Notes under the pieces: generated by a model | Database searches by the model: none | What the model was told of the DNA's origin: nothing | The model's input: the letters and a program-made list of their open reading frames with translations, nothing else | Source of the DNA: Candidatus Daviesbacteria bacterium | GTDB taxonomy: Bacteria; Patescibacteriota; Microgenomatia; Daviesbacterales; UBA10151 | Direction: 5' to 3' | Length of the DNA stretch: 64,000 bases | NCBI GenBank assembly: GCA_016176405.1 | Contig: JACOXG010000004.1 | Coordinates: forward strand, 9,082 to 73,081 | Program-made: the position numbers and the translations under genes | Shown: piece by piece, positions 1-64,000 of the stretch | How positions within the stretch are numbered: the stretch's first letter is position 1 | Layout of the letters: each line of letters begins with the position of its first letter

Positions 1-225
1 GAAATAGATATTGTGGAAGTCAAGGCCAGACTCTCTCATGAATATGGTAAACCTGCTGAATCAATGACCCCATGGAAAATTAAATATTTGATAAAAACAG
101 CTAAATTTTATGTGAATAGAATCAATTGGGGCAGCAGGCCATATAGGTTGGATTTTATTGGCATAGATTATGCTGATGATAGAGATAACCCCACCATTGA
201 GCTAATTAAAAATATTACTTCTTAG
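1..225 (+). CDS. YraN-family (UPF0102) endonuclease-like protein, C-terminal fragment; ORF enters from upstream of window
   Basis: Reading frame open from base 1 (EIDIVEVKAR...); motifs VEVKAR and RLDFIG resemble YraN/UPF0102 family. Confidence 0.45.
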   Translation, partial: EIDIVEVKARLSHEYGKPAESMTPWKIKYLIKTAKFYVNRINWGSRPYRLDFIGIDYADDRDNPTIELIKNITS

Positions 226-1129
226 ATTGATTGCCTTCCACAGCAAATGGAATCTCTTCCCAATCGTGGACTTTCCTAATCTTTTTGTTGTACCGCCACA
301 TAGTTTCTAAAAGTGATACATCTACCCCTGCTTTTTTAAACTCCCCCATTAAAGCCACCAAATCTTTGGGGAAACATTTACCTCCAAAACCTCTCTGAGT
401 TGTCACATCTAAGTGAGCATCAACAATTCTTTTGTCAGCAGCGGCCATCCGTTTGACCTCCTCATATTTAATGCCAATTTTTTGACAATAATCATAAAAA
501 AAGTTGGCAAATGTGACTTTTAAGGAAAGGAAAGCATTGGCAAAATATTTGACTGCCTCAGCTGTGGTGGGATCTGTCTGATAGATGACACTTTTGGGGA
601 AACGTTGCTTATAAATGACTGCCACTCTCCTGGAAACTAAATCATTATTAGCCCCAATCACAGTTCTATCTGCATTTAAAAAATCCTCCAAAAAGGAAGC
701 TTCTTTTAAAAATTCTGGATTAAAACAAAAATGACTCTTAGGATATTTTTCTTCAAGTTCATCAGTTGTGCCGGGAATAATAGTTGATTTGATGACAATA
801 ATTTTATCCGTATTATCCGTCAAAGGGGCGATTTGAGTGAAGCTTTCTTTAAATATAGATAGATCAATACCTGACTCATCAGCTTTCATGGGAGTTGGCA
901 AGCAGACAAAAATAAATTCAGAGGCTTTAATGACCTCCTCTAAAGAGGAACTTTCCTTAAACTTGTCATAATATAAAATCTTATCTTTACCTTTGGAAGC
1001 AATATTAAATCCATTGGCCACAGCTTGACCAACAAAGCCATATCCAATAATGCCAATACTAATGGGAACTATTAAGTCATTTGTGGAATTCACATAAATG
1101 AGTATAGATAATATTGGAACATGTATCAA
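215..1129 (-). CDS. UDP-glucose/GDP-mannose dehydrogenase family protein (NAD-dependent)
   Basis: N-terminal Rossmann GxGxxG (IGYGFVG); catalytic-region motif GFGGKCFPKD typical of UDP-glucose 6-dehydrogenase family. Confidence 0.8.
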   Translation of the reverse strand: MIHVPILSILIYVNSTNDLIVPISIGIIGYGFVGQAVANGFNIASKGKDKILYYDKFKESSSLEEVIKASEFIFVCLPTPMKADESGIDLSIFKESFTQIAPLTDNTDKIIVIKSTIIPGTTDELEEKYPKSHFCFNPEFLKEASFLEDFLNADRTVIGANNDLVSRRVAVIYKQRFPKSVIYQTDPTTAEAVKYFANAFLSLKVTFANFFYDYCQKIGIKYEEVKRMAAADKRIVDAHLDVTTQRGFGGKCFPKDLVALMGEFKKAGVDVSLLETMWRYNKKIRKVHDWEEIPFAVEGNQSKK

Positions 1130-1555
1130 GTATTATGTATGATGGATAAAATGAGAATCATCCGAAAAGTGGCTATGGCAGTTTTTAAAAATAAAAAATT
1201 ACTTCAAGTTAGGACTCGTAAGCAAGATAAGGTCTTTTATACTTTGGGTGGGAAAATTGAAGAAGGGGAGTCGGAAATAGAGTGTTTAAAAAGGGAAGCG
1301 ATGGAGGAGGTGGCTTGCAACTTAGATGAGTCATCTTTGAAGTTTTTACATGAATTTGAGGATGTGGCTCATGGAAAAGATGAAACCTTAGTAAATATTA
1401 AAATGTATGTAGGGGAATTAATTGGTGAACCAAAACCTACATCAGAGGTAGTTGAGATCGGCTATTTTGATTCTAAATCAGATAAGCGGAATTTATCAGA
1501 AATCGCCCAACGAAAAATCTTTCCTTGGTTAAAAAAGAATGGTTACATAAATTAG
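1121..1555 (+). CDS. NUDIX hydrolase
   Basis: Nudix box GGKIEEGESEIECLKREAMEEV (Gx5Ex7REUxEExGU); true start may be a downstream in-frame Met (1139/1151), since 1121 overlaps the divergent gene. Confidence 0.75.
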   Translation: MYQVLCMMDKMRIIRKVAMAVFKNKKLLQVRTRKQDKVFYTLGGKIEEGESEIECLKREAMEEVACNLDESSLKFLHEFEDVAHGKDETLVNIKMYVGELIGEPKPTSEVVEIGYFDSKSDKRNLSEIAQRKIFPWLKKNGYIN

Positions 1556-1862
1556 ACATATTTAACGATATTCATACTTTTTCCATACAATATTTTAGTC
1601 ATTGTTAAACACCTACCCAGCTTCTAAAGCTCAACTGGTGGCAGCCTGCAATAATATGTCAGATTTTTCTGAAGAAGATAAAAAAGAGTTTGAAGCCAAA
1701 CTTCCAGAGGCCACCTATAATTCAGCAGATGAGGTAGTACAAGCTTTAGGTTTACAACAAGGGCCTAGTGCTCCACAGGCTTAGTGTTTTAAACTTCACA
1801 TTGATACATAAGCAACTCTAATTGGCAAAACGAACCTGCTTAAGGTATAATTTTTAAAGTTT

Positions 1863-1936
1863 GCCGCGTTCGTCTAGTGGTCTAGGACATCGGGCTTTCA
1901 TCCCGGAAATCACGGGTTCGACTCCCGTACGCGGTA
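1863..1936 (+). tRNA. tRNA-Glu (anticodon TTC)
   Basis: Cloverleaf by hand: acceptor gccgcgt/acgcggt, anticodon loop cTTTCAt, T-loop gGTTCGActc; CCA not fully encoded. Confidence 0.8.
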
Positions 1937-1955
1937 CCGAAAAAATGACTCTTTT

Positions 1956-2027
1956 GGTCCGGTAGCTCAACGGTAGAGCAGTGCCCTTTTAAGGCATTGG
2001 TTCAGGGTTCGAATCCCTGCCGGATCA
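1956..2027 (+). tRNA. tRNA-Lys (anticodon TTT)
   Basis: Acceptor ggtccgg/ccggatc, D-arm gctc..gagc, anticodon loop cTTTTaa, T-loop GGTTCGAATCC. Confidence 0.85.
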
Positions 2028-2122
2028 CTAGTTAACAATAGTTAAAAATAGATGAAAGAAGTTAACAGAAAGTAACTAATAGTGCTTGCTTTTCGATTGG
2101 ATTATTGAAATACTGAACTCCT

Positions 2123-3475
2123 ATGGATATAGAAAATACAAATCAACCGCTAGCACCCCTTGAGGGTTCTACTCAAAATCAGTCCTTACCTTCCGAAGAT
2201 CAACCTAGACAATCCAAGAAGCTCATAATTATTCTGGGCATCATTATTGTTCTTCTCGCCTTCGGAGTAGGTGGATATATATTGGGGTTAAGCAATAGTA
2301 GAATTATTGATAAAAATCAGAACAATACTGTTGCAGTTTCTCCTACAAACATCCAAACAGAAAATGCAGTTAACTCATTAAACAGACTTTCTTATATTTT
2401 TAATGGGGACCTATGGACTATAGATGCTGATGGTTCTAATGAGAAACAATTAACACACTATGGATATAATAAAAACTTAATGTGGTCTCCCAGCACTCTT
2501 AAAATAGCTTATAAATCATCCCCTCAAAGTGTTGTTAGTAAGGGCAAAACATACGCAGATTGTACTAATTATCACAATATTTGGATTATTAACAGTGATG
2601 GAACAGAGCCAATTCAAGTAACGAATAGTGAGGCATCACGAAGTGAACCAAGTTGGTCTCCTGACAGTAACAAAATCGTCTTTTCCGAAAACGAGAAAAT
2701 TATTGTCTATAATTTAGTAAGTAAAAGTAAGAAAATATTAGCCACTAATGCTTATTATGATAAAGACCCAAACCGATGTGGGGAAGGTGGCGGGGGTGGT
2801 ACCTCTAGTGTAAGCTGGCATCCTAAAGAAAATACAATACTTTACAACCCAGGATTTGGTATAGATTCAAAAGCACAACTCATTGATGCACAAGATGGAA
2901 AGGTGCTTAAAACATTAGACAGTTTTGGAGCTTGGTCTCCAGATGGAACTAAAATAGCTTACGTTGAATATGGTAAAGGTGAGCCAATAACTCAAAGTAT
3001 TGTTGTGTTAACAGTCGCTGATGGGAAAAAAGAGGCATTTAAACCATTTATGGATAGTGCCAACAGTCTCTATTGGTCACCCGATGGTAAAGAAATCCTC
3101 TATCATAGTTTTGAAGATTCAGTGTTTGGTTCCCCTCCATTAAAGATGAATACAGTGCATATTTTAACCTTAGCTACCAAAGCAGATAGAAATGTTTCAG
3201 ATAAGGCGTTAAGAAGATTCATTGAGCAGAGGAAGGACTCCGGTATGCAAGTTGGAGGAAGTTCAACACACGGTTGGTCGTCTGATGGGAAGTTTATTAT
3301 TGTTGATGTTAATACAGAAGAACATAGACCTCAATATGCGGGTATAAATCAAATCAATATCGTTGATGCTCAAACAGGAGAAGTCATTAGAACCTTAAAG
3401 GAAGCCAGAAGAACGTATGGAGACGTGAATGAGGGTAAGGGATATTATAATAGTATTAGTTGGTCTCCAAAATGA
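2123..3475 (+). CDS. TolB-like beta-propeller (PD40/WD40-like repeat) protein with N-terminal membrane anchor
   Basis: Repeated WSPDG(T/S)KIAY / WSPDSNKIVF / WSPDGKEILY PD40 motifs; N-terminal TM helix; poly-Gly run. Confidence 0.65.
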   Translation: MDIENTNQPLAPLEGSTQNQSLPSEDQPRQSKKLIIILGIIIVLLAFGVGGYILGLSNSRIIDKNQNNTVAVSPTNIQTENAVNSLNRLSYIFNGDLWTIDADGSNEKQLTHYGYNKNLMWSPSTLKIAYKSSPQSVVSKGKTYADCTNYHNIWIINSDGTEPIQVTNSEASRSEPSWSPDSNKIVFSENEKIIVYNLVSKSKKILATNAYYDKDPNRCGEGGGGGTSSVSWHPKENTILYNPGFGIDSKAQLIDAQDGKVLKTLDSFGAWSPDGTKIAYVEYGKGEPITQSIVVLTVADGKKEAFKPFMDSANSLYWSPDGKEILYHSFEDSVFGSPPLKMNTVHILTLATKADRNVSDKALRRFIEQRKDSGMQVGGSSTHGWSSDGKFIIVDVNTEEHRPQYAGINQINIVDAQTGEVIRTLKEARRTYGDVNEGKGYYNSISWSPK

Positions 3476-3903
3476 TTCTCTGTTTTAATGCGTCTGGGCC
3501 ATAGGGTCGAATTTCTACTATACATACTTAAGCATCTCTTAGCCCAAATAAATATGCATATTCAGAGTTTAGGCCGTCAGATAGGAATAAATTAAAGAAA
3601 TTATCCAGTCTGTTTAAGATACTAAGCGGATCACAAATATTAGATTGATATATCAATCTAAGGAAGATCTAGATTTTTAGTTTGATTTTGTTCAATTTTT
3701 AATTTTTCATTAGCGGCATTAACAGCATCTTTGGCTCTGTTTTCTATATTTTTAGGATTTGAAGTTGAGGAAGAGTTAAAGGGTGAAAGAGTAGAGTTGG
3801 AAAAAACCAAAAGAAGGATAATTATTAGAGTTGTCACAAGTATAGCAAGTAAACCCATTGACTTTATATTACTATATTTAAATTTCGTATAATATAAGGA
3901 GAG

Positions 3904-4854
3904 ATGTTTAATTGGGTGGATCTAGTTATTATTGGAGCCTTAATGTTTTTTGCCATCGAGGCTATTGGTAGACCAATACTACTGGAACTAATGGATTTTG
4001 GCTCATTTTTAATAGCCTTCTTTTTATCTTTCCGATATTATAATTTACCTGCCAAATTTTTTGAAAATAACTTTCAAATTCCTCATGGTTTATCTTTAGT
4101 GATTGGTTTTATGGTGATGTGGTTTTTGGCAGAAACCATATTTTATCTTTTAGTGAGAATACTTATTCCAAAAGTACCAAAAGTTAAAAGTTCAATTAAT
4201 AGTCTATCTATTATTCCAGCAATACTTCGTGGATTGATATTTATTTCCTTAGCACTGGTTCTTCTGGCCACTTTTCCCATTCAGCCTGCCATCAAAAAAG
4301 CTGTTCAAGATTCCCAAATAGGCAGTCGGATTTTGAAAAATGCTTACAGGTTAGAACAACCTGTCAAACAGGTTTTTGGGGGAGTGGCCAATGATTCTTT
4401 AAGTTTTTTAACCATTAGACCAAGGACTAATGAGAGAATTAATCTAGGTTTTCAAAATGTTCAATCCGAAGTTGATGAGACCACAGAGCGAGCCATGATT
4501 GATTTGGTCAACCAAGAAAGAACCTCCAGGGGACTTAGAGCTTTAACATTTGATGCCAACTTAAGAGAGGTGGCCAGAGCTCACAGTGAAGATATGTTTA
4601 AAAGAGGTTATTTTTCTCATTATTCTCCGGAAGGTGAGACAGTGGCAGATAGGGCTTCAAAAGTAGGGATAGATTTTTTGGTGATTGGGGAAAATTTGGC
4701 CTATGCTCCTAATTTGGAACTGGCTCATCGAGGTTTGATGAACTCGGAAGGTCACAGAGCCAATATTTTATCTGCTGATTATGGCAAAATCGGGATAGGG
4801 GTGATGGATGGAGGAGTGTACGGTAAGATGTACACACAGGTGTTTAGTAACTAG
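3904..4854 (+). CDS. CvpA-family membrane domain fused to CAP/SCP (PR-1-like) domain protein
   Basis: N-terminal CvpA-like 4-TM region (MFNWVDLVIIGALMFF...); C-terminal CAP-domain-like motifs (HRANILSADYGKIGIGV). Confidence 0.6.
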   Translation: MFNWVDLVIIGALMFFAIEAIGRPILLELMDFGSFLIAFFLSFRYYNLPAKFFENNFQIPHGLSLVIGFMVMWFLAETIFYLLVRILIPKVPKVKSSINSLSIIPAILRGLIFISLALVLLATFPIQPAIKKAVQDSQIGSRILKNAYRLEQPVKQVFGGVANDSLSFLTIRPRTNERINLGFQNVQSEVDETTERAMIDLVNQERTSRGLRALTFDANLREVARAHSEDMFKRGYFSHYSPEGETVADRASKVGIDFLVIGENLAYAPNLELAHRGLMNSEGHRANILSADYGKIGIGVMDGGVYGKMYTQVFSN

Positions 4855-5459
4855 TGATGAGTGATGGATTCAAAAAACGAATGAGTCAGAATTCAAGATT
4901 GCTAATACTATTTAGTGTTTTAATAATTCTAGTGGGATCTGGCCTTTTGTGGTCTGGGTTAAAGCTACCTGCCATCCCAATTCAACAAGCTTCTCCAACT
5001 CCCCTGGTGGAGACTGTACCAATTGCCACTAAATCAGCAAGCATTGATGTGGAGGGCGAGAGAGCATTTGTGAAGAGGGTGATTGATGGGGACACCATTG
5101 AACTAGATAACGGTTCAACAGTTAGACTGCTTGGTATAGATACACCTGAAACTGTTGATCCCAGAAAACCGGTTCAGTGTTTTGGCAAAGAAGCCTCCAA
5201 TAAACTCAAAAGCTTGGTCTTAAATCAGGTGGTCATTTTGCAAAAAGATGTTTCCGAAACTGATAAATATCAAAGATTATTAAGATATGTTTTGCTGCCT
5301 TTGGATAACGATCGGCTCCTCTTTATCAATGATTATTTAATCAGAGAGGGCTTTGCCAAAGTTTTAACTATTCCTCCTGATGTCAAATATACGGAACAAT
5401 TTCTAGAGGCTCAAAGGGAAGCCAGGGAAAATAAAAAGGGTCTTTGGGGAAGATGCTGA
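4854..5459 (+). CDS. Thermonuclease (staphylococcal nuclease, SNase) family secreted nuclease
   Basis: SNase motifs VIDGDTIEL, RLLGIDTPET, KYQRLLRYV; N-terminal TM/signal. Confidence 0.8.
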   Translation: MMSDGFKKRMSQNSRLLILFSVLIILVGSGLLWSGLKLPAIPIQQASPTPLVETVPIATKSASIDVEGERAFVKRVIDGDTIELDNGSTVRLLGIDTPETVDPRKPVQCFGKEASNKLKSLVLNQVVILQKDVSETDKYQRLLRYVLLPLDNDRLLFINDYLIREGFAKVLTIPPDVKYTEQFLEAQREARENKKGLWGRC

Positions 5460-5500
5460 CCCCTTGTAGTACTCCTTCTGCCTGTGATACGTTAATTTAG

Positions 5501-5995
5501 ATGAAGAAATTTGTAATCCAGTTTGTCTTACTGCTAATTGTGATTGGTGTAGCCTTATATTTTGCCAATCCAAATTCTCAAAGAGAGACACCATCCGTGC
5601 CATTTTTACCCCAACCCCCCCAGTATTCGGAGCTGACCATCAACGGTCATAAAATTAAGGTAGAAATTGCTGATACTAAGGAAAAAAGAGGTAAGGGTTT
5701 GGGAGGAAGGGAGATGTTGGCTTCTGATGAAGGCATGCTTTTTATCTTTGACAAGGAAGAAATACATTCTTTTTGGATGAAGGGTTTAACTTTTCCATTA
5801 GATTTTGTCTGGATTAAAGGTGATCAAGTGGCGGATATTTTAAAAAATATTCCGCCGCCGCAACCGGAACAAAAAGATGACACTCTACCTATTTATCGTC
5901 CATCTGTGCCAGTTGATAAGGTTTTGGAGGTGAATGCAGGAACTGCGGATAGACTTAATATTAAAGTTGGTGATACGATTCAATTAGTCCAATAA
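5501..5995 (+). CDS. DUF192 (COG1430) family protein
   Basis: Signal/TM then GLGGREMLASDEGMLFIFD...FWMKGLTFPLDFVWI, characteristic of DUF192. Confidence 0.55.
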   Translation: MKKFVIQFVLLLIVIGVALYFANPNSQRETPSVPFLPQPPQYSELTINGHKIKVEIADTKEKRGKGLGGREMLASDEGMLFIFDKEEIHSFWMKGLTFPLDFVWIKGDQVADILKNIPPPQPEQKDDTLPIYRPSVPVDKVLEVNAGTADRLNIKVGDTIQLVQ

Positions 5996-6001
5996 TCTAA
6001 T

Positions 6002-7515
6002 ATGGTTGAAGTTCTGCCCATTAGAATTTTAAGAGAAGAAGATGGACCTATTTTTGGAAAAGAGGGTGTGGCTCTGGGGAAACTTGACAGAGCCGGTATA
6101 CCGGTAGCATCAGGATTGGTGATAACTGCTCCCCATCTTAAGCTGAGAGTTATTTTAGAGCATCATGATTTTGGATCCAAAGAAGTTTTTGAGCAGTCCC
6201 TAACCTTAGTTAAAAAAGAAATAGAAAAAATTCCCATTCCTGAAGTTTTAGAGCGGGAAGTTGGTCAACACACTCACTTTTGGCTGGCAGATTCTCAAAT
6301 TAAATCAGTTAAAAAACTTTGGTTAAGTTTACTGTTTATTTGGATAGAAGAAATTAAAAATAGACTCTGGCAGGACGGATTTTACCAGGGGATCACGGAT
6401 GGATTGGAATCACAAACGGTGATTTTTGTTAAAAAAATAGAGGGATGGATTGGAATCACAAACGGTGATTTTTGTTAAAAAAATAGAGGCCTGGGGAAAT
6501 GCCTATTTTGATCCCATTCAAGATGAGGTGGTAGTTCATATAAAGCAGGATAAACTTCATCCAAATGATTTGGAAAAGTTGCAAGAAATGGTCAGGCTGG
6601 CCAATAAGAAACTATTTATTCCGCACCAATATGATTGGATTTTAGATAAAGGATTAAAGATCGTTGGAATAAAACCGTTCACACCACCCTTTACTTCACA
6701 TCTATCTGATTTGGTAATTCCTGGCATGTCTACTTATCCCATACAAATAACCCCACTTCATGGGAACGGCATGGGTAAAGAGGCAAAAAGAAGTGTGGTT
6801 AAGGTTTTTTTGGATTTATCAGATGGACTAATCATTGAAAGGGAGGCTGATGGAGTCTATATTGCCGCGGAGAAAATTTTTGATTTAAACAAACCCCGAG
6901 ATTCTTTCGAAGATTTGGTTTTCAGAGTAGTTGAGGCGGCTGTAACTTTTCCCAATAGTCAGATACTTTTTAAATTGGCAGATATGTCAGAAGGAATGGG
7001 AAAGGTAAGAGGTACCTTAAGACTGTTGCATCAAAAAAGTTTATTGGAGCCGCTGATTTGTCAGAGGAGTAGGGGAACTCGTAAAAATCAAACAAGAGTT
7101 ATCTATTAAGAAATTAAAACGCCAAGCCTCTTTACAGTTTTGGTTGGAAATAGCTGTGCCGGAAAATATTATTAATTTGGAGGATTATTTAATGGTGGGA
7201 ATAGATGGAGTAGTTTTAAATTTGGATGAGTTGATTGCTCATTTTAACGGTTTTGACCAAACGCAAGAAGACTTGGTATTTTACAAAAATGAGGTTTCCG
7301 GATTGCTTAAATTTTTAGAAGATAGCATAAAACTGCTTAATAAATCCAAAATTCCTTTTATAGCCTATGGATCTTTAAGCCAATACCAAAAAGTTTTGGA
7401 ATTTTTGGTGGAAAAAGGAGTATATGGAGTGGTGGTGGAAAGATATGAAGTCCCTTCAGCCAAAGATTTGTTGTACCAGACAGAAAAAAGGATGATTTTA
7501 AGAAAATCCTCCTAA
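6002..7515 (+). pseudogene. PEP-utilizing enzyme-like gene (PEP synthase/PPDK-type N-terminal PEP/pyruvate-binding domain + C-terminal TIM-barrel-like domain) broken into three ORFs (6002-6478, 6450-7109, 7144-7515)
   Basis: N-terminal GKEGVALGKL...GIPVASGLVIT resembles the ATP-grasp nucleotide-binding region of PEP synthase; first break coincides with a 46-bp tandem duplication (not a multiple of 3); second frame change near 7050-7060. Confidence 0.45.
6398..6489. repeat. Perfect 46-bp tandem duplication (gatggattggaatcacaaacggtgatttttgttaaaaaaatagagg x2) inside the PEP-utilizing-like gene
   Basis: Two identical adjacent copies read directly; creates the frame break between ORFs 6002-6478 and 6450-7109. 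Confidence 0.9.
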
Positions 7516-8162
7516 GATTTTTTTCTTCTAATTTTGTTAATAATAGTGGCTCTGATTTCTGCATCAACCAATGCATGATGAATGGCTGGTAAAATAGAGG
7601 CTATCACAATTAGTCCTACAATGGGCAGTAAATATTTATCAATATCCGGAATAGCACTACCCAGATAATAACCCAGTAGTGGAATGATAATAGCCCAAAG
7701 AACTGCTCCCACCAAATTAAAGATAACAAACTTTTTATATCTCATCAAACCTATTCCTGCCACCACCGGGGCAAAAGCTCTGATCACTGGGACAAATCTG
7801 GCTAAAATGATGGTTTTCCCCCCATGTTTATCATAAAATTTTTGGGCTCTCATCAGGTGATCTTTGTGGAACAAAATTGAATCCTCTTTAGAAAATAATT
7901 TTCTGCCAAACTTTTGGCCAATTAAGTAGCCAATACTATCCCCTGCCACGGCGGAGATAAAACAGCCAATAATTAAAATTTTGATATCTAAAAAATTTTG
8001 GGAAGCTAAGAAGCCGGCTGTAAAAAGAAGAGAATCTCCTGGAAAGAAAAAGCCCAACATCATCCCTGATTCCAAAAAAACAATGATAAAAACCCCAAAA
8101 TATCCCACAGTTTGAATAAGAGTAGCTAAATCCAAATGAGGCATATCAAATGAGTATATCAA
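7512..8162 (-). CDS. DedA/SNARE-associated family membrane protein
   Basis: DedA-type motifs (FFPGDSLLFTAGFL; RFVPVIRAFAPVVAGIGLMRYKKF) and multiple TM helices. Confidence 0.8.
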   Translation of the reverse strand: MIYSFDMPHLDLATLIQTVGYFGVFIIVFLESGMMLGFFFPGDSLLFTAGFLASQNFLDIKILIIGCFISAVAGDSIGYLIGQKFGRKLFSKEDSILFHKDHLMRAQKFYDKHGGKTIILARFVPVIRAFAPVVAGIGLMRYKKFVIFNLVGAVLWAIIIPLLGYYLGSAIPDIDKYLLPIVGLIVIASILPAIHHALVDAEIRATIINKIRRKKS

Positions 8163-8173
8163 AAACTAAGAAG

Positions 8174-8800
8174 CTATTGAAATCGCCTTATTACCCCTGT
8201 ACATTTGCCTTGAATTTTTAAAGATTCCGGATCATCTACATAGATTGGGTTCATGGTAGCATTGGCTGGTTCTAACCTAATCCTATTTGGCTCACGGAAA
8301 AATCTTTTTAAGGTGGCCAGACCATTGTCCAAAAGGGCCACCACAATATCTCCGTCATTGGCAATATTTTGCTCCTCAATGATGACAAAGTCTCCATCTA
8401 AAATTCCATCCTCAATCATGGAATCTCCTTTAACTTGTAAAACATATGATCTTTTTTTACCAGAAACCATGGAGGGTGAAACCTTGACTGTGGCATCAGG
8501 ATCTGTGTAGGTCATAATAGGCTGGCCCGCTGCTATAAATCCAAGAATGGGGAGTTCTACGCCTTGTAGAGCTGAGGAGATTTTTTGATCCAATACCTCA
8601 ATACCTCTGACAGCTCCTTCAAATCTTTTGATCACCCCTTTGGCAGATAATGCCTGTAAATGTTCATGAACTGTAGCTAAAGAAGATACTCCAATTGCCT
8701 CAGCGATCTCGCCCAAAGTAGGGGAATAACCATATTTATCAATATATTGTTTAATAAAATCTAAAATCTGTTTTTGCCGGCGGTATAAGGTGATAGGCAT
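8174..8800 (-). CDS. lexA: LexA repressor (SOS regulator; S24 peptidase)
   Basis: N-terminal winged-helix (LTxRQKQILDFI..GYSPTLGEIA), Ala-Gly cleavage-site region, S24 motifs VKGDSM and KR. Confidence 0.9.
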   Translation of the reverse strand: MPITLYRRQKQILDFIKQYIDKYGYSPTLGEIAEAIGVSSLATVHEHLQALSAKGVIKRFEGAVRGIEVLDQKISSALQGVELPILGFIAAGQPIMTYTDPDATVKVSPSMVSGKKRSYVLQVKGDSMIEDGILDGDFVIIEEQNIANDGDIVVALLDNGLATLKRFFREPNRIRLEPANATMNPIYVDDPESLKIQGKCTGVIRRFQ

Positions 8801-8882
8801 ACTATAACAATATCAAATATAACCCGAAACTGTCAACTGAGACAAACTATATCATTTTATTTTCTGTTATACTAAATATACA

Positions 8883-10433
8883 GTGAAACTGTCCATTAAA
8901 TTTGCTGTAATTATTTTTTTCTCTCTGCTGATTACCACCACCTGGTCCAATTTTTTAATCTTTCCTATCATTAATTCATTTATTAGTTCCAGACCAGTTG
9001 ATGACCCGCTGCTTTTGGGATTACTTGATTTAGCCTTGCTGCTCATTTTGGTAGTCGTACCAATGTCTTTGATGACCTATTTTTTACTTTCAAGGATAGT
9101 TATCAAACCGATTTCTTCATTTACTAAAATTGCCAAAATTATTGCCAGCGGCAATTTAGGAACTAGGTTAAAAATTTCTTCCAGAGATGAGATTGGAGAG
9201 TTAGGTATGCATATAAACACCATTATTGAACATCTGGTCAAAGCTTTCCAAAATATGGCTTATTCCTTAAAAGATGAGCGGTTAAAGGAAAGACAGCTGG
9301 CTGAGAGTTTGGAGCAGCTTAGGAAAGAGAAAGCTAAAGATGATGCCCTTCTTTCTAGTATAGGTGATGGGGTGATTGCCATAGATAAAAACCATCGGAT
9401 TATCCTTTTTAACAATGCAGCTAGTCAACTGACAGGATTTGGATTAAGTGAGGTTTTTAGCCTTCCATATCCAAATATTTTAAGAATTGTCAATGAAAAA
9501 GACCAAACTCCAGCAGAAGATTTTATAGGGTTGGTTTTATCAGGAGGAAATAATAAAAAACAAGAACATCTGGCCATTTTAACCAAAGATGGACGGGAGA
9601 TCCCCATCTCATATTCTTTGGGAGTTATTTATGACAGCGACAGGAGGGTGAATGGGGTGGTGGTGGTTTTAAGAGATATTACTCACGAAAGACAACTGGA
9701 TAAAATGAAAGATGAATTTGTCTCCATTGCCTCTCACGAACTGAGAACCCCTATGTCTGCCATCAAAAATTTAATGTCCATGATTTTTGAGGGAGATTTT
9801 GGGGAGGTTAATGAGCAGCTGAAGGACCCTTTAAAAGATGTAGCCATATCAACAGAGCGGCTAATTCAGTTGGTTAATGATATGTTGGATGTGTCCAGGC
9901 TGGAAACAGGTAGACTTAAAATTGTTTTAGAAGATGCTCCTTTGGCGGGACTTGTAGATGAGATAGTTAAGCTGATGCAATCTTTGGCTCAAGAAACAGG
10001 CAATCATATTTCGGTGGGATCAATTGATCAGAGTATGGTGAGAACCGATGTTAGTAAATTTAAAGAAATTTTGTCTAATTTAATAGGTAATGCCCTTAAA
10101 TTTACAGATAAAGGGCAAATATCAATTTCTACCAAAAGACAAGGTAGCTATATTTTTGTGTCTGTCTCAGATACAGGGATTGGGATTGCCGAAGAAGATA
10201 AGGCAAAACTGTTTGGTAAGTTTTCCCAAATTGGCACAGGGGCTTTAGTCAGGCCACCTGGTACAGGTTTAGGGCTCTATATTTCTCGTGAATTTGCCAG
10301 AAAAATGGGTGGAGATCTTTGGCTGGAGAGTTCTGGGGAAGGAAAGGGGAGTACTTTTACTTTTTCTGTGCCAGTGGCAGATCAGGCTTCTCAACAATCT
10401 GTAATTGAAGATACCAGTTTTATTCAAGCATAA
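8883..10433 (+). CDS. Sensor histidine kinase (TM, HAMP, PAS, HisKA, HATPase_c); GTG start
   Basis: H-box FVSIASHELRTPMSAI; N/G1/G2 boxes (LIGNALKFT; DTGIGI; GTGLGL); two N-terminal TM segments. Confidence 0.85.
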   Translation: MKLSIKFAVIIFFSLLITTTWSNFLIFPIINSFISSRPVDDPLLLGLLDLALLLILVVVPMSLMTYFLLSRIVIKPISSFTKIAKIIASGNLGTRLKISSRDEIGELGMHINTIIEHLVKAFQNMAYSLKDERLKERQLAESLEQLRKEKAKDDALLSSIGDGVIAIDKNHRIILFNNAASQLTGFGLSEVFSLPYPNILRIVNEKDQTPAEDFIGLVLSGGNNKKQEHLAILTKDGREIPISYSLGVIYDSDRRVNGVVVVLRDITHERQLDKMKDEFVSIASHELRTPMSAIKNLMSMIFEGDFGEVNEQLKDPLKDVAISTERLIQLVNDMLDVSRLETGRLKIVLEDAPLAGLVDEIVKLMQSLAQETGNHISVGSIDQSMVRTDVSKFKEILSNLIGNALKFTDKGQISISTKRQGSYIFVSVSDTGIGIAEEDKAKLFGKFSQIGTGALVRPPGTGLGLYISREFARKMGGDLWLESSGEGKGSTFTFSVPVADQASQQSVIEDTSFIQA

Positions 10434-10460
10434 AATATAATATGATATAAGGGAAATATT

Positions 10461-10829
10461 ATGGCCAAAGTTTTGATTGTTGAAGATGATCCTATCTTGC
10501 TAAAAATCTATCATAAAAAATTTGAGATAGAAGGATTTCAAGTAGAGACTGCCATAGATGGAGAGACAGGACTAACAAAGATAAAAACTATCATGCCAAA
10601 CCTTGTTTTAATGGATATCATGTTGCCTAAGATGAATGGGATTGATGCCATGGAAAAAGCCAAGGCAGATCCACAAACTGCCAACATCCCCTTTTTGATC
10701 TTGACCAATCTGTCTACTTCCTCTGATGCTCAGGAAGCGATGAAAAAAGGAGCAGTGGGATTTTTAGTTAAATCAGCTGTCACCCCTGCTCAGGTGGTTG
10801 CCAAAGTCAAAGAAATTCTCAAAATTTAA
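10461..10829 (+). CDS. Single-domain response regulator (CheY-like receiver)
   Basis: Receiver motifs VLIVEDD..., phospho-acceptor Asp in LVLMDIMLP, conserved T/K positions; no output domain. Confidence 0.85.
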   Translation: MAKVLIVEDDPILLKIYHKKFEIEGFQVETAIDGETGLTKIKTIMPNLVLMDIMLPKMNGIDAMEKAKADPQTANIPFLILTNLSTSSDAQEAMKKGAVGFLVKSAVTPAQVVAKVKEILKI

Positions 10830-10850
10830 GATATATGCTACACTTAATCT

Positions 10851-12569
10851 ATGCAGCTAGATCCTGCCTCAGCAGTTACCAAAACTACCACCAGTTTAGA
10901 TGATAATAAACTGACTCAGCTTCTGGTTGGGAGCGAGATTATATCCCAACAAGATATAGAGCACGCCAAAGAACTATCTTCTCAAAAAAAGATTTCACTA
11001 TATGAAGCCATCTTAGAAAAAGATCTGATCACAGATGAAAATTTAGGCAAAATTATTGCAGATAACTTTGGGGTACCACCTGTGACTTTAACCAAAGTCT
11101 CCATCCCGGTCAATCTGTTACATATCTTGCCAGAGAGTGTGGCTGAAAAGCAGCAAACATTAATTTTTGGTGCTGATAAAAATATTTTAAAAGTGGCCAC
11201 CACCAATCCTCAAAATAAAGACTTCTTACAGATGTTAGGAAAAAAGGCTGGCCAAAAAATACAAATCTACTATGCCACCCCCAGAGAGATTAAAAAAAGT
11301 CTCAACGTCTATAAGAAAGAGATGCTTTTGACCTTTGATGAACTGCTCAAGGAACAAATTAATAAAGCTGATAAATCCGGAGTAAAAAATGATGCTCCGA
11401 TTGCCAAAATTGTCGATACTTTAATTGAATATGCTTACAGATCAGCTGCCTCAGATATTCATATTGAACCTGAGGAAGAGAAGGTCTTGGTTAGATTTAG
11501 AATTGATGGAGTTTTACATGATGAACTGGATCTGCCACCCACCTTGCATGAACAGATTGTCACCAGAATTAAGGTTTTATCAAAACTTAGAATTGATGAA
11601 CATTTGAGCGCCCAGGATGGTAAGTTACAAGCTAAGCTGGAAGATGAAGATTTAGATGTCAGGGTGTCAATTGTGCCGGTGGTAGGTGGGGAAAAGGTGG
11701 TGTTGAGACTTTTGACTTCTCATTACAGACAATTTGGTTTAACAGATTTGGGCATGAACCCCAAAGATTTGGAAAAGGTCAAAAAGGCTTTTGAAAAACC
11801 TTTTGGTATGATTTTATCATCAGGTCCGACCGGTTCGGGTAAAACTACCACCATTTATGCCATTTTAAAAATTTTAAATACCAGAGATAAAAATATTGCC
11901 ACGGTAGAGGATCCGGTAGAGTATGAAATAGAGGGCATTAATCAAATACAGGTTAATCCCAAAACTAATTTAACTTTTGCCGAAGGTTTAAGATCAATCT
12001 TAAGACAAGATCCAGATATTATATATGTAGGAGAGATCAGGGATGAGGAAACTGCCGGAATTGCCATCAATTCTGCCATGACCGGACATTTGGTTTTATC
12101 AACTTTGCACACTAATAATGCAGCCACCGGTCTGCCAAGGTTAATTGATATGAAAATTGAACCATTTTTGGTCTCATCCACCGTTAATGCCATGATTGGT
12201 CAAAGGCTGGTCAGAAAGATTTGTGACAGGTGTAAATATTCTTACACGCAGAAATTGGAAGAATTAGTTAAGCAATACTCCAAAGAGATGATTGAGAAAC
12301 ATCTGGGTACTGAGGCTGAAACCAGACTCTATAAAGGCAAGGGCTGTAATGTTTGTCATATGAGTGGTTATTTAGGCAGAATAGGCATTTTTGAAGTATT
12401 GGAGTTGTCCCCCACCATTAAAGATATGATTCTTAAAAAAACAGATGCTGATACGATTAATGCACAAGCCATTAAAGATGGTATGACCACCATGTATGAG
12501 GATGGTTTGGATAAAGTTCAATTGGGATTAACCACTATCGAGGAGGTGCTTAGAGCAACCAGCGAATGA
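10851..12569 (+). CDS. pilB: Type IV pilus assembly / type II secretion ATPase (PilB/GspE family)
   Basis: Walker A GPTGSGKTTT, Asp/His boxes, tetracysteine CDRC...CNVC motif, N-terminal GSPII_E N-domain. Confidence 0.9.
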   Translation: MQLDPASAVTKTTTSLDDNKLTQLLVGSEIISQQDIEHAKELSSQKKISLYEAILEKDLITDENLGKIIADNFGVPPVTLTKVSIPVNLLHILPESVAEKQQTLIFGADKNILKVATTNPQNKDFLQMLGKKAGQKIQIYYATPREIKKSLNVYKKEMLLTFDELLKEQINKADKSGVKNDAPIAKIVDTLIEYAYRSAASDIHIEPEEEKVLVRFRIDGVLHDELDLPPTLHEQIVTRIKVLSKLRIDEHLSAQDGKLQAKLEDEDLDVRVSIVPVVGGEKVVLRLLTSHYRQFGLTDLGMNPKDLEKVKKAFEKPFGMILSSGPTGSGKTTTIYAILKILNTRDKNIATVEDPVEYEIEGINQIQVNPKTNLTFAEGLRSILRQDPDIIYVGEIRDEETAGIAINSAMTGHLVLSTLHTNNAATGLPRLIDMKIEPFLVSSTVNAMIGQRLVRKICDRCKYSYTQKLEELVKQYSKEMIEKHLGTEAETRLYKGKGCNVCHMSGYLGRIGIFEVLELSPTIKDMILKKTDADTINAQAIKDGMTTMYEDGLDKVQLGLTTIEEVLRATSE

Positions 12570-13642
12570 AACTGCCTGTCCTAAATTCAATATTTTTTAG
12601 GATCACCCTTTTAGACAAAGTGCTTTTTTCTAAACATTTAGCCATTATGTTAAAAAGCGGCATCCCGATTGCTGAAGCAATTATTTCTTTGAGAGATCAA
12701 ACCACCAATATGGCTTTTAAAGAAGTTTTAGCTGCAGTTACTGCTGATGTGGAAAATGGACAAAGCTTGGAAAAATCTTTATCAAAACATCCAAAAGTAT
12801 TTAATACTTTATATCTAAGTTTAGTCTCAACAGGTGAGAAAAGTGGAAATTTAGAAGAAAATTTAGATTATTTGGCTCAACAGCTTCGAAAAAGTTATGA
12901 TTTTGACAAAAAAATTCAGGGAGCCACTCTTTACCCAAAAATTGTACTTGCTGCCACAGCCATTATGGGAGGAACATTATCTTTGTTTGTTTTACCTCAA
13001 CTGGTGACTCTGTTTGCCTCATTAGATGTCAAACTGCCTCTGTCTACTAAAATTTTATTATTTTTTGCCAATACCATGAAAAATTTTGGTGTTTTTATAG
13101 CCTTAGGCTTAGTTATCGCCGCTATCATAGCTTCTCTTGTTTTAAAAACTCCCATCATTAAACCTCTCTGGCATAGATTTTTGATTAGATTGCCAATTTT
13201 TGGCAAGCTGATTCAAAATATAGAACTGGCCAATATCTGTCGAAACTTGGGGATTATGTTAAAGAGTGGTTTAACGGTGACCCAATCTCTTGATGCCCAA
13301 TTTGAAGCCACCCAAAATTTAGTCTTTAAAGATTATTTAGACCATTTAAGAAAAGCAGTAGAAAAAGGGAAAAAAATATCTGATGAGATGTCAGTCACTA
13401 AGTTTAAGTTTATCCCTGCCATAGTTCCCAAGATGGTGGGAGTAGGAGAACAAACAGGTAAGCTAGAAGATGTCTTGATATATTTGGGAGATTTTTTTGA
13501 GGAAGAAGCTGATGATGCCACTAAAAATTTATCAACCACCATCGAGCCAATTCTTTTGCTGATAGTCGGGACAGTGGTGGGATTTGTGGCTTTGGCTATA
13601 GTTACTCCCATCTATGACCTGACATCTGGTATCAAAAAATGA
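12566..13642 (+). CDS. pilC: Type IV pilus platform protein (PilC/GspF family)
   Basis: GspF-type repeated domains and 3 TM segments; translationally coupled to pilB (overlapping stop/start). Confidence 0.85.
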   Translation: MKLPVLNSIFFRITLLDKVLFSKHLAIMLKSGIPIAEAIISLRDQTTNMAFKEVLAAVTADVENGQSLEKSLSKHPKVFNTLYLSLVSTGEKSGNLEENLDYLAQQLRKSYDFDKKIQGATLYPKIVLAATAIMGGTLSLFVLPQLVTLFASLDVKLPLSTKILLFFANTMKNFGVFIALGLVIAAIIASLVLKTPIIKPLWHRFLIRLPIFGKLIQNIELANICRNLGIMLKSGLTVTQSLDAQFEATQNLVFKDYLDHLRKAVEKGKKISDEMSVTKFKFIPAIVPKMVGVGEQTGKLEDVLIYLGDFFEEEADDATKNLSTTIEPILLLIVGTVVGFVALAIVTPIYDLTSGIKK

Positions 13643-14115
13643 GCAAGCTCTTTTCTTCGAAAATGAACAAGTTCTTTTCTTCGAAAATGAGAGGGATCAC
13701 CCTGATTGAATTGCTCATTGTGATTGCTTTAGTTTTAATTGTTTCTGCCATGGGGCCAATCTTTTATTCCAGATTTTTATTACAAAATGCAGTGGAAGAT
13801 ACTGCCAATCAAATATCTGGCAGTTTAAGAAAAGCCCAGACCTATGCCATGATGGGAAAACAGGGTAGTGCTTGGTCCCTAAATTATTCTTCAAACACCC
13901 TAACTTTATATAAAGGTACTAACTTTGCCTTAAGAGATAGCTCATTTGATGAGAAGTTTGATATCAATCCTAATGTAACTATTTCCGGGACAGATATTTC
14001 ATTTGCCAAAGTCACTGGCTTACCAACTCCATCCTCTGCTACTATTACCATCACTTCTGGCAATAATTCTAAAACTTTAACTGTTAACAATCAAGGAGTG
14101 GTCTCAAGACAATGA
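13639..14115 (+). CDS. Prepilin-type N-terminal cleavage/methylation domain protein (pseudopilin/minor pilin)
   Basis: Class III signal MRG|ITLIELLIVIALVLIVSA; three in-frame Met starts created by a 24-bp tandem duplication; true start probably 13687. Confidence 0.7.
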   Translation: MSKLFSSKMNKFFSSKMRGITLIELLIVIALVLIVSAMGPIFYSRFLLQNAVEDTANQISGSLRKAQTYAMMGKQGSAWSLNYSSNTLTLYKGTNFALRDSSFDEKFDINPNVTISGTDISFAKVTGLPTPSSATITITSGNNSKTLTVNNQGVVSRQ

Positions 14116-16028
14116 AAAAGGCAACTGCCCTGAGCGATCCTGAGCGAGCGAAGCGAGTCGAAGGAGAGTCGAAGGGTTTTTCAATCTTAGAAGTCATTTT
14201 AGCCGCAGCCTTGTTTGTGACTTTTTCAGTAGGGGCAATAACCGTGGTGGTGTCCGGTTATAATGCCAATAGGTTAGGAGCAGAATTTAGTGTGGCTAAC
14301 CAGTTTGCCTCAGAAGGCATGGAGGCAGTTAAATCAATCAAAAATCAATCCTACTGTGACTTGGCAGCAGTTAGCTCATCAACCAGGGGACTTCTAAGAA
14401 CTGGAGGTGTCTGGGCTTTTGATGCTGACGGGACTGATGACCGTCTGACTCACAACAGTAGCGATGATTTTATCAGAACTGTTAAGGTGGAAAGAGTTCG
14501 AAGAAATGCTGCCGGGGATATTGTCATCTCAGGTGGAACAGTAGATTCTTATAGCAAAAAAATTACCTCAACGGTCAATTGGAATTTTAACACAGCCAGG
14601 CCTGAATCAATCAGCTTAGTCTCTTATTTGTCTGATTGGAGAAGACCGATCCCTGGGGGTAGTAACGGAATAATTATTTATACTGGTGAAGGCTCAAACA
14701 CACCAACCTATAGGATTTACGATGTTTGCTCTAATTCCTTTGGGCCAGAGTTTTCAACAGTGGCTGGGGGTCTTGGAAAAAATTTTGTGACTAGAACCTC
14801 GCCCACCAAAGGAGAAGTCATTGTAGGATATGGTGATAATTCAAACCCCCAGATACTTAGGGTGATGTGTTTTGATGGAGCAACTTGGAGTATTGAATGG
14901 TCAGCCACAGTTGGAGGAGATGGTAGCGGAACTAACGCTACTACCAGGCGATTTGATATTGCTTATGAAACCAATTCTGGTGATGTGCTGGTGGTATATT
15001 CCACTAATTCAGGCACAAATGAAATAGGTTATAAAACCAAGCCTGGTTCAGCAGACTGTGGTGCTAGTAATTGGGTTTCCTATCCTAACATTGATTCACC
15101 AGGAACCTCAGGTACTGTTACCTGGGTCACCATGGCTTGGGATCGAAGATCTACTTCCAATTTGATTGCAGCTGTTTGGGCTGATACTGCTAATGATTTG
15201 CAAGGAGCTGTTTGGGATGGGGATACCAACAGTTGGGTTCAAAGGACTACAGCCATGGATACATCACTGGCTCTTGGTTCAATTCAAGACGTAGAGTTTG
15301 AGTCAGTTTCTGGTGATATTATGGTAGTTTGGGCAAATGTGGCTGGTAATAATGGGACCAATGGAGCGCGTTACATGACTTGCGTAGGAGGAACAGCTAA
15401 CTGTACCTGGGATGCATCTGCCCAAACACCGCCCACTTTTTTGGATGCTGCGCAGAACTTAGATATAGCTGCCAACCCGCTAGATAATCAGCTTCTTTTT
15501 GCCTCTATTGGCTTCGATCCTAATGATTCAGGTGGACAGGATTTACAAGTTGGTCGCTGGGATGGTAGTGCCTGGGCCAATGTGGCCAATGTTGATACCT
15601 CTAGCAAGCCTCCCTTAGGAGCCGTGAGTAAAATGGTGGCTAATGGATGGTTAATTGCTGGTTCCACAGTCAGAGGAATAGTGGTTTATGTAGATAACGT
15701 AACTACTGGAGTAATCAGCTATCTAGTGATGACACCCTGTGGCCCCCCATATCCTTGTTCCCCGTCTTGGAGTGGCCTGCAGACTGCCAGCCCTGCACCC
15801 ACCATGGGAGGTAATCAGCTTTGGAATGATATTCAAATGGATCCTATTAATCAAGAATCCTTAATCTTAACTGCCTCCAATTTTACAAATGACTTGTTTG
15901 CTAAAAGATTGGTGATGACTGCTGGCCCCACTCTTACCTGGACTGATGCTAATAATGGCTCAGTTCTAGAGTTGGATTTGGGACAAAACAGCAGGAGTCC
16001 TTTCAGTTTTGCCTATTGGAGATACTGA
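14112..16028 (+). CDS. Large (638 aa) prepilin-type N-terminal domain protein (pilus-associated minor pilin/adhesin candidate)
   Basis: KGFSILEVILAAALFVTF prepilin cleavage/methylation motif after an unusually long 22-aa leader; Gly/Thr/Ser/Asn-rich beta-rich remainder. Confidence 0.6.
   Translation: MKKATALSDPERAKRVEGESKGFSILEVILAAALFVTFSVGAITVVVSGYNANRLGAEFSVANQFASEGMEAVKSIKNQSYCDLAAVSSSTRGLLRTGGVWAFDADGTDDRLTHNSSDDFIRTVKVERVRRNAAGDIVISGGTVDSYSKKITSTVNWNFNTARPESISLVSYLSDWRRPIPGGSNGIIIYTGEGSNTPTYRIYDVCSNSFGPEFSTVAGGLGKNFVTRTSPTKGEVIVGYGDNSNPQILRVMCFDGATWSIEWSATVGGDGSGTNATTRRFDIAYETNSGDVLVVYSTNSGTNEIGYKTKPGSADCGASNWVSYPNIDSPGTSGTVTWVTMAWDRRSTSNLIAAVWADTANDLQGAVWDGDTNSWVQRTTAMDTSLALGSIQDVEFESVSGDIMVVWANVAGNNGTNGARYMTCVGGTANCTWDASAQTPPTFLDAAQNLDIAANPLDNQLLFASIGFDPNDSGGQDLQVGRWDGSAWANVANVDTSSKPPLGAVSKMVANGWLIAGSTVRGIVVYVDNVTTGVISYLVMTPCGPPYPCSPSWSGLQTASPAPTMGGNQLWNDIQMDPINQESLILTASNFTNDLFAKRLVMTAGPTLTWTDANNGSVLELDLGQNSRSPFSFAYWRY
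14128..14176. repeat. GC-rich repeat insert (ccctgagcgatcctgagcgagcgaagcgagtcgaaggagagtcgaaggg) in the leader-coding region of the large pilin gene
   Basis: Local GC far above flanks; internal direct repeats (cctgagcga x2; gagtcgaagg x2); encodes LSDPERAKRVEGESKG. Confidence 0.6.
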
Positions 16029-16528
16029 TGATGGGAAAGCAAAAGGGTTTTACTTTCATTGAAATTATTCTATATGTCGTGATTGTTTCCATTATGATGG
16101 CTGCTTTAATTCCTTTTGCCTGGGATGTGATTGGAGGAGCTTCTAAAAGCGGTGCTCAGCAAGAGGTTTTTTCTCAAGCCAGGTTTGTTTCTGAAAGAAT
16201 TAAATATGAGATTAGGAATGCTAGTGGGATTACCTCGGTTGGAGCCAGTAGTATTAGTTTAACTAATTTTTCTCCAGATACTACCACTGTAATAGATCTT
16301 TCTGGAGGAAAGATTAGAATTAATAAAAACGGAGCAGGTGCAGTTAATTTAAATTCTGATGATACAAATGTTACTAATTTAACATTTACCAACTATACCT
16401 CGGGGGACAATAAAACCAAGCATATCCAATTTAGCTTTACCATAGATGATAATTATGGTAGTTCAAGGCAAGAATATGATGTTCCAGTCCAGACTATCCA
16501 GGGCAGTGCAGAAGTAAGGAGTAATTAA
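16016..16528 (+). CDS. Prepilin-type pseudopilin
   Basis: KGFTFIEIILYVVIVSIMMA class III signal motif. Confidence 0.7.
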   Translation: MEILMMGKQKGFTFIEIILYVVIVSIMMAALIPFAWDVIGGASKSGAQQEVFSQARFVSERIKYEIRNASGITSVGASSISLTNFSPDTTTVIDLSGGKIRINKNGAGAVNLNSDDTNVTNLTFTNYTSGDNKTKHIQFSFTIDDNYGSSRQEYDVPVQTIQGSAEVRSN

Positions 16529-16909
16529 ATGAAAGAGAAAGGATTCGTAGCCATTTCTGTAGTTTTAATTTTAATAGTAGTAGTTTTATCAATTGGTGCC
16601 ACCGTTACTTATTTATCTATTGGAGAAGGCCAATCAGGTTTAATTCTATACCAAGGTGAGGATAATCTTAGCTTTGTAGAAGGTTGTGCTGAGGATGTGA
16701 TGGTTAAAGTTAGATCCAATAGTGCTTTTAATGATACCTCAATCAGTCGGCCTGAGGGAACTTGTTCAATTACTTATAACTTGGGAGGGCCAACTGATTG
16801 GGATATTACTGTTTCCTCATCAACCACCACCAATGTCCAAAGAAAAATTCAAGTAATCTTTGTCAGAAATCCGACAGGAATAACTTTAACTAGTTGGAGG
16901 GAGATTTAA
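16529..16909 (+). CDS. Pilin-like protein (PilX-like minor pilin candidate)
   Basis: N-terminal KGFVAISVVLILIVVV hydrophobic prepilin-like segment; operonic with other pilins. Confidence 0.5.
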   Translation: MKEKGFVAISVVLILIVVVLSIGATVTYLSIGEGQSGLILYQGEDNLSFVEGCAEDVMVKVRSNSAFNDTSISRPEGTCSITYNLGGPTDWDITVSSSTTTNVQRKIQVIFVRNPTGITLTSWREI

Positions 16910-16912
16910 TTT

Positions 16913-18364
16913 TCACTTACGTTTGAAAATAAAAGCGTATGGATCATCATAGATTATTTCCCATTTTCCTTCCTGAACAAGTTGGATTAATCTGCCAAAA
17001 AGTGGTTTTTGAATTGAGATATAAACTAAATCATATTTAGTTTGATCAATATCAGTTTGGTTAGTTTCAATTAAAACATAATTATAAAAGGCATTGTAGC
17101 CTGTCTCGTCCTGCCAAAAAGCCATCCTGCCATCAATGGTAGGTTTTATCTTAGGATAGTTCCAAATTAACCACCCTCCGAAGTTAAAGTCTGAAAGAAG
17201 TGTGGAGGAATCTAGATGAGACTCTAAAAATTCAGCTGATTTTGGAGAACAATACAAATAATTACAATATGTGTCCCAGTTCATCGGGACAGATTTCAAA
17301 TCAGGTATCTTTATAAAGATGATAAAGATTAATCCTAAAATTAGCATGATACTTATCAGGATATTTTTAAGAAAGTTGCTTAATTTATCACTAAATGAAA
17401 ATAAGTGTTTAATAATAGGAATTGATAGTAAAAGTGTCACCCAAATATATCTTCTGATCTCAAAAGAGGCAAAGAGCAGGGCAAAAGCTAAAAGTATAAA
17501 GTAGGCATATTCAAAAAGCTTCTTTTTATAAATGATAATTAAACTACCAATTCCTATAAGAAACAGCCAAACATATAATTGCCACCAAAAAAAAGAATAA
17601 TCATCAACCGGACTCCATTCTTGAATATATTTTTGTGAAGTATTAGAAGCATGCCTAAAAACTTCTTTATAAATATCTGCACCGAAAGGGTTAATAAAAG
17701 TTACTAATACTGATGATAAAAAAATTACGCTTAAAAATTTTGCTTCATACTTAAGCTTAGAAAAATCCTTACTTTTTAAGAAATCTATACCTAGTTTAAA
17801 AGCTATCCAAATTAAAAATAAACCTAAACCTAATACAAATTGGCCATGAAAATTCACCCAGATTAAAAAAAGTGGAGGCAGTAAAAGTAGTGCTTTTTTA
17901 CTATTTTTTGAAAGAATGTAAAAAAGTATTGATAATCCTAAAAAGGATAGCATGTATCCTCTGAATGAATTTCTAAAAAGAGGGGCTTCAAAAAGTAAAA
18001 CTAGGGGTAAAACAAAGGTTTCCTGAAAAAGAGTCAGTTTTGAGGCTTTGGAAAAAAAGAAAAAGGTGAGTGTTAAAACTACTGCTGCGAGGATAGATAT
18101 ACCCCAAAAACCCCCCAGATAATAGGCCAGATATGTTATAACATCAGTTAACCAGGCTGAGTTAATGTATTTATAATCAGGCATTTCAACGGAAAAAGTG
18201 TTATTCATGAGGATTTGGCGATGTTGAAAAAAATATTCTCCGTATTTTAAATGCCAGCCTAAATCAGGGTCTTTTGGTATATACAAACAGAAGATAAAAA
18301 TGAAGGAGTAGATAAAAATTCGTAGTAAAAATGGGGTCTTGACAAACTTCAAAAACTTTGTCAT
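16913..18364 (-). CDS. Polytopic membrane protein, GT-C-fold glycosyltransferase-like (about 12 TM + C-terminal soluble domain)
   Basis: Hydropathy pattern and size only; divergent to the major pilin gene. Confidence 0.35.
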   Translation of the reverse strand: MTKFLKFVKTPFLLRIFIYSFIFIFCLYIPKDPDLGWHLKYGEYFFQHRQILMNNTFSVEMPDYKYINSAWLTDVITYLAYYLGGFWGISILAAVVLTLTFFFFSKASKLTLFQETFVLPLVLLFEAPLFRNSFRGYMLSFLGLSILFYILSKNSKKALLLLPPLFLIWVNFHGQFVLGLGLFLIWIAFKLGIDFLKSKDFSKLKYEAKFLSVIFLSSVLVTFINPFGADIYKEVFRHASNTSQKYIQEWSPVDDYSFFWWQLYVWLFLIGIGSLIIIYKKKLFEYAYFILLAFALLFASFEIRRYIWVTLLLSIPIIKHLFSFSDKLSNFLKNILISIMLILGLIFIIFIKIPDLKSVPMNWDTYCNYLYCSPKSAEFLESHLDSSTLLSDFNFGGWLIWNYPKIKPTIDGRMAFWQDETGYNAFYNYVLIETNQTDIDQTKYDLVYISIQKPLFGRLIQLVQEGKWEIIYDDPYAFIFKRK

Positions 18365-18909
18365 TGTTAAATCATAGCATGAAAAAGTTTCTGCCCAAGC
18401 TTTTTAAAGGTACTTCAGGTTTTACTTTAATTGAACTTTTAGTTGCTTTAACCATTGTCACTATTTTGGCTGTGGCTGTTTATGTTGCCCTAAATCCAGC
18501 CCAAAGATTAAAAGATTCTAAAGATGCCAGAAGAACTGCGGATATTGAATCAATACTAACAGCCATCCATCAATCAATTGTTGATAATAAGGGTACATAT
18601 CCTACTAATATGCCTGCTGATGGTACTGTTAGACAAATAGGAACTGGAAATGCTACAGATTGTCCAGTATCAGTTGGCACAGATTGTAATACTACTGATA
18701 TAACAGGATATGCTACTGTCTGTGCAGATTTAATGGCGGGTGGTCAAAATCTAAGCAACTATTTAGCCTCCATACCTCTTGATCCGTTGGGAGGATCAAC
18801 TGCTAATGCTGTTAAAACAGGATATGCTGTTGGAAAAACTTCAGTTGGTATTGTCACTGTTTACGCTTGCCACACAGATGGAACCTCTGTCATTAAGGTT
18901 TCCAGATAA
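18358..18909 (+). CDS. Type IV pilin (PilA-like, major pilin candidate)
   Basis: KGTSG|FTLIELLVALTIVTILAVAV canonical prepilin peptidase site with Glu5; Cys pair near C-terminus. Confidence 0.75.
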   Translation: MSLLNHSMKKFLPKLFKGTSGFTLIELLVALTIVTILAVAVYVALNPAQRLKDSKDARRTADIESILTAIHQSIVDNKGTYPTNMPADGTVRQIGTGNATDCPVSVGTDCNTTDITGYATVCADLMAGGQNLSNYLASIPLDPLGGSTANAVKTGYAVGKTSVGIVTVYACHTDGTSVIKVSR

Positions 18910-18940
18910 CTCCTTTTTCTGCTAATATATTATTACTGCT

Positions 18941-20023
18941 ATGTTTTCCTTAAACTCTAAAAGTTTAATTTTTATTAAAAAAGAAAAATTAGAGTTTTTT
19001 ATGGGTAAAATTAGGGATGAGTTAATTTTTCCCCCCTCAACTGTTTCCAATCTGGAGATTTTAAATATGGAAGCTTTCGAAAAAAGTGTCAGTGATTTTT
19101 TAGCTAAATTTAAGCTTAAGAAAAATAAACTACTGATTGTTTTATCTGAGGATATGAATTTTCAAAAGGATCTGCCTAAAAATCTGGATGAACAGTTAGA
19201 AGTCAAGGTCTCTGAATTTTTAAATACTGTACCTTTTGAGCCAGGCAAAATTGCCTTCAAAAAAATAGAGAAAGGTGAAACAGTGGAAATGTTTGCTGCC
19301 AATAGAACTTTTTTCAAAGTAATACAAAAGGTGGCTACAGCTGCCGGAGCTCAAATTTTAGGGATAGTACCGCTTTCAATTTTTAAAGAAAAGTATGGGT
19401 TGGGAACAGAACTTGATGAAGGTGGAGCTAAAAAAATTCTCTCTGACAAAAAATTAATTATAGCCGGAAATTTTCTGTCTGAGGAAGAGGGTCATATTGA
19501 GCCTGCCAAATTAAAATTCTCCAGGGTGCTGGTGATGATCATAATTTTTGGGGTATATGGGGGTGGTGGAATTATGGTATTGGGAATTTTACTGGGTTTG
19601 ATAGAGAATCCTTTTCCCTTCCTGCCGTTAGGGCCCGCCTTAAAGCCCCCTGTTCAGACCCAGGAGGTACAACCTAAAGTTTCTACTAATGAGGCGACTG
19701 AATCAGCCTCAGAGGCCACTGAATCTGCCAAAATTAGTAATCCTGATTTAAAAATCCAAGTCCTTAATGGATCAGGCATTGCTGGGCAAGCTACGGCTGT
19801 ACAAAAGCAAATTACTGATTTGGGCTTTGCCAGTGTGGAAATAGGCAATGCTTTAGGAACAGGTTCTACTGATACTACGGTGGTTTTTTCACCTAAAGTT
19901 ACTACTTCTGATCGGGATATCATAAAAAAAGAGCTGGAAAAAACTTTGCAAAAAGTTAATACCCAAGAGGGTGCAGAAGATGCAGAATTTGATGTAATCA
20001 TTACCACCGGCAGCTATTCTTAA
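18941..20023 (+). CDS. Membrane protein with C-terminal LytR_C-like domain
   Basis: Central TM; C-terminal KIQVLNGSGIAGQATAVQKQITDLGF..VEIGNA resembles LytR_C; Glu/Thr/Ser-rich linker. Confidence 0.45.
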   Translation: MFSLNSKSLIFIKKEKLEFFMGKIRDELIFPPSTVSNLEILNMEAFEKSVSDFLAKFKLKKNKLLIVLSEDMNFQKDLPKNLDEQLEVKVSEFLNTVPFEPGKIAFKKIEKGETVEMFAANRTFFKVIQKVATAAGAQILGIVPLSIFKEKYGLGTELDEGGAKKILSDKKLIIAGNFLSEEEGHIEPAKLKFSRVLVMIIIFGVYGGGGIMVLGILLGLIENPFPFLPLGPALKPPVQTQEVQPKVSTNEATESASEATESAKISNPDLKIQVLNGSGIAGQATAVQKQITDLGFASVEIGNALGTGSTDTTVVFSPKVTTSDRDIIKKELEKTLQKVNTQEGAEDAEFDVIITTGSYS

Positions 20024-20068
20024 GAAGTTAATTTGCTTTTTTAAACTCTCTATGCTAGAAAATGGCTG

Positions 20069-20575
20069 ATGAGTTTAGAAAAATATCCGGCTGAAGGGGA
20101 AATAGCAAAAGATCCTGTTTTTGGTAATTTATATACTGCCAGAAATTTGCAAGAAGCATTACGGGGTGGTGAACAAGTTAGAACAGAATATCAAGAAACT
20201 CTTAGAAAGCTTCATAATAATAAAGTGCATTCAATTATAGCGCTAAAGGAGCTTATAATTGAGGATAGTGTGGGAGCTAGTGATCTTGTTGAAGCTTTTA
20301 TATATGTTCCTAATCTTCGGCACAGTAGAGAAGCCGGCGTCTCAAGATTAACAAGAAGAATAATAATTTTTGATGATTCTGGAAATTGTGAGGTTACAGT
20401 CCATAAAAATGTAACAGCTCCTCTAACAGAGCTAAAAAATGATTGGTATTCTGATGTAATTTTACTTGGCGTTTATCATCCAGACGCCAGTTCTTTTTCT
20501 CTTACCCATTATCTTCATGGGCATGTACCAATAACTGAAATTAGACAAAGAGTACTTTACCCCAAAAAACCCTAA
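20069..20575 (+). CDS. Hypothetical protein
   Basis: ORF only; no recognisable motif. Confidence 0.4.
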   Translation: MSLEKYPAEGEIAKDPVFGNLYTARNLQEALRGGEQVRTEYQETLRKLHNNKVHSIIALKELIIEDSVGASDLVEAFIYVPNLRHSREAGVSRLTRRIIIFDDSGNCEVTVHKNVTAPLTELKNDWYSDVILLGVYHPDASSFSLTHYLHGHVPITEIRQRVLYPKKP

Positions 20576-20594
20576 TATTAAACTACGTTCCCAC

Positions 20595-20656
20595 ATCTCA
20601 AGTGGGAAGCTAGATTGTAAATTCCATCTCAAGTGGGAAGCTAGATTGTAAATTCC
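20595..20656. repeat. 31-bp perfect tandem direct repeat x2 (atctcaagtgggaagctagattgtaaattcc)
   Basis: Two adjacent identical copies with no spacer; overlaps the stop codon of the minus-strand ORF 20641-21297. Confidence 0.9.
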
Positions 20657-21297
20657 GCTAAGAATTCCTCTATTTGTGCTTGAGAGATACCAAGAAGCCT
20701 CAGATCTTTTAGGTCTTTTGGTCTGGGAGGTGCAATGTGTAGAGGTGTACTATGTAAATCAACTGATTTACTAAATGTTAATGCTAGAGCATCAAGAATA
20801 TAGACTGGTCTTCCATTAAATTGTACTGGGGTTGAATGACTAAAAAGAATCCTAATATTAGGTTCACTACCAGGAATTCTACGTGATTCGAGCCAGCGTT
20901 TTGCGCTTTTGGAAGGGGTTCCTGCAAATTTTTTCTCTGTCTCACTATCTTCGCTTCGAAGTACTAAATCTACATCCTCTGGAATTTGTCTTGTAGGTAT
21001 TAATAAATGTACCGCTACCCCACCTTCTATAAGGTATTGTAATTGTCCATTTTCAACTTGTGGAAAAATAGAAATTAAAAGATCTAGAATTTTATCCCAG
21101 GAGGGTTGAGGATTTTCCCTATATAATGCTTCCAATGAAGGATGCCTTGGATAGACTATTATTGGTGGGAGTTCTTTCATAAGTTGAATTATACAATAAT
21201 TCATGCATTTTCTTCGGGTCTTCTTAGTGGTAAAATGGAATTTTGTCCCAACGTCATTCCTGCGAATGCTCGCTTCGCGAAGCGAGCAGGAATCCAA
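20641..21297 (-). CDS. Hypothetical protein, possible nucleotidyltransferase-fold (GG...DVDLV); annotated N-terminus is probably repeat-derived
   Basis: IEGGVAVHLL...EDVDLVL motif; first 30 codons are the reverse-strand translation of palindromic element B, so the real start is probably MNYCII (about 21204). Confidence 0.4.
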   Translation of the reverse strand: MDSCSLREASIRRNDVGTKFHFTTKKTRRKCMNYCIIQLMKELPPIIVYPRHPSLEALYRENPQPSWDKILDLLISIFPQVENGQLQYLIEGGVAVHLLIPTRQIPEDVDLVLRSEDSETEKKFAGTPSKSAKRWLESRRIPGSEPNIRILFSHSTPVQFNGRPVYILDALALTFSKSVDLHSTPLHIAPPRPKDLKDLRLLGISQAQIEEFLAEFTI

Positions 21298-21345
21298 TTA
21301 ATAAAATCACGTTCAGAATTGGATCCCCGCCTACGCGGGGATGAC
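21253..21345. repeat. Palindromic element family B (two hairpins: cattcctgc..gcaggaatg and atccccgc-cta-gcggggat) with an extra nested palindrome (gctcgcttcgcgaagcgagc), 18 bp upstream of the uvrB start
   Basis: Near-identical copy in dinB (63114-63188) and a shorter inverted copy in tkt (46931-46987); translated on the plus strand it gives VIPAN...AGIQ...ELDPRLRGDD, a motif widespread in other bacteria. Confidence 0.8.
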
Positions 21346-21362
21346 GAAAGGAAGAATATTTT

Positions 21363-23375
21363 ATGGCAAAGTTTATGATAGTTTCTGACTTTAAACCTAC
21401 TGGGGATCAGCCACAGGCTATTGAGAAGCTGGTGAGTGGATTAAATAATAATGAGAAACATCAAGTTTTGCTTGGTGTGACAGGTTCTGGAAAAACTTTT
21501 ACCATGGCCAATGTGATCCAAAAAGTCCAAAGGCCTACCTTAGTTATTTCTCATAACAAAACTCTTGCAGGGCAGCTGGCTCAAGAATTCAGGTCCCTTT
21601 TTCCCAACAATGCCGTGGAATATTTCGTTTCATACTATGATTATTACCAGCCCGAGGCTTATGTGCCTCAATCAGATACTTATATAGAAAAAGAGACAGA
21701 AATTAATGAGGAAATTGAAAAATTAAGGCTTTCCACTACTACTTCTTTGATGACCCGAAAAGATGTGATTGTGGTGGCCTCAGTATCCTGTATCTATAAC
21801 TTAGGTTCTCCTGTTGAATATGGCGGAGCTATTTTGGAGCTTAAAGAAGGGGTAAGATCTGGATTCCAATCCATTTTGAAGATGTTACAGAAAATGTATT
21901 ACTTGCGGAATGATTTAGATTTTAGAAGATCTACTTATAGAGTTAGAGGTGATACATTGGATATTTATCCTTCATACGCAGATTCTGCTGTTAGAGTAGA
22001 GTTTTTGGGGGACAAGATTGAAAGAGTATCTCATCTTGATCCTTTAACTGGAACAGTTACACCTACTTCCCAAACTTTGACTATTTTTCCTGCCAAACAC
22101 TACATTACTTCTGAGGCCAGATTTGAAGGAGCTTTAAAACAGATTCAGGAAGATTTGGTGGCCAGATTAAAACAGCTTAGGAAACAGGGAAAACTGTTGG
22201 AAGCTCAAAGATTAGAGCAAAGAACTTATTATGATCTGGAAATGATCAAAGAGTTTGGATATTGTAATGGAATTGAGAATTATTCCAGGTATTTTGATGG
22301 AAGAGCTCCAGGTGAGTCACCTTTTACTTTAATGGAATATTTTCCTAAGGATTTTTTACTAATTATTGATGAATCACACATTACTCTTCCTCAAATTAGG
22401 GGTATGTATAATGGTGACAGATCCAGAAAAGAAACCTTGGTTGAGTTTGGATTTAGGCTTCCCTCAGCTTTAGATAATAGACCGCTAAAATACGAGGAAT
22501 TTCAAAGGAAAATAAATCAAGCTATCTATGTTTCAGCCACTCCTGATGAGTATGAATTGAGTTTGGCTGGGGCTCACCTCCGAGGTGAGGGCAAGGTGAC
22601 ATCTGGCACACACCTCGGAGGTGTGGTGGAACAACTGGTCAGGCCAACAGGGATCGTAGATCCACAAATTTCTGTTAGAGGAACCAAAGGACAAATTGAT
22701 GATGTGATCAAAGAGGTAGAAAAACGCGTGGAACGTGGAGAGCGAGTCTTGATCACTACACTTACCAAAAGAATGGCAGAGGATCTGACTGACTATTTGA
22801 AAGAGAAAGGAATTAAGGTGAACTATTTACATTCAGATATTGAGACATTAAAAAGGTCTGATATTTTACAATCTTTAAGATTAGGGGAATTTGATGTGAT
22901 TGTGGGAATTAATCTTTTAAGAGAAGGTTTAGATTTACCAGAAGTAACTTTAGTCATAATCTTAGATGCTGATAAAGAAGGATTTTTAAGATCAAAAACC
23001 TCACTTATACAAACCATGGGCAGAGCTGCTAGAAATATTGGAGGAGAGGTAATTATGTATGCAGATAATGTGACAAAGTCTATGAAAGCTGCTATAGAGG
23101 AGGTGGATAGAAGAAGACAATACCAGGAGGAATATAATAAAAAACATAAAATAAAACCTAGAAGTATTGAGAAAGCTTTAAGGGAAAGGTTAATTGAGCA
23201 AGTTGAAGAGTTAGAAGAGCAATTGGGTAAAAAAGAGTTAAGAGTGGAGGATATTCCACCAAAAGAAAGAGATAAAATGTTAAGAAATTTAGAAACTCAA
23301 ATGAAACAAGCAGCAGAACTTTTGGATTTTGAGGAAGCAGCAAGACTTAGGGATCAAATTAAGGAGCTAAGTTAG
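21363..23375 (+). CDS. uvrB: Excinuclease ABC subunit B (UvrB), carrying an in-frame 18-aa insertion from a palindromic repeat
   Basis: Walker A GVTGSGKTFT, helicase motifs, beta-hairpin region, C-terminal UvrBC coiled-coil domain (EEAARLRDQIKEL); insertion [18 protein letters not shown] between YELSLAG and VEQLVRPTG. Confidence 0.95.
   Translation: MAKFMIVSDFKPTGDQPQAIEKLVSGLNNNEKHQVLLGVTGSGKTFTMANVIQKVQRPTLVISHNKTLAGQLAQEFRSLFPNNAVEYFVSYYDYYQPEAYVPQSDTYIEKETEINEEIEKLRLSTTTSLMTRKDVIVVASVSCIYNLGSPVEYGGAILELKEGVRSGFQSILKMLQKMYYLRNDLDFRRSTYRVRGDTLDIYPSYADSAVRVEFLGDKIERVSHLDPLTGTVTPTSQTLTIFPAKHYITSEARFEGALKQIQEDLVARLKQLRKQGKLLEAQRLEQRTYYDLEMIKEFGYCNGIENYSRYFDGRAPGESPFTLMEYFPKDFLLIIDESHITLPQIRGMYNGDRSRKETLVEFGFRLPSALDNRPLKYEEFQRKINQAIYVSATPDEYELSLAGAHLRGEGKVTSGTHLGGVVEQLVRPTGIVDPQISVRGTKGQIDDVIKEVEKRVERGERVLITTLTKRMAEDLTDYLKEKGIKVNYLHSDIETLKRSDILQSLRLGEFDVIVGINLLREGLDLPEVTLVIILDADKEGFLRSKTSLIQTMGRAARNIGGEVIMYADNVTKSMKAAIEEVDRRRQYQEEYNKKHKIKPRSIEKALRERLIEQVEELEEQLGKKELRVEDIPPKERDKMLRNLETQMKQAAELLDFEEAARLRDQIKELS
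22575..22623. repeat. REPIN-like element family A (cacctcCgaggtg - 23 bp - cacctcGgaggtg) inserted in-frame in uvrB
   Basis: Two 13-bp palindromes in inverted orientation; same arms at 25176-25224 (uvrA), 63728-63777 (dinB) and related palindromes flanking the HuH transposase gene at 48785-48809/49524-49543. Confidence 0.85.
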
Positions 23376-23688
23376 GAGTTGCTTTCGCAGGGTCGGGAAC
23401 AGGAAGCTGATTTACAAAGTCCCTTATTTTCCCCCAATTATTTTCCTTTAATAGTCCACCTAATTGTTGCAAATCACTACCTGATATGAACCATGCTCTT
23501 CTTAATGATTCATTTAGTCCAGGTGCCCTCTCCCCTTCATTTTTAATGAGCTCAGTTATAGATTGGAACATGGCATCTGCATTGGCTTTAGGATTTTTTT
23601 GATTAATTAAGACTTGCTGAAGAGTAATCATGGCAAGCAAGTCTTGAGTTTCAAAATGGATACCTTCTTTTTGTTCTGCCTCAGCCAT
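23359..23688 (-). CDS. Hypothetical protein (109 aa)
   Basis: ORF only. Confidence 0.35.
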   Translation of the reverse strand: MAEAEQKEGIHFETQDLLAMITLQQVLINQKNPKANADAMFQSITELIKNEGERAPGLNESLRRAWFISGSDLQQLGGLLKENNWGKIRDFVNQLPVPDPAKATPNLAP

Positions 23689-23825
23689 ATAAAGTAATCT
23701 TATACCCCTTTAAAAATCTTGTCAAATACCTCATAATATGGTCTTTAAAGATTCAAGGGCTTCCAAAATCTTGCAAAAGAGATTATAATATCCCAGTCAT
23801 TTTTCGGGAATTTTTCGTATGCCTA

Positions 23826-25532
23826 TTGACAAAATTATTATCAAAGGTGCTCGTGAGCACAATCTTGGCTTTTGATACCCTATATGCTGAGGGGCAGAGA
23901 AGATATGTTGAATCCCTTTCTGCTTATGCCAGGCAGTTTTTGGGGGTCATGGATAAGCCTGATGTAGATTTAATTGAAGGATTATCTCCTGCTATTTCTA
24001 TTGATCAAAAAGGAGTTTCACACAATCCCAGATCTACTGTTGGAACAACTACTGAAATTTATGATTACTTAAGGCTACTTTTTGCCAGAATTGGCCATCC
24101 TCATTGTCCTATTTGTGGCAGGGAAATTAGTAGGATGAGTGTGGAACAGATTGTGGAAATAGTCATCAGTAGTCAGTCATCAGCTATCAGCAAGAAGGGG
24201 AGAAGAATCATGGTTTTGGCTCCTGTTGTTAAAGATAGAAAAGGGGAGTACTCCTCGCTTTTTGAAGATTTAAGAAAGAAAGGTTTTTCTAAAGCCAGAG
24301 TTGATGGGCAGATTAGGGATTTGAGTGAGGATTTTGTATTGATTAAAACTAATAAGCACACTATTGATGTCGTAGTTGATCGGCTCGTGTTAGAGTCTAG
24401 AGTCAAGAATCTAGAATCTAGTGAGACACAATATAGACTCTCGACTCTAGCGACTAGACTCTCACAAAGTATTGAAACAGCAGTTAAATTAGGTGAAGGA
24501 TCTGTAATAGTTTCTGATGTTTTAGATGCTTCTTTAGAATTTCCCCAGAGCCCTAAAAAAATGGAAGATCACCTATACTCTGAAAGATTTGCCTGTCCTG
24601 TTGACAATATAGCTCTATCTGAGGTTGAGCCCAGATTATTTTCTTTTAATTCCCCCCACGGAGCTTGTCCAACATGCTCCGGATTAGGTTCTCTTTTAGA
24701 GATTGATCCGGAAATGGTCTTAAACCCAATTTTATCCATTGCTGAGGGTGGAATTTTACCCTGGCAAAAATTAGCCACTCATGAAACCTGGTTTTCCAGG
24801 CTAATTGAGGCAGTGGGTAAGGAATATGGCTTTGACTTAAACACCAGATTAGGACAGCTTTCAGATGAGGCTAAAAAAGTGCTTCTACATGGTTCAGGAG
24901 ACGATGAATTCAGAGTGGAAGGTAGAAATAGACAAGGCAGATGGACCTCATTTTATTCTGAATTTCAAGGCTTAGTTCCATATTTAAAGCAAAGATACCA
25001 AGAATCTGAATCAGATTATGTCAGAGCAGAAATTGAAAAATATATGTATAAAGAAACATGTCCCAAATGTAAAGGGGCTAGGCTTAAAGATGAGGCTTTA
25101 TCAATCACCATTGATGGTTTAAATATTGCTGAGGTGACCACCCAATCTATCAACGAAGCTTTAGATTGGATTGCTCACCTCCGAGGTGAGGGCAAGGTGA
25201 TGTCTGGATCACACCTCGGAGGTGTACTCTCGGAACGAGAATGGCAAATTGCCACCTCAATTGTCAAAGAAATTAAAGCTAGATCACAGTTTTTGATTGA
25301 TGTAGGTTTAGATTATTTAACTTTAGATAGACCCTCTATGACTTTGGCAGGAGGGGAGTCACAAAGGATCAGATTGGCCTCTCAAATTGGTTCAGGGTTA
25401 TCTGGAGTTTTATATGTTTTAGATGAACCCTCAATTGGTTTACATCAAAGGGATAATGCCAGGTTGATTGATACTTTAAAGAGACTGCGGGATTTGGGAC
25501 GGAGGGAAAATTGTCGATACTGGAACCCCTGA
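23826..25532 (+). CDS. uvrA: Excinuclease ABC subunit A (UvrA), N-terminal/central segment; gene appears disrupted
   Basis: [26 protein letters not shown], zinc-finger Cys pairs, ABC signature [12 protein letters not shown]; a separate upstream start [16 protein letters not shown] (23819) is in another frame and the NBD-I Walker A segment is absent; contains three repeat-derived in-frame insertions. Confidence 0.85.
24391..24463. repeat. Palindromic element family C (tagagtctagagtc...agactctcgactctagcgactagactct) inserted in-frame in uvrA
   Basis: Related copy at 52335-52401 (intergenic in the MacAB-like operon); encodes [24 protein letters not shown]. Confidence 0.7.
25176..25224. repeat. 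REPIN-like element family A inserted in-frame in uvrA (encodes [18 protein letters not shown])
   Basis: Same 13-bp inverted palindromic arms as the uvrB copy; spacer differs at a few positions. Confidence 0.85.
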
Positions 25533-25590
25533 CCAAATTAAAAAGAGCCCAGCCTCTTTAACAGGTCAATATTTATCCGGAAAAAAGCAG

Positions 25591-26622
25591 GTGAGAGTTA
25601 ATGGAGAACTGAGAAGACAATATGTGAACATGGGACATTTAAAAATTAAGGGAGCCTCTCAGCATAATTTAAAAAATATCAATGTAGATTTTCCTTTGGG
25701 ACAATTTATAGCAATCACTGGAGTTTCAGGTTCAGGTAAATCAACTTTAATTCATGATATTTTATATAAAGCTTTAGCTCAGAAAGTTTATAAAACTAAG
25801 GAAAGACCAGGAGCTCATAAGGAATTGGAAGGTATGGAGTATGTGGACAAGGTGGTTTTAGTTGATCAATCACCAATTGGTCGGACTCCCCGCTCAAATC
25901 CAGCCACCTACACAGGCGCTTTTACTTTTATCAGAGATTTATTTGCCCAAAGTCCTGAGGCTAAAATCAGAGGTTATGGACCTGGCAGATTTTCTTTTAA
26001 TGTCAAAGGTGGCAGGTGTGAGGTTTGTGAGGGAGAAGGACAGCTCAAAATTGAGATGCAGTTTTTACCGGATGTGTATGTGACTTGTGAGGCATGTAAT
26101 GGTAAAAGATATAACAGAGAAGCTTTGGATATTCATTTTAAAGAAAAAAATATCTCAGATGTTTTAGAAATGACTGTGGAGGAAGGGTTAAAGTTTTTTG
26201 AAAATATTCCTAATTTAAAAAATAAATTACAGGTGTTAAATGATGTGGGGTTAGGTTATATAGGGTTAGGTCAGCCAGCCCCAACCTTGAGTGGTGGTGA
26301 AGCCCAAAGAATAAAACTCTCTTCAGAGCTGTCCAAAAGACCAACAGGACACACAGTTTATATTTTGGATGAGCCCACCACTGGTTTACATTTTGCGGAT
26401 ATAGAAAGGCTTTTGACCATTCTAAGAAGACTGGTTAATTTTGGGAATACGGTCATAATTATTGAGCATAATTTAGATGTGATTAAAAATACCGATTGGG
26501 TCATAGACTTAGGCCCAGAAGGTGGGGATAAAGGAGGGCAAATTATAGCAGAAGGCACTCCCCAAAATATAGCCAAAATCAAATCTTCATATACCGGTCA
26601 ATATTTGGCAAAAATACTCTAA
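25591..26622 (+). CDS. uvrA: UvrA C-terminal segment (NBD-II); frame extends upstream to about 25495
   Basis: Walker [12 protein letters not shown], zinc finger [17 protein letters not shown], signature [12 protein letters not shown], Walker [13 protein letters not shown]-loop IIIEHN; separated from the upstream segment by a frame change plus loss of about 29 aa (NBD-I Walker B/H-loop). Confidence 0.85.
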
Positions 26623-26659
26623 TTAGATTCATAACTCCTATTTTGTTACAATATGGGGA

Positions 26660-28591
26660 ATGTTTAAGAAGCTTTTCAGCCAAGTTATGAGTTATTGGTT
26701 ATGGGTTATGAGTGTCTTATTGTCTTTACTCATAACTCATAACTCATCACTCATCACTCCTGTCTATGCTGCTGAGGAGTTTGCTACCTCATATGAGGTG
26801 GTTTATGACATTACCGAAGATGGAATAACCACAGTTACTGAAAAAATTACCTTAATAAATTTAACTTCTCAATATTACGCCAACCAATTTAAGCTGACCA
26901 TTGGTGCCACCGAGGTTTTTGATGTCAAAGCCTCTGATGATGCTGGTGTCATGGAAGTCAATACCAAAAAGGAAGAAACTAGCACCTCTATTGAGGTTAA
27001 GTTTAACCAACAGGTGGCAGGTCTAGGTAAACAATTGCCCTGGACTTTACAATTTAAATCCAAAGATTTTGCCGAAAAAGTGGGAAAGGTTTGGGAAGTG
27101 AGAGCTCCCAAAATTTCCTCCAGCACCAATTTGGAGTCTTATAATCTGACCATTGCAGTTCCCCAAAGCTTTGGTGAACCAACCCTGATTACACCTAACC
27201 CCAAAAGCCAAACCAGCTCCACAGGTAGGCTATTTTTAACCTTTACCGAGGACCAGATTACCCAATCAGGAGTTTCTGCCAATTTTGGTACTATCCAGCT
27301 TTTTGATTTTGATCTGACCTATCATCTGGAAAATGACAATTTAGTACCCATCTTAACCAATATTGCTCTGCCTCCTGATACTGCTTTCCAGGATGTCATT
27401 TTTCAAAGGATTGAACCTAAGCCAATTAATGTCTCGGTTGATGAGGACGGCAATTATTTGGCCTGGTATCGACTAACCAGAGGCCAAAAATTGGATATTC
27501 AAGTAGTTGGTTCAGCCAAATTATATAGTAGTTCCAAAGTTAAAAATCCTATCTTAAGCGATGATCTCAAAAGAAAATATACCCGAGCAGACAAATATTG
27601 GGAAAGGGATAATCCCCAAATAATCTCCTTACTGACACAAATCCTGGGTGACACCCCTCCTGCCACTACATCAGAAAAGGCCAAATTAATTTTTCGCTAT
27701 GTGGTCAATAGCTTAAAATATGATCAATCCAGACTGACTGACGATATTGAAAGATATGGAGCAGTGACTGCTTTAAATAATCCTACTTCTGCGGTTTGTA
27801 TGGAATTTACTGATCTGTTTATTGCCCTGTCCCGGGCAGCTGGCATTCCTGCCAGGGAGCTCAATGGTTTTGCTTACTCAGCTAACCCAGCCTTAAGACC
27901 ACTTTCTCTAACCAAAGATATTTTGCACTCCTGGCCAGAATATTTCGATGAGAGAGTCGGTTGGGTCATGGTAGACCCCACCTGGGAAAATACCACTGGT
28001 GGGGTAGATTATTTTTCCAAACTTGATTTAAATCATTTTGTTTTTGTCACCAAAGGTTTATCTTCCATTCAACCGATTCCAGCCGGCTCTTATAAATACA
28101 GTGGGCAAGACAGCCGAGATGTCAAGGTGGTTTTATCTGATAAGGATTTTTTGGGGAAGGCCCAGATTAATGTGGAGGTTGAAGCTGCGAACCCCCTTCT
28201 GTCAGGTTTTGGAGGCAAAATAAAAGTTAAAATCACCAATCTAGGCAATGCTCTTTTTTCTTCTACCCCTTTTTCTTTGTCGAGTTCCCAAATATCTATT
28301 CAGTCCCACCAATCCTCAACCACTGGCCCTATACCTGCTTTTGGGACTGCTGAATTTGAATATAATGTCAAAACCAAATCATTATTTGATTCTTTTGATG
28401 ATAATTTAGTGGCTTTAGTCGGTGGGCAGAAATTTGAAAACCCCATCAGTGTTAGGCCTTTTATTCTCTTTCAAAGAGTACCCCTAATTATTTTCTCCAG
28501 CTTGATAGCTTTGATGGTGGTCCTTTATTTAACCATTCTTTTGGTCTTTACCTTAAGAAAAAGACACCTTTGGATATTTAGACCCAAATGA
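26660..28591 (+). CDS. Secreted transglutaminase-like (Cys-His-Asp) domain protein with C-terminal TM anchor
   Basis: Transglutaminase-core motifs AVCMEFTDLFIALSRAAGIPAR...HSWPEYF...VMVDPTW; signal peptide encoded by a heptamer inverted repeat. Confidence 0.7.
   Translation: MFKKLFSQVMSYWLWVMSVLLSLLITHNSSLITPVYAAEEFATSYEVVYDITEDGITTVTEKITLINLTSQYYANQFKLTIGATEVFDVKASDDAGVMEVNTKKEETSTSIEVKFNQQVAGLGKQLPWTLQFKSKDFAEKVGKVWEVRAPKISSSTNLESYNLTIAVPQSFGEPTLITPNPKSQTSSTGRLFLTFTEDQITQSGVSANFGTIQLFDFDLTYHLENDNLVPILTNIALPPDTAFQDVIFQRIEPKPINVSVDEDGNYLAWYRLTRGQKLDIQVVGSAKLYSSSKVKNPILSDDLKRKYTRADKYWERDNPQIISLLTQILGDTPPATTSEKAKLIFRYVVNSLKYDQSRLTDDIERYGAVTALNNPTSAVCMEFTDLFIALSRAAGIPARELNGFAYSANPALRPLSLTKDILHSWPEYFDERVGWVMVDPTWENTTGGVDYFSKLDLNHFVFVTKGLSSIQPIPAGSYKYSGQDSRDVKVVLSDKDFLGKAQINVEVEAANPLLSGFGGKIKVKITNLGNALFSSTPFSLSSSQISIQSHQSSTTGPIPAFGTAEFEYNVKTKSLFDSFDDNLVALVGGQKFENPISVRPFILFQRVPLIIFSSLIALMVVLYLTILLVFTLRKRHLWIFRPK
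26684..26759. repeat. Inverted arrays of heptamer-like direct repeats (gttatgag... / ...ctcataac) encoding the signal peptide of the transglutaminase-like protein
   Basis: Left arm gttatgagttattggttatgggttatgagtg versus right arm ctcataactcataactcatcactcatcactc. Confidence 0.7.
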
Positions 28592-29883
28592 TCCCATCTT
28601 TTATTGATAAATCCAATATTCCACATAGAAGTGGTGTCTATATTTTTAAGGATAATAGGCAAAGTGTTATTTATGTGGGAAAAGCGATTGATTTATATCA
28701 TCGAGTAGCCTCATATTTTGGCAATCATAGTGGTGATGTAAAACTAACAAATTTGGTAAGTAACATTTCTTCAGTGGAAACCATTATCGTGGAATATGAA
28801 CTGGAAGCCTTAATTTTGGAGGCCAACTTAATCAAAAAATACCTACCTCCTTTTAATGTTAGTTTAAAAGATGATAAAGATTATCTTTATATTGGTATTA
28901 CCAAAGAAGATTTTCCCAAAGTCATTACATTAAGAAAACAAGATTTAAAAAGGGTTAAGAAGTTTTTTGGCCCCTTTCCTTCTGCGAGGACCGTTAGAGA
29001 CACACTTAAGCTGTTGCGTCGGGTCTTCCCTTGGTGTGCCAATCCACCTGGATTAAGAAATAGATACTCAAGACCTTGTTTCTATTACCATATAGGTTTA
29101 TGTCCTGGTGTATGTGCTGGATTAATTACTAAACAAGATTACCAGAAAACTATTAGAAGATTTGCCTTCTTTTTGGAGGGGAAAAAAGAGGAGCTGGTAG
29201 AGGAGTTATTTAGAGAAATGGCTGAAGCAGCTAAAGAAGAAAAGTTTGAAGAAGCTTCTAAAGTCAAGAAAATGCTTGATGGTATCAATTATCTTCTCCA
29301 GCCAAATAGAGCTCAGATTTATTTGGAAAACCCTAATTTTTTACAGGAAGAAAACAAACAAGCTCTAGTTAAACTTCAGAAGGATCTTAATTTGGAAAAA
29401 TTACCGGAAAGGATTGAGGCTTATGATATTTCTAATATTCAAGGTAAAGACGCAGTAGGATCAATGGTAGTTTTAACAAATGGTGAGATTGATAAATCTC
29501 AGTACAGAAAATTCAGAATCAGAGTGGCCGGAAGACCAAATGATGTAGGTATGCATAAAGAGATGATCAGACGTCGTTTAAACCATCCAGAATGGCCAAT
29601 GCCTGACTTAATCTTAGTAGATGGAGGAAGGGGACAGGCAAGAGCTGTAAAATTACAAATTACAAATTACAAATTGAATAACCTGCCTTTGGCAGGACAA
29701 ATTCCAGTTCTCGGCTTGGCCAAAAGAATGGAGTGGTTGTACCCACCTGAGGGTGAAGTGATCAAACTTTCCAAAAGAAGTTTAGCATTGAAACTATTGC
29801 AAAAAATTAGAGATGAAGCTCACCGTTTTGCTGTGACCTTCCATAGAAAGTTACACCAAAAATCGGTTATACTGGGATTGTAA
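28588..29883 (+). CDS. uvrC: Excinuclease ABC subunit C (UvrC), short form lacking the C-terminal HhH region
   Basis: GIY-YIG motif SGVYIFKDNRQSVIYVGKA, UvrB-interaction region, RNase-H-like domain ending in IRDEAHRFAVTFHRK; only 431 aa. Confidence 0.8.
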   Translation: MIPSFIDKSNIPHRSGVYIFKDNRQSVIYVGKAIDLYHRVASYFGNHSGDVKLTNLVSNISSVETIIVEYELEALILEANLIKKYLPPFNVSLKDDKDYLYIGITKEDFPKVITLRKQDLKRVKKFFGPFPSARTVRDTLKLLRRVFPWCANPPGLRNRYSRPCFYYHIGLCPGVCAGLITKQDYQKTIRRFAFFLEGKKEELVEELFREMAEAAKEEKFEEASKVKKMLDGINYLLQPNRAQIYLENPNFLQEENKQALVKLQKDLNLEKLPERIEAYDISNIQGKDAVGSMVVLTNGEIDKSQYRKFRIRVAGRPNDVGMHKEMIRRRLNHPEWPMPDLILVDGGRGQARAVKLQITNYKLNNLPLAGQIPVLGLAKRMEWLYPPEGEVIKLSKRSLALKLLQKIRDEAHRFAVTFHRKLHQKSVILGL

Positions 29884-29888
29884 GGTAT

Positions 29889-30290
29889 ATGAGGACTCTT
29901 TTAAGGTATTTTTTAATAAATTTTGCCTCTCTTTGGGTAACTACCAAGATTTTGCCGGGATTAACCTATACAGGAGGATTGAGAACGCTCATTTTGGGAG
30001 GCTTGGTTTTTAGCATTATTAATTTTTTGCTGATTCCCCTACTGAAAGTGTTACTACTACCTCTAAATTTATTAACCTTAGGTTTGTTTGCCTGGCTAAC
30101 CAATGTACTGGCTTTATATGCTTTAACCACGGTGGTGGCTGGGTTTCACTTAAGACCATACCATTTCACGGGATTTGTCTATAATGGCTTTACCATACCA
30201 GCTGTTGATCTGTCCACCTTTTGGGTGGCTGTAGTAGCCTCATTAACCATTGGTCTAATCACCCATTTCCTCCAGTGGTTGAGCCATTAG
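29889..30290 (+). CDS. Small integral membrane protein (4 TM)
   Basis: Hydropathy only. Confidence 0.4.
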   Translation: MRTLLRYFLINFASLWVTTKILPGLTYTGGLRTLILGGLVFSIINFLLIPLLKVLLLPLNLLTLGLFAWLTNVLALYALTTVVAGFHLRPYHFTGFVYNGFTIPAVDLSTFWVAVVASLTIGLITHFLQWLSH

Positions 30291-30315
30291 CATCATGATA
30301 TAATCCATTGATACG

Positions 30316-30534
30316 ATGAAGCCTGTTATTTCATTTATACAGATTATCTTGGGTGTTTTACTGATTTTGGTAATTATTATTCAGCAAAAAGGCACCGGCT
30401 TAGGATCAACTTTCGGGGGAGAACTTGGCTTTTATAGAACTAAAAGGGGAGCGGAGAAGATGTTATTTTATGTAACCATTATTTTGGCTGCCGCCTTTAT
30501 CCTGTTATCTTTGGTAGGACTAATTGTGAGATGA
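30316..30534 (+). CDS. secG: Preprotein translocase subunit SecG
   Basis: 72 aa, two TM helices flanking a Gly-rich loop QQKGTGLGSTFGG typical of SecG. Confidence 0.7.
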   Translation: MKPVISFIQIILGVLLILVIIIQQKGTGLGSTFGGELGFYRTKRGAEKMLFYVTIILAAAFILLSLVGLIVR

Positions 30535-31925
30535 AATTTCCCAGGCTTTCAGCCATTAGGCTGTCTTTTTTAATAGTCATCCAGCTAGTTAAACGAAAAA
30601 AAATTTGGTTACTGGCTATTTTAGGATTAGTGATTGTTCTAATTTTGGCGGTACTGGTAGGCATTTTTTCCCCTAAACAGATTTTAAGAGAAGGGATGGT
30701 AGGTACTTATCAGCAACATGATTTACCAGTTGAGATTGTCGAGCTGGCCTCGGATGGTTTGGTGGAAATGGATGAGAATGGTCAGATCCAACCTAAACTG
30801 GTGGAAGGTTGGGATGTTAATAATGATGCCACCATTTTCAAATTTAAATTAAAGCAAGGGGTCCGCTGGATTGATGGAACTGACATTAAATCTGAGGATT
30901 TGGCTTTTGATATTGCCAATACTGAGGTGACTTATCCTGATAGCCAAACAATCCAGTTTAAACTTAAGGAAGCTTATTCACCTTTTCCTTCTCTTTTGGT
31001 CAGGCCTGTTTTTAAAAAAGGCACCCTGATTGGAACTGGGCCCTACAAAATTACCAAAGTGGAAAAATCCAGGATATTTATTACCAAGCTAAGCTTGGAT
31101 CCACAAATTAAAGATTTACCTCAAATCCAGGTCCGATTTTATCCTAATGATAAGGTGGCCTTGACTGGTTTTAATGTGGGAGAGGTGCAATCTCTTTTGG
31201 GAATTCCCAATCCGGATAATTTACAAAATAATCCCCAGCTTAAGCGTAAACAGATGGTTGATTTTAAAAAGATTGTGACTATTATTTATAATACCCAAGA
31301 TCCTCTCTTATCATCTAGATCTTTGCGTCAAGCTCTCTCTTTTCAGGCTCCTCTGGTGGAAGGAGAGGATGTGGCTAACAATCCTTACCCTCGCTCCTGG
31401 TGGGTTTATGCAGAGGATGCCAAAAAATATTTGAATAATCCAGAGGAGGCCAAAGAAGCTTTGGAGAGGGCCCAGTCTTCTCTTTCTGAAGAACAACTCA
31501 AAGGGGAACTGATTTTAACCACCACTCCCAATTTGGAGGAGATGGCTAAGATAATTGTGTTAGCCTGGAAGGGATTGGGGTTTGATGCCAAACTTCGAAT
31601 TGAATCAGGAATTCCCCAAAACTTCCAAGCCCTTCTGATTACCCAAAGTATCCCAGATGATCCTGATCAATATTTTCTTTGGCACTCCTCTCAAACTAAG
31701 ACCAATCTATCCAAATATTCTCAAGCTAGAGCGGATAAGGATTTAGAAGATGGCCGGAGGGTAATAAACGAGGAGGAACGTAAAAAAATCTATCATGATT
31801 TTCAAGCAACCATTTTGGAGGATGCCCCGGCTACTTTTTTATATTTTCCTAAATATCATGTGGTATATTTAAAAAAGGTAGAAAGTCTTTTAGACAAAGT
31901 TTTAAACATGCAGCTTGCCCTTTAA
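30531..31925 (+). CDS. Extracellular solute-binding protein, family 5 (Opp/Dpp-like) domain protein
   Basis: N-terminal TM then SBP_bac_5-like region (VEGWDVNNDATIFKFKLKQGVRWIDGTDI). Confidence 0.55.
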   Translation: MKFPRLSAIRLSFLIVIQLVKRKKIWLLAILGLVIVLILAVLVGIFSPKQILREGMVGTYQQHDLPVEIVELASDGLVEMDENGQIQPKLVEGWDVNNDATIFKFKLKQGVRWIDGTDIKSEDLAFDIANTEVTYPDSQTIQFKLKEAYSPFPSLLVRPVFKKGTLIGTGPYKITKVEKSRIFITKLSLDPQIKDLPQIQVRFYPNDKVALTGFNVGEVQSLLGIPNPDNLQNNPQLKRKQMVDFKKIVTIIYNTQDPLLSSRSLRQALSFQAPLVEGEDVANNPYPRSWWVYAEDAKKYLNNPEEAKEALERAQSSLSEEQLKGELILTTTPNLEEMAKIIVLAWKGLGFDAKLRIESGIPQNFQALLITQSIPDDPDQYFLWHSSQTKTNLSKYSQARADKDLEDGRRVINEEERKKIYHDFQATILEDAPATFLYFPKYHVVYLKKVESLLDKVLNMQLAL

Positions 31926-32316
31926 TATGTTAAGAAATGTTGAGAGGATGATGGGGATTATGCAAAAGGAGATGGGTTTATCTTCCGTTCATATTAGATT
32001 TAAACCTATTTCTCAGGAGCAAGTTACAGGTGATGGAGGAATTATTGGACATCATCTAATTGGTATCTCTCGCCTGGATAGAAGAAGCGGAACTGCAACA
32101 CTGTATTTTACGGAATTTCCAACAGCTGAAACAATCAGACATGAGTTAGTCCACTTACGTTGGCCATATAGAAATAAACCTGGTGACCATCGTTTAATAG
32201 ATGAGGAAACAGAACTTTGGGAAAATGGTGGGAGGAAATGGGTGACTGATTGGAATGGGTCTTTATGGGTAGCAAGTCAGAATATGTCAGAGGTGCTAGT
32301 TAATCTCCAAAGGTAA
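31915..32316 (+). CDS. Small putative zinc metallopeptidase (HExxH)
   Basis: HELVH motif in a 133-aa protein; otherwise uncharacterised. Confidence 0.35.
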   Translation: MPFNMLRNVERMMGIMQKEMGLSSVHIRFKPISQEQVTGDGGIIGHHLIGISRLDRRSGTATLYFTEFPTAETIRHELVHLRWPYRNKPGDHRLIDEETELWENGGRKWVTDWNGSLWVASQNMSEVLVNLQR

Positions 32317-34087
32317 AGGCATAAATTTTAGTACTTTTGGTTTGAAATTCTAGTTTGAGTTGGTGATTTTCTTGATTGGGTAAGTTGACCAACTCATATA
32401 GTTTTGGTTCTGTTATTTTGGCAAAACCATTTGAAACATCCTGACCCTGGTTTGTTTCATTAACCACTTCTCCATCCAAATAAACCTTAATAGATCCCTC
32501 AACTGAGTCAGGAGCAATTACCAGGAAAACCTTTTTAGCGTTGAAATTAATTTCTAACATAGATCCTTTTTCAGATTCAGCATACTCATTTTGTATGTTC
32601 CAGCTACCTGAAAGAGCCCAGTAATTTGCCTTTAAGTCTGTGGGGTAGGAATAAATCTGAAATCCCGTAGTAGGGGACTGAGGTGATAAAAATCTCTCCA
32701 ATCTGGCTAAACCTAGATAAGTTTCAGGGGTCAGTCTGCTTTTAGGTGTTTCATCTGGTAAGCTGGTTAGTGAAGTGTCAACTGTTTGTCCTGCTTCAGA
32801 GAGCAAAATTTGAATGGCTTGTTCAGTCTCCTCATATTTGCCTTCTCCAAAATGGATATATCTGACATTGCCTTGATGATCAATCAGATATTTGGCAGGC
32901 CAGAAGTGGTTATCATAAGCTTTCCAGGTCAGATAATTATTGTCTTGGGCCACTGGGTAAGTAATTTTGTATTGGGTGATGGCATTTTCCACATTGGTTG
33001 TTTTTTTCTCAAATTCAAACTCCGGGGTATGAACGCCTACCACTACCAATCCTTGGTCTTTATATTTTTCATACCAGGAGGTGACAAAGGGTAGCGTGCG
33101 AATGCAGTTAATACAAGTGTAAGTCCAAAAATCTATTAGCACCACTTTGCCTTTAAGATTTGCCATGGTGAGTGGTTCAGTATTTAACCAATTGATAATA
33201 CCTACAAATTCCGGAGCCAAACCATAATTAGGTAGCTTGGAATCTGATGTTTTATCACCTCCCATGGGCTCCGTTGGAGAAAAGATGGTATTTTTGGGCA
33301 TGTCTTCTTTCTCCCCAACTTTTAATTTTTTCAATTCGCTCTGAACAGCGGGATTGCCTTCTAATCTAAAGAGAAAATCAGAATAAGCAGGAATTGCATC
33401 CAAAAGTTGGGCCTGCAAGACCCGATCATAGCCGGTGAAGATGGCAATGGCAGTCAGAATCATAATGATGCCAAAAAATTGCTGGATTCTAGCTGTATAG
33501 GGTGAAAGGAGCCTGCTTCTGGTAAAGATGGTTGAGCCAATGGTGGCAAAGATAAAAAGAGGTATCCCAACTCCTGCCACATAGACTAAGGTGACCAAAA
33601 TAATCTGCCAATTAACAGAAGTGGTGGCAGCCAAAGTGGCAATGGTGGCTAAAATTGGACCAGCGCAGGGTGACCAAACTAGGCCAAGAGAGAAACCGGT
33701 AATCAGCCCTGACCAAAAGCCAGTTTTAGGTGGTTGGTTAGGATCCTGCTGTTGAGTTGGGGCAAATTTGGAACTGAGTCGGGATACAAATCCCTCCAAA
33801 ATTTGAGTCAATTTGGGAATGACTAAACTCAAACCCAGAAAGCTTATCACAATAACTGCAAAAAAGCGCAAAATATCCGGATCAAAAGGAATAATTTTGA
33901 TAAGATAAGATAAGGTCAAGGTAAATAGAGCAAAACTAGTTATAATTCCCAAAGTAATTCCCAATGGTTTTCTTCTTCCACCAGAGGTGGTGGCAGATAG
34001 AATAATTGGTAAAAGTGGCCAAATACAGGGAGCAAAAATGGTGACCAGTCCTGATAAAAAAGCAAACAGCAGGAGAATAAGCATCAC
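32300..34087 (-). CDS. DipZ-like protein: CcdA/DsbD transmembrane domain fused to TlpA-like thioredoxin and a C-terminal beta domain
   Basis: TM region with conserved Cys (FAPCIWP; WSPCAGP), thioredoxin active site WTYTCINCIRTLP; architecture matches mycobacterial DipZ. Confidence 0.75.
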   Translation of the reverse strand: MMLILLLFAFLSGLVTIFAPCIWPLLPIILSATTSGGRRKPLGITLGIITSFALFTLTLSYLIKIIPFDPDILRFFAVIVISFLGLSLVIPKLTQILEGFVSRLSSKFAPTQQQDPNQPPKTGFWSGLITGFSLGLVWSPCAGPILATIATLAATTSVNWQIILVTLVYVAGVGIPLFIFATIGSTIFTRSRLLSPYTARIQQFFGIIMILTAIAIFTGYDRVLQAQLLDAIPAYSDFLFRLEGNPAVQSELKKLKVGEKEDMPKNTIFSPTEPMGGDKTSDSKLPNYGLAPEFVGIINWLNTEPLTMANLKGKVVLIDFWTYTCINCIRTLPFVTSWYEKYKDQGLVVVGVHTPEFEFEKKTTNVENAITQYKITYPVAQDNNYLTWKAYDNHFWPAKYLIDHQGNVRYIHFGEGKYEETEQAIQILLSEAGQTVDTSLTSLPDETPKSRLTPETYLGLARLERFLSPQSPTTGFQIYSYPTDLKANYWALSGSWNIQNEYAESEKGSMLEINFNAKKVFLVIAPDSVEGSIKVYLDGEVVNETNQGQDVSNGFAKITEPKLYELVNLPNQENHQLKLEFQTKSTKIYAFTFGD

Positions 34088-34350
34088 ATATATTATAAGA
34101 ACCTGATTCGCACTTCACAATGAGATATTATAGTTTGTGCCCGCAGAACATGTTAATTTTCCTTTGGAAAATTATACAATTTTACGAAATTCTTACTCTG
34201 TTTTGATTTATTTCTAATTTATTAATGATGTAATGTAAGTTGCCTGCTGAGTTGATAGATAGAGCGACCGACAGTCAATTTATAAAAGACTATAAAATAC
34301 TCGCCCAATCGCTTCTTAAGCAGGTGGTTATGATTTTAAGTTTAGCAGAT

Positions 34351-34377
34351 CGCTCCCGCAGGGGAGCGGTCTTTTTT
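34351..34377 (+). terminator. Rho-independent terminator-like hairpin (cgctccc-gcag-gggagcg) followed by T-run
   Basis: 7-bp GC-rich stem, 4-nt loop, then tcttttttaa on the plus strand in an intergenic region between two minus-strand genes. Confidence 0.5.
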
Positions 34378-34379
34378 AA

Positions 34380-34931
34380 TCAAAGAGCTTTCCCAAGCTC
34401 CATCCTAAAGGTCTCTTGGTCCCAGGACAGTGATGATCTTGAGAATTCTTCTCCATTCTTTAAAATTATTTTGGTATGCTGATAGGGAACATTAAATTGT
34501 TTGGCTAAGTTTTCCTCATCTTGATCAGTTTCAGAATCATTAAAATTGACCCTAAAACCGATTACCTGATCAGAGGTAAGTCCATCAAATCCTTGATGGA
34601 TAGCTGGTTCTTCCCCTCTACAAATTGGACACCAATTGGCATAAAAATCCAAAAGAATTATTTTTCCCTCAGATAGGGCTTTTTCATAATCGGCTTGGTT
34701 AAATTCCAAAAATGGAGCAGCCTTCCCTGCCAAGAGTTTACCTTGAAAACCAGGAGCAGTTTTGACAGATGCAGTGGCCTCATTTTTGGTGGATAGTGAG
34801 ACAGGTGGGGTAGAGGTTTGATTGCGACTTAGCAAATAAAATCCACCTAAAACAAAGATGAGTAAAGCTACTCCTCCAAAAATAACATTTCGCATACATT
34901 TAAGCTTCAACCTTTTGAAAAAATTTGTCAA
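34380..34931 (-). CDS. TlpA-like membrane-anchored thioredoxin (thiol:disulfide oxidoreductase)
   Basis: N-terminal TM; active site FYANWCPICRGEEP. Confidence 0.7.
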   Translation of the reverse strand: MTNFFKRLKLKCMRNVIFGGVALLIFVLGGFYLLSRNQTSTPPVSLSTKNEATASVKTAPGFQGKLLAGKAAPFLEFNQADYEKALSEGKIILLDFYANWCPICRGEEPAIHQGFDGLTSDQVIGFRVNFNDSETDQDEENLAKQFNVPYQHTKIILKNGEEFSRSSLSWDQETFRMELGKAL

Positions 34932-34944
34932 GCCTATGGTGAAA

Positions 34945-36765
34945 TTAGTTATCTAAGTTAATTTTTCTGATTCTGATATTTTTGGGGGTGACTTCAACTA
35001 GTTCTGTATCATCAATATATTCAATAGCATTTTCTAAGCTCATTAGTTTTGGAGTATTAAAATGCTCAGATGTTCCCTCACCAGATGATCTGTGATTTGT
35101 TTGTTGTTTTTCTTTACAAACATTAATCCAAATATCATCTTCTCGGGAATTCTGCCCTATCACTTGCCCTTTATAAACTGGCTGTCCAGCTCCTACAAAA
35201 AGAGTTCCTCTATCTTGTGCACCTGTTAAAGCATAAAGCTTAGTTACTCCTGATTCATGAACTACCAAAGACCCTTGAGCTCTCTCAAATTTTTCCCCTG
35301 AGTCTTCTCTATATTCAAAAAAAGATGAGCTAATAATACCTAAACCTTTAGTATCTGTGATAAATTGACTTCTATATCCAAAAAATTCTTTGGTGGCAAT
35401 TATAAATTCTAAAAAGGTAGTTCTATTCTCAGTATTCATATCTAAAAGTTGGGCATGTCTTAAGCCCATCTTTTGCATGACTGTTCCAGATAAAGCCTCT
35501 GGTACTTCAATGGCTACTTTTTCAAAAGGTGTGAAAGTTTTACCCCCTTCTACTTTTTCTATAACTTGTGGTTTACCAACCTGAAATTCATAACCTTCTC
35601 TTCGCAGTCTCTCAATTAAAATTGCCAAATGTAGTTCTCCTCTGCCAGAAACTATTAAATCTCCCAGGCTTCCATCTTCAACTTTTAAAGCTACATCAGC
35701 CTCTTGAGCTTTCATTAATCTATCTCTAATTTGTCTGGCTGTTTTAAATTCTCCTTCTTTACCACCCAAAGGTGAGGTATTTACTCCAAATCTCATCTGA
35801 ACTGTTGAGGGCTCAATATCTAAAACAGGTAAGGCAATAGGATTTTGAGGATCTGCTATAGTTTCTCCAATGGTGATATCTGGAATGCCTGAAAGGGCAA
35901 TAATATCTCCAGCTTTTGCCTCAGTTATATCCACTCTTTCTAATCCTTCAAAACCCATTAAAGAAGTTAATTTAAACTTTTTTATTTCACCATTTCTGTT
36001 AATATGGGAAACATCTTGACCAGCTTTGATTTCTCCAGAATAAATTCTGCCTGTGGCTATTCTGCCCTTAAAATTATCATAAATAGTATTAGTGATAAGA
36101 ATTTGTAGGCCATTAGTTCCTACTGTGGAAGGGGAGGGGATGTGCTCTAAAACAGCATCAAACACAGGGCTAATACTATCCATTTTTGATAAATCTGGCT
36201 CTAGACCAGCTTTGCCAAATTTTCCAGAAGAATAAATAGTGGGAAAGTAAGCAGTTTTCTCATCTGCTCCCAATTCTAAAAATAAATCAAAAGTTTTGTT
36301 AATGACATAATTAATTCTGGCATCAGGCTTGTCTATTTTGTTTACTACCACAATAACTTTGTGACCCATCTCCAAAGCCTTTTTTAAAACAAATCTGGTT
36401 TGAGGCATGGGACCTTCTTTGGCATCAATTAAAAGTAAGGCTCCATCAGCCATTTTTAACACTCTTTCAACTTCCCCACCAAAATCAGCATGTCCAGGAG
36501 TATCAATAATATTTATTTTGGTGTTTTTCCAATTTACAGAGGCATTTTTGGAAAAAATAGTAATACCCCTTTCTTTTTCCAAATCATTAGAATCCATAAT
36601 AAGCTCAGAAGATTCAGAAAACTGTTTTCCAAGCTTAGTTTTGGATTGGCGAAGCAAGGCATCAACAAGAGTTGTTTTGCCATGATCAACGTGGGCTATA
36701 ATAGCTATATTTCTTATATCATTCATATGTTTACCATTTAAAAAACCGCCCTTATGGCGGTCCAT
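34945..36765 (-). CDS. typA: Translational GTPase TypA/BipA
   Basis: G1 AHVDHGKTT, G3 DTPGHADF, G4 NKID; EF-G-like domains; likely true start is the MNDIRN Met at 36726 because a hairpin+U-run lies in the annotated 5' extension. Confidence 0.9.
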   Translation of the reverse strand: MDRHKGGFLNGKHMNDIRNIAIIAHVDHGKTTLVDALLRQSKTKLGKQFSESSELIMDSNDLEKERGITIFSKNASVNWKNTKINIIDTPGHADFGGEVERVLKMADGALLLIDAKEGPMPQTRFVLKKALEMGHKVIVVVNKIDKPDARINYVINKTFDLFLELGADEKTAYFPTIYSSGKFGKAGLEPDLSKMDSISPVFDAVLEHIPSPSTVGTNGLQILITNTIYDNFKGRIATGRIYSGEIKAGQDVSHINRNGEIKKFKLTSLMGFEGLERVDITEAKAGDIIALSGIPDITIGETIADPQNPIALPVLDIEPSTVQMRFGVNTSPLGGKEGEFKTARQIRDRLMKAQEADVALKVEDGSLGDLIVSGRGELHLAILIERLRREGYEFQVGKPQVIEKVEGGKTFTPFEKVAIEVPEALSGTVMQKMGLRHAQLLDMNTENRTTFLEFIIATKEFFGYRSQFITDTKGLGIISSSFFEYREDSGEKFERAQGSLVVHESGVTKLYALTGAQDRGTLFVGAGQPVYKGQVIGQNSREDDIWINVCKEKQQTNHRSSGEGTSEHFNTPKLMSLENAIEYIDDTELVEVTPKNIRIRKINLDN

Positions 36766-36841
36766 TTAGCAGGTAACGTATCATACCATTTCCAGCTTCA
36801 GATAACAACTTTGTAGGTGAGAAGGTGATTTAGCATTTGAT

Positions 36842-37462
36842 TTGAGCCTCCCAAATAGGTATCATAATAAATCTATGTTTGAAGTGCGTGGAGGAGAAAG
36901 AGCATTTGTGTATGATTATGATGACACTGTTTTTGATAGAGGAAGTATTGTTAGAGGTGGAAGTTCTCTTAAAACCAGACGAGCACTAAGTCAACCCAAA
37001 CGAATTCCTTCTTTAAATACTATTCCAGTTCTTAATAGACAGGTAGTTGATGCCCCCATAATTAATCCTTTTGAGCTGATCTCATTTCTTTTCCACAGAC
37101 GAAGAGGAGTTTTTCCTCAAGCAAGAGATGAAATAACTAAAGCTTTTGAGGCAGGCATTGATATTTTTGGAAATACTGGGCGATTAAATAAAAAGCCCTG
37201 GGTAAATATAACAGATCGTACATTAGAAAGGGGAGGAATAAGACCTTTTCTCCAAGGATCTTTCTTTACCCCAGTTGGTGTAAGAGTACTTATAAGTAAA
37301 ATTGATGCATTAAGAGAGGTACAAAGTAAGTACGAAGTAGTTGATTATTTTGAAGATGATGAGGTTACAGCAAGGGGAGTAAAATTAGTTCTTCCAGAGG
37401 TGAATGTTCATATTGTTAGATTTGAGTCTAATAAAAGAGTTGTAAGTGATTTACTAAAATAG
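36842..37462 (+). CDS. Hypothetical protein, possible HAD-like fold
   Basis: DYDDT (DxDxT) near the N-terminus and acidic DDE near the C-terminus; weak. Confidence 0.3.
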   Translation: MSLPNRYHNKSMFEVRGGERAFVYDYDDTVFDRGSIVRGGSSLKTRRALSQPKRIPSLNTIPVLNRQVVDAPIINPFELISFLFHRRRGVFPQARDEITKAFEAGIDIFGNTGRLNKKPWVNITDRTLERGGIRPFLQGSFFTPVGVRVLISKIDALREVQSKYEVVDYFEDDEVTARGVKLVLPEVNVHIVRFESNKRVVSDLLK

Positions 37463-37464
37463 TT

Positions 37465-38727
37465 TTATTCTACAAAGGTTAATGCTGTGCCTTTTTTGTT
37501 GGCTCTGCCTGTTCTGCCAATTCTGTGAATATAATCATCATAAGTTTGAGGCAGATCATAATTTATCACATGAGACACATCTGGAATATCTAGACCCCTG
37601 GATGCTACATCTGTTGCCAAGAGGATATTTATCTGATCTGATTTAAAGCTTTGTAAAACTCTTTCCCTTTGGGACTGCCTTTTATTTCCATGAATACTAC
37701 CTACTTTAAAACCTCTAAATTGTAACTGCTTATTTAATTTCTCAATTCCATGTTTGGTTTTTCCAAAAATTAACACCTTTTCAAATCCTTCTTTAATTAA
37801 AAGATCATGTAATTTATTTATTTTACTATCCCCATTTTGAACTCTGATCACATCCTGATCCACATTCTCAGCAGTATCTTGGATTTTTACAGACACAGTG
37901 ACAGGGTTTTGGACAAAATATTGTAAAACTTCCCTTACCTTCGGAGAAATAGTGGCTGAGAAAAAGAGGGACTGTCTTACCTTTGGTAAAAAGCTGACAA
38001 AATATTTCACATCATTTATAAAGCCAATATCAACCATTAAATCAACCTCATCTAGCACAAAAATAGAAAAATCATTTAAATTTAACATTCTTCTTTGAAT
38101 TAAATCTTTAAGTCTGCCAGGGGTACCAATAATAACATTAGGAAATCTTTTCAAATCACTGATTTGCCTGTGCATATTAGATCCACCAATAAGTAGAGCA
38201 GAATATATGCTCATATTTTTAGAAAAAGCTCTTAACTCATCATTAATTTGAACTGCTAATTCTCTAGTTGGGGTAATAATAAAAGCTCTTTTAGATCTAT
38301 CCTGAAAAATTTTACTGATTATAGGTATTAAAAAAGCAGCTGTTTTACCAGTGCCAGTGTTAGCCAGACCTATTAAATCTCTGCCTTCTAAAATAGCTGG
38401 AATAGCTTGTTGTTGAATTGGTGTTGGGGTTATATAACCTTTTTCCTGGATGTTAATTTTTAAGGGATTTATTAAATTAAAATCAGAAAAAGTTTGTTGA
38501 AAAACAGTTTCTATCTCAGTTATTTCTTTAGCCTTTTTAATAAAGATATCTAGCTGTCCTTTTAACTTGCTCTCATGAGCACCTCTAGATTGAAATCTGG
38601 GTTTGTTAAAACCACCATTAGAAAAAGGTCTTCTGAATTTATTTTTAAATGAATCTCCTCGGCGGACCGAGGAGCGAAAGCCTTTAGGCTTATTTCTCGT
38701 AGAAAATCTACGCTCATTGTAATACAT
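37465..38727 (-). CDS. DEAD-box ATP-dependent RNA helicase with Arg-rich N-terminal extension
   Basis: Q-motif, motif I ANTGTGKTAAF, motif II DEVD, SAT, HRIGRTGR. Confidence 0.9.
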   Translation of the reverse strand: MYYNERRFSTRNKPKGFRSSVRRGDSFKNKFRRPFSNGGFNKPRFQSRGAHESKLKGQLDIFIKKAKEITEIETVFQQTFSDFNLINPLKINIQEKGYITPTPIQQQAIPAILEGRDLIGLANTGTGKTAAFLIPIISKIFQDRSKRAFIITPTRELAVQINDELRAFSKNMSIYSALLIGGSNMHRQISDLKRFPNVIIGTPGRLKDLIQRRMLNLNDFSIFVLDEVDLMVDIGFINDVKYFVSFLPKVRQSLFFSATISPKVREVLQYFVQNPVTVSVKIQDTAENVDQDVIRVQNGDSKINKLHDLLIKEGFEKVLIFGKTKHGIEKLNKQLQFRGFKVGSIHGNKRQSQRERVLQSFKSDQINILLATDVASRGLDIPDVSHVINYDLPQTYDDYIHRIGRTGRANKKGTALTFVE

Positions 38728-38912
38728 AAGTATTAAATTGAAAAAGAAAAAACTAATATTTGTAAATTAGTAGGGAGCTACATAAAAATGTAATCCCAAG
38801 GGGAAAATAATCTGTAGCTTAAAATTCTAAATCAACTATCTTTTAGTGTATCACATTTTATCCCATAAAGCAAATTTGGGGGCTTGACAAGGTAGTTATA
38901 ATAGTAAGACTA

Positions 38913-39986
38913 ATGCCCCACATTGCCCTAATTCCACTCCTTATAGTTATAACGTTAACCACAGGATTACTAACGATAGGAGGTCTAAAAGTTGATAAAG
39001 TTTCTGATACAAAAATTTCCAATCCACAAGTTTCTAGCTCACAAATAGAGGGAATTAAATCTGATCAAACAGAGCCTGAGAGGGTTTGTAAAATTATTTC
39101 AGGATTAAGATTTTGTTTTAAAAAACCTATCTCTCCAATCCGAACATCTTTTCCAGCTAAACCAAGGCCCTCTCCCAGCTCTTCACCCACTACTACACCA
39201 AGCAGTTCACCAACTTCCACACCCAAACCTACTTCAACCCCTACCAGTTCGCCAACAGCCACTCCTAATCCTCAAACAGGTGGGCCAGCTGCTATTGGGA
39301 TGACTGTTGAATCTTCTAATTTAAGTTGGTGGAATGAGAGAGCCTCTTCATCAGATTTAATATTTGGCAGTATTGGTTTGCTTAAATCTGTACCATCTGC
39401 CAAAGGAAATAAAGTTTTATTTGTTGATCCTAACAATCCTACCTCTGGTATGGATACTGCTAAAGCTAATGGCTGGATAGTCACTTCAAATATAGAGGAG
39501 GTTGATGTTAATTATGTGATCTCTAAAGAAAAAGAACATTATCAATTAGCCAAGGATCGGGGACTCACCTTTGTTTTTGGACCAATGGGACTTCAGCTTA
39601 AAGATCATTATGCTGATCAAGATTATGCCCTTTTAAAAAATACTGATATTATGGTTTATCAAACTCAAGCTTTTCAGGAAGATTCCAGAACGTTGGGAGT
39701 CTCGGATTCTAACAGTTATGTTTCAGCTTACAGTAGTAAAGTGAGGGATTTAATTGGAAAAATTAAACCATATATTGTCCAAAAGAAAGTTTGGGTCCAA
39801 GTTTCTGCTAATCCACCTCGGAGTAGGTGTATAAATGCGGATAGACTCATCCAATACATTGATTCTATTAGCAGTGGAAGCAATGCTGCTGATGCCGTAG
39901 TGATTTTTGTCTCTCCTCAATATGATTCTCAGTGTTCGGAAAAAAGAATAGATGTTGCCAAAAAAGTGGTTGATCATTATAGATAA
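38913..39986 (+). CDS. Secreted hypothetical protein with Pro/Ser/Thr-rich linker
   Basis: N-terminal TM/signal; low-complexity PSPSSSPTTTPSSSPTSTPKPTSTP stretch; globular C-terminal domain. Confidence 0.45.
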   Translation: MPHIALIPLLIVITLTTGLLTIGGLKVDKVSDTKISNPQVSSSQIEGIKSDQTEPERVCKIISGLRFCFKKPISPIRTSFPAKPRPSPSSSPTTTPSSSPTSTPKPTSTPTSSPTATPNPQTGGPAAIGMTVESSNLSWWNERASSSDLIFGSIGLLKSVPSAKGNKVLFVDPNNPTSGMDTAKANGWIVTSNIEEVDVNYVISKEKEHYQLAKDRGLTFVFGPMGLQLKDHYADQDYALLKNTDIMVYQTQAFQEDSRTLGVSDSNSYVSAYSSKVRDLIGKIKPYIVQKKVWVQVSANPPRSRCINADRLIQYIDSISSGSNAADAVVIFVSPQYDSQCSEKRIDVAKKVVDHYR

Positions 39987-40198
39987 TTCCAAACATCAGA
40001 GAGTTTTATTCATACTGATATTTTTAATCATAAAATACCAGTTTTACCAAATTCTTGCCAAGTATAGCCTGCTGGAAGCTTAGGAAGTCCACTATCTTGT
40101 TCAGTAGCCTTGTTGTGGTAAATATTAACTAATTAATTTGGTAGTTACAAGCATGGTAGAGAATTAGGAGATAAGTTGCTAAAATATACATGATTAAT

Positions 40199-40270
40199 GG
40201 GCCGGTAGCTCAATGGTAGAGCAACTCCCTCTTAAGGAGTAGGTTCTGGGTCCGAGTCCCAGTCGGCTCA
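40199..40270 (+). tRNA. tRNA-Lys (anticodon CTT)
   Basis: D-arm gctc..gagc, anticodon stem actcc/ggagt with loop cTCTTaa, T-arm ctggg-tccgagt-cccag, acceptor 3' tcggctc; 5' acceptor end pairing uncertain by one base. Confidence 0.75.
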
Positions 40271-40311
40271 CTAAAAATTAGAAAAAAATCAAAGCGGTTA
40301 TTTTGCAAGGA

Positions 40312-40872
40312 TTACTCTGTTTTACCTGTTAGGAGAGCATCAATAATATCATGAGGAAGAGCTGCAGCATTAAGTAAAGCTTTTCTGACTAAAGCTCCTC
40401 CATCAGATCCAATTTCATCTGCAGCTTTTAATGCTCCTTTAACAGCACTGGTTGCTAAATTTCCTGAATCTGCTCCAATATCACCTGCTGCCTCAATTGC
40501 ACCTCTGACTGCAGAAACTGCTGTTTCTCCTACATCTCCTCCCACCTTTGATACAGCATGAACAGCTGTAGATGAAGCTTCTTCAGCAGCCTGGGTAGTA
40601 TCCACACCCACATCTTTTGCTCCATCCACGACTCCTCTCACCAAGCCAGTCACTCCATCTGTAATAGATCCTCCGGCAGAAGACAGAGCTTCGACCCCTC
40701 CTGTGACTACATCAGAAACTGCCTGAGTTCCACTTGCAGCAACATCACCAGCGCCTTGAAGTGCTTTGACTATATTTTCTTTAGCTACATTTTGGGTAAC
40801 AGACACAATATCTCCAGCACCAGAAATAAGAGAACTTAGGGAGTTTTTAACATCATCAGTTATATTTGACAC
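40312..40872 (-). CDS. Ala/Gly/Val/Asp-rich repetitive protein (about 20-aa degenerate repeats)
   Basis: Repeated xAGDxxxxxxxAVxxVxxG-like units through most of the 186 aa. Confidence 0.4.
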   Translation of the reverse strand: MSNITDDVKNSLSSLISGAGDIVSVTQNVAKENIVKALQGAGDVAASGTQAVSDVVTGGVEALSSAGGSITDGVTGLVRGVVDGAKDVGVDTTQAAEEASSTAVHAVSKVGGDVGETAVSAVRGAIEAAGDIGADSGNLATSAVKGALKAADEIGSDGGALVRKALLNAAALPHDIIDALLTGKTE

Positions 40873-40945
40873 TAATAAAAAACTACCACATTCCTAATTC
40901 TCTGTCAATGGCAGCTTACAATCTAAATTATGCTAAAATTTTTAT

Positions 40946-41278
40946 ATGTTACTACGGGAAAGACAAAGAGGAATAGAAAATATTTATCCAGATTCAGAAC
41001 AGTTGAATCAAACTAGATGGGCTAAAATGCTTGGAATATCTATAAGTGGTTTACAAGCTGCAATGAGGCGAGGAGGGGTGGAAACGCGAATAGTTCACGG
41101 CCGCTATCATCCCTCTATACTCACTCGCGTAGAGGACTTTCCTAGCATTATACGAGGATTGATTTCTTCAAGGCGTCGAAGGGACCGTTATCTCTGGCCT
41201 GAGGTTGATACAACCAAAGATTTTCAAATTAAAGCTAGATCAGGTGCAATTTTAATTTATGAATATCCTCACTCTTGA
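40946..41278 (+). CDS. Hypothetical protein (110 aa, basic)
   Basis: ORF only. Confidence 0.3.
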   Translation: MLLRERQRGIENIYPDSEQLNQTRWAKMLGISISGLQAAMRRGGVETRIVHGRYHPSILTRVEDFPSIIRGLISSRRRRDRYLWPEVDTTKDFQIKARSGAILIYEYPHS

Positions 41279-41563
41279 TTTTTGTCTGCTTTATCTATAA
41301 CTTCTTGGGAATTTAATTCTTTAGGTCCTTGATCATCATTTGGCAATCCCACTGATTTTAAAGTTTCATCAATATCCTCAGTCTCCTCTGATGCATGACC
41401 TAAGGGAGAGGATTCATCTTGAAGTTCTTCATCAGCTTTTTGAGCATCTTCATGTTTTTGATCATCTGTTATAGTTGGTTTTGGCATTTTTTCACCTCCT
41501 TTTATGGTACCCCTGGAAGGAAGGTTGCTGCGCAATGCCTCCTTCGGAGGAACGAACCTTCAG

Positions 41564-41635
41564 CGCCCCTGGAGGGATTCGAACCCCCACAATGTGGTCC
41601 GAAGCCACATGGTCTATCCGTTAGCCTACAGGGGC
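41564..41635 (-). tRNA. tRNA-Arg (anticodon TCG)
   Basis: Reverse complement gives acceptor gcccctg/caggggc, anticodon stem tgtgg/ccaca with loop cTTCGga, T-arm ggggg-ttcgaat-ccctc. Confidence 0.8.
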
Positions 41636-42058
41636 AATGTGTTAATTTTACCAGATTCTTACTATTTATTTGTTTATTTATTAACTCATTGAAATATGAT
41701 TCAAAAGCTAAAAGAAAGGGGGTGAGATTTATGGCCAGAGGTCGAAAGAAGACCAAGACAGAAGAGGAAGAGCTTCCAGAAAAAGAAGAAATGGAAGAAG
41801 AGGAACCAGTTTATCATGAGATTAGCCAAGACGATGAAGAAGAGGGTAAGGAGAAATAGATGGGATATGAGTTAAAGTGGATGAATGATGTGCAGACGGT
41901 TGTCCCGTTTGCACATCACCTATTGACAGACACCCTGTAGTCTGATTATGATTATTTCATAAGCTGCCCATCTTGCATGGACAACTCAACCACAAAAAAC
42001 AACCAATTTCTTCAAAAATTTGAGATTTTTATCCTAATAAAAAGAAATAAGAGAGGGG

Positions 42059-42760
42059 GTGAACTCTAATCTTATTATGGAAGCAATTGGACTTACAGTA
42101 ACAACTATAGTTACTACATCTTTAGCCAGATTTGGCTCATACCTACCACAGCTGATTGCCGGATTGGTTTTGCTACTGATTGGTCTGGCCATAGCTGCTA
42201 TTTTAAAGGAGGCTGTTTTAAGACTGTTAAATTTTCTTAATGTGGAGGAATGGCTCAGTAATGTGACTGAGTGGTTTAATCAGATCAGAGATGAAAAGGC
42301 AGCCAGAGGCAGAATTTGGCCAAGACTTTTATCTGAACTGGTCCGCTGGACAGTAGTGATTTTGTTTTTAGTCCCAGCAGCAGAGGCTTGGGGACTTCCC
42401 AGAGTCACAGAGCTGTTAAATCAGTTCTTGCTCTATGTACCAAACGTTTTTGTGGCGGTGGTAATTGGCTTTATTGGACTAGTGGTAGCTAATTTAGTGT
42501 CTGAGGTGGTCAGACATGCTTCAAGAGGTTTGGGCAGCGCATCAGCCAATTTGTTATCAACCTTTGCCAGGTATGCCTTGTTTTTCTTCACAGCCCTGGT
42601 AGTTTTGAATCAACTGGGGATCGCGGCAGATTTGGTGAGGATTTTATTTACCGGTATTGTGGCCATGCTGGCCATAGCCGGAGGACTGGCTTTTGGCATG
42701 GGGGGACAGGAGATGGCCAGAAAGTTTTTGGCGGAGTTACAAAAGAGACTGGAAAAGTAG
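42059..42760 (+). CDS. Integral membrane protein with conserved TM-helix repeats (MscS N-terminal-like)
   Basis: Four to five TM helices with repeated loop pattern; locally higher GC. Confidence 0.4.
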   Translation: MNSNLIMEAIGLTVTTIVTTSLARFGSYLPQLIAGLVLLLIGLAIAAILKEAVLRLLNFLNVEEWLSNVTEWFNQIRDEKAARGRIWPRLLSELVRWTVVILFLVPAAEAWGLPRVTELLNQFLLYVPNVFVAVVIGFIGLVVANLVSEVVRHASRGLGSASANLLSTFARYALFFFTALVVLNQLGIAADLVRILFTGIVAMLAIAGGLAFGMGGQEMARKFLAELQKRLEK

Positions 42761-42816
42761 GGTTGATATTATCAGGTGCGACCTTGATTGAGGTGCGTCC
42801 TCAACAGATGCGAGTG

Positions 42817-43644
42817 TTAATTTTGGCTAAGGAGCTGGAGAGCTCCATATAATCCAGCTAAGTCACCAAGTTTAGCTGGAACTATATCTGGAGGATTTGG
42901 AAAGATGGTTAAAACATCTTTCAAGTATGATTTGACTTTATCAAGTGAAATACTCTTCATCACCGCTCCACCTAAAATCACCACGTCTGGTGACCAATGA
43001 ACAATGGTGTTATTTAAACCAATTGCTAAATATTTGGTTACTTTATCCCAAATTGCCTGATCAGTGATATCTTGGCCTTTTTGGTGGTAATCTCTTCCTA
43101 AATAATAACCACCCACGTAGGCTTCAAAATGGCCTTTACCCCCACAATGACAAAGAACCCCATCAATTACAATAATTTGATGTCCTGGTTCAAAACCTAA
43201 AGAGTTTTTATCTATTTTTTGATCAACAACTCTCACCCCTCCAATCCCAGTACTAATAGTGAGGTATGCTACAATACTTTTTCCTATACCAGCACCAGAT
43301 GTAGCCTCACCTAACCCTGCCATGGCAGTGTCATTTTCCAAGTGCACAGGAGAGTTAAGATTACTTTGAAGTGTTTCTTTTAAAGGTTTATTAACCCAAC
43401 CATGAAGATGAGAGGTATGGGTGGCAATGCTTTTATCCTTGTTAAACACCACAGCTATTCCACCTGAAACAGCTTCAATTTTTTCTCCTGCACAAAGCTC
43501 ATTAGCTGTTTGAGTAAGAAGCTTTATTCCTTGTTCAAAATCATCAGCAGGAGTTGGAACAATCCTAGTCTCTTTAAGAGTTTTGCCATCAGAGGATGTG
43601 GCAATCCTCATATTTGTTCCACCAATATCAAACACTAAATACAT
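42817..43644 (-). CDS. ROK-family sugar kinase (glucokinase)
   Basis: N-terminal ATPase motif VFDIGGTNMR; ROK zinc motif CHCGGKGHFE. Confidence 0.8.
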   Translation of the reverse strand: MYLVFDIGGTNMRIATSSDGKTLKETRIVPTPADDFEQGIKLLTQTANELCAGEKIEAVSGGIAVVFNKDKSIATHTSHLHGWVNKPLKETLQSNLNSPVHLENDTAMAGLGEATSGAGIGKSIVAYLTISTGIGGVRVVDQKIDKNSLGFEPGHQIIVIDGVLCHCGGKGHFEAYVGGYYLGRDYHQKGQDITDQAIWDKVTKYLAIGLNNTIVHWSPDVVILGGAVMKSISLDKVKSYLKDVLTIFPNPPDIVPAKLGDLAGLYGALQLLSQN

Positions 43645-43674
43645 ATAAAACTAGTTTACACAAATAATGGTTTT

Positions 43675-44610
43675 ATGTATAGTGTACTCATGAAATTAGG
43701 ATTTATTGGTTTAGGCAGAATGGGTGGTAATATGGTCCGAAAGCTTCTTGATGATGGTCATGAGCTAGTAGTTTGGAACAGATCTCCTGAGCCAAGAGTA
43801 GAATTAAAGAAAGAAAGGCCCATAGTTGAAATAGCAGATTCTATTGAGGATTTAGTAAAAAGATTGGAAAAACCAAGAGTAGTTTGGTCTATGGTTCTAG
43901 TTGGTGAACCTACAGAGGAAGTTTTAAGAGAAATAGAAAGATATATTGAGCAAAACGATATTATAGTTGAAGGTAGCAACGCCAATTATAATGACACTCA
44001 AAGAAGATACGAGTATTTTACAAAAAAGGGTATCAGATTTTTAGGAACTGGTGTTGCAGGTGGAATTTTAGGTCCTAAGGAAGGGTATGCAATTATGGCT
44101 GGTGGAGATAAAAGCGCGTATCAGCATGTAATTTCTATTTTAGATACTTTGGTTAAACCAAAAGCTGATCATGGCTATTTTGGTGAAGGGGGCGCAGGAC
44201 ACTTCGTGAAAATGATTCATAATGCCATTGAATATGGATATATGCAAGCGATTGGTGAAGGTTTCGATGTTTTAGCGCATTCACCTTATAAATTAGACTT
44301 GCTTAAAGCTGCTAAACTTTGGCAAAAGAGCTCTCTGGTATCTGGATTTATGATGGATCGCACAGTTGAAGTTTTAGAAGAGGATCCTAAGTTGGCAGGT
44401 TTGACAGGAGTTGTGGATGCAACAGGAGAAGCTTTATGGGCAGTGCAAACAGCCAAAAAATTGGGTATACCTGTTGAAATAATAGAGGCTTCCTTAAACT
44501 ATAGAGCAAGATCGCAAACTAATCCTAAGATACAAAAATCATATACTGCTAGAATGGTTGCTGCTCTACGTCATGCTTTTGGAGCTCATGGGATTCACAA
44601 GAGAAAATAA
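43675..44610 (+). CDS. gnd: 6-phosphogluconate dehydrogenase (decarboxylating), short YqeC/Gnd-like form
   Basis: Rossmann GFIGLGRMGGNM; 6PGD C-terminal domain motifs. Confidence 0.75.
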   Translation: MYSVLMKLGFIGLGRMGGNMVRKLLDDGHELVVWNRSPEPRVELKKERPIVEIADSIEDLVKRLEKPRVVWSMVLVGEPTEEVLREIERYIEQNDIIVEGSNANYNDTQRRYEYFTKKGIRFLGTGVAGGILGPKEGYAIMAGGDKSAYQHVISILDTLVKPKADHGYFGEGGAGHFVKMIHNAIEYGYMQAIGEGFDVLAHSPYKLDLLKAAKLWQKSSLVSGFMMDRTVEVLEEDPKLAGLTGVVDATGEALWAVQTAKKLGIPVEIIEASLNYRARSQTNPKIQKSYTARMVAALRHAFGAHGIHKRK

Positions 44611-44618
44611 TTGCAAGG

Positions 44619-46070
44619 CTAAATTCTACAAAATTCCATGGATGGTTCTAACCATTTTCTTCCATCAGCCTCAATTAACTGATCAGCTTCTTTTGGTCCC
44701 CAAGAACCAACTTTATAAATTATGGGTTTACCCCGAACTTTAGAAAGGGGATCAGTAAAGGCCCACTGGGCTTCAACTTCTTGGGCATCATTAAAAAAGG
44801 TCTGATCTCCTCTGATGGTATCAACCAGTAACCTTTCATATGGATCAGGTACAAAATGTGTATGAGGATCAATTCTATAGCAATACTGCATATACTCTGG
44901 TTGTAGTTTTACCCCATGGCCAGGCAGTTTAGTTAAGATTTTTAAAACTACTCCCTCGTTTGGCTGAATTCTGTAAACCAAAATATTGGGTTCATCCCCG
45001 CTTTTTAGGTTTTTGAATAACCTGTTGACCGGATTTTTGAAGACAAGGGAAATTTCCGTGACATACTGTTTTAGTTTTTTTCCAGCTCTGATATAAATGG
45101 GAACATCTTTGAATCTGTCATTTTTGATAAAAGTTTTTAGGGCATAATAGGTATCGGTGGTAGAGTTGGAATCAACATTTGGCTCTTTGTTATAACCTTC
45201 ATATTGACCAAATACCACTTTATTAGGCATTGGGACTAAACTTTTTAGAATTTTAATCCTTTCTTTGGTAACAGCCTCATTAGTAAAGCGCGATGGAGCA
45301 TCCATGGTGGCAAAGGCCAGCATCTGTAGCTGATGATTTTGTCCCACATCTTTCAATGATCCAACCTGGTCATAATACCCACCCCTTCTGCCAATGCCAA
45401 AATCCTCAGTGGCTGTGATTTGAATATGGTCAACAAAATCTTTATTAACTAAAGGCTCAAAAATATCATTGGCAAATCTAAAAGTTAAAATGTTTTGCAA
45501 GGTCTCTTTACCTAAATAATGATCTAATCGATAAATTTGATCCTCTGTAAAATATTTCAGTAAGAGTTGATTTAAGGCTTTGGCCGAAGGTAAATCTGAG
45601 CCAATTGGTTTTTCAATCATCAGCCTGACCCAACCGCTGTTTTGCAAATTTAATTTATACTTTTGTAGATTTTCAAAAATATAATGATATAAATCTGGAT
45701 ATGTAGCCAGATAGTAGATTCTATTGTCATGTTTTAAATAATTCTGTAACTTTTTATATAATGCCGGATCTTGAATTTCACCACTTAAGTATTTAAGTCT
45801 TTTGCAAAGTTTACTGAAGATATCTTCTTTGATTTCATGTTGATGATGAACATTTTCTAAATGTAGAACCTTATGTACGTATTCTTTCAGAGTTTGATCA
45901 GACATTTCCCTTCTGGCGATGCCTAAAATAGTCATATCGGCAGGTAGAAGATTTTTTTCTTCCATATCATAGAGAGCGGGGATAAGTTTGATCTGAGCCA
46001 AATTGCTGGTGATACCAAAAATTACCAAGGCGAAAGATTCCATGGGAATAGAATATATCATATGATACAA
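44619..46070 (-). CDS. zwf: Glucose-6-phosphate 1-dehydrogenase
   Basis: NAD(P) fold GxxGDLA-like N-terminus; G6PD signature RLDHYLGKE. Confidence 0.9.
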   Translation of the reverse strand: MYHMIYSIPMESFALVIFGITSNLAQIKLIPALYDMEEKNLLPADMTILGIARREMSDQTLKEYVHKVLHLENVHHQHEIKEDIFSKLCKRLKYLSGEIQDPALYKKLQNYLKHDNRIYYLATYPDLYHYIFENLQKYKLNLQNSGWVRLMIEKPIGSDLPSAKALNQLLLKYFTEDQIYRLDHYLGKETLQNILTFRFANDIFEPLVNKDFVDHIQITATEDFGIGRRGGYYDQVGSLKDVGQNHQLQMLAFATMDAPSRFTNEAVTKERIKILKSLVPMPNKVVFGQYEGYNKEPNVDSNSTTDTYYALKTFIKNDRFKDVPIYIRAGKKLKQYVTEISLVFKNPVNRLFKNLKSGDEPNILVYRIQPNEGVVLKILTKLPGHGVKLQPEYMQYCYRIDPHTHFVPDPYERLLVDTIRGDQTFFNDAQEVEAQWAFTDPLSKVRGKPIIYKVGSWGPKEADQLIEADGRKWLEPSMEFCRI

Positions 46071-47567
46071 TTTCGGACAATGAATAATCTAAGAGAGCTA
46101 GCTAAGCTAGTTAGGTACTTTATCTTAATTTCCACCACTGAGGCAGGGTCTGGGCATCCTACCTCATCTCTATCCGCCACCGACTTGATGGTGGCTCTTT
46201 TTTTTGGAGGATTTCTTCATTTTGATTTGAAAAATATAGATAATGCCAATAATGATCGTTTAATTTTCTCTAAAGGTCACGCCTCCCCTCTTTTCTACTC
46301 AATTTATGGGGCAGCCGGTGCAGTTTCTGAAAAGGAGCTTCTGACTCTGAGAAAGTTTGACAGTCCATTAGAGGGGCATCCTTCCACGGAGTTTCCCTTT
46401 ACCGAGGTTCCCACAGGATCTTTGGGTCAAGGTTTATCTGTTGGAGTTGGTATGGCTATTAATGCTAAATATCTGGATAAATTGGGATATAAAACTTTTG
46501 TACTATTGGGTGATTCTGAGATGGCAGAAGGATCTGTTTGGGAGGCAATTCAGCTGGCAGCATTTTACAAATTGGACAATTTGGTGGCAATTTTGGATGT
46601 GAACAGATTGGGACAAAGAGGGCAGACTATGTATGGACATGATGTTAAAGCATATCAGCAAAGAGTTTCCAGTTTTAGTTGGAAAACTATTGTAATTGAT
46701 GGACATAATTTGGCTCAGATTAAAAGGGCGTATCAGCGAGCCTTAAAGACTAAAAATGTCCCTACTATGATTATTGCTAAAACTATTAAAGGTAAAGGAT
46801 TTTCAATTTGGGAGGATAAAGATGGTTGGCATGGGAAGGCACTTCCTAAGGAGGATTTGGAAAGGGCTTTGAAGGAATTGGGTTATATAAATAAGAAACT
46901 TCGTGGAAAACTCAGCTTACCCACAAAGTCATCCCCGCTTTCGCGGGGATCCATAAATAATTGGATTCCTGCCTCCGCAGGAATGACAAACTATTCCCAA
47001 GGTGACATGGTGGCAACAAGAAAGGCCTATGGTAATGCTTTAGTAAGGCTTGCTCCCAAATATCCTGATATGGTGGTATTAGATGCCGAGGTGAATAACT
47101 CTACTTATTCAGAATTTTTTGCCCAAAAATTTCCCCAAAAATATTTTGAGATGTTTATTGCTGAACAAAATATGGTGGGAGTGGCTTTGGGACTTTCAAG
47201 GCGGGGCAAAATGCCTTTTATCTCCACCTTCGCCGCCTTTTTAACTAGAGCTTTCGATCAAATCAGAATGGCTCAGTATGCCAAAACTAATATTAAGTTT
47301 TGTGGTTCTCATGCAGGAGTTTCCATAGGGGAAGATGGGCCCTCTCAGATGGGATTAGAAGACATTGCCATGTTTAGGACAATTATGGGTAGTGTGGTGT
47401 TGTATCCTTCTGATGCTGTCTCTTGCGAAAAATTGGTGGAAGAGGCTGCAAAGCATTATGGCATGGTTTATATTAGAACCACCAGAAAAGATACACCTGT
47501 TATTTATTCTAATAATGAGCAATTCAAAGTGATCATGACCAGGTTACTATTTTGGGAGCAGGGATAA
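46062..47567 (+). CDS. tkt: Transketolase (N-terminal TPP-binding + pyrimidine-binding domains), with an in-frame repeat insertion and a 3' frameshift
   Basis: TPP motifs GSGHPTSSLS, GDSEMAEGSVWEA; 19-aa insertion SSPLSRGSINNWIPASAGM from palindromic element B; frame changes around 47527-47545 into ORF 47552-47896. Confidence 0.85.
   Translation: MIQFRTMNNLRELAKLVRYFILISTTEAGSGHPTSSLSATDLMVALFFGGFLHFDLKNIDNANNDRLIFSKGHASPLFYSIYGAAGAVSEKELLTLRKFDSPLEGHPSTEFPFTEVPTGSLGQGLSVGVGMAINAKYLDKLGYKTFVLLGDSEMAEGSVWEAIQLAAFYKLDNLVAILDVNRLGQRGQTMYGHDVKAYQQRVSSFSWKTIVIDGHNLAQIKRAYQRALKTKNVPTMIIAKTIKGKGFSIWEDKDGWHGKALPKEDLERALKELGYINKKLRGKLSLPTKSSPLSRGSINNWIPASAGMTNYSQGDMVATRKAYGNALVRLAPKYPDMVVLDAEVNNSTYSEFFAQKFPQKYFEMFIAEQNMVGVALGLSRRGKMPFISTFAAFLTRAFDQIRMAQYAKTNIKFCGSHAGVSIGEDGPSQMGLEDIAMFRTIMGSVVLYPSDAVSCEKLVEEAAKHYGMVYIRTTRKDTPVIYSNNEQFKVIMTRLLFWEQG
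46931..46987. repeat. Palindromic element family B (short form, inverted orientation) inserted in-frame in tkt
   Basis: atccccgc-tttc-gcggggat hairpin plus cattcctgc-ctcc-gcaggaatg hairpin; 57 bp = 19 codons. Confidence 0.8.
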
Positions 47568-47896
47568 CTCTTCATGAGGCTCTAGCTGCTTATGAGGAGC
47601 TAAAGAAGAGTAATATATTTGTTCGAGTAATTGATTTATACAGTATTAAGCCTTTAGATACTGATACCCTGAAAAAAGTTGCGAGAGAAACAAAAGCTAT
47701 TATTACTGTAGAAGATCATCATTTAGAAGGTGGGATGGGGGAGGCAGTGGCCACAGCATTGGCTGGTGTAAATATACCTGTTATCAATTTGGCTGTTACC
47801 AAGGTCCCCAAGAGCGGTAAGCCTGCTGAACTTTTAGACTATGAGGAAATTTCAGCAGGTGCTATTATTGATAATGTTAAAAAGATCATTAAATGA
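47552..47896 (+). CDS. tkt: Transketolase C-terminal domain segment (continuation of tkt after frameshift)
   Basis: Transketolase_C-like motifs (VTILGAGITL...KPLD); in the +1 frame relative to the upstream segment. Confidence 0.75.
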   Translation: MGAGITLHEALAAYEELKKSNIFVRVIDLYSIKPLDTDTLKKVARETKAIITVEDHHLEGGMGEAVATALAGVNIPVINLAVTKVPKSGKPAELLDYEEISAGAIIDNVKKIIK

Positions 47897-48756
47897 GACC
47901 TGCAAATTTAAAAAGTAAAATATTTTTAGATAGTGGCGACACTGATGAGACAAAGCAAATTCTGGATGCTTTAGGTTTTTTGGATGGACAAACTACTAAT
48001 CCTACTTTAATTGCCAAAAATCCCACTTCTCAAAAAAGACTGGCTGAAGGCAAAAAATTTAGTAAAGACGAAGTGTATTCATTTTACAAAGATGTGGTGG
48101 AGCAAATATTTAGTTTGATTCCCAATGGTTCAGTATCTGTAGAAGTTTATGCTGATGCGAATACTTCTTCAGAGGAAATGTTTATTCAAGGTAAGCGGAT
48201 GTTTTTTTGGATTCCTAATGCTCATATTAAATATCCCACAATAAAAGCTGGATTAAAAGCTGCTAGTAGGTCAATCAAAGAGGGAATGAGGGTGAATATG
48301 ACTTTATGTTTTTCTCAACAACAAGCTGCCGCGGTCTATGCTGCTACCAAAGGAGCTAAAAAGGGTGATGTGTTTGTCTCCCCTTTTGTGGGCAGGCTGG
48401 ATGATAGGGGAGAAAACGGTATGGAATTTATTAAAAATGTTATCCAGATGTATAAAGGTAGTGATGGACATATGGAGGTTTTAACAGCCAGTGTCAGAAA
48501 TTTAGATCATCTTTTATATGCTATTCAGCTAGGTAGTGATATTATCACCTCCCCTTTTAAAATCCTATTAGAATGGTCTGAAAAAGGATTACCAATGCCG
48601 GATGAAAATTTTACTTATTCACCTGATGGTTTAAAAAATATTTTATATGAGGAAATCAGTTTGGATAAAGATTGGTCAGAATATGATCTGTCTCATCCTT
48701 TAACAGATGCCGGAATTGAAAGATTTTCCGGTGACTGGAATAATCTCATTAAATAA
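47893..48756 (+). CDS. tal: Transaldolase
   Basis: TIM-barrel transaldolase motifs LDGQTTNPTLIAKN; Schiff-base lysine region (HIKYPT). Confidence 0.8.
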   Translation: MRPANLKSKIFLDSGDTDETKQILDALGFLDGQTTNPTLIAKNPTSQKRLAEGKKFSKDEVYSFYKDVVEQIFSLIPNGSVSVEVYADANTSSEEMFIQGKRMFFWIPNAHIKYPTIKAGLKAASRSIKEGMRVNMTLCFSQQQAAAVYAATKGAKKGDVFVSPFVGRLDDRGENGMEFIKNVIQMYKGSDGHMEVLTASVRNLDHLLYAIQLGSDIITSPFKILLEWSEKGLPMPDENFTYSPDGLKNILYEEISLDKDWSEYDLSHPLTDAGIERFSGDWNNLIK

Positions 48757-48784
48757 GGATTTTTAAATAAGTATTAGTTGCTAT

Positions 48785-48809
48785 CATTCCTACCTCGGAG
48801 GTAGGAATG
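48785..48809. repeat. REP-like perfect palindrome (cattcctacctc-g-gaggtaggaatg) 3' of tal and flanking the HuH transposase gene
   Basis: 25-bp palindrome whose core acctcNgaggt matches family A arms; followed by a T-run, so it may also terminate tal. Confidence 0.8.
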
Positions 48810-48840
48810 AATGTGCACGTAGGGTTTTATCCAGTATTTT

Positions 48841-49518
48841 TTATTCAAGAAGCTTATGTTTAATTAATTCAAGCTTTCTAGCATAATCTACTTGATCTAG
48901 TACAAATTGTTCATATCTTTTGGAATTTTTAAATAATGAGATAACAACTTCCTTATTGCAAATTTTATCTTCTTGTAATTCAAGATAGGATACATATGAT
49001 GACCAAGGATAGTCTCTTAAGTTTTTAACTAAATAGGAAGCAATTGGGTTTAGGTGTATATATCGTGATAAATGTATCAATTGTTCATCTGATTCCACTC
49101 TGACAGCCTTAAATTGTCCTTGGAAGAGTGGCCCAACGCGCTCATGACGTGTATTAAAGTACTTAGTATAGCTGTTAGAAACCTTATTAATGAATTCAGA
49201 GATTCCCTTTTCTTCGAGCTGCCGCAACATAAAGTGATAATGGTTAGGCATTAGGCAATAGCAAATTATTTCCACAATTCTTTTGTTCTTCTCATACTCA
49301 AAATCCTTAAAACGATTTAACTGAGAAAATTGAGGTTTGGGTCCCTGGAATTGGTAATAGTAGATCGTCTCTAAGAATCGATTGTAATCTCTTCGATCAT
49401 CAAATACCGGCATCTTTGCCACTCCACGATTAAAAACATGGTAGACTTGGCCAGTGGCCAATGGAATTATTCGATAGGGCATAAATTCTACTAAACCACA
49501 TATTACCCAAGGTGTCAA
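48841..49518 (-). mobile_element. IS200/IS605-type HuH tyrosine transposase, probable REP-associated tyrosine transposase (RAYT)
   Basis: HuH motif LMPNHYHFM, catalytic Tyr region LSRYIHLNPIASYLV (compare E. coli RAYT YIYINPVKHGWV); flanked on both sides by REP-like palindromes of the same family dispersed in the window. Confidence 0.75.
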
Positions 49519-49523
49519 TACAT

Positions 49524-49543
49524 TTCCACCTCGGAGGTAGGAG
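49524..49543. repeat. REP-like palindrome (ttccacctc-g-gaggtaggag) immediately 5' of the HuH transposase gene
   Basis: Matches the left-flank palindrome and family A arms. Confidence 0.8.
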
Positions 49544-49586
49544 TAAGTTTGGAGTATTGTATACTTAATAAATCTAACTAGAGCTT

Positions 49587-49919
49587 ATGAACAAACAACA
49601 AAATTTGCTTAAGATAGTTAAACTGTGGAAGGTAAATCTTACCCCTGAGTACAGAGGATTTAGGTGTGCGGATTGTCAAAGATATCTTTATAAAGCATAT
49701 CATCACTTTCTTGATTATGGAGTGTTTAAAGCTCCAGTTCATTTTTGTCATAAATGCCAGAAAAAATTTAGCCCAGCAAATGACATAAAGCATAAAATAT
49801 TTACCTGCGATAATTGCGGCAGGAATTTATATAAAAGCTTTCATGTTTGGACAAAAAGGAATAAAAAATTAACTGAAGAGCACTACTGTAAAAGTTGTTG
49901 GAAAAATCTGCTAAGATAA
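49587..49919 (+). CDS. Cys-rich zinc-ribbon protein (four CxxC pairs)
   Basis: CADCQ...CHKCQ...CDNCG...CKSCW. Confidence 0.45.
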   Translation: MNKQQNLLKIVKLWKVNLTPEYRGFRCADCQRYLYKAYHHFLDYGVFKAPVHFCHKCQKKFSPANDIKHKIFTCDNCGRNLYKSFHVWTKRNKKLTEEHYCKSCWKNLLR

Positions 49920-49923
49920 AGAT

Positions 49924-50949
49924 ATGAATTTAGACCCCAACAATGTGGAAGGTTCAACTGGGATGTTAACCTTGCAGTGTGAGCAGATTTGGCAAGATAT
50001 TCAAGCATTAGATTTTCCTCCGGATTTTAAAGATTGTCAAAATATAGTTCTTTGTGGGATGGGAGGGTCCGCATATGGAGGGTATGTAATTAATAGTTTA
50101 TATAAAGACCAATTAAAAATTCCCTTAATTTCTAATAATGATTATGCATTACCATCTTTCGTTAGCCAAAAAACTCTAGTTATTTTGTCCAGTTATTCTG
50201 GATCAACAGAGGAGGTTTTATCATGTGCCCAAGAAGCTTTGGGGAAAGGAGCCAAAATTGCAGGCATAGCTGGTGGAGGTACACTGTCAGAATTCTTCAA
50301 ATCCAATAATATCTTAAGCATAGTATTTGATCCCAAGCACAATCCCTCTGGACAGCCCAGATTAGGAACAGGTTATATGGTTTTAGGTACTATTGCTATT
50401 TTAAACAAAATTGGGGTAATTAGTGTTCCAGATGAACAAGTAAACCAAGCGATTTCTGAGCTGAAGACGGAGCAAGAAAATATTAAGAATATGGGTAGGG
50501 AGTTAGCAGCTAAATTCCAAGGATTTATCCCAGTGATATTTTGTGCCGAATTTCTGGAAGGCAATGCTCATATCTTAAGAAATCAGTTTAATGAAACAGC
50601 TAAAAGTTTTTCAGCTTTTTCTATCCTGCCTGAGTTAAATCACCATCTAATGGAAGGATTAAAAAATCCCGAAGATAAAAAATTAAAAGTTTTATTTATT
50701 ACCTCCGAGCTCTATTCTGATAAATTAAAAAGAAGAGTAGAATTAACTAAAGATGTGGTGGAAAAAAATGAGGTGGGATATGAAGAATACCAAGTAATAG
50801 GGAGTTCCAAGCTTTCTCAAATGTTAAATGCTTTGTCTTTTGGAGGTTACTTAACTCTTTATTTAGCATTCCTGTATGGCCAAGACCCTAGTTTAATTCC
50901 TTGGGTAGACTATTTTAAAAAGCAGTTGGAGGGAGGTGAAAAAACTTGA
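49924..50949 (+). CDS. Bifunctional phosphoglucose/phosphomannose isomerase (SIS-domain, archaeal-type PGI/PMI)
   Basis: Two SIS-like halves; CGMGGSAYGG and SYSGSTEE motifs typical of PGI/PMI family. Confidence 0.7.
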   Translation: MNLDPNNVEGSTGMLTLQCEQIWQDIQALDFPPDFKDCQNIVLCGMGGSAYGGYVINSLYKDQLKIPLISNNDYALPSFVSQKTLVILSSYSGSTEEVLSCAQEALGKGAKIAGIAGGGTLSEFFKSNNILSIVFDPKHNPSGQPRLGTGYMVLGTIAILNKIGVISVPDEQVNQAISELKTEQENIKNMGRELAAKFQGFIPVIFCAEFLEGNAHILRNQFNETAKSFSAFSILPELNHHLMEGLKNPEDKKLKVLFITSELYSDKLKRRVELTKDVVEKNEVGYEEYQVIGSSKLSQMLNALSFGGYLTLYLAFLYGQDPSLIPWVDYFKKQLEGGEKT

Positions 50950-51134
50950 ATCAAAAAACATACAATCAAGTAACAGGGTTAATATTTTCTGTGGTGGCGG
51001 TGGTTCATATTTTTAGGCTGGCGAATCGCTGGGAGGCAAATATAGCTGGCTGGCCTGTTCCACTTTTGGGAAGTGCCTTGGCAGCTGTGGTAGCAGTATT
51101 TCTGGCCTATTCAGCATATAAATTGATGAAATAA
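50946..51134 (+). CDS. Small membrane protein (62 aa, 2 TM)
   Basis: Hydropathy only. Confidence 0.3.
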   Translation: MNQKTYNQVTGLIFSVVAVVHIFRLANRWEANIAGWPVPLLGSALAAVVAVFLAYSAYKLMK

Positions 51135-51136
51135 GA

Positions 51137-52327
51137 CTACTCATGTCTTAATGCTTCGATGGGATCTAGTTTAGCTGCCCTGATAGCTGGAGCGACTCCG
51201 AAGATTATTCCTACCAGCATGGAGAAGCTAAAAGCCAGGGCTACTGACCAAATAGGAACGGTGGTAGTGAAAAATCTGCCAATTATAAATGACAGGCCAA
51301 TACCCAAAATAATCCCAATAATTCCACCAATCCCAGATAAAGTCACTGCCTCAATTAAAAACTGATTTCTAATATCAGAAGGTTTAGCTCCCACAGCTTT
51401 TCTTAGACCAATTTCTCTGGTTCTTTCTGTCACGGATACCAACATGATATTCATAATTCCAATCCCTCCCACAATTAAGGATATAGCCGCAATTCCTCCC
51501 AAAGCTGCTGTTAAAACCCCGGTGATTTGGGAGATAGTAGATAAAGTTTGTTCCTGTGTTTGAACAGTAAATTCATCCTCAGATAATCTTTTTCCCAAAA
51601 TACCTTGGGCCCTTTTTTGTACATCCTTAACATCTTCAGCAGTCTTGGCAGAAATATAAATGGTATTAAGATTCTCAATACCAAATTGTCTTTCGGCCGA
51701 AGCAAAGGGTACATAAATAGAGTTATCAAAATCTATGCCAAAAACAGCCCCCCTGGGTCCTAAAACGCCAATCACAATATATTTTAATCCCGCCACATCA
51801 ATAGTTTGATTCAAAGCTTTGCCTGAAGCAAATAGATTACTTTTAACTGTTGGTCCAATCACCGCCACTTTCTTGGAGGAATCAGCCTCAGACTGTCTAA
51901 AAAATCTGCCCTCTGTAATTTTAATGGAAATAACCTCTGGATAATTGGCCTCCACTCCGAAAACAGCTGCTCCCTTATCTGTTTTACTGCCATATTTTAA
52001 GGTAGCATTTCTTTGAATTGCAGCTGAAACATCCGCTTCACCATCTAATTTATTCCTTAAATTAATAGCGTCCTGGTAAACTAATCTGTTGGCCTGGACT
52101 CCGCCAGGGGATCTGGCTCCCCCAATCCTACCAGGGATAACAATCAATAGATTTGAACCTAAACCTTGAATTTGAGACGTAATAAAAGTTTGCAAACCGG
52201 AAACCAAGGAGATGAGCAAAATGACTGATGTTACACCGATCACAATACCAAGAATGGTCAGAAATGACCTCATTCTATTGGCAAGAATAGCAGTTAAAGC
52301 CGACTGTGTTGTTTCCAAAAAATCCAT
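51137..52327 (-). CDS. ABC transporter permease, MacB/FtsX-like
   Basis: N-terminal TM, large periplasmic MacB_PCD-like domain, C-terminal FtsX 3-TM bundle. Confidence 0.8.
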   Translation of the reverse strand: MDFLETTQSALTAILANRMRSFLTILGIVIGVTSVILLISLVSGLQTFITSQIQGLGSNLLIVIPGRIGGARSPGGVQANRLVYQDAINLRNKLDGEADVSAAIQRNATLKYGSKTDKGAAVFGVEANYPEVISIKITEGRFFRQSEADSSKKVAVIGPTVKSNLFASGKALNQTIDVAGLKYIVIGVLGPRGAVFGIDFDNSIYVPFASAERQFGIENLNTIYISAKTAEDVKDVQKRAQGILGKRLSEDEFTVQTQEQTLSTISQITGVLTAALGGIAAISLIVGGIGIMNIMLVSVTERTREIGLRKAVGAKPSDIRNQFLIEAVTLSGIGGIIGIILGIGLSFIIGRFFTTTVPIWSVALAFSFSMLVGIIFGVAPAIRAAKLDPIEALRHE

Positions 52328-52334
52328 AGTTAGT

Positions 52335-52401
52335 GACTAGAGTCGAGAGTCAAGAGTCTAGATTTGTTTTCCTAGACTCTAGATTCTAGCGACTAGACTC
52401 T
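52335..52401. repeat. Palindromic element family C between the MacB-like permease and ATPase genes
   Basis: gactagagtcgagagtcaagagtctag ... ctagactctagattctagcgactagactct; related to the insertion in uvrA. Confidence 0.7.
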
Positions 52402-53063
52402 ATTCTCCCATCCTTCAGCCTAATAATCCTCTTGGCATGTTTGGCAATATTTGCTTCATGTGTAATCATAATAATAGTTTTGCCTTCCCAATTTAGTTTT
52501 TGGAAAATTTTGATAATTTCCTCACCCGATTTAGTATCCAAATTTCCGGTTGGCTCATCTGCTAGAATAAGTTCAGGATTATTAACTAAGGCTCTGGCAA
52601 TGGCCACTCTTTGTTGCTGACCACCTGAGAGTTGATTAGGATGAGATTGCAGCTTGTCTGCCAGCCCCACCTCATCTAATGCCTGTTTTGCTCTTTGCAG
52701 TCTCTCTGGTTTGCTCACTCCCGCATAAATCAAAGGTATGGACACATTATCCAAGGCAGAGGTTCTGGGTAAAAGATTGAAAGATTGAAAAACAAAGCCA
52801 ATTTTTTGATTTCTAATTTCTGCTAATCTTTCTTCTTGGAGATGAGCTGTGTTTTGTCCATCAAGTTCATATATTCCTGAAGTTGGATGATCTAACAGCC
52901 CAATAATATTCATTAAAGTGGATTTGCCGGAACCGGAAGCGCCTATGATGGCTATGTATTCACCTTTTTTGACCACTAAATTAATACCTGCTAGGGCTTT
53001 CAGAGAAACTTCACCGCTGACATAGATTTTGTTTATATTGGTTAGTTTAACTAGGGTGCTCAT
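52386..53063 (-). CDS. ABC transporter ATP-binding protein (MacB/LolD-type)
   Basis: Walker A GASGSGKST, signature LSGGQQQRVAIA, Walker B ILADEPTGNLD, H-loop ITHE. Confidence 0.9.
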   Translation of the reverse strand: MSTLVKLTNINKIYVSGEVSLKALAGINLVVKKGEYIAIIGASGSGKSTLMNIIGLLDHPTSGIYELDGQNTAHLQEERLAEIRNQKIGFVFQSFNLLPRTSALDNVSIPLIYAGVSKPERLQRAKQALDEVGLADKLQSHPNQLSGGQQQRVAIARALVNNPELILADEPTGNLDTKSGEEIIKIFQKLNWEGKTIIMITHEANIAKHAKRIIRLKDGRIESSR

Positions 53064-54160
53064 CTTCCCCGAAAGAGACGAAGAATTCCCACGTCTCTTT
53101 GCTCATTTAAGTTAGATGGAGGATTAGGAATGACTTTATCACCCTCACTTAAGCCCTCTTTAATCTCAACTTCTGTATCTGACCTTATGCCGGTGACTAC
53201 CTTTTTGGATATTGGTCCCTGGGGGGTTTCTACCACCACTGTATCATCATCTCTTAAAGCCTCAATTGGTATTACTAAAGTATTTTTAGCCTCAGATAAA
53301 ATCACCTCAGCCTGGCCACTTAATCCCTGAATGAAGGTAATAGAAGAGCTCAATATAATTCTGACAGTGATGATGGTGGCACCAGAAGTGGTAGTTTTGG
53401 TAAAGGGAATAATCTGGGAAACCTCTCCTGCAAATGTTTGAGTGGGGTAGGCATCTAAAACAATTTCCCCTTTTTGCCCCACCTTTATTTTACCAATATC
53501 AGCTTCATCAATTTCCGAATCAAAATAAATTGTATCTGTGGTAGCAATTTTTAGGACAATATCTGTGGCAGAAAGTGTCTGGCCAATGATGGCGTTGACT
53601 TGAGTAATGATGCCCTTATCTGGAGAGACTATCCTGGTATCATCAAAAGAAATTTGGGCGCTTTTGACTCCTTCTTGTGCATTATCCCGGGCCACCTCGG
53701 CCGTAGTTCTCAGTTGCCGTTGAGTCATGGTTTCATTACTAGAGCCAATATTGGCAAATCCGCCCATGCCATATTGAAAAAGATGGATATCATCTATTAC
53801 TTTATCAACTGTGGCTTGTTTATCCCTTAAGGTATTTTTAGCCTCATTTAAGGCAATCTGCTGTTGTCTGCTATCTGTTGACACCAACAGTTGTCCCTGA
53901 GAAACCTCATCTCCTTCCTTAACACCCAGATAGGTAATTTTACCGCCGCTTTTCACTTTCAGATCCAAGGAATTTTGACCAGTCAATATACCTGATGCAG
54001 AAACAACCTCCTTGATATCTGATCGTGCCACAGTGTAAAACTCAAAAGTATCTTGAGGCCTTCTGGGAAAAATGAAAAATCCCACCAGTGCCAAAATAAT
54101 TAGCCCTATAATGATGAACCTTTTGTTAATTTTTCTTAACGCTTTGAGCCCATTTTTCAT
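53060..54160 (-). CDS. Efflux periplasmic adaptor (HlyD/MacA-type membrane fusion protein)
   Basis: N-terminal TM, coiled-coil hairpin, biotinyl-lipoyl-like and beta-barrel segments. Confidence 0.8.
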   Translation of the reverse strand: MKNGLKALRKINKRFIIIGLIILALVGFFIFPRRPQDTFEFYTVARSDIKEVVSASGILTGQNSLDLKVKSGGKITYLGVKEGDEVSQGQLLVSTDSRQQQIALNEAKNTLRDKQATVDKVIDDIHLFQYGMGGFANIGSSNETMTQRQLRTTAEVARDNAQEGVKSAQISFDDTRIVSPDKGIITQVNAIIGQTLSATDIVLKIATTDTIYFDSEIDEADIGKIKVGQKGEIVLDAYPTQTFAGEVSQIIPFTKTTTSGATIITVRIILSSSITFIQGLSGQAEVILSEAKNTLVIPIEALRDDDTVVVETPQGPISKKVVTGIRSDTEVEIKEGLSEGDKVIPNPPSNLNEQRDVGILRLFRGR

Positions 54161-54213
54161 GCGTGGCGTATTGTATAATATTTATATATTGAAGTAAAAC
54201 CCAGTTAAATTTA

Positions 54214-54837
54214 TTAGAGGCCAGTTTTCTTAGTTTCTATCAGTTTGACAATTTGCTCAATAGTTTGATCCAACTTTCCCGGCACATTTACTATCACACG
54301 ATCATAATTTTGTTGATATTTGTTCCAAATCAACTGGTCATCCCTCATTCTTTTATTGATTTCATCTTCTGGTAGATTTCTCTCCTTCAGTCTTTGCAAA
54401 ATAACATCCTCTGCACAGGTGATAAAAATGACCATTAATCCTTTTAGAATTTTCTCAGCTGTTTCTGGTGGAAAAGATTGTTTAATAAAATCCCTAATTT
54501 GACCAGCCCTGGATGGATCAATCCTCCAAATGGAGTCCTGATCAAGAGCTTTGTCTATCTCAGATTTGTAGGTGCCATATAAATTTCCTCCATATTCCAC
54601 GTACTCCACAAATTCACCCTGGGAAATTTTACGTCTAAACTCCTCCTCACTTAAGAAAAAATAATTAACTCCATTTCTTTCCCCAATCCTGGGGGAACGA
54701 GAGGTGGTGGTGATAACTTTTTTAACATTGGAGTATTTTAGCAGAAGCTGAGATTGGATAGTATCCTTGCCAGCAGCAGTTCTTCCGGTGAGGACAATTA
54801 ACATTTTAATTAAGACAGTGGGTACAACGGCAAGCAA
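54214..54837 (-). CDS. Guanylate kinase-like P-loop NMP kinase
   Basis: P-loop LTGRTAAGKDT; TTTSRSPRIGE...GVNYFF resembles the GMP-binding TTRxxRxGE..G.dYhF motif. Confidence 0.6.
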   Translation of the reverse strand: MLAVVPTVLIKMLIVLTGRTAAGKDTIQSQLLLKYSNVKKVITTTSRSPRIGERNGVNYFFLSEEEFRRKISQGEFVEYVEYGGNLYGTYKSEIDKALDQDSIWRIDPSRAGQIRDFIKQSFPPETAEKILKGLMVIFITCAEDVILQRLKERNLPEDEINKRMRDDQLIWNKYQQNYDRVIVNVPGKLDQTIEQIVKLIETKKTGL

Positions 54838-55175
54838 ATACTCTTATGTGTCCTCTGGGAAGAGTTAATCCTTGAATAATCCCCCCCAGAAGCAATCCTC
54901 TGGTGATGGAATGATCCAAAACCCCAATGGTGGTAAAACCTGATAAAGCTAGAAGGATAGAGAAATTAATCCAATGATGGAAATGGATGGGTCTGCCGAA
55001 CATATAAACTCTGATGATGGGGAAAAGTTGTAGCCTTTTGATTTTAATATTGGGAAGTTTTTTCCTTATTCTGGCATTAGGATGAGTGGTGGCTTTTAAG
55101 GTCCAGTAACCCAATGCTGTGGCAGGTACTAATGATAAATATTCCATGGATTATTTATATTGGATTTTTAATAAA

Positions 55176-55195
55176 ATGTCAATTGCAATTGACAT
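55176..55195. promoter_or_regulatory. Perfect 20-bp palindrome atgtcaattg|caattgacat in a divergent intergenic region (candidate operator)
   Basis: Read directly; lies about 30 bp upstream of ORF 55228 and of the divergent ORF 54806-55147. Confidence 0.5.
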
Positions 55196-55227
55196 CCTAC
55201 CAGTAATTACCCATAATTTAGGTAAGG

Positions 55228-56007
55228 ATGTTCCCTCGAAGAAGAAATACCATCTATCTTTGGCAATTGGTTTTGCTACTACTAGTCATTTTTCTGACCT
55301 TATTCCCAGTTTTTTATGGTTCTCCCAGAAAAACCAATATATTTAATCTTTTTTATGCCAAACCTAAATCATTTGCCGGAGAGATCAATATTATTCCTAA
55401 GGTAGATTTAAAAGTTACTTATCAAGGAAGCTCTTATGATGGAACGGTTAATGTCACCAAAGAAGAGACTCCGTTAGTTTTATCATGGACTGTGGAAGGT
55501 AATGCTACCTCCTGCATCGGTAGGGTGGGAGGATCAACCACAGAGGATTTTTCCTGGAAAGGATCAAAGGATTCTGCTGGGGGAACTTTTACCACAGCCA
55601 GACTTGATCAAAATAATCCTTATGTTTATACCATTGATTGTCAAAATGAGAGAGGGGACGCAGCAGGGGATAGCGTGGTCATTAACGTGGGAGCGCTATC
55701 ACAGAATACCCTTCCTCAGCTAATTAATTTGGGGATCATGGTGGGGGACGTGAAATTTGACGGACAAGCCCCGATTGAGGCAAGTAGCGGAGAGATTGCA
55801 CAATTTAATTGGACTTCGCTTAATACCACCACTCCTTATTCCATCTGCCTATCTACTGGTTCTTGGCCTACTATTTATCAGTATCTGGGGAATAATACAA
55901 TTTCGGAAAGCTTTAGGCTTGAACAAAGAAAAATTTACAGTTACCGAATTTTTTGTAGCAATGAGAGCTCGTATTTGGAAAAAACAATTTTTGTATTTGT
56001 TAAATAA
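55228..56007 (+). CDS. Secreted/membrane-anchored hypothetical protein
   Basis: N-terminal TM; beta-rich; no motif. Confidence 0.4.
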   Translation: MFPRRRNTIYLWQLVLLLLVIFLTLFPVFYGSPRKTNIFNLFYAKPKSFAGEINIIPKVDLKVTYQGSSYDGTVNVTKEETPLVLSWTVEGNATSCIGRVGGSTTEDFSWKGSKDSAGGTFTTARLDQNNPYVYTIDCQNERGDAAGDSVVINVGALSQNTLPQLINLGIMVGDVKFDGQAPIEASSGEIAQFNWTSLNTTTPYSICLSTGSWPTIYQYLGNNTISESFRLEQRKIYSYRIFCSNESSYLEKTIFVFVK

Positions 56008-56009
56008 TC

Positions 56010-57431
56010 ATGGAATACAAAGTGCCACCTAAAATTCAATATGGACCCGTCCCGGTGATCTTTGAGGATCCTAATAAAGATGATCAGGATAAAAAGATCA
56101 ACTTTCTCAAAAAGATTATTGAGATAGAAATCGGTATTAACATGGTGATTGGAGCAGTGTTGGTCTTTTTGGTAATTTTGATGATTGCCTGGAAAACAAA
56201 TCTATCTTCTAGGCCAACGGATCAATCTTCAGCCGAAAATTTTCAATCTCAGGTTAGGGTAGTTGAACCAGCTGAGGCTACTGATCAAAGAATTATTACT
56301 GCCAAAGGGATTGCCCCTATTTATATCCATGAACAAATCGTCAATATCGAGAGGGCTTTTAGTGCTCCTGCTGATGAAATAATCCTGACAGTCCACGGAC
56401 CCTTAAAAAAAGAAGTCTTAGGATTTTTGCCTTATTGGGCTTTGGATAAACTGGATGATATTAGTTTGAAGGTTTTATCACAGGTAAGTTGGTTTGGATT
56501 AGAGGTTGATGGGGAAGGCAATATTATCAAATCAGATCTCAATGGACAAACTGTGTCCCATTGGGCATATCTCAATGATCCAAAATTTGATAAGTTTTTG
56601 GATAAAGCTAAAAGAGAGAGGCTAAAAGTTTATGTGACTTTGAAATGTTTTAACCAGGACAATATTGTCAAAATTGCTACCTCGCCTGAAGCCAGGCAGA
56701 ATTTTATTAAGCAAGCCCTGTTTTTAATGAATTCAAAAAATTTTGATGGGATTAATTTGGATTTTGAATATATTGGTACTCCTACCGACAATGTCAGAAA
56801 TGGTTTTTCTTTGTTGGTGATTAATCTAAATAAGGAGTTAAAAAGGCAACATCCGAAGGCTCAACTGACTATTGACACCTTTATTGATGCAGCATCCAAC
56901 ATAAGAATTCATGATGTCCCAGTCCTAGCACAAAACTCTGATGCTTTGGTGATTATGGGTTATGATTTTTCTACTCCTAATTCATCTACAGCCGGACCAG
57001 TTGCACCGATGGAAGGAGGCTATTCCATTTTTAATTTTATGAGCAGTTATTTAGAAAAGGCTCCCTCAGATAAATTGATTTTGGCAGTACCCTACTATGG
57101 TTATGATTGGCCAGTCATATCTGCCTCATTTAATGCCCCTGTCTCAGGTAGTCGAGCTGATGTAAGAATCAGGCCATATGCAGAAATTGCTGATGCTACT
57201 AAGAATACTCAAATAAACTGGGACGAAGCATCTCAAACTCCTTGGTTTTCCTATATAGATGCGGAAAATGGAGCTACCAGAGTGACCCACTTTGAAAATA
57301 CCCGCTCGCTGGGGATCAAGTATGATTTTATTAATGATAAAAATCTAAAAGGAGTGGGTATCTGGGCATTAGGATTTGATGGGAAAAGAAATGATCTAGC
57401 TCAACTTCTCTCTGACAAATTTGCAAAATGA
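56010..57431 (+). CDS. Glycoside hydrolase family 18 (chitinase-like) protein with N-terminal TM
   Basis: GH18 catalytic motif DGINLDFEY (DGxDxDxE); C-terminal GIWALGFDG. Confidence 0.75.
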   Translation: MEYKVPPKIQYGPVPVIFEDPNKDDQDKKINFLKKIIEIEIGINMVIGAVLVFLVILMIAWKTNLSSRPTDQSSAENFQSQVRVVEPAEATDQRIITAKGIAPIYIHEQIVNIERAFSAPADEIILTVHGPLKKEVLGFLPYWALDKLDDISLKVLSQVSWFGLEVDGEGNIIKSDLNGQTVSHWAYLNDPKFDKFLDKAKRERLKVYVTLKCFNQDNIVKIATSPEARQNFIKQALFLMNSKNFDGINLDFEYIGTPTDNVRNGFSLLVINLNKELKRQHPKAQLTIDTFIDAASNIRIHDVPVLAQNSDALVIMGYDFSTPNSSTAGPVAPMEGGYSIFNFMSSYLEKAPSDKLILAVPYYGYDWPVISASFNAPVSGSRADVRIRPYAEIADATKNTQINWDEASQTPWFSYIDAENGATRVTHFENTRSLGIKYDFINDKNLKGVGIWALGFDGKRNDLAQLLSDKFAK

Positions 57432-57465
57432 AATCTAATTTTTTCTTAACATTTTCTTAACATGT

Positions 57466-58101
57466 ATGGATATGATAATTATAATGGCTGATAGTGAGAG
57501 AGAAAGAGGTATAGGTTGGGGGATACGAGATTTACCACATAGGCTAGGAGGGATACTTCGGATTTTTTCTCCTCGGAGTGATTTACAAAGTCTTTATGAA
57601 CAAGCGGCTTTAAAGCTTCTAAGCAGTTTACATGAAAACGGTTATTTTTATAATGAAAGTCCTAATGGTGATACAGGATATGAAAAGGTTTACCTTAGAG
57701 GAAATAGCGATCAAAGGAGATTTGATGTGGAACTGAGACACTCTGGAAGAGATATATTAACAGTTTGTGACAGTTTTAGCCTACCCTTTCGCACCCTCAG
57801 TTTTGACCTAACCCGCTTACGAGAACTTCATCCTTCACAAGGATATAATTGGCAGGCAAATCATGTAATTACAATCACATGCACTAACCGCGATACTATA
57901 CACCTTAATGGAGAATCTCCTGAAATTGAGGCAAGTTTAACCAGGAGGGAGCAGATAGAACTTCTTGAGGAAGTGATTGCTGCTGAAGATAATTGGAAAG
58001 ATACAGCAGAGGAGTTTATGGAATTCAGATTACATACTGATCACTCAAGAGTGGGCTGGATAAGTGAGAAGCCACCTTTCCCAAATCCCCTGGCAGCTTA
58101 A
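57466..58101 (+). CDS. Hypothetical protein (211 aa)
   Basis: ORF only. Confidence 0.35.
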   Translation: MDMIIIMADSERERGIGWGIRDLPHRLGGILRIFSPRSDLQSLYEQAALKLLSSLHENGYFYNESPNGDTGYEKVYLRGNSDQRRFDVELRHSGRDILTVCDSFSLPFRTLSFDLTRLRELHPSQGYNWQANHVITITCTNRDTIHLNGESPEIEASLTRREQIELLEEVIAAEDNWKDTAEEFMEFRLHTDHSRVGWISEKPPFPNPLAA

Positions 58102-58122
58102 TATGTGTTATACTAGATACTC

Positions 58123-58572
58123 ATGCATAAATCATTTTATGCAAGTGGATTCCTTTATAACCTAAAGACTAATCAAATTCTCTTGCTTCAACCCAAAACT
58201 AGGGATAATTTAGCCTCTAATTGGTCTATGTTGGGAGGGGAAAGTAAAGAAGGAGAAGATGCTCAAGATACATTTCAAAGAATAGTCTTAGAAAAGCTCA
58301 ACTTAAATATTAAAATAAAACATATTTACCCTGTTTATGATTACATTGATGAAGCATCAGATAAAGTTAATTATGTATTTTATGCTGAAGTAAAAAGAAA
58401 TCTAAATTTTGATCCTTTAGAAGAGAGCACTTTATCCTGGGTGACTTTTCAAGAAACCCTAAAACTTTTATTTTCCGCTCAAACGAAACAAGACGTAGTA
58501 GTTGGAGGACGGGTGATTGATGCCAAATGGCGAGAAGATGCAGCTATCAAAGCATATGATCAAGAAGAATGA
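58123..58572 (+). CDS. NUDIX-like hydrolase (degenerate Nudix box)
   Basis: GGESKEGEDAQDTFQRIVLEKLNL partially matches Gx5Ex7REUxEExGU. Confidence 0.4.
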   Translation: MHKSFYASGFLYNLKTNQILLLQPKTRDNLASNWSMLGGESKEGEDAQDTFQRIVLEKLNLNIKIKHIYPVYDYIDEASDKVNYVFYAEVKRNLNFDPLEESTLSWVTFQETLKLLFSAQTKQDVVVGGRVIDAKWREDAAIKAYDQEE

Positions 58573-58910
58573 GCTACGGGATACTAGGAGATTTGAGCCC
58601 CTTGACTAAAAATCCTTTGATAAATGCTTTCTTGGCAGTTTTATATATAGTTGTGGTGGCCTCAGTGATGTTTTATGGAACTAAGAATGCACCTAGAGTT
58701 GAGTCAGTTATTATCCCAATTGCCATGATTTCACTTTTTACCCTCTCTGCTGCTGTGATGGGATATCTTTTTCTATCTCAACCTCTTCAACTTTATTTAG
58801 ACGGAAAGAAAAAAGAAGCAGTTAATCTTTTTCTTCAAACCCTGGCTATTTTTGCAGGTATTACAGCTTTTACTCTAATCCTTCTTTTTTCAGGAGTTCT
58901 GTTTTACTAG
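58569..58910 (+). CDS. Small membrane protein (3 TM)
   Basis: Hydropathy only. Confidence 0.35.
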   Translation: MSYGILGDLSPLTKNPLINAFLAVLYIVVVASVMFYGTKNAPRVESVIIPIAMISLFTLSAAVMGYLFLSQPLQLYLDGKKKEAVNLFLQTLAIFAGITAFTLILLFSGVLFY

Positions 58911-59623
58911 AAAAATCTTACTAAGGCAGCACTTACTGTTGCTAGAATATATGCTACAACACTGTAGGCAATAAAAGGATATTTTCTAAATCTCCATTTA
59001 ATTTTTTGGGCAAAATAAATTGAAATAATCATCAGAACTGTGGAGAAAAATAATCCTACTAATACCTTATCAAAGGCAGAATAAACAAACCAGGTAAAAG
59101 CAAATACCACACTATTTATAAAAAGTATTACCATATCTTTTTTATTAAATTCTTTCATTGGGTAAAATGAGGCAAGAGTAAGAAGGGAAACATTCATCAT
59201 CAGCCCGCCAATAAAAAATATGATATTCCCTGTGTAATAATCATTAATAAAAAGCCCGTTACACAAATTACCTACTAAATTTTTTAAGTCACAATACTGA
59301 TTTAAGGTAAAACTAGAAACTTCATGCCAACCTTCACCTGCCCCAAAAAGATAAGTCCCCATTAAAAAAAGTAACATCAGTAAAAAATCTCTTTTTTTAC
59401 TTAGAGTTTGAAGATTATTAGTAAATATTTGTAAATAGAAAAAGGATAAAATTACTGTAGCTAATAAAAAAATAACTGTTTGGTTTATTTGGTGAAGTCT
59501 AATAAAATTATATGGTTGTAGTAATGGTGAGGGTAGTAAACGCTCAATGATAATAACAAGAGCAGTAAGAGAATAAAGTGTAAATAAAATATTTAATTTC
59601 TTCACACCTTTAGCGTACAACAA
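58907..59623 (-). CDS. Integral membrane protein (6-7 TM)
   Basis: Hydropathy only. Confidence 0.4.
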   Translation of the reverse strand: MLYAKGVKKLNILFTLYSLTALVIIIERLLPSPLLQPYNFIRLHQINQTVIFLLATVILSFFYLQIFTNNLQTLSKKRDFLLMLLFLMGTYLFGAGEGWHEVSSFTLNQYCDLKNLVGNLCNGLFINDYYTGNIIFFIGGLMMNVSLLTLASFYPMKEFNKKDMVILFINSVVFAFTWFVYSAFDKVLVGLFFSTVLMIISIYFAQKIKWRFRKYPFIAYSVVAYILATVSAALVRFF

Positions 59624-59699
59624 CTAATAAATTTCTTAAAGCCAAACTGTCAAATAGCCCTTTTAAAATGGAGGTGGTTGATAAAGATTTAGTTTGTAA

Positions 59700-60269
59700 C
59701 TAAGCTATTAGTATCTCTTGACGAGGTAATACACCAGATCTTAGATATGATACACCTAAAGCCAAGCTTCTATGCACACCATCAATAATATGAAGATAGC
59801 CATCTGGTCTTGCTCCACCTGGTCTAGAGCTCAAAATTAGTGGTGGTAACTCAATTCCCTGAGAGTATCCCTCTAAGGCCCTTTCAAAAGAATCTTCTCT
59901 CCATTGATCAACTAGACGGGGGTCATACTCCATACCTATACAATTTCGAGCAACACTTAATAAATCCCTTTCCAACCCTCCTTTAGTCAAAATATTCGAA
60001 ATATGTCTATCATTTTGATAATCAAAATACCAAATAATGGTAGGTAAATCCCGAGCATCCAATAATCTTTTTCTGTATACCTTATGGAATCTTATAAGAT
60101 CTACCGTATTTTGTTCAATCCCATGCCCTGAAAATTGTTGATAAATATTTAAAACCTCTGTTGATGTAACACGAGTACCTTCTTTCGGTAAATTACCGAA
60201 GTACATTTCTCTAACTTCAGCGAGTGGTAAATTCCTTCCAATTTTTTCAAGGCTCTCTTTTATAAACAT
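59700..60269 (-). CDS. Hypothetical protein with ParB/sulfiredoxin-like motif (IIDGVHR)
   Basis: DGxHR motif reminiscent of ParB N-terminal nuclease-like / DGQHR domains; adjacent to tRNA-His. Confidence 0.35.
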   Translation of the reverse strand: MFIKESLEKIGRNLPLAEVREMYFGNLPKEGTRVTSTEVLNIYQQFSGHGIEQNTVDLIRFHKVYRKRLLDARDLPTIIWYFDYQNDRHISNILTKGGLERDLLSVARNCIGMEYDPRLVDQWREDSFERALEGYSQGIELPPLILSSRPGGARPDGYLHIIDGVHRSLALGVSYLRSGVLPRQEILIA

Positions 60270-60292
60270 GCTTAAATAATTCCGGAATTAAG

Positions 60293-60365
60293 GGTGGTCG
60301 ACGGGAATTGAACCCGCAACATTCAGTTCCACAAACTGACGCTCTGCCATTGAGCTACGACCACC
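60293..60365 (-). tRNA. tRNA-His (anticodon GTG) with genomically encoded G-1
   Basis: Reverse complement: g-gtggtcg acceptor with extra 5' G pairing to discriminator C, anticodon loop tTGTGga, T-arm gcggg-ttcaatt-cccgt. Confidence 0.85.
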
Positions 60366-60548
60366 ATAATGCTTATTTTAACAGATTTACCATTTTTAAG
60401 CACGAAAAAAGCCCCTTGCGGGACTTTCTTCGAGAACCTGTCTAAATAATCTTGCGATTATTTAGGACCTTGCGGTTTTTTACAGGTATCTTTCTTTATA
60501 TACCCAATTTATATTTCTGTCAACTATGATCATTTGAATCAAACTATA

Positions 60549-62267
60549 TCAGTCGGAAAATGGTAGCAGCTGCCAAAGCTCTTTTGGGTTTAATAAATTA
60601 GCCAAAATTGCTGGCTGAAGTTCACCAAAATCCAAGGTATTTAGACCTGATAAGACTTTTTGACGAATGGTTACAGGATGATAGGATTTTCTTTCCAAAG
60701 TAAAGTCAAAAGCGTAATCAGGCAGTAAGTACCTAGCCTCCATTTCCTTTGACAAACCATCATCATCAAGATTAACAGCTTGTAAACTCTCACCAGCCGG
60801 ACCTTCTATCCTGAGAAGATATTCACCCTCCGCTGATTCTTTCCATTTTAAAGAAGATTTTAATTTTAGGATGACAGGGGATTTAATTTGAGTATTAAAT
60901 TCTAAAGGAGGAGAATCAAATTGTCTGATATTTGAAAAGAGATTTAGAACACTCTTAAAAGGTCCTTTAATCGGTGCTTTAACACTAAAATTAAAGGTAT
61001 ATTCTTTTCCGGGCTCAACTTTTATATCTTTAGGTATTGGTATTTCTGCAATACCTGACTGATCAGCCCCTTGAATAAATTTAAGTTTGACTAAATCTCC
61101 ATCATTCCAAATTGACTGACCATTATTTTTAAATTTTAAGGAAATATTATATTCCTCTCCTGCTACCATAGTAGAAAATATTTCACCTTTTTCAAGTTGA
61201 GCTCTATTTTCTTGCCGAGGTTTTCCAGCTATTTTAGGCATATCTAAAATAGTTTGAAATTGAGGGTAAAACTCGGAAGACTCAACCTTTTTAAATGAAA
61301 AATGAGCAAATAAAGGTTCCTGATAACTTAGTAAAAATGGAGTAATGGCCACAATATTTTGAGAATTCCATGCTCCTTCAAAAGCATTTTTATAATGAGT
61401 AGCAACTGTGTCTGCACTTGGCAAAGATGGATCAAAGCTTACTCCCTCAGCATGTTTCCATCCGGTTTCAGTGATAAATACTGGTAAGTCTTTACTTAGC
61501 CCTAAACTTCTTAAAACTTGTAGCTCCCAAATATAAGTTTTGACAGTGCCTCTACCTACTGCAGTAGGAGAACCTCTAAATTCCGGATTTGGGTATGAAT
61601 GGGATACCCAGCCATCAAGTTTATTAAATATACCTGGAACAGCTTTTTCCATTTCTTGTAAAAATAATCTTTCATCAAAATAGTTAGGGGGCTGATGTGG
61701 GGCAGAAGCATCAAGACCCGCGTTAAGAACAAAAAAATCCTCAGATTTTTTCTTTAAAGCATCGATAGTTTTATTTAAAACTTGGGCATAAGAGATAGGA
61801 TCTGTCACATTATTCCACTCTTTGCCATGGTTGGGCTCATTGTAGATAATCACATATCTGTTTTTGGTAGGCCAATTCAGATTATCCAAAAAGTCTGCCC
61901 AAGCTTGTTCTTCTCCCTCATATGGCCTTTCCCAATGCTCATTTAAAGGTTTGGTAGCCAATCTGACAATGGGAATCAGATGTCTTTTTCTTAAATCATT
62001 AAAAAATTCCTGCCATTTTCCCTGATTCCTATCTTTACTCTCTATTAAAAAAGTAATATATCCCCAGTCTCCATTGGTATTTACCAACTGAGCAGCTGGA
62101 GAGGATTCATCAGGAGTAGCCTGAATAATATGGATGCCAAACTTGTTGTTTGGGACAGTGAGGGGGTCAACTATTGCTGAAACAGTGGACAGTGGACAGG
62201 TTACAGTGAACAGGTAGAATAAAATACTGTAACCTAATACCTGTAACCTAAAACCTAATTTGCTCAT
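60549..62267 (-). CDS. Secreted glycoside hydrolase, GH5-like (cellulase superfamily) with C-terminal beta domains
   Basis: Catalytic acid/base IYNEPNHG (NEP) and nucleophile FITETGW motifs; signal peptide encoded by a heptamer inverted repeat. Confidence 0.55.
   Translation of the reverse strand: MSKLGFRLQVLGYSILFYLFTVTCPLSTVSAIVDPLTVPNNKFGIHIIQATPDESSPAAQLVNTNGDWGYITFLIESKDRNQGKWQEFFNDLRKRHLIPIVRLATKPLNEHWERPYEGEEQAWADFLDNLNWPTKNRYVIIYNEPNHGKEWNNVTDPISYAQVLNKTIDALKKKSEDFFVLNAGLDASAPHQPPNYFDERLFLQEMEKAVPGIFNKLDGWVSHSYPNPEFRGSPTAVGRGTVKTYIWELQVLRSLGLSKDLPVFITETGWKHAEGVSFDPSLPSADTVATHYKNAFEGAWNSQNIVAITPFLLSYQEPLFAHFSFKKVESSEFYPQFQTILDMPKIAGKPRQENRAQLEKGEIFSTMVAGEEYNISLKFKNNGQSIWNDGDLVKLKFIQGADQSGIAEIPIPKDIKVEPGKEYTFNFSVKAPIKGPFKSVLNLFSNIRQFDSPPLEFNTQIKSPVILKLKSSLKWKESAEGEYLLRIEGPAGESLQAVNLDDDGLSKEMEARYLLPDYAFDFTLERKSYHPVTIRQKVLSGLNTLDFGELQPAILANLLNPKELWQLLPFSD
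62183..62258. repeat. Inverted arrays of heptamer repeats (..ggttacag.. / ..ctgtaacc..) encoding the signal peptide of the GH5-like protein
   Basis: acagtggacaggttacagtgaacaggtag versus ctgtaacctaatacctgtaacctaaaacctaa. Confidence 0.65.
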
Positions 62268-62340
62268 AAGCTTTATATTTTATCATCTACTTGAAAGTAC
62301 TCCTTGACCTTTGGGTTTTATTGGGGTAATAATATAGCGT

Positions 62341-62398
62341 GTCACAAGTCAAGGGTCATGTGTCATGATACCTGATACATGATACTTGATACATGATC
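62341..62398. repeat. Heptamer-type repeat array (gtcacaagtcaagggtcatgtgtcatga / tacctgatacatgatacttgatacatgatc)
   Basis: Direct and inverted 6-7 nt units; overlaps the start of small ORF 62393-62635. Confidence 0.6.
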
Positions 62399-63113
62399 CA
62401 ACTCTCAGAACCTATTAAAGTTTGGGTATTTTTTGAAAATGGAACTTTAAAGCCTCATTTATTTTTCTGGAATAAAAGACAAATTAAAATAGAAAAAATT
62501 AATTTAGTTCATACCACTAAAAATGGCTCTTCTCCTGCTTATCATTTTTCAGTTTCCTCTAGAGGGAATTTTTACAGACTAGGATTTGATTTATTCACTT
62601 TAAAATGGTTTCTGGAGGCTGTGGAAGAGGGATAGCTGGTTGCTCCTGGGAGCTATGGGTTGATTCTGAAGAAGCAATTTCTCCAGGAAGTGGTCCGTGA
62701 AATATAGAACTACCAAGGGGACACGGCCTCCAAGAGACATCATTAGGTGCGTGGGTTTGGGGTAATTCCTTCTCTACCATGACACGTACAAATTAAAATA
62801 ACTGTTAAATTATGTCAAGAGGGATTTATGAGAACCATTTTACACATTGATTTTAACTCATACTTTGCCTCTGTTGAACAGCAGGCAAATCCACACCTTC
62901 GGGGTAAACCTATTGGGGTAACTGGAGGAGATAGACTAAAGAGGACAGTGATTGGGGCAGCCTCAATTGAGGCCAAAAAGTTTGGGGTAAAAACCAGGAG
63001 ATTCTGATAAGTATTTAGAAACAACCAAGAAATTTATAAATATTTTAAAGGACTTTAGCCCAAATTTGGAGGTGTTCTCTATAGATGAGTGCTTTTTGGA
63101 ATTACCCTTTTCT

Positions 63114-63188
63114 GTCATTCCTGCGAATGCAGGAATCCAATTAAATGAATCACGTTCGGAATTGGATCCCCGCCTACGCGGGGATGAC
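63114..63188. repeat. Palindromic element family B inserted in-frame in dinB (encodes VIPANAGIQLNESRSELDPRLRGDD)
   Basis: Near-identical to the 21253-21345 copy minus its nested palindrome. Confidence 0.85.
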
Positions 63189-63727
63189 TTGGTAAAAGTT
63201 GCCCAAGATATTAAATCTCGTATCCGCTCTGAAATTGGAGAATGGATCAGATGCTCTATAGGTATTTCATATAACAAGCTCATGGCCAAGTTGGCTGGGT
63301 CTTTACAAAAACCGGATGGACTGGTGGTTATTCCAAACCAGAAAGAGGCTATCAAAGTGTTGGATAAGATAGAATTGGATGAAATTTGTGGGATCGGCGG
63401 AAGGATTAAAAAAAGATTAAATAATATGGGAGTGTTCGGTTTTAAACAGCTAAGATATGTACCTCTAGAGGCTCTGCTGGCCTCATTTAAGAGCTATGGA
63501 CAGATTTTATATAACATGGCTCGGGGAATAGATTATTCACCCATCATTCCCTTTTATGAAAAAGGAGAAGTAAAAAGTGTGGGGCATAGACATACCATTG
63601 ATCACGATACAAATGACCCAGCAGAAATAAAGCAAATTCTTTTAAAACTTACAGAACTGGTGGCCAGAAGACTGCGGGCTAAAAAAATGGTAGGGAAAAC
63701 TGTCCATTGTTGGTATCGTCAGGCATT

Positions 63728-63777
63728 CCACCTCCGAGGTGAACCCAGTATTTCAACTAGTGCACACCTCGGAGGTG
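63728..63777. repeat. REPIN-like element family A inserted in-frame in dinB (encodes HLRGEPSISTSAHLGGV)
   Basis: ccacctcCgaggtg - 23 bp - cacctcGgaggtg. Confidence 0.85.
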
Positions 63778-64000
63778 TATTTTCGGGAGATGGGATGCAG
63801 ATGACTATCTCTTACAGCAATGATGGATTGGCAATCTTCCATGCAGCCTGGAAAATTTTCCAGAAACTGTGGAATGAAGACAAGATTAGAATGGTTGGTG
63901 TATCCATATCTAACCTCAAATCCCAAAATCCTCAGAATCTATCATTACTTGAAGATTTTTTAACTCAGGAAAAAATTATTCAAACCATGGATAAAATTAA

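Follow-up and report, generated by a model that had tools for sequence, protein, structure and literature searches.

In-frame insertions of REP- or RPE-like palindromes have been described mainly in Proteobacteria and Rickettsia, and in REPIN/RAYT systems REP doublets are mobilised by REP-associated tyrosine transposases. Among the CGTC/TGTC-tagged REPs, the CGTC families (CGTC-1 to -4) have a stem of 8-9 bp starting from AT, a loop of 4-5 nt and a CCA tail (Di Nocera et al. 2013, PMC3733652). Intragenic REPs are documented, those at N-termini being regarded as harmless (PMC3733652), and RPEs are palindromic repeats lying in frame within ORFs that stay intact and probably functional (Ogata et al. 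2000, via PMC3733652). As for pilin leaders, lengths of 6-26/30 residues are processed naturally, type IVb leaders span 15-30 residues, and the terminal Gly alone is critical (PMC4471445).

We analysed a GC-rich element in the leader-coding part of a large pilin gene, within a 64-kb stretch of Candidatus Daviesbacteria DNA (the window; features in Table 1). Our reading, which we hold with a probability of about 0.7, is that positions 14128-14176 are a REP-like dispersed repeat that is translated in a cleaved leader and carried along as a tolerated selfish or neutral passenger; a passenger, rather than a new function, is the most likely explanation.

Table 1. Features of the large-pilin locus and of the RAYT-like gene (positions in the window)
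Feature	Position	Strand	Basis or remark
REP-like palindromic element, nested two-tier form, 49 nt	14128..14176	+	nhmmer match; absent from L121
Outer left arm CCCTGAGCGA	14128..14137	+	pairs with 14166-14176 in the tested structure
Inner left arm TCCTGAGCGA	14138..14147	+	pairs with 14155-14165
Central mini-hairpin/loop GCGAAGC	14148..14154	+	variable site in the family
Inner right arm GAGTCGAAGGA	14155..14165	+	sequence
Outer right arm GAGTCGAAGGG	14166..14176	+	last bases read as Ser-Lys-Gly
Leader-coding segment, Met1 to Gly22	14112..14177	+	Gly22 invariant; unstructured in model
Predicted prepilin cleavage site and mature N-terminus, Gly22/Phe23-Ser-Ile-Leu-Glu27	14175..14192	+	Gly22 and Glu27 invariant
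Large modular pilin gene, 638 aa	14112..16028	+	ORF call
ATGA start/stop overlap with upstream minor-pilin ORF 13639..14115	14112..14115	+	translational coupling
GGAG, Shine-Dalgarno-like, 13 nt 5′ of ATG	14095..14098	+	putative role
RAYT-like Y1 transposase	48841-49518		Y1_Tnp E = 1.2e-8; palindrome-flanked

The host gene lies in a pilB-pilC-pilin cluster, and its product, which begins with MKKATALSDPERAKRVEGESKGFSILEV (translation of ORF 14112..16028, +), has an identical entry at NCBI, HYS94_00725 of Candidatus Daviesbacteria, and 170 homologues, for the most part from the CPR. The protein combines a class III signal peptide, a pilin alpha1 helix with a small beta domain and a C-terminal beta-propeller. 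A PDB sequence search with it returned nothing useful, and the fold was taken instead from an AF2 model (pLDDT 83.6; helix 25-79; propeller 184-638) and its Foldseek matches, which are lectin and sialidase propellers. The ORF is intact, and its alignment with orthologues covers 97-100%. An ATGA/GTGA overlap is likewise found in the orthologous loci L121, L127 and L130, and the GGAG upstream of the start aligns with GGGG/GGGGG in L121 and L127.

The leader and the mature start read MKKATALSDPERAKRVEGESKG/FSILEV, where the slash marks the predicted cleavage after Gly22. As in class III signal peptides, the leader is hydrophilic and ends in Gly, with six basic and four acidic residues (net +2); its 22 residues fall inside the documented range of 6-26/30, and the Gly is followed by a hydrophobic stretch, FSILEVILAAALFVTFSVGAITVVV, which has Glu at +5 and belongs to the alpha1 helix. 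Gly22 (-1) and Glu27 (+5) are invariant across 46 aligned orthologues, and residues 1-22 are disordered in the AF2 model (pLDDT ~46). TIGR02532 scores the pilin at 12.0 (cut-off 16.3), and several orthologues have a precomputed match to PF07963. Neither a prepilin peptidase gene nor a GxGD-type motif turned up when the window was scanned for motifs, so processing of the leader is assumed. The suggestion of the sequence-only reading that the insert alters PilD processing or export found no support. The leader keeps the KG/F site, the Glu at +5, its hydrophilic nature and the net charge of +2, and the N_methyl HMM (PF07963, cut-off 21.2) scores the native protein at 12.9 bits, almost as high as the 14.5 bits obtained once the insert is removed.

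The closest orthologue (P0002, locus L121; 68% identity, syntenic, with the same ATGA overlap) has a leader of 8 residues, MKILNEKG/ISILEV, with 42 nt fewer and the element absent; as the element measures 49 nt, the ancestral site and the junctions are uncertain. The absence of the GC-rich repeat from short-leader orthologues bears out the earlier claim that it was inserted into a translated leader, and an assembly chimera was rejected because in-frame homologous pilin sequence flanks the insert on both sides. That the leader exceeds the usual 5-10 residues and ends in a KG/F site also stands, but the length is not extreme: in 106 orthologues the -1 Gly lies at position 2 to 134 (median ~10; 20 or more in ~17%), a spread that comes in part from gene-caller extension, and most of these leaders have 2-12 residues. 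The leader is long for the large-pilin family, though within its range. Among 98 orthologues, sequence-specific insertions of at least 8 aa affect the leaders in 10 segments but the mature parts, of ~600 aa, in just 2, the leader count being inflated by gene callers that choose the longest ORF; the leader thus appears to be a permissive part of this protein family.

A wrongly annotated start would place the element outside the gene, in the 5′ UTR. Most N-terminal REPs may indeed be misannotations (PMC3733652), and the orthologues in L127 and L130 have an alternative start near the Gly. In the window, however, no in-frame ATG, GTG or TTG lies between 14115 and Gly22, which leaves ATG 14112 as the sole start and removes the short-leader alternative that the sequence-only reading had considered. 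The one near-cognate codon there is a CTG at codon 7, 5′ of most of the element, and ATG 14112 is the conserved ATGA-coupled start. A misannotated start is therefore rejected as highly improbable.

With 63% GC, 14128-14176 stands against a mean of 37.5% (sd 8.6%) for 40-nt windows over the 64 kb, and it is one of ~23 comparable GC islands in the window. CCTGAGCGA occurs at 14129 and 14139, and GAGTCGAAGG at 14155 and 14166, in agreement with the 49-bp stretch of high GC, with two repeats present twice each, that had been noted from the sequence. No further exact copy of either unit is present in the 64-kb window, and units of the GAGTCGAAGG type do not recur there. The repeats themselves are real, with two units each, but not of the slippage type: the two "direct repeats" are the left and right arms, each present twice, of an element with a nested two-tier hairpin form that recurs elsewhere.

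We considered whether the two pairs of short direct repeats, with periods of 10 and 11 nt, form a switch that silences the adhesin-like pilin by strand slippage or deletion. The gene would fall out of frame when a single unit is lost and come back into frame when both (21 nt) are, and its lectin-like propeller gives it the look of a surface adhesin gene. However, each unit is present in two copies only, and the doubling of the arms was inherited with the element, being seen in other genomes, which makes a switch very improbable.

Another explanation places the function of the element in the mRNA, as a hairpin at the cistron junction that, as is possible for classical REPs, would govern how stable the mRNA is or how fast the large pilin is translated in relation to pilB, pilC and the minor pilin upstream, its translation in the leader being incidental. 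In keeping with this, the element lies 13-65 nt past the coupled start at a unidirectional gene boundary, a typical REP location (PMC3733652), the insert folds at -17.1 kcal/mol compared to -7.4 at the orthologue junction, and independent palindromes also occupy this junction in L127, L129, L130 and L122. However, dinucleotide shuffles fold just as stably (z = 0.01), so that thermodynamics alone gives no evidence for a selected structure, and Rfam searches (gathering-threshold over the whole window; E-value searches over 13900-14400 and four hairpin-pair loci) returned just tRNAs or chance-level matches. Moreover, most orthologues have nothing at this junction, and translating ribosomes would melt the structure. 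We regard an RNA role as unlikely, even though selection for an RNA function, and not mere tolerance, could underlie the recurrence of palindromes at the pilin junction.

The core of the element, CCTGAGCGAGCGAAGCGAGTCGAAGG, that is CCTGAGCGA-GCGAAGC-GAGTCGAAGG, is also the core of a dispersed family. The exact 19-mer GAGCGAAGCGAGTCGAAGG was found at a minimum of 120 loci, at least, in one-genome-per-species contigs, compared to ~4 expected by chance on a uniform-composition estimate, and among the matches listed the family ranges over Acidobacteriota, Planctomycetota, Firmicutes, Bacteroidota and the CPR. The window element and family copies match exactly over 26-27 nt, and CCTGAGC, the 7 bases 5′ of the 19-mer and outside the query, is 95% conserved in family copies. 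A family profile built from 132 copies in other genomes (nhmmer) gave one match in the window, at 14136-14165, with E = 5.8e-11, which implies that the element is more than a chance resemblance. In the 132 copies the closing pair covaries (T-A 67, C-G 41, T-G 17, unpaired 7), and diverged copies have GCGCAGC, GCAAAGC or GCGGAGC at the central position. The nested two-tier form is common to three unrelated loci, L104, L123 and L124; in nested copies 98.5% of cells pair, compared to 26-47% in slid controls, and four pairs show compensatory changes. Pairing upheld by such changes is a general property of REP-like elements.

These results also bear on a local origin, in which the repeat would have arisen de novo by tandem duplication or slippage in an existing leader, unrelated to dispersed elements. 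Two perfect tandem-like direct repeats do occur within 49 nt, and the neighbouring leader, that of the upstream minor pilin, contains a true tandem duplication of 24 nt, which brings it to 19 residues (MRKNG in the orthologue). Set against the exact match to a family of this size and phyletic range, the profile score and the identical nested architecture elsewhere, a local slippage origin is refuted and hardly conceivable.

Several family copies per genome are present in Sediminibacterium, in an Oscillospiraceae MAG and in a Coriobacteriaceae MAG. With its single copy, the 64-kb window points to no local source for the element and to no enzyme that would mobilise it. In-frame copies elsewhere lie in a PBP2 gene (Roizmanbacteria, L027) and in a recG gene (L123). 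A search of 2.9 million viral contigs gave two exact matches, both in high-GC fragments and uninformative on a vector. Literature searches with the core and its sub-strings returned nothing relevant, the motif is absent from the supplements of PMC3733652, and no paper linking REPs to the CPR was found in the library searched.

The element resembles the CGTC/TGTC REPs in being a short, GC-rich, dispersed palindrome, in a family that occurs singly, as inverted pairs and in clusters, with some copies intragenic, DNA-repair genes included, and for which no dedicated transposase is seen. In many family copies, too, a (T/C)GTC tag precedes a stem starting with AT: at -12 to -10, G, T and C each hold the majority (79/132), mostly as (T/C)GTC. 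The window copy, in contrast, is preceded by GCAACTG and has no unpaired terminal CGTC/TGTC tag; the family-typical left flank CTG (14125-14127) may be part of the element. It further differs from the CGTC families in a ~30-nt unit whose 5+3+2-bp stem is interrupted (CCCT/AGGG, CGA/TCG and GC/GC around a GAA loop), in the missing CCA tail, in a 26-33-nt core that is near-identical across many phyla, and in the nested two-tier form found here. Like an RPE, it is an in-frame insertion that leaves the 638-aa ORF intact, and several such insertions are present in genes of the window. It is, however, hosted by a CPR bacterium and not by Rickettsia, is said to be unrelated in sequence, is much shorter (49 nt) than RPE-1, and sits in a segment predicted to be removed by proteolysis, not in a loop on the surface of the mature protein.

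The further palindromic insertions of the window lie in frame in uvrA, uvrB, dinB and transketolase. Their existence fits the earlier remark that the leader repeat resembles other insertions, but they belong to different palindrome families from the leader element. Canonical CGTC-type REPs, ATCCCCGC-N4-GCGGGGAT-CCA, are also present in the window. As in REPIN/RAYT systems, there is a palindrome-flanked RAYT-like gene (REP_Tyr_transpos 62.3 bits, cut-off 80), and doublets are located in uvrA, uvrB and dinB, so that the Daviesbacteria genome has an active-looking REP biology. However, the palindrome shared by these doublets and the flanks of the gene is ACCTCSGAGGT, not the leader element, and for the family of the latter no RAYT association was found, a tblastn search with the RAYT-like protein against 127 loci giving one weak match.

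We propose the following course of events for the passenger. The element would have been gained in the Daviesbacteria lineage after its split from the closest sequenced orthologue, landing just 3′ of the codon at which the large modular pilin has its coupled start. Of its three sense frames, the nested element leaves a single one open, the same that is in use here and in L124. Read in this single stop-free frame, the insertion would have added a net 14 hydrophilic codons and preserved the Lys-Gly ahead of Phe+1, which the element may in fact encode; the 3′ end of the outer right arm supplies or overlaps the codons for Lys at -2 and Gly at -1. The residues derived from it would be part of the cytoplasmic leader, which prepilin peptidase would cut after Gly22, with the mature pilin unaltered and the long leader a by-product. 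The element would be tolerated because the peptidase removes the leader, and would survive because its frame is open, its net 14 codons are hydrophilic and Lys-Gly is kept.

Alternatively, the longer leader might be functional in the manner of type IVb pilins, altering the peptidase rate, membrane insertion or export of a very large pilin. Its length is within the 15-30 residues of type IVb leaders, and the leader of the adjacent minor pilin is expanded as well. The type IVb/Flp prepilins also share a hydrophilic leader of ~20 residues, the Gly end and a helix with Glu5 (PMC4471445). Here, however, the length is secondary and repeat-derived, and the protein is not homologous to type IVb pilins. 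The repeat dictates the peptide, as it encodes the same residues in the unrelated context of L124, the closest orthologues work with leaders of 3-12 residues, and only Gly-1 is known to be critical. This makes a functional leader distinctly improbable.

If the element is a passenger, a signal sequence that is later cut off can take up mobile DNA at no cost to the mature protein. In-frame palindromes of the REP/RPE kind also occur in genes of an ultrasmall CPR bacterium. Odd or long N-termini of CPR pilins can be repeat insertions and not new signal types, which matters for pilin prediction and for the reading of CPR host-attachment genes.

A broader and doubtful possibility is that the leader-coding 5′ end of the large pilin is a recurrent safe harbour for selfish DNA in CPR pilus operons, where DNA landing between the coupled start and the -1 Gly would be removed at the protein level. 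Compatible with this, at least four unrelated palindrome families occupy the leader slot, namely those of the window, L127/P0056 (the P0056 element being inferred from the peptide only), L129 and L130. If this held, prepilin peptidase would do clean-up work comparable to the removal of inteins or introns, and the near-identical core of 26-33 nt across phyla would point to ongoing horizontal spread; near identity from Acidobacteriota to CPR is unusual for REPs. Likewise compatible is L128, where a four-helix-bundle gene (23S rRNA intervening-sequence protein, PF05635) is fused in frame, forming a 133-residue "leader" directly 5′ of NKG/LSILEV.

The large pilin is a 638-aa protein, 100% identical to NCBI HYS94_00725, from a Candidatus Daviesbacteria (CPR/Patescibacteria) genome, and its ORF sits within a type IV pilus-like gene cluster (see the table). 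Its N-terminus reads MKKATALSDPERAKRVEGESKG|FSILEVILAAALF; Gly22 (−1) and Glu27 (+5) do not vary in any of 46 aligned orthologues, and the Pfam and TIGRFAM N-methylation motifs reach sub-threshold scores only. In the AlphaFold2 model (pLDDT 83.6), residues 1-22 are unstructured and precede a long alpha1 helix (25-79), a small beta domain and a large, multi-bladed C-terminal beta-propeller (184-638), which is similar to bacterial and fungal lectin and sialidase propellers (best Foldseek matches: a sialidase-like protein, 4irt, and seven-bladed PLL/PHL fucose-binding lectins). Given this combination, the protein is a modular pilin with a probable carbohydrate-binding head, and the model suggests a glycan-binding adhesin displayed on the CPR pilus.

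Features of the pilus cluster, the inserted block and other repeats in the window
Feature	Position	ORF or sequence
pilB, T2SSE	10851-12569	
pilC, T2SSF	12566-13642	
GspH/ComGD-like minor pilin	13639-14115	
Large pilin ORF	14112..16028	
Pilin-like ORF	16016-16528	
Pilin-like ORF	16529-16909	
Block, outer-left arm		CCCTGAGCGA
Block, inner-left arm		TCCTGAGCGA
Block, loop		GCGAAGC
Block, inner-right arm		GAGTCGAAGGA
Block, outer-right arm		GAGTCGAAGGG
ACCTCSGAGGT doublet in uvrB	22557-22652	ORF 21363-23375
ACCTCSGAGGT doublet in uvrA-like gene	25161-25241	ORF 23826-25532
ACCTCSGAGGT doublet in dinB-like gene	63714-63794	ORF 62991-63998+
CGTC-type REPs	46925-46990 (transketolase ORF); ~63090-63190 (dinB-like ORF); 21250-21350; 63150-63190	

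The sequence-only reading had proposed a GC-rich repeat insertion in the leader (residues 1-22). The 49-nt block at 14128-14176 is indeed 63% GC, against 37.5% for the window, and carries the direct repeats described (CCTGAGCGA at 14129 and 14139, GAGTCGAAGG at 14155 and 14166). A misannotated start, which would leave the leader short, is contradicted by the sequence and highly improbable: between ATG 14112 and Gly22 the reading frame contains no ATG, GTG or TTG, and this sole start shares the tetranucleotide ATGA with the stop codon of the preceding pilin gene; the block is therefore part of the translated sequence. The comparison with orthologues likewise bears out an insertion. The closest one, P0002 (68% identity), has a short leader (MKILNEKG|ISILEV) without the GC-rich block; its locus, L121, shares the gene order and the ATGA-overlapped start, and its DNA is 42 nt shorter, with the alignment gap falling on the block. 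Across 106 orthologues, the median position of the −1 Gly is ~10.

The inserted block belongs to a family of dispersed repeats. The exact 19-mer GAGCGAAGCGAGTCGAAGG occurs at at least 120 loci in a one-genome-per-species collection, where we estimate a chance expectation of ~4 in 596 Gb. Hosts among the matches listed include Acidobacteriota, Planctomycetota, Lachnospiraceae/Oscillospiraceae, Coriobacteriia, Bacteroidota, Gemmatimonadota, Eremiobacterota and Myxococcota, as well as the CPR groups Roizman-, Zambryski- and Uhrbacteria, Paceibacterota and Saccharibacteria. Since CCTGAGC, the 7 bases upstream of the 19-mer, is ~95% conserved across copies although it lay outside the query, these loci are homologous copies. 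A profile of 132 copies matches the window once, at 14136-14165 (E = 5.8e-11). As an imperfect palindrome, the unit reads (AT)CCT-GAG-CGA-[GC-GAA-GC]-GAG-TCG-A-AGG(AT). Two subtypes differ by covariation of the closing pair (T-A in 67, C-G in 41, T-G in 17 and unpaired in 7 of 132), and the central loop is the main variable part of diverged copies. Rfam holds no family for the element, and a literature search by sequence found no publication containing it. One copy, in Paceibacterota (L069, 2945-3700), lies just 3′ of a LAGLIDADG-type ORF in GC-rich sequence that looks highly structured and could belong to an rRNA or a group I intron.

In the large pilin gene, the repeat unit is enclosed by a second pair of arms; the direct repeats are thus real but are not plain repeats, being instead the doubled arms of a nested palindrome. 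The same nesting recurs at a genome locus (L104) and on two metagenome contigs (L123 and L124), which rules out slippage as the source of the direct repeats and leaves a de novo slippage origin refuted, the least probable of all the alternatives. When the four nested copies are set in the two-tier structure, 98.5% of cells are paired, compared with 26-47% with slid partners. Both partners are altered at four pairs, located in the outer helix and at the inner closing pair; this covariation rests on four sequences and is supportive, not conclusive.

The CGTC/TGTC-tagged superfamily of repetitive extragenic palindromes (REPs) also occurs inside genes and without a dedicated transposase (PMC3733652). 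Our family recalls it in the (T/C)GTC tag ahead of an AT-starting stem in many copies and in its common inverted pairs. However, stem/loop geometry, tail and the window copy's tag all fail to match the four described CGTC families, and we therefore call the element REP-like, outside those families. Intragenic REPs and Rickettsia palindromic elements (RPEs) have already been described; what is new is the family member, the host lineage and the location in a CPR prepilin leader.

We favour, with a probability of roughly 0.7, a selfish or neutral REP/RPE-like element that inserted at a gene junction without intergenic space and that would persist because it is in frame and within the part that prepilin peptidase would discard. 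We infer that this persistence is probably passive. An RNA-level role as a REP at the cistron junction is the foremost rival, but the insert folds no better than shuffles and this role is unlikely. Of the three sense frames of the nested element, two are interrupted by stop codons, and the open one (ALSDPERAKRVEGESK) is that used in the large pilin. A repeat-mediated frameshift switch seems very unlikely, ranking below a functional long leader and above a misannotated start. The block's last bases read as Ser-Lys-Gly, so that the Lys-Gly|Phe junction is retained, and the N_methyl HMM score is nearly the same with and without the insert. Class III leaders are hydrophilic, cytoplasmic and naturally 6 to 26-30 residues long, and accept change save at the terminal Gly (PMC4471445); that the long leader is itself functional is quite improbable. 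No prepilin peptidase gene was found within the 64-kb window.

In-frame copies also occur elsewhere. In L124 (3832-3896), the same frame gives an identical peptide, LSDPERAKRVEGESK, at the 5′ end of a TolC-like outer-membrane efflux ORF, before the signal peptide; others lie in a Roizmanbacteria PBP2-like gene (L027, ~7220-7290; …SVILSERSESKDPL…) and a recG-like gene (L123, 291-355; …AILSERSESKGSRG…). Among 98 orthologues of the large pilin, sequence-specific insertions of at least 8 aa comprise 10 segments in leaders, a count inflated by gene-caller over-extension, versus 2 in the ~600-aa mature parts; by this comparison, the leader is the permissive part of the protein family.

Palindromic elements unrelated to the leader element occupy the same minor-pilin/large-pilin junction in other orthologues: an 82-nt CGTC-tagged, head-to-head inverted pair (L127, 1513-1594), three ~60-nt hairpin units that together yield an open 74-codon leader (L130, 690-875), hairpins including GACGGAGTACGTC (L129, 860-990) and an AT-rich, palindromic 110-nt spacer (L122, 2892-3000). 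At the locus of orthologue P0008 (L128, 1463-1905), a complete four-helix-bundle gene (PF05635, 23S rRNA intervening-sequence protein family), with AT-rich inverted repeats on both flanks, lies between the two pilins and is fused in frame ahead of …NKG|LSILEV, hence a putative 133-residue leader. P0071, P0092 and P0112 have ISNFKFQISN-type leaders, which may be what is left of comparable AT-rich arms. The window's minor pilin owes its 19-residue leader (MSKLFSSKMNKFFSSKMRG|ITLIE, 13639-13695) to a 24-nt tandem duplication (ATGAGCAAGCTCTTTTCTTCGAAA / ATGAACAAGTTCTTTTCTTCGAAA) in which the start codon is included, and two internal ATGs are candidate alternative starts; its L121 orthologue begins MRKNG|FTFIE. 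Only tentatively would we see the prepilin leader as a recurrent harbour for selfish DNA, excised at the protein level.

The window is heavily decorated with further palindromic repeats. Three copies of the canonical CGTC-type REP (tag-ATCCCCGC-N4-GCGGGGAT-CCA) are present, as is the form CGTCATTCCTGC…GCAGGAATCCA; a tail-to-tail pair lies in frame in the interdomain linker of transketolase (ORF 46062-47567; …SSPLSRGSINNWIPASAGMT…), and the dinB-like gene contains a second in-frame pair (…SVIPANAGIQLNESRSELDPRLRGDD…). ACCTCSGAGGT occurs 8 times against 0 expected, with GC-rich doublets 36 nt apart (…CACCTCCGAGGTG…36 nt…CACCTCGGAGGTG…) in frame in three DNA-repair genes. The encoded peptide is the same in uvrA and uvrB and a close variant in the dinB-like copy (…FHLRGEPSISTSAHLGGV…); through the uvrB copy, UvrB is 16 residues longer at this point than in its solved structures. 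Single palindromes (ACCTCGGAGGT) flank ORF 48841-49518 (minus strand; region 48784-49545) on both sides. This ORF encodes a Y1 (IS200-type) transposase with HYH and YIHLNP motifs (Pfam E = 1.2e-8), best matching REP-associated tyrosine transposases (RAYTs; NCBIfam REP_Tyr_transpos, 62.3 bits, under the 80-bit cut-off). The arrangement is REPtron-like, in a CPR genome, and the RAYT-like transposase is the likely source of the uvrA, uvrB and dinB insertions. A LexA homologue (LexA_DNA_bind and Peptidase_S24) lies at 8174-8800, in the same window as these repeat-decorated genes.

Follow-up and report, generated by a model that had tools for sequence, protein, structure and literature searches.

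A CGTC-1 palindromic repeat upstream of uvrB and in-frame in genes of Candidatus Daviesbacteria

The region upstream of uvrB in the window analysed here (the whole 64-kb stretch of Candidatus Daviesbacteria DNA, with a GC content of ~37%) contains an element composed of two hairpins, and copies of the same element are found in-frame in tkt and in dinB. What kind of repeat is this, how could it have spread into protein-coding genes, and are its hairpins kept by the host? The genes discussed below (uvrB, tkt, tal, dinB and uvrA) were identified with Pfam, and the three copies of the repeat, called family B, are as follows.

21253–21345, plus strand: family-B copy 1, 93 bp, a head-to-head CGTC-1 heterodimer located between uvrB and a divergent ORF, which are 157 bp apart
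46928–46987, minus strand: family-B copy 2, the 60-bp short form with an 8-nt spacer, read in-frame in tkt in the antisense orientation as SSPLSRGSINNWIPASAGMT, within the linker that joins the PP and Pyr domains
63114–63188, plus strand: family-B copy 3, the canonical form (75 bp), whose in-frame peptide in dinB is VIPANAGIQLNESRSELDPRLRGDD

Structure of the element and its family

The limits of the copies were taken from the terminal GTCAT...ATGAC in an alignment of all three, which are in register throughout, with invariant hairpins, tails and termini. The left half of the unit reads (C/T)GTC-ATTCCTGC-GAAT-GCAGGAAT-CCA and is followed by a spacer that starts with ATT and finishes with AAT, while the right half reads TGG-ATCCCCGC-CTAC-GCGGGGAT-GAC. 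Hairpins 1 and 2 are therefore variants of each other in inverted orientation, and complementary pairs are formed both by the spacer ends (CCAATT/AATTGG) and by the element ends (GTCAT/ATGAC). Both stems, ATTCCTGC/GCAGGAAT and ATCCCCGC/GCGGGGAT, comprise 8 bp in all three copies; the first-pass annotation had correctly recognized two hairpins, but its 9-bp stem for the first of them (cattcctgc/gcaggaatg) has to be shortened, since the extra C and G are part of the complementary ends GTCAT/ATGAC of the element as a whole. The loops are 4 nt long (GAAT, CTAC, GGAG and TTTC), with the exception of hairpin 1 in copy 1, whose loop holds an 18-bp insert. The tails GCAGGAAT-CCA and TGG-ATCCCCGC are present in every copy, the tags are always on the outside, and a spacer of 23 nt separates the tails in both longer forms (75 and 93 bp), as opposed to 8 nt in the 60-bp form from tkt. 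In copy 1 the stems of hairpin 1 correspond to 21256–21263 and 21286–21293 (loop GAAT, complementary spacer ends CCAATT...AATTGG), hairpin 2 corresponds to 21323–21342 with the outer tag C-GTC, and the element ends 17 nt before the uvrB ATG (21363). The complete tag is CGTC at 21252–21255 and TGTC at 63113–63116, the base 5' of GTC being mostly T among 20 related copies.

The motif of hairpin 1 (ATTCCTGC-N-GCAGGAAT) and that of hairpin 2 (ATCCCCGC-N3-6-GCGGGGAT) each occur 3 times in the window, compared to 0.00 occurrences expected from 100 dinucleotide-preserving shuffles, which rejects a chance origin and confirms the three sites proposed in the first-pass annotation. The RNA-folding check suggested there also had a positive outcome, as all three copies fold far better than their shuffled versions (z from -5.1 to -6.3). 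By direct reading, the 75-bp unit has stops in 4 of its 6 frames and exactly one stop-free frame per orientation, with the peptide VIPANAGIQL..S.SELDPRLRGDD encoded in one orientation and SSPRRRGSNSE...FNWIPAFAGMT in the opposite one.

The family-B element is a head-to-head dimer of CGTC-1 REPs, a family that has already been described (Di Nocera, De Gregorio & Rocco 2013, BMC Genomics 14:522, PMC3733652). According to that survey, CGTC REPs possess the tag CGTC, or TGTC/CCTC, stems of 8 bp that begin with A-T pairs (families 1 and 2), loops of 4 nt (family 1, with atypical loops also noted) and a 3-nt tail at the untagged end, mostly CCA, and they are found mostly as head-to-head dimers with the tags outside, separated in most dimers by spacers of 20–100 bp (PMC3733652). 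The window element exhibits the (C/T)GTC tag, the 8-bp stem with A-T pairs first, the 4-nt loop, the CCA tail and the outside position of the tags. The likeness extends to the occurrence of heterodimers, to the complementary spacer ends, to ORF inserts of 20–30 residues, to the recurrence of repair genes among the hosts (uvrA, uvrB and polA) and to the lack of a dedicated flanking transposase; in the published survey the intragenic dimers encode 20–30 residues, the frequent hosts are uvrA, uvrB, polA and dnaE2, and no RAYT was flanked by CGTC units (PMC3733652). The CGTC-1 peptides in the supplement of the same paper (Additional file 3) include VIPAKAGI, DSRFRGND, SFPRKRES and WIPAFTGMT from R. 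conorii, as well as WIPAFAGMT, and SIPAKAGIQTGPSMDSRLRGNA in a PolA-family protein (PMC3733652). The window peptides VIPANAGIQ...LDPRLRGDD and WIPASAGMT agree with them, and thus the 'VIPAxAGIQ / LDxRLRGNDG' repeat invoked by the earlier annotation is CGTC-1, which the survey equates with dRS3 of Neisseria and RPE-6 of Rickettsia (PMC3733652). The published size of the family is tens to thousands of units per genome (PMC3733652); three dimers are present in the 64-kb window, and the related MAGs yielded 1–4 exact-pattern matches each.

The repeat described here also differs from the published CGTC-1 units in several respects. Its host phylum (Patescibacteria/CPR, represented by Candidatus Daviesbacteria) is outside the five phyla of PMC3733652, its stems are T and C variants (ATTCCTGC and ATCCCCGC) of the common ATTCCCGC, its length is nearly constant at 75 bp, and 16 of the 20 sampled copies are in-frame in genes, whereas the REPs in PMC3733652 are mostly intergenic.

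The two-hairpin repeat belongs to a very widespread family, as had been supposed from the sequence of the window. A degenerate doublet pattern identified 26 IMG/VR contigs (46–71% GC), the narrower pattern of the T/C heterodimer identified more than 120 metagenome contigs (35–71% GC), and a profile of the encoded peptide identified 657 proteins, mainly hypothetical ORFs of 33–75 aa, with the few named matches originating from Proteobacteria (Sphingomonas, Collimonas, Azospirillum and Lysobacter). When the 31-residue segment of dinB was used as a HMMER query against 1.84 billion representatives, the matches were mainly short spurious ORFs, and a Pfam scan of ten longer peptide matches revealed nothing informative. 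Among the papers searched, none links RAYT or REPIN with Patescibacteria, or in-frame palindromic repeats with CPR; apparently, this is the first notice of a CGTC-1 repeat in the candidate phyla radiation.

A 75-bp subtype in Daviesbacteria genes

A scan of 185,579 species genomes with the pattern GCAGGAATCCAATT-N3-33-GGATCCCCGC identified 15 loci, located in three Daviesbacteria MAGs, in four low-GC MAGs titled 'uncultured Gammaproteobacteria' and in a single Gallionellaceae contig. Genes resembling those of Daviesbacteria are present in at least two of the four low-GC MAGs, where the dinB and uvrA products show 73% and ~80% identity to those of the window. Further copies in public genomes, for which a search had been proposed, do therefore exist, and with the window and the metagenome matches included the subtype is found at 20 distinct sites, whose lengths are 75 bp (n=13), 93 bp (n=2), 78 bp (n=1), 60 bp (n=1), 74 bp (n=1) and 71 bp (n=2); being recovered by exact-match scans, this sample is biased towards intact copies. 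At 16 of the 20 sites the repeat is in-frame within an ORF of 290–1030 aa, and in 12 of these 16 cases the identity of the host is supported by Pfam or homology.

In-frame hosts assigned by Pfam or homology: PolA, polyprenyl synthase, class-I tRNA synthetase, PurL, O-antigen-ligase/TPR protein, methyltransferase
Further in-frame hosts assigned by Pfam or homology: Rho, ThyA (thymidylate synthase), UvrA, Tkt, DinB (two orthologues)
In-frame hosts without assignment: L040/L045 (an orthologous pair), L042, L154

The length is a multiple of 3 in all 16 in-frame copies, and the three copies with a non-triplet length (71 or 74 bp) are outside genes. The in-frame copies are read in the VIPA orientation in 13 cases and in the opposite one in 3 (tkt, L039 and L154), and 20 of the 25 residues of the encoded peptide do not vary among nine host proteins. 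Other CGTC-1 heterodimers retrieved from metagenomes (n=75) range from 54 to 101 bp, with length remainders 0/1/2 in 16, 27 and 32 cases, i.e. with no preference for triplets; 10 of the 75 are inside long open frames, most of these 10 have a non-triplet length, and several are in GC-rich contigs. Judged against these 75 heterodimers, the triplet lengths and the genic location suggest that the Daviesbacteria subtype has been filtered or adapted for genes, as in Rickettsia. The outer flanks are mostly T-GTCAT...ATGAC-A, with no longer direct repeat, and the exact ends of the element are not fixed, because the empty sites available for comparison are in hypervariable linkers. Neither a transposition event nor an excision product or a target-site duplication was seen among the sites compared.

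The repeat has been gained at some sites and kept at others. Among the 120 closest homologues of tkt, the insert SSPLSRGSINNWIPASAGMT is present only in P0274 (99% identical), and the next relatives (71–73% identity) possess an unrelated linker of 14 residues instead. In the AlphaFold model of P0274, which represents the intact tkt (mean pLDDT 84.5), the insert (residues 290–309) forms a coil between the confidently modelled PP and Pyr domains, with pLDDT <50 at residues 293–302. A gain is also seen in uvrA, where L043 has a 75-bp copy encoding VVPANAGIQLINSRSKLDPRLRGDD at the place occupied in the window by the native linker. The net increase in length is, however, only 6 residues in tkt (against 20 in the insert) and 16 in uvrA (against 25), so the history of insertion is not simple: either the native linker was partly lost or these linkers are variable anyway. 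Retention is exemplified by dinB, in which an orthologous copy of 78 bp occupies the same site in L038/L058.

Several side observations concern the same genes. The window dinB exhibits a deletion and a frameshift near 62995–63007 with respect to L038, and 28 bp are missing from the window tkt at 47525/47526 when it is compared with public contigs that are otherwise 100% identical. In other CPR lineages (P0333, P0341 and P0355) the tkt linker resembles, by eye, translations of other palindromic repeats. A candidate for a decayed copy was considered at 6716–6778, where the L042 orthologue has a copy and the window sequence starts with GTAATTCCTG; it is unsupported, as 336 of 2000 shuffles reach as good a score.

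Conservation of the hairpins and possible explanations

The CGTC-1 heterodimer is probably a small, non-autonomous, selfish palindromic DNA that is copied to new sites in Daviesbacteria and tolerated in genes. Most insertions would land in genes, the genomes being gene-dense, and since 75 bp correspond to 25 codons with one stop-free frame per orientation, the copies can persist as loops of 20–31 residues in tolerant linkers or at the surface; the inserts in genes would simply be read through by the ribosome, with which the single open frame per orientation is compatible. By analogy with the REP/RAYT and IS200/IS605 systems, copying would most likely involve a trans-acting HuH/Y1 enzyme that recognizes and cleaves the hairpins in single-stranded DNA. 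Being extragenic, the copy before uvrB represents the rarer situation; it is most likely part of the 5' leader of uvrB, with which it would be transcribed.

The comparison of orthologous copies bears on whether the hairpins are more than inert remnants. Two orthologous pairs were compared, the window dinB with L038 and the conserved ORF L040 with L045. In both pairs the left arm is identical at 31 of 31 positions and the right arm at 28–29 of 30, loops included, while the flanking coding DNA is 65–78% identical and the centre of the spacer diverges. At the rate of the flanks ~16 differences would be expected in the 61 nt of hairpins, and synonymous sites in the orthologous copies are conserved as much as non-synonymous ones. 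Such identity, far above that of the flanks, argues for selection on the hairpins or for ongoing homogenization, and is not expected of neutral junk.

This pattern of intact hairpins, loops and synonymous positions between diverging flanks and spacers could also mean that the host retains the hairpins for a DNA or RNA function, e.g. as a protein-binding or topological site, as a pause site in replication or transcription or as a part of the uvrB leader, mobility being historical only. The left part of the copy upstream of uvrB seems to be overlapped by an ORF (20641–21297, minus strand) that belongs to no family and for which an internal Met near 21180–21205 is the more plausible start, so that the copy falls within the 157-bp divergent intergenic gap. 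It ends 5 nt before GGAAG, a motif resembling a ribosome-binding site, and an extended -10-like sequence, TGgTAAAAT, noticed by eye at 21228–21236, would place the whole element in the leader. The recurrence of DNA repair and replication genes among the hosts, here as in PMC3733652, is in line with a host function as well. On the other hand, the host genes are functionally unrelated, close relatives differ in the presence or absence of the repeat, and one copy (6716–6778) has possibly decayed at an orthologous site, albeit with a similarity that is not significant. A consensus scan for promoters and terminators identified no promoter upstream of the uvrB copy and nothing useful around it, Rfam (gathering thresholds, whole window) identified five tRNAs and no other family, and the ascertainment of copies by an exact pattern favours intact hairpins in the first place. 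On balance, we regard maintenance for a host function as rather unlikely.

A different possibility is offered by a transposase gene in the same window, which is given here, with its flanks, as the genomic context of the tkt copy.

48841–49518, minus strand: RAYT-like Y1/HuH transposase gene with an HYH motif, the annotated 213-aa product starting at 49482
48785–48809, no strand assigned: hairpin CATTCCTACCTCGGAGGTAGGAATG adjoining the RAYT gene on one side, with ATTCCT/AGGAAT in common with hairpin 1
49520–49545, no strand assigned: imperfect hairpin CATTTCCACCTCGGAGGTAGGAG in the opposite flank of the RAYT gene, of the same type but degenerate

The ORF exhibits similarity to Pfam Y1_Tnp (E 1.2e-8), scores 62.6 bits with NCBIfam REP_Tyr_transpos, i.e. 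below the 80-bit cut-off, and aligns with E. coli TnpA-REP (4ER8) with E 0.03, the HuH and Tyr motifs being matched. Its product is 100% identical to P0001 from Candidatus Daviesbacteria and shares 60–76% identity with homologues from many MAGs and contigs, several of which bear the name Daviesbacteria. The gene is present in a single copy and is syntenic in relatives, where it adjoins pentose-phosphate genes; both features are typical of RAYTs.

Is family B, then, a REPIN replicated by this RAYT, which would recognize both family-A and family-B hairpins via ATTCCT/AGGAAT? Family B does have the layout of a REPIN, i.e. two inverted hairpins with a spacer, the single-copy and vertically inherited RAYT-like gene is only 1.8 kb away from the tkt copy, and the 48785–48809 stem ATTCCTAC/GTAGGAAT differs from the stem of hairpin 1 by one compensated base pair over 8. 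The orthologous RAYTs in five related loci (L001–L005), however, tell against it. They have TCCTACCTCCGAGGTAGGA-type hairpins on both sides, and the RAYT flanks in the window and in these loci are ..CCTACCTCSGAGGTAGG.. hairpins with the core CCTACCTC-S-GAGGTAGG, which is of the family-A type; across the five loci the flanking hairpins keep only TCCTACCTC-N-GAGGTAGGA, and their outer bases vary (ACTCCT, AATCCT, ACTCCC) and are often unpaired, so that only TCCT/AGGA is common to family B clade-wide. The second flank (49520–49545) is already degenerate in the window, the hairpins at the RAYT differ from those of family B in the loop (7 against 4 nt), in the tag (TATC against C/TGTC) and in the tail (GAA against CCA), the 20-kb RAYT loci of the relatives contain no family-B copy, and the published survey, as mentioned above, reports no CGTC-flanked RAYT. 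The RAYT-like genes of L043 and L051 have no CGTC hairpins in their flanks, which contain long inverted repeats or other sequences, and among the RAYT-like genes of the window and of its relatives we found no cognate transposase for family B. Replication of family B by the local RAYT thus appears unlikely. The first-pass annotation had considered the outer stem of hairpin 1 identical to that of the RAYT-flanking hairpin and had linked families A and B on this basis, with the expectation that the shared stem would be recovered in a consensus of many copies. With the stem of hairpin 1 being the 8-bp ATTCCTGC/GCAGGAAT, the shared part shrinks to the 6 bp of ATTCCT/AGGAAT plus one flanking C, in this genome alone, and the variable outer bases of the five orthologous loci, like the lack of CGTC-flanked RAYTs, speak against a link; the connection between the two families is a weak lead and not a finding. 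Equally doubtful is the proposal that the element is a 25-codon cassette adapted to coding, with hairpins actively maintained in essential genes through selection or repeated re-copying and with the local RAYT or another HuH protein acting as the CGTC mobilizing enzyme.

Finally, selection of the repeat as a peptide module (VIPANAGIQL..SELDPRLRGDD), with the palindromy of the DNA being secondary, would agree with the invariance of 20 of 25 positions in nine host proteins, but is very improbable, given that synonymous positions are as conserved as non-synonymous ones, that the opposite orientation with its unrelated peptide (SSPRRRGS...WIPAFAGMT) is tolerated too (tkt, L039 and L154), that the same DNA is found outside genes and that the tkt insert is modelled as disordered.

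Relation to known systems and the nested palindrome

The selfish heterodimer that we favour can be compared with three known types of repeats. In REPIN-RAYT systems (Bertels & Rainey 2011, PMC3116915) the replicating unit likewise consists of two inverted REPs with a spacer, the hairpins being highly conserved and the spacer variable, in a genome with a single-copy, vertically inherited RAYT; in Daviesbacteria, however, the RAYT is flanked by another type of hairpin (family-A core) and not by its cognate REP, the family-B tag is CGTC as opposed to GTAG, and the copies are mostly intragenic. Bacterial MITEs, e.g. Correia/NEMIS and Nezha (reviewed in PMC10969869), are also small, palindromic and dispersed, have no coding capacity and are found in transcripts and occasionally in ORFs, whereas for family B no target-site duplication was recognizable in the flanks compared, given ends that are not exactly fixed, there is no related full-length insertion sequence, and the terminal inverted repeats are the hairpin units themselves. 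The third comparison concerns the Rickettsia palindromic elements (RPEs; Ogata et al., refs 13 and 14 of PMC3733652): palindromic repeats are inserted in-frame into conserved protein genes of a bacterium with a small genome and tolerated in loops, and one repeat family occupies both genic and intergenic sites, RPE-6 being equated with CGTC-1 (PMC3733652). An in-frame insert that is absent from orthologues, the hallmark of RPEs, is seen here in tkt and in uvrA of L043 as compared with the window, and 16 of the 20 sites are in-frame. The Daviesbacteria repeat differs in its phylum and sequence subtype, and its inserts are predicted to be translated, while the expression of some RPE-bearing proteins has been demonstrated experimentally; RPE-1 is also longer, about 100–150 bp.

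The occurrence of the repeat extends the protein-invading palindromic repeats of the CGTC/RPE type to the candidate phyla radiation, with its gene-dense genomes of ~1 Mb, and suggests that what is known from Rickettsia is not confined to one lineage. In practical terms, such inserts inflate and distort CPR protein alignments, give rise to spurious 'hypothetical' ORFs and can mislead the annotation of essential genes, e.g. those for PolA, UvrA, Rho, ThyA and the tRNA synthetases. The constant 75-bp subtype, with gains and orthologous retention across MAGs, provides a tractable data set for studying the mobilization of CGTC repeats and the integrity of their hairpins. Its notable features are the constant 25-codon form, the mostly intragenic location, the intact orthologous hairpins and a nested insert that is found in mirrored positions:

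21268–21287, no strand assigned: nested palindrome GCTCGCTTCGCGAAGCGAGC, 20 nt, a net insert of 18 bp (6 codons) between the loop and the 3' arm of hairpin 1

The 93-bp copy is thus the 75-bp unit with an 18-bp palindromic insert in hairpin 1. An additional palindrome in one of the three copies had been noted before, and it is indeed unique within the window, but it is not the only one of its kind: the identical 18 bp is present in polA of L032, where it is inserted between the 5' arm and the loop, i.e. in the mirror-image position. Since the stem is palindromic, both inserts are located directly after ATTCCTGC, on opposite strands, and the mirrored positions are better explained by a templated process, or by two events that hit the same target motif, than by the inheritance of a single variant. 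A free-standing nested palindrome was found neither in the window nor in 166 loci nor in IMG/VR. An unlikely further reading would make it a nano-element that inserts independently, with these hairpins as its target. Other CGTC-1 hairpins from metagenomes repeatedly show expanded loops that contain stem-loops of their own.

Repeats within genes and around the transposase gene

A second doublet repeat of 53 nt, family A (CACCTCCGAGGTG...CACACCTCGGAGGTGT), is present in three genes of the window, in each case in-frame and encoding a peptide of the type HLRGE...HLGG:

22572-22624, family A copy in uvrB
25173-25225, family A copy in uvrA
63726-63778, family A copy in dinB

The related locus L043 carries a family A copy in its uvrA at the site matching that of the window uvrA, and another copy was found in PurL of locus L037. 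The family A hairpin has the same core as the hairpins that flank the gene encoding the RAYT-like Y1/HuH transposase (48841-49518, minus strand). This gene is single and conserved across Daviesbacteria (around 10001-10650 in the related loci L001-L005); in the window and in L001-L005 it is adjoined by the pentose-phosphate genes G6PD, 6PGD, tkt and tal and has, in every case, TCCTACCTCSGAGGTAGGA-type hairpins on either side.

In L043 (440-1240 and 2666-5755), a distant second RAYT-like gene (35% identity), flanked by long inverted repeats (GCGTATGTTCAGGTGCG...), is located between uvrB and uvrA. The uvrA gene of this locus contains in-frame repeat inserts of three different kinds: one of family A, one of the double-hairpin family B, and one of the type VIPSERSSRGNL...VAPRNDI.

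The tkt linker and other candidate insertions

In tkt homologues from other CPR lineages (P0320, P0333, P0341/P0343/P0346/P0391 and P0355), the inter-domain linker aligned to window positions 46900-47000 exhibits peptides typical of different palindromic repeats: VIANEVKQS...IASSSPSASPRNDK, SPLAKGRIKGG, and VILASETRPESSRDSG...SFPRMT. These peptides suggest that this region of tkt is a recurrent insertion hot spot.

In locus L042, the orthologue of another window gene contains a 75-bp family B copy; the corresponding position in the window is taken up by a stretch of about the same length (6716-6778, starting with GTAATTCCTG, VIPGMSTYPIQ...). This stretch may be a decayed family B copy, but its similarity to family B is not significant. 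Short TAGAGTCTAGAGTC-like repeats occur at two distant window sites (24391-24462 and 52338-52402), in direct and inverted arrangement (repeat families D5, D13 and I3). The dinB gene of locus L038 exhibits, at about residues 50–65 of the ORF, an additional MPASPDERASRGGE segment, absent from the window dinB, which is possibly another small in-frame repeat.

Assembly lesions and taxonomic titles

Several small lesions in the window may represent assembly artefacts or recent pseudogenisation:

47525/47526, deletion of 28 bp from tkt, by comparison with two Logan contigs (L167, L168) that are otherwise 100% identical
about 25499-25501, gap of ~29 residues and frameshift in uvrA
about 62995-63007, deletion and frameshift in dinB
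6397-6488, perfect tandem duplication of 46 bp
20594-20655, perfect tandem duplication of 31 bp

Loci L032, L036-L038, L040 and L043 come from MAGs titled 'uncultured Gammaproteobacteria' (CAYLXC01, CAYNFQ01, CAYHYM01 and CAZJNI01), and these titles are probably wrong. The GC content of the four MAGs is 36-40%, and two of them possess Daviesbacteria-like genes, dinB of L038 (CAYHYM01) and uvrA of L043 (CAZJNI01), with 73-80% protein identity to the window.

Follow-up and report, generated by a model that had tools for sequence, protein, structure and literature searches.

What is the short palindromic segment that sits, in-frame, within the uvrB gene of Candidatus Daviesbacteria, and how did it come to be there? 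An earlier note on this DNA described the segment as a REPIN-like doublet and drew attention to its location inside an otherwise intact gene. Here, the segment, its host gene and related copies are analysed, both in the window (the whole 64-kb stretch of DNA under study) and in other genomes.

The doublet in uvrB

The host gene and the segment within it are as follows:

21363-23375, plus strand: uvrB, the host gene, a full-length ORF of 670 aa with all UvrB Pfam domains
22575-22623, plus strand: REPIN-type doublet in uvrB, read in-frame

The doublet is divided into three parts: a left palindrome at 22575-22587 (CACCTCCGAGGTG), a 23-nt spacer (AGGGCAAGGTGACATCTGGCACA) and a right palindrome at 22611-22623 (CACCTCGGAGGTG). 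The two arms, each 13 nt in length, are in inverted orientation and are reverse complements of each other without mismatch. In this copy, each arm also extends to a 17-nt palindrome of its own. As a single strand, the doublet folds into a hairpin with a 13-bp stem (-32.6 kcal/mol, z = -3.1), so that the two inverted 13-bp palindromes, 23-nt spacing and hairpin described previously are confirmed by sequence and fold. The G+C content of the doublet is 63% vs 37.5% for the window. A literature search for the exact sequence CACCTCCGAGGTG found no paper that contains it.

The palindrome recurs in the window. With up to one mismatch, the 13-mer CACCTCSGAGGTG occurs seven times, where shuffled sequences give an expectation of 0.01, and the 11-nt palindrome core is matched nine times vs 0.26 expected. 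The window holds three full doublets (in uvrB, uvrA and dinB) and single palindromes on both sides of a transposase gene. An intrinsic terminator or known RNA family was considered and rejected, as no terminator-like site was found at the doublet and there was no Rfam match.

The insertion loop across UvrB orthologues

The doublet is read as codons 22572-22625 (18 residues), flanked by ...YELSLAG and VEQLVRPTG. The 18 codons reported earlier are thus present and in-frame between these segments, but the net gain relative to the closest empty-site orthologues is 14 codons (42 nt), the loop being 19 residues long in the window UvrB vs 5 in those orthologues.

The window UvrB matches an NCBI entry for Candidatus Daviesbacteria UvrB exactly (100% identity). 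Its nearest orthologues, P0002 (86% identity) and P0007 (84%), are each 657 aa long and are without the insert, and the segment is absent from all solved UvrB structures. The insert is therefore lineage-specific, as the earlier note had expected of an orthologue alignment. Among 120 Daviesbacteria UvrBs, 44 have some insert in the same loop; some of these inserts are intact, others have decayed and others derive from a different palindromic family. No insert is present in 69 of the 120 closest orthologues, which have a common, 10-residue baseline loop. The decayed copies, which read HLPGE..HLEGV, HPRG or TPGV, occupy this loop in other lineages.

The AlphaFold model of UvrB is poor (mean pLDDT 61) and depicts the insert as coil with a pLDDT <50, which is uninformative at such model quality. 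The mapping of the insert therefore rests on alignment with 2fdc, which places it between residues 402 and 403 of Bacillus caldotenax UvrB. By the published domain assignment, this surface loop probably comes immediately ahead of the linker that leads into the second helicase domain (domain 3), rather than within domain 3 itself, where the earlier note had expected it. Neither a target-site duplication nor an exact footprint was found in DNA alignments with empty sites (uvrB and uvrA) or in flank logos; the footprint is unreadable because the orthologues are too diverged (81-86% amino acid identity).

Doublets in uvrA and dinB

Two further genes in the window contain doublets, one of which also has an insert of a second kind:

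23820-26622, plus strand: uvrA, disrupted in this assembly by two frameshifting deletions vs the UvrA of L075
25176-25224, plus strand: second doublet, in-frame in uvrA, 21 residues, with 92% identity to the copy in uvrB across 53 nt
62828-64000, plus strand: dinB (Y-family polymerase), which runs past the window end and is frameshifted in this assembly
63113-63193, no strand assigned: palindromic insert of a second family, in dinB
63729-63777, plus strand: third doublet, in-frame in dinB, reads AFHLRGEPSISTSAHLGGVFS, with arms identical to the others

The uvrA doublet folds at -30.0 kcal/mol. It is present at the identical site in the UvrA of L051 and L066, while the UvrA of L075 has an empty site, and the net length change at this site is +42 nt, not 49. 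In the dinB doublet the 23-nt spacer has diverged from the other copies, and the predicted fold is -27.4 kcal/mol (z = -5.3). All three window doublets thus consist of two close, inverted REPs able to form one hairpin, with energies of -27 to -33 kcal/mol, as a REPIN does.

The description of an otherwise intact gene applies to the uvrB ORF, but its partner uvrA, and dinB, are frameshifted in this assembly. The uvrA deletions remove approximately residues 17-41, Walker A motif included, and residues 574-602 relative to the L075 UvrA; the single dinB frameshift, near 62995-63005, is accompanied by the loss of ~18 residues.

The hosts of all three window doublets are SOS-type repair genes. A LexA operator was rejected as the identity of the element, since its hosts elsewhere are very diverse and it lies in a translated frame.

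A RAYT-like transposase flanked by the same palindrome

The single palindromes surround a transposase gene:

48841-49482, minus strand: RAYT-like Y1 (HUH) tyrosine transposase, 213 aa, with Pfam, NCBIfam and motif matches
49527-49539, no strand assigned: single REP palindrome upstream of the transposase gene, CCTACCTCCGAGGTGG on the gene's strand
48784-48810, no strand assigned: 27-nt perfect palindrome downstream of the transposase gene, TCATTCCTACCTC-G-GAGGTAGGAATGA

Translation starts either at an ATG at 49482 (213 aa) or at a TTG at 49518 (225 aa), and the ORF, 48841-49518, is ~26 kb from the uvrB doublet. One copy of the gene is present in the 64 kb and no tnpB was called adjacent to it. 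The ORF matches Pfam Y1_Tnp with 35.5 bits (cut-off 23). Its best NCBIfam match is REP_Tyr_transpos (E = 4e-17, 62 bits, where the curated RAYT cut-off is 80 bits). All of 20 homologues keep the HuH motif MPNHYHF and the tyrosine motif SRYIHLNP unchanged. A search of the PDB with the single sequence produced no match and a profile was needed; the best match of the family profile, marginal at E = 0.019, is E. coli TnpA(REP), 4er8, ahead of ISDra2 TnpA.

Both flanks of the gene carry YACCTC[C/G]GAGGTR, with the downstream 27-nt palindrome having the same 11-nt core, ACCTCSGAGGT. Three other Patescibacteria genomes have orthologues (63-74% identity) with the same palindrome on both flanks; besides the window, the core is on both gene sides in L077, L078, L079 and L081. 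In another Daviesbacteria genome (L080) there are two paralogues, each of which is flanked by its own, different palindrome. The pentose-phosphate neighbourhood of the gene (PGI, G6PD, 6PGD, ROK, MacB) is kept in the window, L078 and L079. As in REP/RAYT systems, the gene therefore has on its flanks the core of the palindrome found in the dispersed doublets. The outermost arm base differs: it is mostly T/A in the transposase flanks, where copies read CTACCTCCGAGGTAG with GTAG within the stem, vs C/G in the dispersed doublets, which have GGTG. Hybrid T/A-C/G palindromes are seen in the window and in L079.

Since the best matches of the enzyme are RAYTs and the same core is present on both of its flanks, the window seems to hold a REP/RAYT system, with the uvrB insert as a REPIN-type doublet. 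The REPIN-like identity assigned earlier is strengthened by this transposase and by the recurrence of the element in other genes and genomes. The transposase is probably the enzyme that mobilises the doublets.

Distribution across genomes and host genes

A scan of species-representative genomes, which required exact arms and in which other genomes were represented by fragments, produced 76 further copies, mostly from Microgenomates, or 79 including the three in the window. The scan copies come from 74 loci in independent assemblies from different projects. Doublets are 43-55 nt in length, with a spacer of 17, 23, 26 or 29 nt in 71 of the 79 copies; one 17-nt spacer is identical at eight loci, which represent six unrelated genes. 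Directly 5' of the left arm, CT is enriched (20/33 and 19/33). A phage vector was considered and rejected, as the doublet pattern had no match in the viral contigs. The spread of the doublet across phyla is partly illusory, because many of the MAGs labelled Gammaproteobacteria or Pseudomonadales have a G+C content of 37-42%, and the UvrB of one such MAG is 83% identical to that of the window.

REPINs are extragenic by definition. Here, open frames of at least 150 aa, in housekeeping genes, hold all three window doublets and 68 of the 79 copies sampled. The frame used is HLRG..HLGG in 46 of the 68 and TSEV..TSEV in 20, with only two in the frame that usually gives TGA. The short palindrome has no stop codon in two of its three frames, whichever strand is read, and none of the six frames of the 43-nt variant contains a stop. 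The hosts are well conserved with clear Pfam matches and include SecA, PurL, GatA, tRNA synthetases, GAPDH and FolD. DNA-maintenance genes house 18 of the 68 copies and account for 7 of the 45 host gene families. Orthologous sites in UvrB, SecA and PolA hold different variants or different reading frames.

Relationship to known repeat systems

The view that REPs are extragenic, repeated in the earlier note, is outdated. Intragenic GTAG/CGTC REPs, present in-frame as monomers and dimers that encode 20-30 aa, were described by Di Nocera, De Gregorio and Rocco in 2013 (BMC Genomics 14:522, PMC3733652). Their hosts include uvrB (Rickettsia conorii), uvrA (Thioalkalivibrio, Opitutus terrae) and the UvrD, Pol I and DNA ligase genes (PMC3733652). 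Those REPs also flank RAYT genes, and the transposase-flanking copies here have CTAC...GTAG. However, GTAG/CGTC REPs are mostly intergenic with an intragenic minority, whereas the family described here is found in long open frames in 68 of 79 sampled copies; its palindrome is 13-15 nt rather than 20-40, and its dispersed copies have GGTG in place of GTAG. Furthermore, CPR/Patescibacteria are a phylum outside the coverage of that study, and no paper linking RAYTs to the CPR was found in the literature searched.

Several features are shared with REPIN/RAYT systems (Bertels and Rainey 2011, PMC3116915; Nunvar 2010; Ton-Hoang 2012; Corneloup 2021, PMC8266576). These include hairpin doublets of inverted REPs, a transposase apparently in single or few copies with a conserved neighbourhood and its own REP type on its flanks, paralogous transposases with different REPs, and a CT beside the palindrome, the dinucleotide at which characterised TnpA(REP) enzymes cut (PMC8266576). 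The perfect palindromes with short loops resemble those of group 3. Unlike REPINs, which are defined and sought extragenically, the doublets here reside in translated frames and are only 43-55 nt long, and the transposase is a distant RAYT relative, being under the curated NCBIfam cut-off with a marginal match to 4er8.

The likeness to Rickettsia palindromic elements (Ogata et al. 2000, 2002, as cited in PMC3733652) that was proposed earlier has held up, and RPE-4 and RPE-6 have been equated with CGTC-type REPs (PMC3733652). In both cases, palindromic repeats lie in-frame in many housekeeping genes, are translated (predicted here), are tolerated in surface loops and decay. RPE-1 is ~100-150 bp in length and is not known to have a transposase. 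Unlike those elements, the doublets have a candidate transposase with matching flanks, and there is no sequence similarity between the two. The Rickettsia hosts are intracellular alphaproteobacteria and the Daviesbacteria host is not.

Proposed mechanism

Taken as a whole, the uvrB segment is most likely a non-autonomous REP/REPIN mobile element, probably mobilised by the RAYT-like transposase at 48841-49482. By analogy with characterised enzymes, TnpA(REP) and those of IS200/IS605, the target of the transposase would be the palindromes in folded form on single-stranded DNA; the enzyme would cut beside them and then carry the doublet, or a copy of it, elsewhere. Insertion would be at arbitrary sites, with the survivors inside genes being those that keep the frame, introduce no stop and fall in loops tolerant of extra residues. 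The uvrB insert is predicted to be translated as a passenger peptide, probably without a function of its own, and would decay by mutation where a lineage no longer renews it.

A broader and quite tentative reading is that the REPINs of Daviesbacteria and other Microgenomates have moved mainly into genes, where they are translated and preserve the frame, with rival families competing and copies being exchanged. Several families, each with its own transposase, may compete for the same few permissive loops, and a copy already in place might be displaced by another when a transposase exchanges one palindrome for the other. Such competition and exchange would explain the differing variants and frames at the UvrB, SecA and PolA sites. 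If a bias towards maintenance genes is real, element activity could also be linked to ssDNA exposed in damage-induced genes or to a loss of repair capacity.

Alternative explanations

An unlikely alternative is that the doublet is an exapted nucleic-acid signal with a preference for genome-maintenance genes, such as a protein-binding site, an mRNA hairpin with an effect on stability or on ribosome pausing, or a signal for uptake or recombination. Arm conservation is perfect even where spacers have diverged to about half identity, but this is an ascertainment effect, because the scan demanded exact arms; unbiased sampling of UvrB orthologues reveals a continuum of decayed arms. The 17-nt palindrome of each arm in the uvrB copy would suit a dimeric binder. 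The host genes also lend this idea some weight, as 3/3 window copies are in SOS-type repair genes and 18/68 copies in DNA-maintenance genes, and a bias towards repair genes was judged unlikely to be fortuitous by Di Nocera et al. as well (PMC3733652). However, hosts are very diverse, and 7/45 families is, on a rough estimate, ~2-3x the share of repair genes by number and probably not significant after length is considered. In addition, there is neither a terminator-like tail nor an Rfam match, and copies per genome fragment are few.

It is very improbable that the doublet is a classical MITE, that is, a deletion derivative of a DDE-transposase IS that has 13-bp TIRs and transposes as double-stranded DNA by cut-and-paste. 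The small size of the doublet and its terminal inverted repeats, 13 bp without mismatch, fit such an element. However, a target-site duplication accompanies the repeats at 0/79 copies whose flanks were examined, each terminus is a palindrome in itself, and 43-55 nt is below the 70-300 bp of described MITEs (PMC3733652). The only gene with the same flanking sequence encodes a Y1/HUH transposase, not a DDE enzyme. Coxiella QMITE1/2 were compared and rejected, as their size and structure differ.

That the insert is a native or adaptive part of UvrB, or was created during assembly, is scarcely credible: the frame is kept and the uvrB ORF is full-length, but the insert is missing from 69 of the 120 closest orthologues and from all solved UvrBs, and the same DNA occurs in unrelated genes, in two reading frames and at 74 loci of independent assemblies.

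Significance

As a REPIN-type element, the Daviesbacteria doublet in uvrB repeats, in a new phylum, a phenomenon that is known for REPs and Rickettsia palindromic elements. It extends both the REP/RAYT association and in-frame REP residence to the candidate phyla radiation, whose genomes are tiny and almost without intergenic space. The 44 of 120 UvrB orthologues with independent or decaying inserts in one loop are a large, natural data set, which could be used to address the tolerance of proteins for selfish DNA, the rate at which inserts decay and the reality of the repair-gene bias. For annotation, the element accounts for the odd "HLRGE...HLGGV", "TSEV...TSEV" and "VIPANAGIQ / IPASAGMT" peptides in CPR proteins, which ought not to be read as functional motifs.

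Palindromic doublets in the window

The uvrB element (22575-22623) is composed of an arm, CACCTCCGAGGTG, a spacer, AGGGCAAGGTGACATCTGGCACA, and a second arm, CACCTCGGAGGTG. The 13-mer arms are reverse complements of each other with no mismatch, and each lengthens to its own 17-nt palindrome: CTCACCTC-C-GAGGTGAG and CACACCTC-G-GAGGTGTG. In folding predictions, the single-stranded doublet forms a hairpin with a 13-bp stem (-32.6 kcal/mol, z = -3.1). Its G+C content is 63%, versus 37.5% for the window. The host ORF is complete (21363..23375, plus strand, 670 aa), and codons 22572-22625 give an 18-residue peptide between YELSLAG and VEQLVRPTG of UvrB. The sequence and the ORF confirm what the earlier note described, an in-frame doublet of two inverted 13-nt palindromes with a 23-nt spacer. 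At up to one mismatch, the 13-mer is found at 7 sites in the window where 0.01 are expected. All three doublets of the window are inside genes and use the identical reading frame:

22575-22623, plus strand: doublet in uvrB, 13 + 23 + 13
25176-25224: doublet in uvrA, 13 + 23 + 13; 21-residue peptide; 92% identity to the uvrB copy across 53 nt
63729-63777: doublet in dinB, 13 + 23 + 13; peptide AFHLRGEPSISTSAHLGGVFS; spacer diverged

A relaxed search of the window with the 11-nt core returned, besides the doublets, exact sites only at 48792-48802 and 49528-49538. One single-mismatch match (50701-50711) was set aside as chance-level. The window also has exact tandem duplications of 2 x 46 nt (6397-6488) and 2 x 31 nt (20594-20655).

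Lineage specificity of the UvrB insert

An NCBI protein from Candidatus Daviesbacteria matches the window UvrB at 100% identity. Aligned with B. caldotenax UvrB, the insert falls after residue 402 and before residue 403 (between YELE and HSPGVVEQ), a position we take to be the loop just ahead of the linker into domain 3. Lineage specificity, as the earlier note proposed, is borne out by orthologue alignment: the segment is absent from solved UvrBs, and 69 of the 120 closest orthologues (75-86% identity) have a baseline loop of 10 residues (LAG-xxNVA-EQ). Another 44 carry at least 3 extra loop residues, and in 22 of these the extra residues are REP-like remnants, ranging from intact HLRG..HLGG to decayed HLPGE..HLEGV, HPRG.. 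and TPGV... A second palindromic family (LSVIPANAGIQ...RLRGNDD) occupies the loop in at least 3 orthologues, including P0003, and the remaining inserts are of no recognisable origin. On these alignments, the uvrB insert is lineage-specific and its site is a hot spot.

Empty sites in DNA from two other genomes (L075, L076) read ELSLAG-[K/S]EN[I/V][T/A]-EQLVRP. Relative to empty sites, the net gain is 42 nt at the uvrB and uvrA sites alike, which is the 49-nt doublet less 7 nt, a change required to restore the frame. Neither site shows a target-site duplication in this comparison.

A candidate transposase with matching flanks

The two extra core sites bracket one ORF:

48841-49518, minus strand: RAYT-like (REP-associated tyrosine transposase) Y1 transposase, 213 aa counted from the ATG at 49482

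This ORF matches Pfam Y1_Tnp (35.5 bits, cut-off 23), and its top NCBIfam match is REP_Tyr_transpos (E = 4e-17), at 62 bits below the 80-bit cut-off. Twenty homologues all keep the HuH motif MPNHYHF and the tyrosine motif SRYIHLNP unchanged. Among solved structures, the homologue profile ranks E. coli TnpA(REP) first (4er8, marginal at E = 0.019), with both motifs aligned, and ISDra2 TnpA second. On the gene strand, the upstream flank is CCTACCTCCGAGGTGG and the downstream flank is a perfect 27-nt palindrome, TCATTCCTACCTC-C-GAGGTAGGAATGA. The REPIN-like label of the earlier note therefore holds, as the hairpin-forming doublet is repeated in the window and the same core flanks a Y1 transposase gene.

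Three other Patescibacteria genomes (L078, L079, L081) encode orthologues of 63-74% identity, whose genes have CTACCTC[C/G]GAGGTAG on both flanks, or hybrids with the C...G form. The window, L078 and L079 share the gene neighbourhood (PGI, G6PD, 6PGD, ROK, MacB/FtsX, guanylate kinase). In Daviesbacteria STB_119 (L080), two paralogues 6 kb apart (3661-4311 and 10001-10651) are each flanked by a palindrome of their own, CAAACCCGGTTTG and TCCACCCTTGGGGTGGA; the second type could be the source of the HPRG/TPGV-type remnants found in the UvrB loop elsewhere. The same arrangement of RAYTs and their own REPs has been described (PMC3733652, PMC8266576, bioRxiv 10.1101/119735). Inward of the REPs there is a further inverted pair, with TATTGACACSTRGGGTTT upstream of the gene (49495-49512) and AAACCCTAGGTGT downstream of it (48815-48830), kept at the same positions in L078, L079 and L081. 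It may be an insertion-sequence-end remnant, or a promoter and its complement.

The analysis establishes a repeat family, a cognate-looking transposase with matching flanks, orthologous sites with and without the element, a filter on frame and stop codons, and decay. By analogy with TnpA(REP) and IS200/IS605 enzymes, the candidate transposase would bind palindromes folded in single-stranded DNA and cut beside them. The characterised enzymes have a CT cleavage site (PMC8266576); similarly, CT is enriched directly 5' of the doublet's left arm (20/33 and 19/33).

Distribution, reading frames and host genes

An exact-match scan of one genome per species gave 74 loci with 76 copies, or 79 copies with the window's 3. 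Most loci are in Davies-, Curtiss-, Roizman-, Levy- and Beckwithbacteria, and none was found in viral contigs. Many carrier MAGs (L010, L016, L017, L020, L031, L034, L046, L047, L051, L054, L066, L074 and others) are labelled "(uncultured) Gammaproteobacteria" or "Pseudomonadales" and show a G+C content of 37-42%, and one, CAZJNI01, appears to bear a UvrB 83% identical to that of the window; these labels are therefore probably wrong. Genuine outliers are few: a Sandaracinaceae contig (69.5% G+C), Omnitrophota and a Bathyarchaeia MAG.

Spacers of 17, 23, 26 or 29 nt, all equal modulo 3, account for 71/79 copies, and an identical 17-nt spacer, GTGTTGCGCCTGCGGCA, recurs at 8 loci in 6 unrelated genes. 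Of the 79 copies, 68 sit in frames open over 150 aa or more and read as HLRG..HLGG (46), TSEV..TSEV (20) or the usually TGA-making frame (2). The 49-nt consensus is free of stops in only 2/6 frames; among consensus-like copies, 20/31 use the stop-free forward frame HLRGEAKVTPGSHLGG and 0/31 the stop-free reverse frame. The 43-nt variant has no stop in any of the six. Such a pattern is expected if selection for an open frame determines which copies survive.

The hosts form 45 independent housekeeping families with strong Pfam matches, such as PurL, CCA-adding enzyme, GatA, SecA, four tRNA synthetases, RF1/2, GAPDH, TsaD, Era, FolD, CarA, UppS and the ATP synthase gamma subunit. DNA maintenance is the role of seven families (UvrA, UvrB, UvrD, DinB, ATP-dependent ligase, PolA, TopA), which together hold 18/68 copies in long open frames. 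In the window, 3/5 repair genes are hit, the doublet being absent from lexA (8174-8800) and uvrC (28588-29883). Di Nocera et al. 2013 reported REPs within UvrABC, UvrD, Pol I, RecBCD, DnaE2 and ligase genes and were sceptical that this was chance (PMC3733652). Here, the roughly estimated 2-3-fold excess, counted by gene number, is only suggestive and may vanish on allowing for greater gene length. Window UvrC is just 431 aa long; it contains the GIY-YIG and RNase H-like endonuclease domains, and no C-terminal helix-hairpin-helix region was detected.

Variants differ at orthologous sites: 23-nt versus 17-nt spacers in UvrB, 23-nt versus 29-nt in SecA, and a PolA site shared by two genomes, one with the HLRG frame and one with TSEV. 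Such differences speak for repeated hits or replacement in place rather than simple vertical descent.

State of uvrA and dinB

The earlier note called uvrB otherwise intact, which is true of its ORF; in this assembly, uvrA and dinB are frameshifted with deletions. UvrA is without residues ~17-41 (including Walker A) and 574-602, with a frameshift at each (~23860 and ~25500), thereby losing Walker A and the stretch after Walker B of the first ATPase module. DinB has lost ~18 residues, with a frameshift, at ~62995-63005. All three deletions (~18-29 codons) lie in precisely the two repair genes that, besides uvrB, bear the element. They reflect either real pseudogenisation, with excision repair and translesion synthesis affected, or errors of assembly. 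If nucleotide excision repair is decaying, tolerance of the uvrB insert needs no special explanation. The element-bearing UvrA genes of L051 and L066 are open and full length.

The observation and interpretation of the earlier note are supported. Intragenic REPs and Rickettsia palindromic elements, including those in uvrA and uvrB, are already known in kind; the novelty lies in the phylum, in so short a doublet, in the mainly intragenic sample and in a hot-spot loop common to several families.

Other palindromic inserts

The second family is unrelated to the doublet and has a GTCATYCCYGC hairpin, ~30 nt, then GGATCCCCGC-CTAC-GCGGGGATGAC. Its copies are:

21250-21345: directly upstream of uvrB, with a small extra palindrome nested in the first hairpin
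46923-46988: in frame in the transketolase inter-domain linker; peptide KSSPLSRGSINNWIPASAGMT
63113-63193: in frame in dinB; peptide FSVIPANAGIQLNESRSELDPRLRGDD

A third short insert type (PASPAGG / LPAGRQG / PPAGRAG) recurs elsewhere in Daviesbacteria UvrB (P0015, P0034, P0040, P0048 and P0092 at reference aa 327, P0003 at aa 481, P0041, P0102), and may represent one more GC-rich family of small palindromes.

Follow-up and report, generated by a model that had tools for sequence, protein, structure and literature searches.

Family A, a short hairpin-forming repeat found inside uvrA, uvrB and a dinB-like gene of a Daviesbacteria genome, is probably (we would put it at about 0.7) a REPIN/BIME-like non-autonomous element that is mobilised by a RAYT-type Y1 transposase encoded at 48844-49482 on the reverse strand. 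The window, i.e. the whole stretch of 64 kb that was analysed, contains three family-A doublets, one in each of these genes, and the features concerned are:

21363-23375, forward strand: uvrB, host gene, intact, 670 aa
22572-22625, forward strand: family-A element in uvrB, arms at 22575-22587 and 22611-22623
23819-26622, forward strand: uvrA, host gene, interrupted, with two ORFs at 23826-25532 and 25591-26622
25173-25226, forward strand: family-A element in uvrA, a 54-nt unit of GCT, left arm, spacer, right arm and TA
25176-25188, 25189-25211 and 25212-25224, forward strand: left arm, 23-nt spacer and right arm of the uvrA element
48784-48811, reverse strand: single REP downstream of the transposase gene, TACCTCCGAGGTA (48791-48803) in a hairpin with a 12-bp stem
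48844-49482, reverse strand: Y1/HUH transposase gene, probably of the REP-associated kind (RAYT / TnpA-REP), 213 aa
49527-49539, reverse strand: single REP upstream of the transposase gene, TACCTCCGAGGTG then gaaatgtaTTGACA on the gene strand, 12/13 arm match
63729-63777, forward strand: family-A element in a dinB-like Y-family polymerase gene, with identical arms and a different spacer

The uvrA element reads GCT CACCTCCGAGGTG AGGGCAAGGTGATGTCTGGATCA CACCTCGGAGGTG TA, and its arms CACCTCCGAGGTG and CACCTCGGAGGTG, 13 bp each, are perfect reverse complements on both sides of the 23-nt spacer. The near-identical copy in uvrB (22575-22623), which the sequence-only reading had pointed out, lies 2601 nt upstream and agrees with it at 49 of 53 bases, with all four mismatches within the spacer. 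Both copies are read in the same frame and give 18 residues each, and the dinB copy is translated as HLRGEPSISTSAHLGGV. When up to two mismatches are permitted, the arm has 16 matches on both strands of the window compared with 0.28 expected, hence these repeats are not due to chance. Every window copy folds as a 13-bp stem (-27 to -33 kcal/mol, z -2.9 to -4.2). The flanks of the dispersed copies are weak, with gCT at the 5' side and TA at the 3' side, and the GTAG/CGTC guide tetranucleotide is absent beside them. The arm includes GGAGGTG and CACCTCC, which can be read as Shine-Dalgarno-like and anti-Shine-Dalgarno-like strings.

The proposal that the element sits in frame in uvrA is true for the local ORF 23826-25532, in which it is translated, whereas the complete uvrA gene is disrupted in this record. 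Relative to its orthologues it lacks 77 nt after 23866 (Walker A region) and 86 nt near 25499, and both gaps are frame-shifting; intact UvrA proteins of relatives have 963-1022 aa, and the UvrA homologue search gave no full-identity protein among its results. The window UvrB is 100% identical to an NCBI protein from a Candidatus Daviesbacteria MAG. Its element is located in the linker that joins the two helicase domains, where it accounts for 16 extra residues compared with solved UvrB structures. The insert is predicted as low-confidence coil in a structure model of moderate quality (mean pLDDT 66.5), which therefore argues weakly for a disordered loop.

Comparisons with orthologues support a dispersed repeat family whose copies are insertions. 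Across 661 kb, the arms are nearly always paired (98 pairs and 11 singlets), and the doublets are 34-62 nt long; the linker varies in length (8-36 nt) and in sequence while the arms stay identical. Variable linkers have likewise been described for BIMEs (PMC3333891). Variant arms such as CACCTTCCAGGTG/CACCTGGAAGGTG and CACCCCCGGGGTG/CACCCCGGGGGTG, among others, remain fully complementary. In the hairpin covariation analysis, 5 of the 13 pairs changed on both sides and 97.7% of cells were paired, a value that none of 500 shuffles reached. Identical 41- and 43-nt variants occur across unrelated genes and genomes, and a single related MAG contributes at least eight family-A loci. The distribution is patchy: among 31 related loci (~412 kb), family A is absent apart from one variant. 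The host genes encode proteins as diverse as the CCA-adding enzyme, ATP-dependent DNA ligase, PurL, SecA, topoisomerase I, GatA, aminoacyl-tRNA synthetases and glycosyltransferases. The link to two NER genes that had been noted in the window is therefore incidental, and specificity for NER or DNA repair was rejected.

Among the exact-arm copies, 75 of 86 (87%) are situated within ORFs that run from stop to stop over 120 aa or more and comprise 90% of the DNA, and about 13% of the family-A copies are intergenic; the arm-to-arm length equals 1 mod 3 in 64 of 74 copies. These values support survivorship, which fits better than the earlier suggestion that the element lands so that the frame is kept: only copies that are 3n, stop-free and tolerated remain. 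The confidently oriented copies are found 27:1 in the sense direction relative to the host gene. As read from the consensus, the forward element is open in frame 0 only and the reverse element in frame 2 only. Among 31 copies, 30 have no stop in reverse frame 2, hence the sense bias is larger than an effect of stop codons alone. The sense copies make use of two stop-free frames; 25 copies read TSEV...TSEV, and some switch the frame internally.

The candidate transposase gene is present in one copy within the window, 24 kb from the uvrA element, and its product shows the HUH motif NHYHF and a C-terminal YIHLNP. It matches Pfam Y1_Tnp with 35.5 bits (cutoff 23). The best NCBIfam match is the REP-associated tyrosine transposase (REP_Tyr_transpos; 62.3 bits, E 4e-17), which is below the equivalog cutoff of 80, and the best PDB match, TnpA-REP (4ER8), is weak (E 0.03), with the HUH motif and the tyrosine of YI.INP aligned. 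No tnpB was found beside the gene. Only three arm-like 13-mers occur outside doublets, and two of them adjoin the transposase gene, 44 nt upstream and 37 nt downstream. These gene-flanking copies read cTACCT...AGGTAg, i.e. they have CTAC/GTAG within the stem and a conserved CTCC on the 5' side; CTAC/GTAG was found only inside this T-variant.

Homologues with 71-76% identity are encoded in three other Daviesbacteria (L116, L117 and L118), where both flanks are [CT]ACCTCCGAGGT[GA]; the flanks in L118 correspond to the exact arm. In all four genomes the REPs are found at fixed distances from the transposase gene and share the 5' CTCC context. The neighbours of the gene belong to the pentose-phosphate pathway in all four as well, and a stable neighbourhood is expected of a vertically inherited single-copy RAYT (PMC5581495). 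A homologue with 61% identity (L119) is flanked by CACCCTTGGGGTG, and the flanks of seven more distant homologues (about 35-42% identity) are different short palindromes, for the most part of the form xACCT-NNN-AGGTx. Different transposase clades thus carry different flanking palindromes, i.e. enzyme and repeat co-vary. Since the arm is found on both flanks of the transposase gene and of its 71-76% homologues, and other palindromes at the more distant ones, the most suitable interpretation of family A is a REPIN/BIME-like doublet built from the REP of this transposase. Their association in four genomes points to a link between transposase and family A; the homologous transposases lie in three loci of 20 kb, which contained no doublets.

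The uvrA site is filled in at least five other genomes (L056, L073, L008, L120 and L121) and empty in the closest relative; L082 and L083 provide empty sites. Family-A-like inserts were found in the uvrB linker of L008, P0004 and others, and L045 and L016 have a filled dinB site as well. In the tree, the window groups with the empty L082 (96% bootstrap) and the filled set was monophyletic in 0 of 200 replicates; such non-monophyletic filled uvrA sites are an outcome that simple random transposition does not predict. A single ancestral uvrA insertion followed by losses conflicts with the tree and with the ancestral W-x-K-x-L-K residues, which empty uvrA sites retain and filled sites lack. At both NER sites, the net size change is 42 nt and 9-12 nt of host sequence are replaced, as estimated from much diverged filled and empty orthologues, hence these are not clean insertions. 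Direct repeats do not flank the copies, and a target-site duplication is not visible; the filled and empty orthologues are too diverged to define exact insertion boundaries or such a duplication. As an explanation of the non-monophyletic filled sites, a recombination tract around the uvrA copy was rejected, since the sliding-window identity gave no local switch of the nearest relative. A broad host range across phyla was rejected as well: the "Gammaproteobacteria" MAGs are 75-80% identical to the window in uvrA and are therefore mislabelled relatives.

The uvrA and uvrB copies share the spacer variant AGGGC... and represent the third most similar among 1128 spacer pairs. More generally, spacers are more alike within genomes (mean 12.96/23) than between genomes (10.50/23; permutation p<0.0005), which favours the recent spread that had been proposed from the near-identical copies. 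However, five spacer pairs that join different genes of different genomes reach the same similarity (19/23), and in other genomes the uvrA site is filled and family-A-like inserts occur in the uvrB linker, which weakens the argument for recency. A transposition-like mode of spread is plausible given the RAYT-type transposase gene with this 13-mer on its flanks, from which we infer the role of the enzyme.

In the proposed mechanism, the element consists of two 13-nt near-palindromic REPs (CACCTC-C/G-GAGGTG) inverted around a variable linker, and as single-stranded DNA or RNA the doublet can fold back into a 13-bp hairpin. On the model of E. coli TnpA-REP and the IS200/IS605 transposases, the enzyme would bind the REP hairpin in single-stranded DNA, cut and rejoin beside the hairpin, and thereby copy or move doublets and keep the resident copies matched to their own enzyme. 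In these gene-dense genomes nearly all insertions hit genes. The persisting copies would be those that add 3n bases without a stop in the host frame and occupy loops, for instance the linker between the UvrB domains or the uvrA site, in which some 14-18 additional hydrophilic residues are tolerated. The window copies in uvrA and uvrB would then be close relatives within the REPIN population of one genome.

An unlikely alternative is a selfish palindromic repeat resembling the RPEs of Rickettsia, which would be unrelated to the Y1 transposase and spread by some other route, or only by gene conversion or homologous recombination between copies and between strains, so that the 13-mers around the transposase gene would be merely further insertions. 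The in-frame placement in loops of housekeeping proteins is indeed as in RPEs (PMC3184786), the same-site copies in non-monophyletic genomes could reflect recombination, and the net 42-nt replacements at both sites are unlike clean transposition products. However, both transposase flanks have the REP in four genomes, at fixed distances and with the shared 5' CTCC, the flanking palindrome varies by transposase clade, and the uvrA copy is not visibly surrounded by a recombination tract. We regard it as quite improbable that family A is a host-beneficial nucleic-acid signal kept by selection, be it a translational pause site, an RNase/stability signal, or a protein-binding or uptake site. Such a function could explain why the arms of same-site copies remain 26/26 identical although spacers and host genes diverged by 20-40%, including L120, which has identical arms and was found without use of the arm sequence. 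The compensatory changes that preserve pairing, the strong sense-orientation bias and the Shine-Dalgarno-like and anti-Shine-Dalgarno-like strings in the arm also agree with it. But in most close relatives neither these sites nor ~412 kb of neighbouring DNA contain the element, an unbiased UvrB sample shows arms that are frequently degenerate (HLPG, HLEG, HLGS), different repeat families are found in the same loops, and no Rfam family matched.

The perfect inverted repeats could also belong to an intragenic inverton, in which a recombinase flips the 23-nt spacer and the resulting stop codons cause phase variation of repair genes; as read from the consensus, the reversed spacer has stops in frames 0 and 1. 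We give this very little credence given the 27:1 sense orientation in assemblies and a spacer of 23 nt, which is very short for recombinase synapsis; moreover, no invertase was seen adjoining the copies, and the linked enzyme is a Y1 HUH transposase. Hardly credible at all is a protein motif (HLRGE...HLGG) that is selected for a function in its hosts, and the same holds for an artefact of assembly or adapters, even though the peptide recurs in many proteins. A protein motif was rejected because of the second frame in 25 copies and the internal frame switches; the intergenic copies and the unrelated host proteins likewise oppose it, and the element was seen in independent studies and with independent assemblers, at conserved sites and in frame. 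Three further candidates were set aside: a DNA-uptake-sequence-like signal, as singlet arms are rare, the density is low and most relatives are without arms; a known RNA family, as Rfam gave only tRNAs at the gathering score plus spurious sub-threshold hairpin matches; and a phage origin, as the viral contig collection contained zero exact-arm copies.

The reading as a REPIN/BIME-like doublet agrees in many respects with the REP/BIME/REPIN and RAYT systems of E. coli and Pseudomonas (PMC3116915, PMC3337134, PMC3333891, PMC5581495, PMC6006769). Both are based on a short GC-rich palindromic unit. As in REPINs, family A is a hairpin-forming doublet of inverted units around a variable linker; as in REPIN-RAYT systems, a Y1/HUH transposase gene, present once in the window, has these units on both sides, the unit sequence co-varies with the transposase clade, and copies within a genome are alike. 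The chromosomal neighbourhood of the transposase gene, apparently stable across the four genomes, would also be RAYT-like. In contrast, REPs are extragenic by definition, whereas family-A copies are mostly located inside protein-coding genes and translated. Furthermore, the unit has 13 nt and the doublet 34-62 nt compared with about 20-40 nt and a spacing of about 70-110 nt for REPs, and the dispersed copies are without an adjoining GTAG or CGTC tag. Unlike the REPINs of E. coli and Pseudomonas, family A occurs in a CPR/Patescibacteria lineage, and its copy number is apparently modest, with 3 in 64 kb.

Rickettsia palindromic elements (Ogata et al. 2000, as summarised in PMC3184786) resemble family A as in-frame palindromic repeats in many unrelated housekeeping genes of a small genome, which are translated as an extra peptide segment in tolerant protein parts; the RPEs have 105-146 nt and reside in Rickettsia, whereas family A has 49-54 nt, occurs in Daviesbacteria, i.e. 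in another phylum, and is unrelated in sequence, which sets it apart from the RPEs. With IS200/IS605-derived hairpin elements and MITEs (PMC3184786, PMC10969869), family A has in common that it is non-autonomous, hairpin-forming and presumably mobilised in trans by a Y1 enzyme acting on single-stranded DNA. Unlike those elements, it shows neither long terminal inverted repeats around a core nor a visible target-site duplication and hence does not classify as a MITE. The linked gene resembles a fixed single-copy RAYT without adjoining tnpB and not a multi-copy insertion sequence. Inverted repeats in reading frames with both arms translated also occur in organelles, for example in mitochondria of Nematomorpha (PMC6649704) and as mitochondrial hairpins of sponges (PMC2800124). 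Being organellar, mostly far longer and without a transposase link, they offer an analogy only.

To our knowledge, the movement of in-frame palindromic repeats such as the RPEs of Rickettsia has never been explained, and we know of no transposase associated with RPEs. Family A differs from RPEs in having a candidate transposase with matching flanks. Here, a hairpin doublet comes with a matching RAYT-type transposase, yet nearly all copies are translated within conserved housekeeping genes of a CPR bacterium, i.e. REPIN and RPE phenomena would be united in one system. If the REPIN/BIME-like reading is true, the biology of REPIN-RAYT would extend to Patescibacteria, protein loops would represent a habitat for such elements and a steady source of loop insertions in very conserved proteins, and the enzyme-substrate pair would be amenable to in vitro study.

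A narrower reading, which we consider possible but somewhat doubtful, assumes a REPIN lineage adapted to life inside genes, with translated loop inserts, a coding-compatible element, sense-tied orientation and recurrent loop sites. CPR genomes would leave little intergenic space, so that the RAYT-REPIN pair would persist in loops of essential proteins. Coding compatibility would be provided by the 54-nt unit, by arms that are stop-free in all six frames and by stop-free sense frames, and the loop peptide would be rich in Gly, Ser, His and Lys. The sense bias could perhaps originate from the transposase acting on the non-template strand of transcribed DNA. Such an adaptation would offer a concrete enzyme and a testable mechanism for RPE-like in-frame palindromes. 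Several such families may repeatedly land, or be retained, in the same loops, such as the UvrB linker, the uvrA site and the position after FLEL in dinB. Family-A inserts and the other families that share their hotspots account for much of the difference in length between Microgenomates orthologues, and they should not be taken for functional motifs or lineage markers.

The uvrA element is best explained as a REPIN/BIME-like doublet, i.e. two inverted repeat arms around a linker, of the RAYT-type transposase (REP-associated Y1/HUH transposase) encoded in the window. It would be kept in a tolerant protein loop because it lengthens the gene by 3n bases and brings in no stop codon. The copies of this hairpin repeat, family A, in the window are:

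25173-25226, plus strand: element in uvrA, GCT CACCTCCGAGGTG AGGGCAAGGTGATGTCTGGATCA CACCTCGGAGGTG TA
22575-22623: element in uvrB, 2601 nt upstream of the uvrA copy, 49/53 bases identical to it
63729-63777: element in a dinB-like gene, arms identical, spacer unrelated

The two arms of the uvrA copy, 13 nt each, are exact reverse complements of one another, and each arm on its own is an interrupted palindrome, CACCTC-N-GAGGTG. The element is translated in frame as an 18-residue peptide within the local ORF 23826-25532, and the uvrB copy is read in the same frame. Sequence, translation and identity all bear out the near-identical in-frame pair in uvrA and uvrB that the sequence-only reading had proposed. 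With at most 2 mismatches and on both strands, 16 arm matches were counted, compared to 0.28 expected, and the window copies are predicted to fold into 13-bp stems (-27 to -33 kcal/mol).

In related loci, variant arms stay complementary: CACCTTCCAGGTG / CACCTGGAAGGTG in uvrB of L113, CACCCCCGGGGTG / CACCCCGGGGGTG in L114 with the reciprocal form in L089, and CACCTCGGGGGTG / CACCCCCGAGGTG in L004. In uvrA of L121, the left arm is that of L113 (CACCTTCCAGGTG) and the right arm is one base shorter. Among ten distinct arm pairs, 97.7% of the cells are paired and both-sided change occurs in 5/13 pairs, a covariation reached by none of 500 shuffles. Doublets are far more frequent than lone arms (98 vs 11), and 96 of the 98 doublets have complementary central bases.

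The putative transposase was located through L115, which carries a Y1_Tnp gene between uvrB and uvrA; its homologue in the window was found by tblastn at 48970-49443 (minus strand). The gene and its flanks are:

48844-49482, minus strand: Y1 transposase gene, 213 aa, Pfam Y1_Tnp match above cutoff
44 nt before the transposase ATG: upstream singlet (lone arm) TACCTCCGAGGTG, then TTGACA
37 nt past the transposase stop: downstream singlet TACCTCCGAGGTA, within a hairpin with a 12-bp stem

These two arm-like singlets bracket the gene and no others lie near it. The best NCBIfam match of the protein is the REP-associated tyrosine transposase (62 bits, under the cutoff of 80). Among solved structures, E. 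coli TnpA-REP (4ER8) is the closest, and the alignment to it includes the HUH motif (NHYHF) and the tyrosine of YIHLNP. Homologues with 71-76% identity in the Daviesbacteria L116, L117 and L118 share the pentose-phosphate neighbourhood of the window gene and have [CT]ACCTCCGAGGT[GA] on both flanks; those of L118 match the family-A arm exactly. The L119 homologue (61%) is flanked by CACCCTTGGGGTG, and seven homologues at about 35-42% identity have other short palindromic flanks, mostly xACCT-NNN-AGGTx.

A transposase gene between its own REPs, with a REP sequence that co-varies with the transposase clade, is the hallmark of REP/BIME/REPIN-RAYT systems (PMC3333891, PMC3116915, PMC5581495), and a BIME comprises two REPs with a short linker of variable length between them (PMC3333891). 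Family A is alike in its conserved arms and variable spacers. REP/REPIN-RAYT is the nearest known system in mechanism and architecture, and the Rickettsia palindromic element the nearest in lifestyle (PMC3184786). However, family A is not extragenic, it has neither GTAG nor CGTC as a clear tag, and the window transposase scores below the cutoff for curated RAYTs. Hence, we class family A as a variant of the REP/REPIN-RAYT kind and not as a plain member. In the literature searched, neither REP/RAYT systems nor in-frame palindromic repeats were described for CPR bacteria, which is no proof of novelty.

Daviesbacteria are a Microgenomates lineage inside the CPR/Patescibacteria. An exact-arm search with one genome per species gave 81 loci, nearly all from Microgenomates (Davies-, Curtiss-, Roizman-, Levy- and Beckwithbacteria). 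Several MAGs with 36-41% GC (L010, L018, L055-L057, L067, L073, L079 and others) were submitted under the labels 'uncultured Gammaproteobacteria', Pseudomonadales or Myxococcales. These labels look wrong, judged from uvrA nucleotide identities of 75-80% to the Daviesbacteria window in L056 and L073, the two compared, and Gammaproteobacteria were rejected as hosts since such MAGs appear to be mislabelled relatives. Family A resides in a wide range of housekeeping enzymes (CCA-adding enzyme, ATP-dependent ligase, PurL, SpoU methylase, GatA, topoisomerase I, SecA, UvrD, aminoacyl-tRNA synthetases, Pol I, DinB, UvrA/B), so that a specificity for NER was also rejected.

ORFs of 120 aa or more make up 90% of the DNA and contain 87% of the 86 copies; hence, family A shows no avoidance of genes. 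Among the copies in ORFs of 150 aa or more, HLRG...HLGG is the reading of 47 and TSEV...TSEV that of 25; 2 use the third frame. A protein motif as the nature of family A was rejected. The consensus unit has 54 nt (gCT, arm, AAGCTAAGGTGACACCTGGATCA, arm, TA); 64/74 copies have an arm-to-arm length of 1 mod 3, and the remaining lengths change the frame within the element. Almost all confidently oriented copies inside ORFs (27/28) lie in sense orientation to their host gene, and reverse frame 2 is without a stop in 30/31 oriented copies despite this bias.

The window UvrB has a 100% match in an NCBI protein from a Candidatus Daviesbacteria MAG, encoded on a contig of 75,632 bp. The element of the window UvrB forms a 16-residue extra segment relative to solved UvrB structures, in the linker between YELE and HSPGVVEQ, and residues 404-418 are predicted as low-confidence coil in an AlphaFold model whose quality is moderate (mean pLDDT 66.5). 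Most Daviesbacteria UvrB have an empty linker, SLAG-x-x-NVAEQ, and inserts occur in a minority. Among the homologous proteins P0001-P0120, the linker (22560-22630) is empty in about three quarters and the remainder has at least 5 insert types that are unrelated to each other. Several of these are palindromic, for example HTPGVSTQ.HTGC and NPGLS.QFQTGIG. The inserts are intact or degenerate family A (HLPG, HPRG..HPGG, HLEG), a second family (SVIPANAGIQ...DSRLRGND, present in another Daviesbacteria genome, P0003), further palindromic families or longer inserts. Across the Daviesbacteria, this linker between the UvrB domains is a hotspot for insertions. Another hotspot lies in dinB after FLEL: the window has the second family (family B) there, at 63105-63190, L045 has a family-A doublet (3090-3137), and L016 has a longer unrelated insert. 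In the window, family B is represented by:

21286-21345, 46923-46988 and 63113-63193: second GC-rich palindromic family (GTCATTCCTGCGAATGCAGGAATCC ... GGATCCCCGCCTACGCGGGGATGAC)

It is in frame in dinB as SVIPANAGIQ...DPRLRGDD, and another copy lies within the transketolase ORF. Transketolase is encoded by two overlapping ORFs in different frames, 46062-47567 (N-terminal and pyrimidine-binding domains) and 47552-47896 (C-terminal domain), either through a frameshift or as a natural split.

In UvrA, the element is positioned in a variable loop of the first ATPase module, between two helices. A copy occupies this site in the window, L056, L073, L008 (34-nt version), L120 and L121, and the site is empty in L082, L083, L088, L090, L099 and most other relatives. 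L120, found by protein similarity only, has arms 26/26 identical to those of the window and a spacer 15/23 identical. At both NER sites, filled and empty versions differ by net 42 nt, with 9-12 nt of host sequence replaced at each. The UvrA tree pairs the window with the empty L082 (96% bootstrap), the filled genomes are monophyletic in 0/200 replicates, and no recombination tract is visible around the uvrA site. About 412 kb from 31 related loci contained no family-A arms but one variant, in L089. Given such sparse arms and scattered filled sites, family A is patchy and lineage-specific, with the same permissive loops used recurrently. The end of the L120 contig from ENA (about 5215-5275) carries CTGTCTCTTATACACATCT..., the Nextera adapter sequence, which produces a false stop in uvrA; L121 uvrA has an in-frame TGA.

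The proposed spread by transposition or gene conversion is reasonable, as spacers are more alike within than between genomes (12.96 vs 10.50 of 23, permutation p<0.0005) and the three most similar spacer pairs, including uvrA-uvrB, are all within-genome. The data do not establish that this spread was recent, as five pairs of copies from different genomes also reach 19/23 and other species have the uvrA site filled too. Regarding the idea that the element lands in frame, survivorship is the simpler explanation. The REPIN/RAYT reading does not account for the recurrent filling of exactly one uvrA position in non-sister genomes, the 27:1 sense bias and the lack of intergenic enrichment, which leave room for a reading of family A as adapted to living inside genes.

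The host genes show further peculiarities. Relative to orthologues, the window uvrA is not intact, and a conserved segment of dinB is gone:

23866/23867: uvrA gap, 77 nt (2 mod 3, frame-shifting), Walker A motif, first ATPase module
about 25499/25500: uvrA gap, 86 nt (2 mod 3, frame-shifting), Walker B region, first ATPase module
about 63000: dinB gap, 53 nt (2 mod 3, frame-shifting), conserved DinB segment

The gaps are clean, the window contains no N and the relatives are intact (UvrA of 963-1022 aa). They may reflect genuine pseudogenisation or, alternatively, the closing of scaffold gaps at strongly conserved stretches. A homologue search of the protein collection found no protein identical to the window UvrA, which suggests that the deposited record itself already carries the broken uvrA. 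Another in-frame insert of uvrA, at 24391-24462, adds about 15 residues, consists of a third repeat type with TAGACTCTAGA-like units and is absent from most orthologues; a 29-mer at 52373-52401 is 93% identical to it. Exact tandem duplications were seen at 6397-6488 (46 nt x2) and 20594-20655 (31 nt x2), and an AT-rich perfect 13-bp inverted repeat with a 37-nt loop (AGTTATGAGTTAT ... ATAACTCATAACT, 26683-26745) lies at the start of a transglutaminase-like ORF.
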